From the sequence record DRR378314_799: a DNA stretch of 20,000 nucleotides. One strand, given 5' to 3'. Of this stretch, positions 1-20,000 are shown in pieces. The notes beneath the pieces are model-generated. The model ran no database searches. It was given only the letters and a program-made list of their open reading frames with translations, and had not been told where the DNA came from. The position numbers were made by a program, and so were the translations under genes. Each line of letters begins with the position of its first letter. Position 1 is the stretch's first letter.

Positions 1-570
1 CTTCACAAAGTTCATGGGTTCATCCGGGTCAATTTGCTCTGGTTCTGACATTAAGGTGTTTTGCTGATCGGTTTTAGCTGTGTGAAAATCCATGCGATTG
101 CGTTGCTGCGAGCTAATTGCACCGGCCTCAAACAACTGATTTGCAAGCTTACTCATGTCGTTAGGTGATATGTCCCGTGGGTTAAAGTCCTCGGTTATAA
201 TTTTTTGAATATCGCCAGGACTAACGGGTTGTTTACCGTCATTGCCGCCTTCAGCCTGGCGGCGCATAGCATCTTCAAAAAGCTGGTCTCGGGCTGACAT
301 TAAGCTTTCAAGTTTGTCCTTTTCTTCTTTGTTCAGGTTTTCTTTACTTTCCAGCTCTTCTATTTTCTGCTCAATTTCTTCGAGCTTTTCGGTATCAACA
401 CCCATGCGGTTCAGCAGCATGCTGCGATAAGCTTTGTCTATTAATGTCTCTTTCTCTTCTTGTGTTTTTTTCTGTTCAGCCTTGTTATCAAGTGGTTCTT
501 GATTCGTTTCACTCTTAGTCATTGCAGGTGTTGACTGGCTTACGCTGTTGATTAATGAGTTAATGTTCAT
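1..570 (-). CDS. Hypothetical protein, partial (runs off the left edge; >=190 aa), charged coiled-coil-like middle region
   Basis: Not in the ORF track because there is no stop in the window. Manual translation from ATG at 570 is open to base 1: MNINSLINSVSQSTPAMTKSETNQEPLDNKAEQKK...AYRSMLLNRMGVDTEKLEEIEQKIEELE...DFNPRDISPNDMSKLANQLFEAGAIS... A GGAGG ribosome-binding site lies just upstream. Confidence 0.85.
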   Translation of the reverse strand, partial: MNINSLINSVSQSTPAMTKSETNQEPLDNKAEQKKTQEEKETLIDKAYRSMLLNRMGVDTEKLEEIEQKIEELESKENLNKEEKDKLESLMSARDQLFEDAMRRQAEGGNDGKQPVSPGDIQKIITEDFNPRDISPNDMSKLANQLFEAGAISSQQRNRMDFHTAKTDQQNTLMSEPEQIDPDEPMNFVK

Positions 571-663
571 GATTCCTCCATACCAAAAGTTGCCTGCCGG
601 GTGGCAAAAGCTTGCCTGTTTAGCGCATTATTTATGCGTTAACGGTGCTTTTGGATAAGAAAC

Positions 664-679
664 AGCAAGAGGTGTGCCA
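664..679 (-). promoter_or_regulatory. sigma54 (RpoN) -24/-12 promoter
   Basis: Minus strand reads TGGCAC-ACCTC-TTGCT, an exact match to TGGCAC-N5-TTGCW, about 95 nt upstream of the 570 start codon. Confidence 0.75.
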
Positions 680-686
680 TTAAACT

Positions 687-727
687 TATGGTTGTCAATT
701 GACAACCATAGGGTTGAGCTCTATTCT
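687..727 (+). promoter_or_regulatory. sigma70 promoter with a perfect 24-bp palindromic operator over the -35
   Basis: TTGACA (699-704)-N17-TATTCT (722-727). The palindrome TATGGTTGTCAATTGACAACCATA spans 687-710. Confidence 0.8.
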
Positions 728-761
728 TCTGTTACTGAGATGATTAAAGGAGATGACGACA

Positions 762-1250
762 ATGAATGAATATGACTTTACGTTGAAGTTTGTCATCCCT
801 AAAGACTTGAAAACCGATGATCTTAGCAGCCAGATTTTTGCCGGCGGATGTGATGATGCAATTATTGGCGTGGGAGTTGCGGGTCGATTGGCGTTAAATT
901 TTGTACGTGAATCAAGTAATGCAACAGAGGCAATTCGCTCTGCGTTATCTGATATTCGAAAAGTAATCCCTCAGGCTAAGCTGGTTGAAATAGGTCCGGA
1001 TTTGGTTGGCTTGTCAGACGCTGGCGAGCAACTCAATATGAGCCGGCAATATCTGAGAAAAGTACGGGATCAGGAATTGGAAACGTTTCCTCTACCGGTG
1101 CATGAGGGCAACCCGTCACTTTGGCATTTATGCCACCTGCTTGAATATTTCCGTCAGGAAAAGCTACGCGATATTCCAGAATGTAAAATTGAACTAGCGA
1201 AAGCCGCTATGACACTTAATTACGAACAACAGAAGCAGCGGGTTTATTGA
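762..1250 (+). CDS. DNA-binding protein, antitoxin-like (putative HicB-like N-terminal domain plus AlpA-like HTH)
   Basis: Family motifs EYDFTLKF, GCDDAIIG..GRLALNF.RE, PDLVGLSD..EQLNMSRQYLRK (HTH), FPLPVHEGNPSLWHL. Start placed at ATG 762 because GGAG (749-752) directly abuts ATG 753. Confidence 0.7.
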   Translation: MNEYDFTLKFVIPKDLKTDDLSSQIFAGGCDDAIIGVGVAGRLALNFVRESSNATEAIRSALSDIRKVIPQAKLVEIGPDLVGLSDAGEQLNMSRQYLRKVRDQELETFPLPVHEGNPSLWHLCHLLEYFRQEKLRDIPECKIELAKAAMTLNYEQQKQRVY

Positions 1251-1271
1251 GGTTTTAAAGCCGCCGACCCC

Positions 1272-1595
1272 TCAAGCCTGCTGATAAGGCTTAGCGTGAG
1301 GTTTCAAGCGCTTTACGTTTTCAGCTTCTTGTTCGTATGCCCGGTGGCGTACGTCCCAGATTTCGACGGCGTGCTGAATGTTCAACCAGAACTCCGGGGT
1401 GTTACCCAAAGCGGCAGCTAATTTAATAGCCATAGGTGCGGTCAAGGCTCCTTTGTCATGAACAATTCGGCTGAGCGTGTTTCTGTGTACTCTCATGGCA
1501 TCAGCGAGCTCTTTTATTTCAATGTTCATCGGTTCAAGAAACTCGGTTATTAGCATCTGGCCAACGGATACCGGGCGACGTTTTGTATCTCTCAT
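1272..1595 (-). CDS. higA: HigA-family antitoxin (Xre HTH)
   Basis: RRPVSVGQML..EFLEPM, LADAMRVHRNTLS, TAPMAIKLAAALGNTPEFWLNIQ; closely resembles Vibrio cholerae HigA-1 as recalled. Lies downstream of its toxin. Confidence 0.93.
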   Translation of the reverse strand: MRDTKRRPVSVGQMLITEFLEPMNIEIKELADAMRVHRNTLSRIVHDKGALTAPMAIKLAAALGNTPEFWLNIQHAVEIWDVRHRAYEQEAENVKRLKPHAKPYQQA

Positions 1596-1606
1596 AATTA
1601 TCCTTT

Positions 1607-1900
1607 TTAACTTTGGTAAACGTGTGGATCCAGGTATGTATCTTGGGCGATACCGTCTTCCCAGTGGAAAATAAGTCGATACTGTTTGTTAACCCGGATA
1701 GAACAATACCCCGAAAGTTTTCCTTTTAAATATTCGAAGCGATTACCTGGGGGAACCCTTAAATCTGACTCCTGCGTTGCAGCATCCAAAATTTCGAGCT
1801 TCCTGAAGAGCGCTCCTTTGATGATCTTCGGTATTTTCTTGTGGCTGATATCATCTTCGTAGAATCGTTCTAGCCAATCGTCCCTGAATGTAACGGCCAT
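1607..1900 (-). CDS. higB: HigB toxin (RelE-superfamily mRNA interferase)
   Basis: F.D.WLE.FYEDD, LFRKLEILDAA, DLRVPPGNRFE.L.G.L.G..SIRVNKQYRLIF.W, YLDPH; toxin-first gene order typical of higBA. Confidence 0.93.
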   Translation of the reverse strand: MAVTFRDDWLERFYEDDISHKKIPKIIKGALFRKLEILDAATQESDLRVPPGNRFEYLKGKLSGYCSIRVNKQYRLIFHWEDGIAQDTYLDPHVYQS

Positions 1901-1923
1901 GGTTTACTGATCACTTTGTATTC

Positions 1924-1952
1924 ATTCTATGCACAACAGTGTTGTGCGTCAA
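1924..1952 (-). promoter_or_regulatory. higBA sigma70 promoter with an inverted-repeat operator in the spacer
   Basis: Minus strand TTGACG-N17-TAGAAT. The inverted repeat GCACAACA-G-TGTTGTGC (1931-1947) fills the spacer. Confidence 0.8.
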
Positions 1953-2102
1953 GTTGGTGTATTTATACTAAATTTGAGTTCTTAAACTATCAATTGGTAA
2001 GGCATTGATATAAATGTCTTACATTGGCGGTATTAAAACTGGGCAAACCCGCAAAAATTTGTTTTGCTGTGGTTATAGGAAACCAAAAACGAATGGACTG
2101 AT

Positions 2103-3383
2103 ATGCACCAACGCCGCTCAGGGAAAACCACGACCTTTAATGCCGCTACGCCAGACAGCGATGCCCAGCGCGACAGGGCGCGTATTATTCACTCGTCGGC
2201 GTTTCGTCGCTTGCAGGCAAAAACTCAGGTGCTGGGTGTGGGCGAGAGTGACTTTTACCGCACACGCTTAACGCATTCTATGGAAGTGGCTCAGATTGGT
2301 TCGGGCATTTGTGAGAAGTTAAAGCAAAAGTATGCAGAGAACGACGCTACTTCGACGCATATCCCGTCTTATTTTCAAATTGAGGCCATTTGTCTGGCGC
2401 ATGATATTGGTCACCCGCCGTTCGGGCACGGTGGCGAAGTGGCGCTGAACTACCACATGCACAGCAGCGGTGGTTTTGAAGGTAATGGGCAGACCCTGCG
2501 TATTATCTCAAAGCTGGGTGAGTATTCCGACCACGACGGTTTGGATTTAACTCGTCGCACTTTACTCGGTGTGCTTAAGTATCCGGTGCTGCATAGCGAA
2601 GTTAGTACTCCCTCACTGTCTGATGAAAAGCACTTAAGTGCTTTTAAACCGCCCAAATCTATTCATGACGACGAACAGGATGTGCTGGACTGGATACTGG
2701 AACCGCTGACTCCCAACGACAAAGCGACCTTTCGCTCCACTAAAATGAAAGAGGGTAAAACCAAAGCACAGTACAAAGCTTTTGATACCTCCATTATGGA
2801 GCTGGCCGACGACATATCGTACGGCGTGCACGATTTGGAAGACTCGCTGGCACTGAACCTGGTAACTGAAAAGCAGTGGCGCGAAGACGTACTCGCTGTT
2901 TTGGACGACAACAGCGTTATTATGCTGGAAGAGCGGTTTTATACCGAGGCGCTTTTTTCAGGCCAAAGCCGTGCGCGTAAGCACGCAATTAGTAAGCTTG
3001 TCGGGCATTTTGTGGATGCCATTGAAGTGAAAGAGCAGAACCGGTTTGAATCGCTCTGGTTAGATCTGCAGGCAAGCCTTCCTGAGAACATTGAACATAC
3101 TCTGCAAGTGTTGAAGGACTTTGTGTTTAAGCATGTTATTCGCAGCTCTTCGGTGCAGGTTCTGGAGTACAAAGGCCAGATGATGATCTTGAAGCTGTTT
3201 CAGGTACTGAGCGAAAACCCAGAGCAACTGCTGCCTGGCTCTACTTTGCAAAAATATAAAAACGCAGAAAACCCCAAGCGTGTTATTTGTGACTATATTT
3301 CGGGCATGACGGACAACTACGCGACCAAGCTTTACAGTAAACTGTTCAGCCCAGACACCGGCTCTGTATTTGATAAGGTTTAG
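2103..3383 (+). CDS. dgt: Deoxyguanosinetriphosphate triphosphohydrolase (HD-domain dGTPase), short type that includes anti-phage dGTPases
   Basis: RDRARIIHSSAFRRLQAKTQV, RTRLTHSMEVAQ, LAHDIGHPPFGHGGE, FEGNGQTLR, ADDISYGVHDLED, CDYISGMTD.YA; metal ligands appear intact. Confidence 0.92.
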   Translation: MHQRRSGKTTTFNAATPDSDAQRDRARIIHSSAFRRLQAKTQVLGVGESDFYRTRLTHSMEVAQIGSGICEKLKQKYAENDATSTHIPSYFQIEAICLAHDIGHPPFGHGGEVALNYHMHSSGGFEGNGQTLRIISKLGEYSDHDGLDLTRRTLLGVLKYPVLHSEVSTPSLSDEKHLSAFKPPKSIHDDEQDVLDWILEPLTPNDKATFRSTKMKEGKTKAQYKAFDTSIMELADDISYGVHDLEDSLALNLVTEKQWREDVLAVLDDNSVIMLEERFYTEALFSGQSRARKHAISKLVGHFVDAIEVKEQNRFESLWLDLQASLPENIEHTLQVLKDFVFKHVIRSSSVQVLEYKGQMMILKLFQVLSENPEQLLPGSTLQKYKNAENPKRVICDYISGMTDNYATKLYSKLFSPDTGSVFDKV

Positions 3384-3385
3384 TT

Positions 3386-4093
3386 ATGAATGTTTACATG
3401 ATGCTGTTACTGGCCTGGGGGGCGGGGCTTTCCGCCTTTTTAGGTGGTGTATTTGCCCGTTACGAAGGCATGCCCAAAACTACCGGAAAGCGTGAGTTTA
3501 TTCACGGCATTACCGCCTTTGGCGGTGGCATTTTAGTGTCCGCAGTCGCTTTTGCTCTGGTTCCTGAGGGAATGAAAGAATTGAATGCCTGGTCTCTCAC
3601 TTTGTTGTTTGCCAGCGGCGGTATTGTTTTTTGCTGCATTGATGCGTGGTTGGCTAAACAGGGTGGAAATGCCTCTCAATTTCTTGCCATGCTAATGGAC
3701 TTTGTTCCCGAGGCTTTATCGTTAGGTGCCGTTTTTGCCATCAGTCCAAATACAGGGCTGTTATTGGCCGTTTTCATTGGCGCGCAAAACTTTCCCGAGG
3801 GCTTTAATGCCTACCGTGAACTGAAGGCGGCGGGGCTCACCAAAAAAATGGCACTGGGCGGGCTATTTGCAGCCTCATTCTTCGGCCCTCTTGCAGCAAT
3901 TTCGGGCTATTTATGGTTGAGCGACACCCCGGCAATTACGGCTATGATCATGAGTTTCGCCGCTGGCGGTATCCTTTACTTAGTATTTCAGGATATTGCC
4001 CCACAAGCGAGAATGCGACGTCACTGGACGCCCTCACTCGGAGCTGTATTGGGCTTTATTATTGGCATGCTGAGTAAGCAGTTGCTGGGTTAG
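3386..4093 (+). CDS. ZIP (GufA/ZupT-like) family divalent metal transporter
   Basis: About 8 hydrophobic segments; AFGGGIL..AVAF.LVPEG, MDFVPEAL, QNFPEGF, FAAGGILY.V..DIAP. Starts 2 nt after the dgt stop. Confidence 0.85.
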   Translation: MNVYMMLLLAWGAGLSAFLGGVFARYEGMPKTTGKREFIHGITAFGGGILVSAVAFALVPEGMKELNAWSLTLLFASGGIVFCCIDAWLAKQGGNASQFLAMLMDFVPEALSLGAVFAISPNTGLLLAVFIGAQNFPEGFNAYRELKAAGLTKKMALGGLFAASFFGPLAAISGYLWLSDTPAITAMIMSFAAGGILYLVFQDIAPQARMRRHWTPSLGAVLGFIIGMLSKQLLG

Positions 4094-4695
4094 TCGTCCT
4101 GCTTGTAAGCAATAACATAAAAACTAACGGCTCCGTCGCTTAAAATTTTAGTTCCATAATGTTGCCCATAAAACTGAAGTTCATTGTTAGCTTTCATAAA
4201 GGAACGAAACTGTTCTTGGCTTGTAAATATACCCGTAACAACACACATCGTCAGCCGACATTCAGATTCTGCGTGTAACAGCCCTTTCTGGTTAGAAAGC
4301 AGGCTGGATAGCTTTTTTTCGCGGCTGATTCCCCACGAACTGATGCCATTTTGCGGTGCGAATCTCTCAACGCCACGGAGGTAATTACTGTTATCGGTAA
4401 AGTGCTTATTCTGTCCCTCAAAAAAACTCGGGTTTTCTGCAATAAGTTGCTCGCGTTTGAGCTCGTCTTCATTTGAAGTGTCGCCTGCAGGCTGAGGTGA
4501 CTCAACTGACTCGGCAGCTTGTTCGGCACTGGTCTCACTGTTGGATGTATCCAGTTGCGCGCTGGTTTTTGCTTTTGGAGCATCGGCATTTGCTGGTGCG
4601 GTTGGTGTTTTTAAGCCGTCCGTTGACTGGCGGCCAAGCCAAAAAGAGAAAGCAGCAACCAAAACAAATGCGCATGCTAATAAAATCCTTTTCAT
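4090..4695 (-). CDS. Hypothetical exported or membrane-anchored protein
   Basis: MKRILLACAFVLVAAFSFWLG N-terminal hydrophobic segment, an A/P/S/E-rich linker and a C-terminal domain with ECRLTMC. GAGG RBS before ATG 4695 (the ORF track starts at 4716). Confidence 0.7.
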   Translation of the reverse strand: MKRILLACAFVLVAAFSFWLGRQSTDGLKTPTAPANADAPKAKTSAQLDTSNSETSAEQAAESVESPQPAGDTSNEDELKREQLIAENPSFFEGQNKHFTDNSNYLRGVERFAPQNGISSWGISREKKLSSLLSNQKGLLHAESECRLTMCVVTGIFTSQEQFRSFMKANNELQFYGQHYGTKILSDGAVSFYVIAYKQDD

Positions 4696-4715
4696 AGTTA
4701 CCTCTAAAGTATTCA

Positions 4716-4787
4716 TGGACTAAATTTGGTCTTTATTTGGACTTCTGTTGGTTTTCACCTATAATTTTAAAAGTAACCTAGTCTAGG
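4716..4787 (+). promoter_or_regulatory. Promoter and candidate operator array of the Phd/ParE TA operon
   Basis: TATAAT at 4760-4765 with TTGGAC/TGGACT at 4737-4743. TGGWCT hexamers at 4716, 4727 and 4738 (11-bp period). Palindrome CCTAG-T-CTAGG at 4777-4787. Confidence 0.6.
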
Positions 4788-4797
4788 GGGTCAGACA

Positions 4798-5070
4798 ATG
4801 TATCAAACTAAACAGTCACGCATCACAACGGTTTCAGCATTTAAGAAAGAACTTTCCTCAATGAATGTTGAGGAGCCTGTTGTTGTTACCCAAAATGGGG
4901 AGCCACTCTATGTGGTTCAGGATCCAGCCCAGTATGAAATGCAGCAAGAACAAATGGCTTTTATGAAGCTAATGTCATTCGCGGAAAAAGATTTAAAAGC
5001 TGGACGTACCTTATCTTCAAATCAGCTTCGTTCTAATCTTGAGGAAGTGCTGACGAATGACGGCAATTAG
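4798..5070 (+). CDS. Phd/YefM-family antitoxin (PfiA-like)
   Basis: ITTVSAFKK...EPVVVTQNGEPLYVV...MAFMKLMSFAEKDLKAGR; overlaps the downstream toxin by 14 nt. Confidence 0.88.
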   Translation: MYQTKQSRITTVSAFKKELSSMNVEEPVVVTQNGEPLYVVQDPAQYEMQQEQMAFMKLMSFAEKDLKAGRTLSSNQLRSNLEEVLTNDGN

Positions 5071-5398
5071 CATTGAATATACCGAAACATTTGAACGTCA
5101 AGTTAGTGCATATAGCCAATATCTGGCGAGGTATATTGGTCAATCACAGGCAAGGGGGCTGATATTTAATTTTATAGATATGCTTGAGCAGAGGGTAATA
5201 CGCTATCCCGAGAGCAGCCCGCTTTGTGAAGAAGCGGCCAGCTTAGGTTTTACGAATTATCGTGACTTTATTCTCCCTGATCAGCAATTGAGAGCCATTT
5301 ATCGACTTGAAGAAGATAAAGCATATATGATGCTTTTTCTAAAATCCCGCCAGAGTATCAGAGAAGCGCTCCTGCAATATTGTTTGCGGGTTGAGTAA
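5057..5398 (+). CDS. RelE/ParE-family toxin (PfiT-like)
   Basis: IEYTETF, YPESSP..EEAASLGFTNYR, LRAIYR, LFLKSRQSIREALLQYCL; 113 aa and translationally coupled to a Phd antitoxin. Confidence 0.82.
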   Translation: MTAISIEYTETFERQVSAYSQYLARYIGQSQARGLIFNFIDMLEQRVIRYPESSPLCEEAASLGFTNYRDFILPDQQLRAIYRLEEDKAYMMLFLKSRQSIREALLQYCLRVE

Positions 5399-5421
5399 TT
5401 ACCTGAGAATAGATATTTCGG

Positions 5422-5871
5422 TCAACGATAGGCCGGAGTTGGCTCATTGATTGATGATTGCGGTGGTTGTTGCAGCCAGTTTTCGGTAATAAGCCCGGGA
5501 ACTCGCTCAAATTCTCCGGTGTTATTGGTAACAACCGTGAGTCCATGGCATCTGGCATGGCCAGCTATCATCTGATCATAGGGGCCAATAGGTGTGCCCT
5601 GCTGTTTCAGTTTGTGACGAATAAGTGCTGTGTGATAAGTCGCGTCAGTATCGTAATTTAGTATTTTTAAACGAGCCAAAAAGCTGTCGAGTTTGTCGGC
5701 ATTAGTTGTACGTTGCTGCGAGTTTTCGACACCATATTGAAGCTCCATTACGGTTACTGAACTGATGCAGAGCTCGCGCGAGTGTTCATCAAAAATAGGA
5801 GCTAAATATGCTGGTCTATTCTTCATGATATAGATGCAAATATTCGTATCGAGCATATAGCGCAAGTTCAT
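5422..5871 (-). CDS. vapC: VapC PIN-domain toxin (enteric tRNA-fMet endonuclease type) with a C-terminal extension
   Basis: YMLDTNICIY, CISSVTVMELQYG, GTPIGPYDQMIAGHA, VVTNNTGEFERVPGL..ENW; strongly resembles Salmonella/Shigella VapC. Confidence 0.95.
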   Translation of the reverse strand: MNLRYMLDTNICIYIMKNRPAYLAPIFDEHSRELCISSVTVMELQYGVENSQQRTTNADKLDSFLARLKILNYDTDATYHTALIRHKLKQQGTPIGPYDQMIAGHARCHGLTVVTNNTGEFERVPGLITENWLQQPPQSSINEPTPAYR

Positions 5872-6098
5872 AGCGAGTCGCGCTCCTGCTCCTCAGGCTG
5901 CTCGCGTTCAACCATAAAGTCATCGCTTGCGGGTTCGCCGTTAAACCAGGATGCCCAGCTTGTTTTGGCCGGGGTAATAATTCGGCTTTCACCAACCACT
6001 AAAACTTCCACCTCTTTAACGTCTTCGGAAAAGGCAACGTCTTTGGGTAATCGGACAGCTTGAGTTTTGTTACTTTTAAATAAGCTTGTTTTAGTCAT
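5868..6098 (-). CDS. vapB: VapB antitoxin (AbrB/SpoVT fold)
   Basis: LFKSNKTQAVRLPKDVAF..DVKEVEV..VGESRIITPA..SWASWF....SDDFM.EREQP..QER; ATGA overlap with vapC. Confidence 0.95.
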   Translation of the reverse strand: MTKTSLFKSNKTQAVRLPKDVAFSEDVKEVEVLVVGESRIITPAKTSWASWFNGEPASDDFMVEREQPEEQERDSL

Positions 6099-6108
6099 TG
6101 GTCTTCCT

Positions 6109-6159
6109 GTATATCCAAAATGGATATACCTATTTTAGTCTAAATTTTAATCTTGTCAA
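6109..6159 (-). promoter_or_regulatory. vapBC promoter and vapO-like operator
   Basis: Minus strand TTGACA (6159-6154)-N16-TAAAAT (6137-6132). Inverted repeat GTATATCCA-AAA-TGGATATAC (6109-6129) over the predicted start site. Confidence 0.8.
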
Positions 6160-6224
6160 AACCGTGATCACCCCCGCCTGTTTGAGTTATAATTCGCACA
6201 AATTTCAGCCGCGAAGAGAGAGTT

Positions 6225-6881
6225 ATGGCTAGAAACAAGAAAGAATCCATTGTTTTGGAAACTCCGACGGGGTCCGATCACGTGCTGCTGCATTCGTGCT
6301 GCGCGCCATGTTCAGGCGAGGTTATGGAGCGCATGGCGGAAGCTGGCATTAAATTTACCATTTTCTTCTATAACCCGAATATTCATCCGGAAAAAGAGTA
6401 TTTGCTGCGTAAAGAAGAGAACATCCGCTTTGCTGAGAAGCTGGGTGTGGACTTTATTGACTGCGATTACGACTCTAAAAACTGGTTCGAACGGGTTAAA
6501 GGCCTGGAGTGGGAGCCGGAGCGCGGTGAACGTTGCACCGAATGTTTTGATATGCGCTTTGAGCGTACAGCGTTGTATGCCCATGAAAACGGCTTTGACA
6601 CCATTACCAGTTGCTTAGGTATTTCACGCTGGAAAAACATGGATCAGATAAACGACTGTGGTCAGCGCGCGGTAGCGCCATACCCTGGCCTGCACTACTG
6701 GACCTTTAACTGGCGTAAACAAGGCGGCGCGGCGCGTATGGTGGAAATTGCCAAACGTGAGCGTTTTTATCAGCAAGAATACTGCGGCTGCGTTTATTCA
6801 TTACGAGACATGAACCGCTGGCGCCTGAAAAATGGCCGTGACCGTATAGAGATAGGCGTTCAGTACTACACCAACGAATAA
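6225..6881 (+). CDS. queH: Epoxyqueuosine reductase QueH (DUF208)
   Basis: [42 protein letters not shown] Fe-S motifs. TATAAT at 6188-6193 upstream. Confidence 0.95.
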
Positions 6882-6890
6882 CTCACACCT

Positions 6891-6932
6891 AAAAAAAGCC
6901 CCGGACGCTGGGAAGAGAGACGCCCGGGGCTA
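6891..6932 (-). terminator. Rho-independent terminator of the TonB receptor gene, large C/U-rich loop
   Basis: Minus strand AGCCCCGGGCG-TCTCTCTTCCCAG-CGTCCGGGGCT-TTTTTT, between convergent queH and the receptor. Confidence 0.85.
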
Positions 6933-6955
6933 CACGTGAAAGCTAATAAGTATTA

Positions 6956-9115
6956 TTAAAACTGGTAACTTAGCGACGCTGAGTAATTTGCTGGCGCGCC
7001 GTAATAACCTTGCGCCCAATATAAACTATTGAGGTACTTTTCATCGGTTACGTTATAGCCGTTAACTCGTACTGATAAAGCATCCGTAATTTGCCAACTA
7101 GCCATTAAGCCTAACCGTCCGTATGCGGGCTGGCGAGTTATAATCGTCTCTCCTGCATTGCTATACATAGATCCGACAGTACCCTGTACTCGACTCGTTT
7201 CGTCCTGCCACTGATAAGTCGCGCCCAATTTTAACTGTGGTAGTTGTGGGAATTGATAAGTCAATGACGTCCGGAATAGTTTTTCCGCTGTATAGTTCTC
7301 AACTAACTCATCGCCGTCGACATCAAATACTGTTGCGGACATTTGACCTTGTAAGCCTGGGATAATTTCTCCGGCCAGTTCCATCTCCAGCCCTTCGCTG
7401 CTGATACCGTCGGCAGCGCGATAAACCGGTTCGGGTAGTCCTGTTTCCGGATTAATGGCATCCCCGTCACCGACAGCTAAGTTTTCTTGATCGATATGGA
7501 AGTAAGAAAGACTCAGTAGCGCGCGTCGATTAAAGAGATCTGCTTTTAATCCGATTTCAGAGTTCTTACCGGTCAACGGTTCCAGGCGTTCAAAGTTCTG
7601 GTCGCGCTCAGTTTGAGCAAGGAATGTCTCAGTGTAAGATGCGTAGGTCGTTAAGGCATCATTGATAGCATAGGTCACCCCAACATAAGGAATGAATTTT
7701 GCGTCATCGCGCGATTGATCGACACCATAACCGACGCCCTCGGTTGTGAAGTCGTTGTAGCGTCCTCCGAGTAGAACTTTTAAATTATCGCTAAGTGCTA
7801 ATCGAGTTTGTGCGTAAACGGCTTTTTGTGTGTTATCAACAACACTTCCAGCCCGCGAATCGGTGAATTCAGGTAAAGGAGTATCTCCATCCCAGTCTCT
7901 AAGAGACGGCATAGCGGGGAAACCATTTCCGGTATGGTAGTCATAAAGGGAATAATCGACATAGTCTAGACGCGAGTAGTTAGCACCCACGACGACCTCA
8001 TGTAATTGACCCCAGGCTGCAAATGAACCGCTAGCGTACAGGTCGAGGGTATCTTGTTTATTATCCAGATCGTATTCGCTGCCATAGCCAATAAGTCCCA
8101 GTCCTGTTTCAGGATCGAGACCGACTTCTGAGTCAGCTAAATAAGTATAAAATAATAAGCTGTCCTCGTCAGTACGCACTCTGTTGTAGGCTGCGCGTAA
8201 TGTCCAGCTGTCGGATAGTGCAGTCTCAATATCGACAAAACTGCGGCTCTCGCTAACTTCCCACTCTGACCAATCCGCTGCGACATTGGTTGATTCGTCG
8301 AAGTCAGTTGGGGTGCCGTCGCCATAATATAGAGTTAAGGCGCCCCACATATTGCCATCGGTGTGACTTTTGTGTTCGCTGTGCCCCACCGTTAGAAGGG
8401 TATTGTCAGACAATGCGAAGTCAGCAACGCCATAGAACAATTTAGTATCGTTTTCATAACGATCTAAGTAGGACTCACCGCTATCAGTTGCACCGACAAA
8501 GCGAGCTCGGATGCGATCATTGATTTTGCCTGATGCGTCTACTTCCAACCGCTTGTTATCCCAAGAGCCAAGACTACCTTCAAGACGAACCTGAGTGTCT
8601 GATGTCGGGCGTTTGCGAACCATATTGACTGTGGCTGCGGGGCTACCGACACCAGTCATAATACCGTTGGCACCGTGAATTACCTCTACACGCTCATACA
8701 ATGCTGTATCAACTCGTCCATGCGTATTGCTATTGATCAGCGGAAGACCAAGCCCGTCAATTTGAAAGTTGTTGAGTTCAAATCCTCTTGAGGTGTAATA
8801 AACGCGGTCAGTTTCTACGTTTTCTACATTAACTGCAGCTGCGCTTTCCAGCACAGAGTTAATGTCATTGAGACCAAAGTCTTCGATTTGTTGACGTGTT
8901 ATGACGGTAACCGCTTGTGGAGTTTCTTTAATGGTAAGACCTAGCTTTGTTGCACCATCTGCATCAGAGCTTCGGTATCCATCTTGTTCCTGCCCGGTGA
9001 CTTTCAAACGCTCTATGACTTTATCTGTTTGTTGTGGCTCTTCGGCTGCAGCCTTTACGGGTAAGCCGATAGCGGCCAGAATGCTAGCCGCCAGAACAGT
9101 CTTTTTAATCTTCAT
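6956..9115 (-). CDS. TonB-dependent siderophore receptor, FhuE/FpvA/PupA family, no N-terminal signalling domain
   Basis: Signal peptide, TonB box-like ERLKVTG, ATKLGLTIKETPQAVTVITRQQIED, YERVEVIHGANG.MTG.GSPAATVNMVRKRP, N.TDEKY, C-terminal Phe. Confidence 0.93.
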   Translation of the reverse strand: MKIKKTVLAASILAAIGLPVKAAAEEPQQTDKVIERLKVTGQEQDGYRSSDADGATKLGLTIKETPQAVTVITRQQIEDFGLNDINSVLESAAAVNVENVETDRVYYTSRGFELNNFQIDGLGLPLINSNTHGRVDTALYERVEVIHGANGIMTGVGSPAATVNMVRKRPTSDTQVRLEGSLGSWDNKRLEVDASGKINDRIRARFVGATDSGESYLDRYENDTKLFYGVADFALSDNTLLTVGHSEHKSHTDGNMWGALTLYYGDGTPTDFDESTNVAADWSEWEVSESRSFVDIETALSDSWTLRAAYNRVRTDEDSLLFYTYLADSEVGLDPETGLGLIGYGSEYDLDNKQDTLDLYASGSFAAWGQLHEVVVGANYSRLDYVDYSLYDYHTGNGFPAMPSLRDWDGDTPLPEFTDSRAGSVVDNTQKAVYAQTRLALSDNLKVLLGGRYNDFTTEGVGYGVDQSRDDAKFIPYVGVTYAINDALTTYASYTETFLAQTERDQNFERLEPLTGKNSEIGLKADLFNRRALLSLSYFHIDQENLAVGDGDAINPETGLPEPVYRAADGISSEGLEMELAGEIIPGLQGQMSATVFDVDGDELVENYTAEKLFRTSLTYQFPQLPQLKLGATYQWQDETSRVQGTVGSMYSNAGETIITRQPAYGRLGLMASWQITDALSVRVNGYNVTDEKYLNSLYWAQGYYGAPANYSASLSYQF

Positions 9116-9158
9116 TATTCCCCTCGAATCTTAGATTTGGTCTAAATCGAGGTGGATC

Positions 9159-9181
9159 CTAAATGAAAACGATTCGTGTTT
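9159..9181. promoter_or_regulatory. Possible degenerate Fur box upstream of the first receptor
   Basis: AAATGAAAACGATTCGTGT partially matches AATGATAATCATTATCATT; weak, supported mainly by context. Confidence 0.3.
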
Positions 9182-9187
9182 AAAGTT

Positions 9188-9658
9188 TTATTTCACCCAA
9201 GTCTCAGGAAGTTCCCAATGAGCTTGATGAACGTCACCATTCCAGGTTTGCAGAGTGACCCAAACGCGTTGCTGCGGTTCAAGCTTTTGTGGTGCTATGG
9301 CATGAACATGCTGCAATAACTCACTGCCATGTAAAATGCCGACATCATCTTGTTGCAGTTCTTCAATAGCAATTGGCTCCTCGCCAATGCTCACGTAACC
9401 CTGACGAATATCACTGACTTTCCCTTCGTTAACGTAGGCTGAAAAGTCTTTCACCCAGTCTTCGTGGTGCGCGTAAGGCGCTTCATTATTTGCTGGTTGT
9501 AAGGCTACTTTAAACGGGCCTACGGCTTTTTCATCCCAGACGGGAGGCAGCTCTGGTAGCTGCAGTTGCTGGTACAGAAAGTAAAAGGGCAGAATAAGAA
9601 TTAAGCCGCTGAGCTTAAATTTATTGCGGTTCCAGAAGGTATTTTTACGGCGCGCCAT
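9188..9658 (-). CDS. FpvH-like single-pass membrane protein (partner of the ferri-siderophore reductase)
   Basis: FW..NKFKL..LILILP, VGPF, NEAP, KDF, WVTLQTWNGDVHQA match recalled Pseudomonas FpvH motifs (FW.KWRFHL..LLL.IP, VGPW, NEAP, WITMEGWDGSMHQA). TAATG coupling to the upstream PepSY gene. Confidence 0.7.
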   Translation of the reverse strand: MARRKNTFWNRNKFKLSGLILILPFYFLYQQLQLPELPPVWDEKAVGPFKVALQPANNEAPYAHHEDWVKDFSAYVNEGKVSDIRQGYVSIGEEPIAIEELQQDDVGILHGSELLQHVHAIAPQKLEPQQRVWVTLQTWNGDVHQAHWELPETWVK

Positions 9659-10803
9659 TAATGAGCTCCTTCATTCTGTAACGACTCTTGCAGCGGTGTG
9701 CGTTTGGCTTTTGCCGCTTTCACCGTGCGAGAACCCCAAATCAAAAATCCGGTAATGGACATAGCCGATAAAATAAGACCAAAAATAAACCAAATGGCTT
9801 TAGTCCAGATACCGCCAATGGTGCCGTAGTGCAGAGGGTCAACAATATGCTGAATGGTCTGCAGGGTATTCATGTTGTCGGGCGAAACGGCTCGCGCTAT
9901 TTCACCGTTCCAGGGGTTAATATCCAGCCTGTAGGAGTACTGATCGTAGAAGATAAAGTCGCCACCGCCCATAATTTTGAACATGTCACGGTTATGCTCA
10001 GGCATCATAATGAAGCTGGGGCGGATATCGGGGAAGCGCTGCTCCGCTATAAGCAAGGCGTTTTCAAAAGACACCGGAGCTTGTGCTTTTTCTCCCATAG
10101 GAATGTCAGATACTTCAACCAGCGGAGCGTGTTCTTCAATATCAATGTCTGCGTGCCAGAGCACTTGCTGAGTAAAATACCAGAGGCCAGTTAAACTCAT
10201 AACAATGAGGAACCAGATGGACCAGGCGCCGCCGTGCTTATGTAAGTCGGTTAAAAGGGTTTTTTTGCCTTGCTTGGCACGAATTTTAGGTTGCGAGTAG
10301 GCACGCCAGAACCTTTTATAAATGACCAGGCCGGTAACCAGAGCGCCAATCATGACAAAGGACATGCCCGAAACCAGGTAATAACCCACGCTGTAGCCGT
10401 CTTGCCAGGGGAATAGCAACCAGCTATGCAGTGAGCGCATAAAGTTAATAAAAGTAATGCCCTGATTAACTTCCTGAATTTCGCCGGTGTACTGGTTTAC
10501 ATAGGCAATACCCATCGGGATGTTTTCATCGGAGAAAACGACGGCGTTAATAATATAAGGCTCAAAAGTCATTACCGTCGTAACGTTGGCCGTTGGAAAC
10601 TGATCTTTGACGGTAGCAACTAACTCCGAGATAGGCTGAGCGGGTAAATTGTCTGGGTTAACCGCGCGCGCATTTTCGTTGAACAACCAAGTTAGCTCGT
10701 GACTGAATACGGCGATGGTACCGGTAATGCAAATAAAGCAAAACAGGATCCATATTGGCAGCGAGCACCACCCATGTAATTTAAACCATTGCCTTTGCGT
10801 CAT
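9658..10803 (-). CDS. PepSY-associated TM helix protein, FpvG-like ferric-siderophore reductase
   Basis: WFKLHGWCSLPIW...TGTIAV, YVNQYTGEI, RSLHSWL, LVTGLVIYKRFW, DLHK..G.WSIWF, PLHYGTIGG..TKAIWFIFG; four conserved His residues. Confidence 0.88.
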   Translation of the reverse strand: MTQRQWFKLHGWCSLPIWILFCFICITGTIAVFSHELTWLFNENARAVNPDNLPAQPISELVATVKDQFPTANVTTVMTFEPYIINAVVFSDENIPMGIAYVNQYTGEIQEVNQGITFINFMRSLHSWLLFPWQDGYSVGYYLVSGMSFVMIGALVTGLVIYKRFWRAYSQPKIRAKQGKKTLLTDLHKHGGAWSIWFLIVMSLTGLWYFTQQVLWHADIDIEEHAPLVEVSDIPMGEKAQAPVSFENALLIAEQRFPDIRPSFIMMPEHNRDMFKIMGGGDFIFYDQYSYRLDINPWNGEIARAVSPDNMNTLQTIQHIVDPLHYGTIGGIWTKAIWFIFGLILSAMSITGFLIWGSRTVKAAKAKRTPLQESLQNEGAH

Positions 10804-10835
10804 TCCAACTCCCCCGAGAAATTTTCCGAAATGAT

Positions 10836-10892
10836 ATTGTAAATACGAACAATTATCAAATACAATGTGTCGATAACAATTCTCATTTACAA
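10836..10892. promoter_or_regulatory. Overlapping divergent promoters with Fur box(es)
   Basis: Plus strand TTGTAA(10837)-N18-TACAAT(10861); minus strand TTGTAT(10865)-N18-TACAAT(10841). Fur 7-1-7-like CGATAAC-A-ATTCTCA at 10871-10885, and a weaker TACGAAC-A-ATTATCA at 10844-10858. Confidence 0.7.
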
Positions 10893-10913
10893 AGTTTGGT
10901 CGGGAGACAATTC

Positions 10914-13061
10914 ATGAAGGCATTTGCCAGAAATTTCATAGCCACAGCGGTAGCATCCGCGCTGTTAAGCTCCGCTGCTGTAGCCGCACAAAACGAAGCT
11001 TCTGCTGAAGAAAACAAAGAAAAAGCAGGAACGCAGGAAAAGATTTTTGAACACATTAAAGTTACCGGTAGTTCTTTAGATCAGGCAACAACAGCTACTG
11101 GGTTACCGTTAACTCTGCGCCAGACACCCCAATCTATTTCTATTATTGACCGCACCTTTATAGACAGCTTCTCACTCGATACGGTTGCCGATGTGATGCA
11201 GTTTGCTCCGGGTATTCAGGCGCAACAGGCCGAAACTGACCGATTTTTCTTCCGTGCACGTGGCCGCGATGTGACCAACTTCCAATTTGACGGTGTGCCT
11301 ATTGCATACAACAGCTTCTTTAGTGAAGCATTGGCGGACTCCGTTATTTTTGAACGCGTTGAAATTGTGCGTGGCGCGACAGGCTTGTTAACCGGTGCAG
11401 GAGAACCTTCTGCTGCCATTAACCTTATTCGTAAACGACCTAAAGCGGAAGATGGTGGTTATGCGAGCCTGGGGATTGGCTCCTGGAGTAACTACAGAGT
11501 AGAAGCTGACCACTCTCAAACTTTGTCTGAGGATGGAAACGTAAAAGGACGTGTTGCGCTTGCCTATGAAGAAGGTGACAGTTACGTCAATTTGTCCGAA
11601 AAAGAAAACGCGCAAATTTACGCTGTTGTAACTGCTGATTTGACGACTCAAACACGTTTAACCATGGGCGCTGATTATAGCGAGCGTAACCCCAAAGGAA
11701 GTATGTGGGGTGCATTACCTCTGTTTTATGATGACGGTACGCAGGCTGATGATTTGCCAGTTAGTACGACAACAGCATCACCTTGGAATAGATGGGATAG
11801 AGAGAGTACCAGCGTATTCGTTCAGCTAGAGCATGCTTTTGATAACGGCTGGGATATTCAACTGGATGTTGAACGTCGTGAAGATGATATGGACGGGTAT
11901 CTTTTGTATTTCTCCGGTTTTCCAAACAAAGATACCGGACAAGGCTTAGGAACATCGCCGAATCATTATGTTGCTGAACGCGAGCAAACTTCCTATCGGT
12001 TTTTGGCGTCAGGTCCTTTCGAGCTATTTGGTCGTGAGCATCAATTAACCGCAGGTGCTCTGAGTTCTGAACAAAATGTTGATTCCGTATCTTATAGCAG
12101 TGCTGATGCCATAGACGTGCCTAGTTTGTTTGACTGGGGGAACGGGGTCGATCCCATTAACTTTAGCGACACTCCAGCTTATGGAACGTATGAATCATAT
12201 AAGCAAAAAGGGGTATACGCTGCAGCTCAATTGAGTTTAACGGATGACTTAACTGCTATTTTAGGTAATAGAATTACAACCTATGACACTTTTGTAGAGT
12301 CACCCTGGTCGCCAAGCGATTATAAAAACTCAGGCGTTAACACCCCTTATTTTGGGCTGGTTTATGATGTCACAGATGTCATTTCAACTTATGCCAGCTA
12401 CACGGAAATTTTTAAACCTCAAAGCGCGCGAAATGCAGAAAATGAACTCATCGGCCCGGTGGAAGGTTCAAACGCAGAATTGGGCGTTAAAGGCGACTTC
12501 TTTAATGAAGCTTTAACAGCCAGTGTTGCCGTCTTTAAAGTGAAAGAAGATAACCTAGCGATTAATGACCCCGATAACCCGGATTTCCTACCAGGCACTA
12601 CTATCCAGCCGTCTATCGGAGTTGATGGTGCCGAAAGTGAAGGTTATGAGTTTGAGTTAAATGGTAAGCCAACCGATTCACTGAATATTTTCTTCAGTTA
12701 TACGCACAACGAGTCGGAAGATCGTGATGGTTCAGACTATGCGCCTTATTTACCCGAAGACATGGTGAAAGCCAGCGTACTTTATACTGCCACAGATGCA
12801 TTGAAAGTCGGTGTGAACGCTAACTGGCAGAGCAAAATATCGTCTAACCCAAATATCGGTCCAAATGGCGAAACCTTTACTCAGGACAGCTACACCGTCG
12901 TGAATGCCATGGCCAACTATAAGCTAAGCCAAAACTGGGATCTGAGCTTTAACGTCAACAACCTGTTCGATAAAAAGTACTATTCCAGCATCGACTTTTA
13001 TAATCAGGGCTTTTTCGGTGCTCCGCGTAATGTGGAACTGAGTGTTAAATACGCTTGGTAA
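10914..13061 (+). CDS. TonB-dependent siderophore receptor, FhuE/FpvA family (paralogue of 6956-9115)
   Basis: Signal peptide, EHIKVTG, TATGLPLTLRQTPQSISII, FERVEIVRGATGLLTGAGEPSAAINLIRKRP, NNLFDKKYY, C-terminal Trp. GGGAG RBS supports ATG 10914. Confidence 0.93.
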   Translation: MKAFARNFIATAVASALLSSAAVAAQNEASAEENKEKAGTQEKIFEHIKVTGSSLDQATTATGLPLTLRQTPQSISIIDRTFIDSFSLDTVADVMQFAPGIQAQQAETDRFFFRARGRDVTNFQFDGVPIAYNSFFSEALADSVIFERVEIVRGATGLLTGAGEPSAAINLIRKRPKAEDGGYASLGIGSWSNYRVEADHSQTLSEDGNVKGRVALAYEEGDSYVNLSEKENAQIYAVVTADLTTQTRLTMGADYSERNPKGSMWGALPLFYDDGTQADDLPVSTTTASPWNRWDRESTSVFVQLEHAFDNGWDIQLDVERREDDMDGYLLYFSGFPNKDTGQGLGTSPNHYVAEREQTSYRFLASGPFELFGREHQLTAGALSSEQNVDSVSYSSADAIDVPSLFDWGNGVDPINFSDTPAYGTYESYKQKGVYAAAQLSLTDDLTAILGNRITTYDTFVESPWSPSDYKNSGVNTPYFGLVYDVTDVISTYASYTEIFKPQSARNAENELIGPVEGSNAELGVKGDFFNEALTASVAVFKVKEDNLAINDPDNPDFLPGTTIQPSIGVDGAESEGYEFELNGKPTDSLNIFFSYTHNESEDRDGSDYAPYLPEDMVKASVLYTATDALKVGVNANWQSKISSNPNIGPNGETFTQDSYTVVNAMANYKLSQNWDLSFNVNNLFDKKYYSSIDFYNQGFFGAPRNVELSVKYAW

Positions 13062-13084
13062 ACACATAAAACTTGACCTGGAAG

Positions 13085-13111
13085 AGGCTGTGCTTTTGCA
13101 CGGCCTTTTTT
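13085..13111 (+). terminator. Rho-independent terminator
   Basis: AGGCTGTGC-TTTT-GCACGGCCT followed by a T-run. Confidence 0.9.
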
Positions 13112-13241
13112 GTGCCTAAATTTTGACACTGTTATTTTGTAACATTACTTGTCTGATTATTGACAAGTTTCGGTAAGACTATGACTATAGCTTTTATTAG
13201 AGGTTATTGTTCCCTCCCTAACAATTAACAGAAGAGACACT

Positions 13242-15407
13242 ATGAAAAAGTTATTGATTGCTTTGTCTGTAGTCAGCTGTTTTGCTGCAGCCGATGAAGG
13301 TATGTGGATGCCTAAACAGTTGCCGGAAATTGCCGATAAGCTGAAGGCGGCAGGTCTGACTATTGACCCTAATGATATTTCTAAATTAACTGAGTTTCCC
13401 GCTGCTGCCATTGTCAGCCTGGGTGGTTGTTCGGCCTCGTTTGTGTCACCAGACGGGTTAGTAGCAACCAACCATCATTGCGCTTACAACAGCATTGCTC
13501 ATAACTCGACGCCAGAGAACGACTTGCTCGCTAATGGCTTTTTAGCCAAGGATTTAGATGCAGAAGTACCGGCGGCACCGGGCAGCCGCATTTTTGTGAC
13601 TAAAGCGGTCGATGAAGTCACTAATAAGGTGATTGATGCCAAGGTAACCGAGTTAACCGGCAAAGCGCGTCTGGACGCGATAGAAGATAACCAGAAAGCT
13701 TTGGTAGCAGAGTGTGAAGAGGACGAAGGGCATCGTTGCACGGTAGCTGCATACTACGGCAGCCTCGAGTATTACCTTATTAAGCAACTGGAAATTAAGG
13801 ATGTTCGCTTAGTCCATGCACCGGCAAGTGGTGTGGGCAAATTTGGCGGCGACACCGATAACTGGATGTGGCCACGTCATACTGGCGACTACAGCTTTTT
13901 ACGCGCCTATGTCAGCCCGGAAGGTGAGTCAGCGGATTACAGCGAAGACAACGTACCTTATAAACCGGATTACCACTTAACGATAGCCAGTGAAGGCCTG
14001 GAAGAAGGTGATTTTGTTATGGCTCTGGGGTATCCGGGCCGCACGAACCGTCACCGCCTGCCGTCTGAAGTAAAAGAAACCTTTGAATGGAGCTATCCTA
14101 AAACAGTTGAACAGTTTCAGGATTCACTGGACATTATTGCCCGGGAAACAGCCGACGATAAAGATGCGGAGCTCAAGTACGCCAGCCGTGTTGCTGGCCT
14201 GAACAATTACCTGAAAAACCGTCAGGGTATGCTGGACAGCTTTGCGAACAGCGACTTGCTGGAACGTAAGCAACAGGAACATAAAGAGCTGACTGAGTGG
14301 GTAAACGGCGACCGTACGAAAAAAGCGTTGTATGCCGATGGGCTTAATACAATTGATACGTTGCTACAGCAGCGCCATAAGAAAAGTCGTGCTGATTACC
14401 AGCTAAATAATGCAACGCCGCGCTTGCTTTCTGTTGCCCGCGCTGTTCACCGTTTGGCTCAGGAAGGCACCAAGCCTGATGCAGAGCGTAAAGCCGGTTA
14501 TCAGGAACGTGATGTTCCACGCTTCCAGTCATACCTGGCCGGTATGGACAGAAATTTTGACGCTAAGGTTGAGAAGGCATTAGATCTGCACAATCTGAGC
14601 AGCTACATGGCACAGCCTAAGTCAGAGCGCGATGCCGCTTTCGATAAAGCTATGGGTCTGCGTGATGGCATGAGCAACGACGAGTTAAGCGCGTTAATTG
14701 ATGGTTGGTATGAAAGCACTAGCTTACTTGACCGAGATAACCGTATGGCGTTACTGGAGTTTGACCCGGAACAGTTTGAGCAAAGCGAAGATCCGTTCGT
14801 TAAAGCCGCTGTCGCACTTTATCCTTCCGATTTAGAAGATGAGAAAAAGAGCGAAGAACTTTCCGGTAAAATTCAGCAAGCCTACGCTGACTACATGCGC
14901 GCAAAAATTGCCTTTATGCAAAGTAAAGGAGAGGCGGTGTACCCTGATGCGAACAGCACGCTGAGAATTACCTATGGTAACGTTGCAGGCCGCGACCATG
15001 GTACCGAAGACGGTAATGCCTGGGCACCTTTTACTACCTTGCGTGGTGTAACAGAAAAAGCCACTGGTGAAGGGGAGTTTAATGCGCCGGAAGAACAACT
15101 GAAGGCGATTGAAGCGGGTGACTTCGGTCCTTATGAAAAAGCGGATTTAAATTCTGTACCTGTGAACTACCTTGCCACTTTGGATATTACCGGTGGTAAT
15201 TCAGGTTCTGCGGTTTTAAACCATAAAGGCGAGTTTGTCGGCCTGGCTTTTGACGGCACGCTGGATTCCATTATTTCCGATTGGGATTTCAACCTGGAGA
15301 ACACCCGTTCTATTCAGGTGGATACTCGCTACATGCTGTGGCAGATGGAATACGTTGACCATGCGGATAATCTGCTGAAAGAGCTGGGTGTTAGTACAAG
15401 CCAGTAG
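13242..15407 (+). CDS. S46-family dipeptidyl peptidase (DPP7/DAP BII type), exported
   Basis: Signal peptide then DEGMWMP; TNHHC (His), DNWMWPRHTGD (Asp), DITGGNSGS (Ser). GLAFDG has Gly at the S1-determining site, not the Arg of DPP11. Confidence 0.95.
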   Translation: MKKLLIALSVVSCFAAADEGMWMPKQLPEIADKLKAAGLTIDPNDISKLTEFPAAAIVSLGGCSASFVSPDGLVATNHHCAYNSIAHNSTPENDLLANGFLAKDLDAEVPAAPGSRIFVTKAVDEVTNKVIDAKVTELTGKARLDAIEDNQKALVAECEEDEGHRCTVAAYYGSLEYYLIKQLEIKDVRLVHAPASGVGKFGGDTDNWMWPRHTGDYSFLRAYVSPEGESADYSEDNVPYKPDYHLTIASEGLEEGDFVMALGYPGRTNRHRLPSEVKETFEWSYPKTVEQFQDSLDIIARETADDKDAELKYASRVAGLNNYLKNRQGMLDSFANSDLLERKQQEHKELTEWVNGDRTKKALYADGLNTIDTLLQQRHKKSRADYQLNNATPRLLSVARAVHRLAQEGTKPDAERKAGYQERDVPRFQSYLAGMDRNFDAKVEKALDLHNLSSYMAQPKSERDAAFDKAMGLRDGMSNDELSALIDGWYESTSLLDRDNRMALLEFDPEQFEQSEDPFVKAAVALYPSDLEDEKKSEELSGKIQQAYADYMRAKIAFMQSKGEAVYPDANSTLRITYGNVAGRDHGTEDGNAWAPFTTLRGVTEKATGEGEFNAPEEQLKAIEAGDFGPYEKADLNSVPVNYLATLDITGGNSGSAVLNHKGEFVGLAFDGTLDSIISDWDFNLENTRSIQVDTRYMLWQMEYVDHADNLLKELGVSTSQ

Positions 15408-15433
15408 TTATTATTTAACGTATTAGCTATAGC

Positions 15434-15472
15434 AAAACCACCATCGTTAATTTTTAGCGATGGTGGTTTTTT
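15434..15472 (+). terminator. Rho-independent terminator (possibly bidirectional)
   Basis: AAAACCACCATCGTTAA-TTT-TTAGCGATGGTGGTTTT-TT. Confidence 0.9.
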
Positions 15473-15540
15473 GTTGTACTGGCAGAAGGCGACCAGGAAG
15501 AATAAGATGGTCGCAAAATAGCGTTGTAAAAGTTGATGGT

Positions 15541-16404
15541 ATGCCAATAACAAAAATGTCCGCCTTACGTTGCCCGATAGAGCACTCACCTTTGCAGTTG
15601 GTGGATGGCAGCTGGCGCTGTGAAAATGGTCACAGCTATGATGTGGCTAAACAGGGCTACGTAAATTTGTTGCCGGTGCAGAATAAGCGCTCGAAAGACC
15701 CGGGCGACAGCAAAGCCATGGTGCAGGCACGGCGGGAGTTTCTGGAACAGGGTTATTATGAACCACTGGCGCAGGTTCTGGCTGATACTGTGTTAGCACA
15801 GGGCGAGCAGGCCGTGCTCGATGCCGGTTGCGGCGAAGGCTACTACCTACGTTACCTGGTTGAGCAGGCGGAACAAAACGGTACTGATTTATGCATGGCC
15901 GCTCTGGATATTTCAAAATGGGCAGTGCAGGCTGCGGCAAAACGCGATAAACGCCTGAGCTGGATGGTCGCTTCCAATAACTCTATTCCACTGGACGATA
16001 ACAGTGTCGATACCATTTTGTGCGTGTTTGGCTTCCCTGTCGAAGCTGAATTTAAGCGAGTTCTAAAGCCCGGCGGGCGGCTAATTATGGTAGACCCGGC
16101 TGGTGATCACCTAAAAGAGCTAAAAGCCATTATTTATTCTGAGATAAAAAGTAAAAATGAGACCTTACCGATAACCGCCTCCGAATTTGAACTGATTTCC
16201 GAACAACGAGAGACTTTTCCGGTATCACTGACATCGAATGAAGCCATAAAAGATTTACTGACTATGACTCCGCACCTATACCGAAGTAACGCTGAAGGGC
16301 GTGAAGAAGCGAAGAGGCTCGAAGCTCTTGATTTGACGGCGGATATTTGGATACGTGTTTTTAGCTACTCAAGCGAGTATTCGATAACTATAAAGGGTAA
16401 ATGA
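15541..16404 (+). CDS. rlmA: RlmA-like SAM-dependent rRNA (m1G745) methyltransferase
   Basis: CP.....L......C.NGHSYDVAKQGYVNLLPVQ.KRSKDPGDSKAMVQARREFL..GYY, LDAGCGEGYY, DISK, LLTMTP. Start at ATG 15541 or 15556; the track start at 15460 lies inside the terminator. Confidence 0.82.
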   Translation: MPITKMSALRCPIEHSPLQLVDGSWRCENGHSYDVAKQGYVNLLPVQNKRSKDPGDSKAMVQARREFLEQGYYEPLAQVLADTVLAQGEQAVLDAGCGEGYYLRYLVEQAEQNGTDLCMAALDISKWAVQAAAKRDKRLSWMVASNNSIPLDDNSVDTILCVFGFPVEAEFKRVLKPGGRLIMVDPAGDHLKELKAIIYSEIKSKNETLPITASEFELISEQRETFPVSLTSNEAIKDLLTMTPHLYRSNAEGREEAKRLEALDLTADIWIRVFSYSSEYSITIKGK

Positions 16405-16490
16405 CTACGTACGTTTAAGTGATTTGATAAGGCATAATCATTTAGTTCCTCCTAAGCTTTGTTTCTTTGAAAAGTACGGAAACTAAAAGC

Positions 16491-16727
16491 ATGCCAACAA
16501 TACTAAGGATTGGTGCTTATCGTTTTTTCTTTTATAGTAATGAAAGCGGTGAGCCTCCGCACATTCATGTGCAGCGAGATAATAAACTGGCAAAGTTTTG
16601 GCTGAAGCCTGTTTTAATGAGCAGTTCGGTAGGCTTCTCATCGTTTGAGCTGAGGCGCATAAACAGAATTGTAGTTCAACACAGAGAAGAGCTTCTGGAG
16701 GCTTGGGATGAATACTTTAGAAATTGA
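16491..16727 (+). CDS. DUF4160 protein (HicA-like putative toxin)
   Basis: MPTILRIGAYRFFFYSNE..EPPHIHV....AKFWL.PV.....GF...EL..I...V......LLEAW.EYF. Confidence 0.88.
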   Translation: MPTILRIGAYRFFFYSNESGEPPHIHVQRDNKLAKFWLKPVLMSSSVGFSSFELRRINRIVVQHREELLEAWDEYFRN

Positions 16728-16947
16728 TCGCCATCCTGTTGCAGTGAATGTATCTGTTACCGAGGCAACGCTTGAAGTCGAGTTGGCTGATGGGCGTAAA
16801 ATTTCTGTACCTATAGTCTGGTTTCCCCGTTTGGAAGCCGCCTCAGAAGAAGAGCGTAGCGATTGGCAACTATTGGGAAATGGTCAGGGCATCCATTGGC
16901 CGCAACTGGATGAAGATATTAGTGTGCGAGGGCTTTTAAGCGCCTAA
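16708..16947 (+). CDS. DUF2442 protein (putative antitoxin, no fused HTH)
   Basis: L.VELADGR.ISVP..WFPRL..AS.EER..WQL.G.G.GIHWP.LDEDISV.GLL; overlaps DUF4160 by 20 nt. Confidence 0.9.
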   Translation: MNTLEIDRHPVAVNVSVTEATLEVELADGRKISVPIVWFPRLEAASEEERSDWQLLGNGQGIHWPQLDEDISVRGLLSA

Positions 16948-16950
16948 AAC

Positions 16951-18084
16951 ATGCGAGCAGTTATCCATTCGACAATAATCACAATATCTAAGGCTGAATG
17001 GAACTCTTTATTTGGGAGTGATTACCCTTTTACTTGTTACGATTTTCTGCTGGCACTTGAACAGGGTGGCAGTCTTGGGCTGCAGCGCGGCTGGTTGCCG
17101 CAATATGCTGTTGTTTATGATGATAATGACACCATGGTTGCGGCTATGCCGTGGTTTAAGAAAACGCATTCCTATGGTGAGTATCTGTTCGACTGGGCCT
17201 TCGCCGAAGCCTTTGAGCGCTATGGTTTTCAATATTACCCCAAGCTGATTAACGCCATACCTTTTACCCCATGTCAGGGACCGCGTTTGGCTATTAGCGA
17301 GGGTGTTAACCGCGGCGAAATGTTGTCCATTATTGAGTCGGAGTTGTTAAAGCAACATGACGTCAGTAACTTGCAGAGTTTGTACGTTGAACCTGACTTA
17401 AGCCGTGCTTTAGCCGACGAAGGCTGGTGGCAGCGTTTTGATATTCAGTTTCTCTGGCAAAACCGCAACTACGGCAGTTTTGATGACTTTTTAGAGGCTC
17501 TGGTGTCGCGTAAGCGTAAGACGATTCGTAAAGAGCGGCAGAAAATATCAGAACAAAATGTGCAGATGCGAACCTTGCAAGGTAATGAGCTGACTACGGA
17601 GTTTTGGCAGCAATTTACTTTGTTCTACCAGCGTACTTATTTAAAACGTTCTGGGCATGGCGGCTATTTAACCCCTGCTACCTTTAAGCTCTGGGCTGAG
17701 TATTTATCCGATTATATTGTTGTTTTTGCTGCCTACAGAGACGGCAACATGCTGGCTGCTTCTTTGTGTTTTAAAGGAGAAGACACACTGTACGGACGCT
17801 ACTGGGGTTGCCGGGAAGAGCTTGAATTTCTGCACTTTGAAGCCTGTTATTATCAGGGAATTGAGTTTTGCATAAACCACGGGCTACAGTATTTTGACGC
17901 GGGCGCTCAGGGTGAGCACAAATTGCATCGTGGTTTTGAGCCTGTTCTGCGCGAAGGCTTTTACCGTTTTATGGAGGCGCCTCTTAGCGACGCCATTGAG
18001 CAGTATTGTCAGGATGAACGCAGTGCGTTACGCGAACACCTGAAAACACTGCAAACCTATTTGCCTTATAAAATCAGCGATTAA
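16951..18084 (+). CDS. DUF482 / FemAB-like GNAT-family protein
   Basis: YPF....FL.ALE, K.HSYGEY.FDWAFA, YYPKL..AIPFTP..GPRL, SRKRKTIRKER, LYGRYWG, LHFEACYYQGIEFCI, AGAQGEHKL.RGFEP. Confidence 0.92.
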   Translation: MRAVIHSTIITISKAEWNSLFGSDYPFTCYDFLLALEQGGSLGLQRGWLPQYAVVYDDNDTMVAAMPWFKKTHSYGEYLFDWAFAEAFERYGFQYYPKLINAIPFTPCQGPRLAISEGVNRGEMLSIIESELLKQHDVSNLQSLYVEPDLSRALADEGWWQRFDIQFLWQNRNYGSFDDFLEALVSRKRKTIRKERQKISEQNVQMRTLQGNELTTEFWQQFTLFYQRTYLKRSGHGGYLTPATFKLWAEYLSDYIVVFAAYRDGNMLAASLCFKGEDTLYGRYWGCREELEFLHFEACYYQGIEFCINHGLQYFDAGAQGEHKLHRGFEPVLREGFYRFMEAPLSDAIEQYCQDERSALREHLKTLQTYLPYKISD

Positions 18085-19856
18085 TACAACGGCCATACCA
18101 GCAGTATCATAACCAGCGCAACCGCCGAAACCAGCAGGGACAACGGCAGACCAAGCCGCCAGTAGTCGCTAAAATTGTAACCCCCCGGGCCCATAACCAA
18201 TATATTCGACTGGTGGCCTATCGGGGTTAAGAAAGGCACAGCGGCACCAATAGCAACCGCCATTAAAAACGGATCCATACTGGCGCCGAAGCTGCTGGCC
18301 ATACTGATGCCAATAGGCGCCATCAATACGGCCGCGGCGGCGTTGTTAACTATGTTCGACAGCAGCATAGTGACTATTAGCAGTAAGCCCACGGCAACAA
18401 AATCGGGTGACCCCTGACTCACATAAAGCACCGCGTTGGCAATGGTGTCGGCAGCACCGCTGCGCTCCAGCGCAGAACCCAGTGGAATGGTTGCTCCCAG
18501 CAAGACAATAATAGGCCAGTCTATGGCGTCATAGAGTTCCCGAAGAGGCAGAATATTGGTAATAACCATAAGGCCGGCCGCAAGAGAGAACGCAACCGGC
18601 ACTGAGATAAAGCCGAGTGCTGCTGCCAGAATCGCTGCCGAGAATATCCCCAGTGGCTGAATCAGTTGTTTTGGTGAGCCCAGTCGCAAGCTACGTTGAG
18701 CTAGAGGGAAGCAGCCAAAGCGCTGAAATACGTCATTAAGCACTTCAGCGTCGCCCTGCAGTAATAAAACATCACCCGGCTTAAAGCGAATATTCGCCAG
18801 TTTTGTTCCCAGCTTCTGACCTTCCCGGGCTACGCCCAGTACATTAATACCGTAGCGGCTGCGTAATTTTATGTCGCCAGCCGAGCGACCGATAAGGCGT
18901 GAATCGTGCCCGACAATTCCTTCAATAACGGTAATGTCGTCGGACTTTAAAAAGCGCTCGTCAATTTCTTCCTCGGCATTAAGCTCAAGCCCTGTTCCGT
19001 CAATAACTTGCTGAATGGTCTCCGCGTTGGCTTCAACTATTAATACATCCTCAGGTTTTAGTCGCAAGTATCGAGCCGGTGCAGACCAGCGCTTTTCGCC
19101 ACGTTGTAGTGCAACAATTACAAAGTCCTCTTCGCTACGGTTTTCCAGCTCATAGAGAGTTTCACCAACAAAGTTAGAGCCTTCAGGTACATAGAGTTCG
19201 GTCAGGTAGCTACTGACATCGTAAAGTGACTGCGATTTGGATTTCCCAGCTTTTTCTGGCACCAACCAGTGACTTAGCAGCCACATAAAGAGTAAGCCCG
19301 CGATGGCGATGCTGAGACCAACCGGAGTAAATTCAAAAATACCGAAAGACTCACCCATAGCTTCGCGACGAATGTCGGCGATAATAATGTTCGGCGGCGT
19401 ACCCACCATGGTAATAGTACCCCCCAGTAAGGAGCCAAAGGCCATAGGCATTAGCACTTTGGAGGGGTTATTGCCACTGCTGCGGGCGAGTTGAAGGGCG
19501 ACTGGTATCATTATCGCCATGGTGCCTGTATTGCTGATAAAAGCTGAGCAGATCGTAGTGACTGAGGTCAGGGCTATCATCTGTAACCAGCGTTTATCGC
19601 CTATGTTTTTCATAGCCGATGCCAGTGCATCGACAACGCCGGAGCGCCAAAGTGCCTGGCTAATAATCAATACCGCCGCAACAGTAATGACAGCAGCGTT
19701 ACCAAAACCACTGAACACCTCGGCAGTTGGAACCAGACCAAGAATAGCCGCGGACAATAGCGCCATCATGGCAACCAAGTCGTAACGCCATTTATCTATG
19801 ACGAAAAGCACCAACATGGCGACTAAGATTATTCCAATAAGCCATTGATCCAGCAT
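18081..19856 (-). CDS. SLC13/CitMHS-family permease with two TrkA-C (RCK_C) domains
   Basis: FSGFGN.AVITVAA, SAFISN, GGTITMVGTPPNII, two RCK_C repeats (..LKPEDVLIV, ..FKPGDVLLL), SNIVNNAAAA, FLTPIGHQSN..VMGPGGY.FSDY.RLG. Confidence 0.93.
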   Translation of the reverse strand: MLDQWLIGIILVAMLVLFVIDKWRYDLVAMMALLSAAILGLVPTAEVFSGFGNAAVITVAAVLIISQALWRSGVVDALASAMKNIGDKRWLQMIALTSVTTICSAFISNTGTMAIMIPVALQLARSSGNNPSKVLMPMAFGSLLGGTITMVGTPPNIIIADIRREAMGESFGIFEFTPVGLSIAIAGLLFMWLLSHWLVPEKAGKSKSQSLYDVSSYLTELYVPEGSNFVGETLYELENRSEEDFVIVALQRGEKRWSAPARYLRLKPEDVLIVEANAETIQQVIDGTGLELNAEEEIDERFLKSDDITVIEGIVGHDSRLIGRSAGDIKLRSRYGINVLGVAREGQKLGTKLANIRFKPGDVLLLQGDAEVLNDVFQRFGCFPLAQRSLRLGSPKQLIQPLGIFSAAILAAALGFISVPVAFSLAAGLMVITNILPLRELYDAIDWPIIVLLGATIPLGSALERSGAADTIANAVLYVSQGSPDFVAVGLLLIVTMLLSNIVNNAAAAVLMAPIGISMASSFGASMDPFLMAVAIGAAVPFLTPIGHQSNILVMGPGGYNFSDYWRLGLPLSLLVSAVALVMILLVWPLY

Positions 19857-19956
19857 GTAACAGGTACCGTTTAGTGTTTAAAGGTTGAAGATTGCACAGT
19901 GTGGGGTTTGAAGCAATAGCGTCTATACTGATAAATCAGTTGGATATGCCATTGCG

Positions 19957-20000
19957 GTAGCCTGACATTCATGTCAGGTGAGATATCGTTCCTGACGTAA
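19957..20000 (+). repeat. GTAG-type REP palindrome plus the start of a probable second, inverted copy (truncated by the window edge)
   Basis: GTAG-CCTGACAT-TC-ATGTCAGG (19957-19978), a short spacer, then CCTGACGTAA at the window end. Confidence 0.7.

Follow-up and report, generated by a model that had tools for sequence, protein, structure and literature searches.

Toxin-antitoxin cassettes around an accessory dGTPase gene: a probable version of a chromosomal variable hotspot in Idiomarina

We studied a stretch of 20,000 nt from sequence record DRR378314_799, read on one strand (hereafter the window), with a focus on the interval 687-6159. The toxin-antitoxin (TA) genes of this interval comprise higBA, vapBC, a Phd antitoxin paired with a PfiT-like toxin, and a single orphan antitoxin; they surround a dGTPase, a ZIP-family transporter and a predicted exported protein that appears to be genus-restricted (Table 1). 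Idiomarina is a little-studied marine genus with small genomes, and we surveyed the locus in 25 species representatives (individual genomes are numbered with the prefix G), in whose loci representative ORFs of 56 of the 116 ORF clusters were domain-scanned. The gene calls of a first-pass annotation of this DNA hold.

Table 1. Features of the window, with positions, strand and principal evidence.
Feature	Position	Strand	Evidence or detail
Left backbone gene	1..570	-	Window holds first 190 codons; 222-aa Glu/Lys-rich hypothetical in G001
Candidate operator and promoter, former M06AB operon	687..727	+	Palindrome 687-710 overlapping the -35 of promoter-like site 699..727
Orphan PDC-M06B	753..1250	+	PADLOC PDC-M06B, E 9.4e-58
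higBA operon	1272..1900	-	higB 1607-1900 upstream of higA 1272-1595
higBA promoter-like site	1924..1952	-	Palindrome 1931-1947 in spacer
Accessory dGTPase paralogue (HD + HD_assoc)	2103..3383	+	NF041026 543.7 vs. 400; PADLOC dGTPase 8.8e-151
ZIP-family metal transporter, short	3386..4093	+	PF02535 43.2 vs. cutoff 35.1
Genus-restricted (apparent) 208-aa ORF (unk208)	4090..4716	-	No family match
Phd antitoxin and PfiT-like toxin	4738..5398	+	Includes promoter-like site 4738..4765; phd 4798-5070; toxin 5057-5398
vapBC operon	5422..6098	-	vapB 5868-6098; vapC 5422-5871; 4-nt overlap
vapBC promoter-like site and palindrome	6109..6159	-	Site 6159..6132 (11/12); palindrome 6109-6129
queH, right backbone gene	6225..6881	+	PF02677 223.9 bits
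DUF4160/DUF2442 pair	16467..16947	+	DUF4160 16467-16727, 72.6; DUF2442 16708-16947, 72.2 (Pfam)

In HigBA modules, the toxin gene precedes the antitoxin gene in one operon. The same order is found here, with higB before higA on the minus strand across an 11-nt gap, and both toxin (PF05015, 134.4 bits vs. a cutoff of 27) and antitoxin (TIGR02607, 107.3 bits vs. 47.7) score above the curated cutoffs; the module would be of the ribosome-dependent mRNase type. VapBC is predicted to be of the tRNA-fMet endonuclease type: its PIN toxin exceeds the NF010285 cutoff (163.3 vs. 143), and VapB (AbrB/MazE-type; NF040493, 113.4 vs. 60) is encoded immediately upstream. The higBA pair occurs at the locus only in G001, G025 and G015 (3/25), and vapBC in G001, G024, G007, G010 and G005 (5/25), with a decayed copy in G016.

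The remaining pair, first annotated as Phd/ParE, keeps the former name and loses the latter. Its antitoxin scores as Phd/YefM (PF02604, 33.5 vs. 29.8; TIGR01552, 26.3 vs. 20.8), while the toxin, a protein of 113 aa whose gene overlaps phd by 14 nt, has no Pfam match even at E ≤ 5 and hence none to the ParE/RelE family PF05016. It is better described as PfiT-like, matching PDB 9w3a ("PfiT protein 1") at E 8e-12 over residues 2-110, and this match is the one basis on which we place it, provisionally, in the ParE/RelE superfamily. PfiT has itself been assigned to that superfamily (PF05016), and the portions of the source available to us do not state gyrase as its target (PMC13048266). The likeness to PfiT/PfiA of the Pf4 prophage covers nearly the whole toxin; the antitoxin here is of the Phd/YefM type, whereas PfiA is described as carrying a previously uncharacterised DNA-binding domain (PMC13048266), and the setting is chromosomal rather than a filamentous prophage. 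The pair is present in three of the 25 genomes (G024, G025, G015).

The first-pass annotation had also credited each of the four modules with an intact promoter and a candidate operator. A consensus promoter scan returned 12 promoter-like sites vs. 8.5 ± 3.0 in shuffles, and there is therefore no overall promoter enrichment; the four sites that score best are found immediately before vapB, M06B, phd and higB. The promoters claimed for all four modules have support at consensus level, as do candidate operators at three of these top sites, where palindromes lie; no clear palindrome precedes phd. We consider it probable that each TA operon regulates itself through the promoter and palindrome in front of it.

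An orphan antitoxin-like gene is indeed present at the left of the interval, and we correct its identity to PDC-M06B, a putative antitoxin that has lost its partner gene, M06A, to deletion. PDC-M06 consists of adjacent A and B genes; only B lies in the window, where the best tblastn hit to M06A has an E of 0.17. M06B has no Pfam match, and its AF2 model (pLDDT 92.9) combines a ferredoxin/ACT-like N-domain with a C-terminal HTH; the N-domain matches only ACT-type regulatory domains, and those weakly (best E 9.4e-4, TM 0.34), with no HicB among the structural matches listed. The M06B gene is whole in 6/25 genomes and a remnant in one; in G016, G004 and G009 it precedes the dGTPase by 83 nt and shares its strand. 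M06A persists in G025, G016, G005 and G009, overlapping B in all four, and is lost in the window, G001 and G004. A palindrome nearly identical to that of the candidate M06AB operator precedes M06A in G025. M06A is a protein of ~86 aa with a predicted alpha-beta-beta-beta-alpha fold, and binding between the window M06B and the G025 M06A is predicted with a score of 0.85, vs. 0.00 for controls.

HicAB serves us as a working analogy. The gene for the small M06A comes first and overlaps that of its larger partner, which bears an HTH, the products are predicted to bind, and three HicA chains appear among the best structural matches to M06A (Z 4.1-4.6; rmsd 2.9-3.6 over 57-60 aligned residues). However, neither protein has a Pfam HicA/HicB match, M06A carries an invariant Cys/His cluster, and its structural matches are no better than noise (Foldseek E 1.1), the top-ranked one being an unrelated transaminase (Z 4.9). 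We tentatively entertain, as a possibility that falls well short of even odds, that PDC-M06 is an uncharacterised type II TA family whose toxin was excised here and whose orphan M06B was retained as an immunity factor or regulator. On this view the toxin, small and rich in Cys/His, would adopt a HicA-like dsRBD fold, and the antitoxin would join an ACT/ferredoxin-like toxin-binding domain to an HTH. Excision of the toxin gene would have been clean, sparing the palindromic operator, the promoter and the predicted toxin-binding surface of M06B. The orphan may persist as an anti-addiction (immunity) factor that protects against M06 modules when they arrive or, alternatively, may have been co-opted to regulate the adjacent accessory dGTPase. 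As a candidate new TA family, the PDC-M06 pair can be tested cheaply.

The island dGTPase, with PF01966 and PF13286, scores above the curated cutoffs and has the HD catalytic region, whose residues it has in common with a second, recA-linked paralogue in a pairwise alignment. A stand-alone anti-phage dGTPase, SpdGTPase of Shewanella putrefaciens CN-32, was reportedly described by Tal et al. in 2022. The island protein matches PDB 9p8w (371 bits, residues 20-425), which the available text identifies as the S. putrefaciens CN-32 dGTPase previously shown to inhibit phage (PMC12265719). Each is a dGTP triphosphohydrolase with an HD domain, encoded by a single gene and belonging to the PRK05318/NF041026 family, and the window dGTPase sits among variable and defence genes; it differs in having a core paralogue of the same family beside recA (45% identical) and a ZIP gene starting 2 nt downstream. 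This recA-linked copy, present in 24/25 genomes, scores 573.5 bits to NF041026, 621.9 bits to NF003701 and 363.7 bits to 9p8w. The NF041026 and PADLOC dGTPase models thus fail to separate defence from housekeeping copies: the core paralogue scores equally or higher, so the family label is no evidence of a defence role. Since the NCBIfam and PADLOC "anti-phage dGTPase" models also match a gene held by 24 of 25 genomes, automated defence calls for this family overcount. The island gene occupies one fixed position in 20/25 genomes and was not found in the other five, all ≥98% complete; given this position and a label that also covers the core paralogue, a housekeeping or redundant role is possible. 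It is an extra paralogue of a family in which one member has validated anti-phage activity, and its most likely effect is to reduce the dGTP level during infection.

The unannotated members of the cluster had been put forward as candidate new defence genes; we see no sign of defence in ZIP or unk208. ZIP is a backbone gene by behaviour: it is in the locus of 12/25 genomes, and its allele is discordant with that of the dGTPase (72-73% vs. 93-94% nt identity to G024 and G025). The protein encoded by unk208 has a hydrophobic N-terminus that reads as a predicted signal or membrane anchor, a low-complexity insert of ~37 aa and, probably, a true start at the Met at residue 8. Three of its five homologue clusters carry a source name, all Idiomarina, and by these database matches it appears confined to the genus, where it occurs in G024, G025 and G007 (3/25) and has left a four-codon scar in G001. 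Idiomarina-only and without a PADLOC match, it therefore bears no mark of a defence candidate. The left backbone gene, read at full length in G001, has no family at E <0.01 and is at the locus in 15/25 genomes with 53-99% aa identity, and queH shows 82-100% aa identity in the fetched loci of 22/25.

Across the 25 genomes, the interval is not invariant core, as the refutation put forward with the first-pass annotation would have required. Its content differs within the genus, the full window set being found in 0/25, and sharp intergenic breakpoints recur at module borders (681/682, 2039, 3385/3386, 4104-4106, 5399-5422, 6160-6171 and 6945), as expected of the variable hotspot first proposed. 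Identity between the window and G001 is complete (100%) over 1-1900 and falls to 93-97% after that. The core locus of G001 (dgt2-recA) is 95% identical to those of G024, G025 and G007 and 81-83% identical to those of G013, G018, G010, G015 and G023; the left gene, by contrast, has 68-75% nt identity to the former three and 89-91% to G018, G011 and G013, and for ZIP identity is 71-73% with G024, G025 and G007, against 96-99% for the TA cassettes with G024 and G025. These mosaic identities support exchange by recombination, which they would seem to require, and with it the earlier view of a recombination-fed locus. As that view also had it, no mobility feature was detected: there are no tRNA/tmRNA genes and no Rfam family in the 20-kb window, no integrase or transposase domains in its 23 scanned ORFs or in the 56 representative ORFs of relatives' loci, and no common repeat at cassette borders. 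An integron cassette array was considered and rejected, there being no integrase domain in the 23 window ORFs and no border repeat, with attC judged by the repeat search alone. GC is 43-49% across the interval, much as elsewhere in the window. In G001, YafN/YafO genes sit immediately outside the window's left edge, and the island therefore reaches past the window.

The same slots in relatives hold known defence genes: mREase_IV (a type IV restriction enzyme, 3.8e-160), a type II methyltransferase (MTase_II), complete PDC-M06A+B pairs and, in G005, an IetA-like AAA-AAA-M41 ATPase-protease of 1308 aa with WYL and HNH genes. In G020, a C5-methyltransferase (DrmMII-like) and Vsr stand at the position held elsewhere by the dGTPase. 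The locus thus has variable content between conserved flanks and, in relatives, holds known defence systems. PADLOC, run on the whole window as had been proposed, recovered the dGTPase and an incomplete PDC-M06 at E <1e-4 and no TA protein.

The closest parallels we considered are cDHS1 and cDHS2 of Pseudomonas aeruginosa, described, in the sections of the source available to us, as variable regions framed by core genes, with content varying between close relatives and locus similarity discordant with genome similarity (PMC10250203). According to the same sections, no mobile gene was detectable at 29% of the cDHS1 sites or at 47% of those of cDHS2, and the TA genes there may serve in defence or in addiction (Johnson et al. 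2023, PMC10250203). The Idiomarina locus differs in being much smaller (5.5 kb here, up to ~24 kb in G005), in having no flanking tRNA/tmRNA within the window, in backbone genes that interleave with several slots instead of bounding one, and in the dominance of type II TA pairs in the window version; the survey, too, comprises 25 species representatives vs. hundreds of isolates.

We conclude, with a probability of roughly 0.7, that Idiomarina chromosomes have a variable hotspot of which this interval is one version, an ordinary further example of the core-framed regions known from other bacteria. An esterase gene, the left hypothetical, dGTPase, ZIP and queH would form the backbone and frame several slots, in which small self-contained cassettes are gained, replaced and lost. 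We infer that DNA from related strains enters by recombination through the conserved backbone genes, so that modules would be swapped without integrases, transposases or att sites. In the window version, all three type II TA pairs are intact. The TA modules are most likely kept through addiction and hitch-hiking in a permissive site, and some may additionally abort phage infection. Such a locus would give Idiomarina a defined hotspot with known flanking genes, a source of new defence and TA cassettes and a setting suited to the study of module exchange without mobility genes.

The earlier reading had envisaged layered targets. Toxin genes were lost while antitoxins were kept in three families (M06A as above, higB in G024, vapC in G016), and because of this repeated loss the modules may be selfish passengers. 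Selfish turnover explains the pattern at least as well as layered defence does; the scarred losses amount to TA decay caught in action. The site might then be merely tolerant, accumulating addiction modules that decay without any defence role, with the dGTPase, ZIP and the exported protein as ordinary framing genes. The fixed position of the dGTPase, the equal family score of its core paralogue and the lack of a defence signal in the TA proteins, ZIP and unk208 all suit such an account. We nevertheless consider it unlikely: relatives' slots carry restriction, methylase, Vsr, IetA-like and WYL genes, the replacement of the island dGTPase in G020, where it was not found, follows the pattern of a defence hotspot, and the island copy is missing from five genomes while the recA-linked one was found in 24/25.

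It is very improbable, in our view, that the interval is instead what remains of an integrated mobile element, be it a degraded genomic island, an integron cassette array or a prophage, with mobility genes that have disappeared or sit beyond the window. Plasmids do carry distant relatives of higBA, vapBC and the dGTPase (101 records, of which all but two are 60-80% identical; among the 15 listed, none covers >9% of the query), a dGTPase relative is found on an E. coli phage, and the YafN/YafO pair extends the island beyond the window. Yet, besides the even GC, the lack of tRNA, integrase, transposase and repeated border elements in the 20-kb window and the lack of integrase and transposase domains among the 56 ORFs scanned from relatives, backbone genes interleave with cassettes that each have their own breakpoints, and slot A is empty in G018, G011 and G013, with the backbone genes joined directly.

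A DUF4160/DUF2442 pair, noted earlier as a fifth module, is present, with Pfam matches to both genes. It lies as an insert between rlmA and a FemAB-like gene, at a small variable site distinct from the hotspot. Assignment to the DhiT/DhiA-type TA systems was not supported (NF048015, 24.3 bits vs. a cutoff of 100). In G006, rlmA and femAB are adjacent without an insert, and in G009 only a DUF2442 homologue lies between them.

We compared the interval 687-6159 with the syntenic region taken from all 25 same-genus Idiomarina genomes (G001-G025), mapping the window proteins onto the fetched loci by tblastn; a single-protein scan for related loci yielded nothing besides the G025 contig and a weak planctomycete piece. 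The nearest genome is G001, which matches the window at 95-97%. The first-pass annotation had proposed a hotspot here, and across these genomes the interval is variable rather than invariant core: a backbone of esterase, left gene, dGTPase, ZIP transporter and queH frames slots in which cassettes come and go, and the full module set of the window occurs in none of the 25. Breakpoints of the nucleotide alignments are intergenic and recur across many genomes (681/682, 2039, 3385/3386, 4104-4106, 5399-5422, 6160-6171 and 6945). The comparison supports the reading of a TA-rich, small member of the core-flanked defence hotspots, new in the little-studied genus Idiomarina, with the M06 pair (M06A and M06B, components of the PADLOC candidate system PDC-M06) as the only part of it that may be new. 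Among described systems, the core-flanked hotspots cDHS1 and cDHS2 of P. aeruginosa come closest.

The gene content claimed for the interval is borne out by the ORF listing and the family scans, in which every named family passes its curated cutoff, and the GC content across the window is unremarkable. The one solved structure that the 113-aa toxin matches is PfiT from the Pf4 prophage (9w3a, residues 2-110, E 8e-12), which its authors assign to the RelE/ParE superfamily (PMC13048266). The label Phd/ParE therefore holds at superfamily level, while the gyrase target suggested along with it does not follow.

Features of the window and their occurrence at the syntenic locus of the 25 comparison genomes
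Feature	Position	Strand	Basis or remark	Genomes with feature at locus
Left gene, Glu/Lys-rich hypothetical	1-570	-	222 aa in nearest genome	
M06B, 165 aa	753-1250	+	no Pfam match; PADLOC PDC-M06B, E 9.4e-58	6/25 whole, plus 1 remnant
higA	1272-1595	-	family scans	3/25 with higB; 3/25 alone
higB	1607-1900	-	family scans	3/25 with higA
dGTPase	2103-3383	+	family scans	
Short ZIP transporter	3386-4093	+	family scans	
unk208, 208 aa	4090-4716	-	no family	3/25
phd	4798-5070	+	family scans	3/25 with toxin
PfiT-like toxin, 113 aa	5057-5398	+	no Pfam match; PDB 9w3a match	3/25 with phd
vapC	5422-5871	-	family scans	5/25 as vapBC, plus 1 decayed
vapB	5868-6098	-	family scans	5/25 as vapBC, plus 1 decayed
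queH	6225-6881	+	family scans	
Two TonB-dependent receptors, PepSY_TM protein, 156-aa protein, S46 peptidase	6956-15407			
DUF4160/DUF2442 pair	16467-16947		Pfam scan	

We ranked the relatives by the core locus of G001 (second dGTPase plus recA), at which G024, G025 and G007 are 95% identical, G015 83%, G013 and G018 82%, and G010 and G023 81%. Identities within the hotspot conflict with this ranking. At the nucleotide level the left gene is 68-75% identical to G024, G025 and G007 versus 89-91% to G018, G011 and G013; ZIP stands at 71-73% to G024, G025 and G007, next to a dGTPase at 91-94%; and G013 has a dGTPase allele of 66-76% beside a left gene of 89%. For the TA cassettes, identity to G024 and G025 is 96-99%. 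The window matches G001 at 100% over bases 1-1900 and at 93-97% thereafter, and can be read as a junction between a left part like G001 and a right part like G024. The simplest reading of this pattern is recombination that replaced alleles and exchanged cassettes, and the exchange would run through the homologous flanks.

Several cassettes have left scars of their loss. In G001, bases 4105-5420 (unk208, phd and toxin) are absent and the final four codons of unk208, a genus-restricted exported protein, are kept, so that the absence is a deletion in G001. G024 keeps higA, with higB truncated by an internal deletion (1602-1868) that leaves roughly the first eleven codons, and only residues 1-39 of vapC are left in G016. 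M06A is absent and M06B retained in the window, G001 and G004, the M06A site measuring 64 bp in the window versus 352 bp (containing M06A) in G025. Where slot A, the M06/higBA slot left of the dGTPase, is empty (G018, G011 and G013), the left flank is joined to the dGTPase leader within 5-20 nt.

We weighed a mobile-element origin for the cluster and judged it unlikely. Plasmids carry distant relatives of the island dGTPase, higBA and vapBC, and one E. coli phage also has a relative; all but two of these matches lie at 60-80% identity, with at most 9% query coverage among the matches listed. No integrase or transposase domain came up in a Pfam scan of 23 window ORFs and of 56 representative ORFs of the relatives' loci (116 clusters, 212 ORFs; the 60 clusters outside the scan consist largely of very short ORFs and the flanks of distant loci). 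The window contains no tRNA and no Rfam family, in agreement with the earlier observation that no integrase, transposase or tRNA was visible, and a repeat search found neither attC nor any other repeat common to the cassette borders. Sites of the core-flanked kind can likewise lack mobile genes, with none present in 29% of cDHS1 and 47% of cDHS2 sites (PMC10250203).

In the relatives, a PADLOC search of the ORFs finds recognised defence genes in the same slots. Occupants include a type IV restriction enzyme (PADLOC 3.8e-160), an HNH nuclease and a type II methyltransferase, and G020 carries a C5-methyltransferase and Vsr at the position held elsewhere by the dGTPase. In G005 an insertion of about 20 kb separates M06B from the dGTPase (L027:5370-14320 and L028:1-4014). 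It encodes a 1308-aa IetA-like protein (PADLOC) in which an M41 peptidase accompanies two AAA modules; its other products are a methyltransferase, an HNH protein, a WYL/WCX regulator and a 602-aa subtilase, besides several ORFs without a family, and the whole resembles a multi-gene defence island. Eleven of the syntenic loci have a subtilase of 645-689 aa, three genomes have a chemoreceptor in the slots, and eight have a cytidine-deaminase-fold protein there. This last protein (cytidine/deoxycytidylate type, 157-163 aa; L030:7434-7925 and seven other loci) is encoded between ZIP or the dGTPase and queH, a second nucleotide-modifying gene beside a dGTPase; it is weakly TadA-like (38.8 bits against a cutoff of 150) and has no PADLOC match. 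YafN/YafO and Gp49/HTH pairs lie beyond the left gene in some genomes. The YafN/YafO pair comes immediately after the left gene in G001 (L013:7938-8626), G011, G003 and G005, just past the position of the window's left edge. Since the first 1900 bases of the window are those of G001, its own genome probably carries this pair too, in which case the TA cluster would extend beyond the window.

Within the window, an anti-phage role is plausible for the dGTPase; our results do not support one for the TA pairs, for ZIP or for the exported protein. The island dGTPase scores 371 bits to 9p8w and belongs to the same family as that enzyme, which is from Shewanella putrefaciens CN-32 and was earlier shown to inhibit phage (PMC12265719, citing Tal et al. 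2022). The family label 'anti-phage dGTPase' alone proves nothing and overcalls defence: a second dGTPase beside recA and rssA, 45% identical to the island copy (L043:1485-2807 in G001), outscores it in the NCBIfam models concerned, at 621.9 and 573.5 bits, which exceed the 'anti-phage dGTPase' cutoffs, and is about equal to it against 9p8w (363.7 bits). The recA-linked copy is next to recA in 24 of the 25 genomes, the exception (G021) being 80% complete. The island copy is found in 20 and absent by protein-level search from five, each at least 98% complete, where that search detected the recA-linked copy and a distant Dgt-like gene and nothing else; it is therefore an accessory paralogue, and its place in a variable region fits a defence role. 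In several genomes there is also a third gene, Dgt-like and about 500 aa long.

ZIP starts 2 nt after the dGTPase. A functional unit of the two was set aside, given their discordant alleles and the occurrence of ZIP elsewhere without the island dGTPase in four genomes (G014, G017, G019 and G022), and we treat ZIP as a backbone gene. The exported protein unk208 has only five homologue clusters in a large protein search, and all three with a source name are from Idiomarina. Its N-terminus is hydrophobic, its C-terminal part is conserved and has two cysteines, and it carries a low-complexity insert of about 37 aa rich in Pro, Ala, Ser and Glu, which is also present in G024 and absent from 163-aa relatives; the database relative P0028 diverges and is truncated beyond about residue 134. 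ESM Atlas matches (scores 0.83-0.85) are to unnamed clusters and uninformative, PADLOC gives no match, and nothing marks unk208 as a defence gene.

A promoter scan of the window gave 12 sites versus 8.5 +/- 3.0 in shuffled sequence, with no overall enrichment, and the four top-scoring promoter-like sites immediately precede vapB, M06B, phd and higB. Palindromes overlap the -35 of the M06B site (687-710), fall within the spacer of the higB site (1931-1947) and lie between the -10 and vapB (6109-6129); together these give consensus-level support to autoregulated TA operons. The M06 palindrome and the M06B ribosome-binding region are still present in the window despite the absence of M06A. The scan placed no promoter-like site on the plus strand of the dGTPase leader (1901-2102), of which only 2039-2102 is conserved with genomes lacking the higBA and M06 cassettes. 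G016, G004 and G009 have the dGTPase downstream of M06B on the strand of the latter, with a gap of 83 nt, an arrangement in which transcription from the M06 promoter could read through into the dGTPase.

PDC-M06, of which we found no mention under that name in the literature searched, consists of M06B and an 86-aa ORF that overlaps its start in G025, G016, G005 and G009 and matches PDC-M06A in PADLOC at about 1e-38. M06A has an invariant His/Cys cluster and at least 389 homologue clusters, whose listed source names are all 'hypothetical protein' but one; in ESM Atlas it meets 'hypothetical protein' clusters only. It matches no family below E 0.001, and its only weak match at E<=5, to FAD_binding_4 (E 0.0077), was taken as chance. 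Its model (pLDDT 71.3, moderate) has the order alpha-beta-beta-beta-alpha, and the structural matches include HicA chains (Z 4.1-4.6, rmsd 2.9-3.6 over 57-60 residues; Foldseek E 1.1); these scores are within noise, the top match being an unrelated transaminase (Z 4.9), so the likeness to HicA is a lead only. M06B has only 27 homologue clusters and is modelled at pLDDT 92.9 as a beta-alpha-beta-beta-alpha-beta domain plus HTH; Foldseek against the PDB gave weak ACT-domain matches only (best E 9.4e-4, TM 0.34), with no informative relative of the fold and no HicB among the matches listed. Complex prediction of window M06B with G025 M06A scored 0.85 versus 0.00 for the best control, a mark that 51 of 78 solved complexes attained, as did 2 of 108 mismatched pairs; the score may include some memory effect, since HicAB complexes are solved. 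At least 97% of contacts agree between runs, partner pLDDT is at least 81, and the predicted interface on M06B covers residues 12-51, including an invariant G-C-D-D-A stretch. We read PDC-M06 as a TA-like pair and the window M06B as an orphan antitoxin, in accord with the orphan antitoxin-like gene first noted here.

Beyond the interval, the block right of queH is variable too: its first TonB receptor is 98% identical in G024 only and 22-26% elsewhere, and in G003, G006, G008, G009 and G016 the genes right after queH are those for DDAH and a cold-shock protein, and rlmA. The DUF4160/DUF2442 pair, which a DhiT model scores below cutoff (24.3 against 100), lies between rlmA and a FemAB-like gene; these two are adjacent with no insert in G006, and in G009 the site holds only a DUF2442 homologue (69%).
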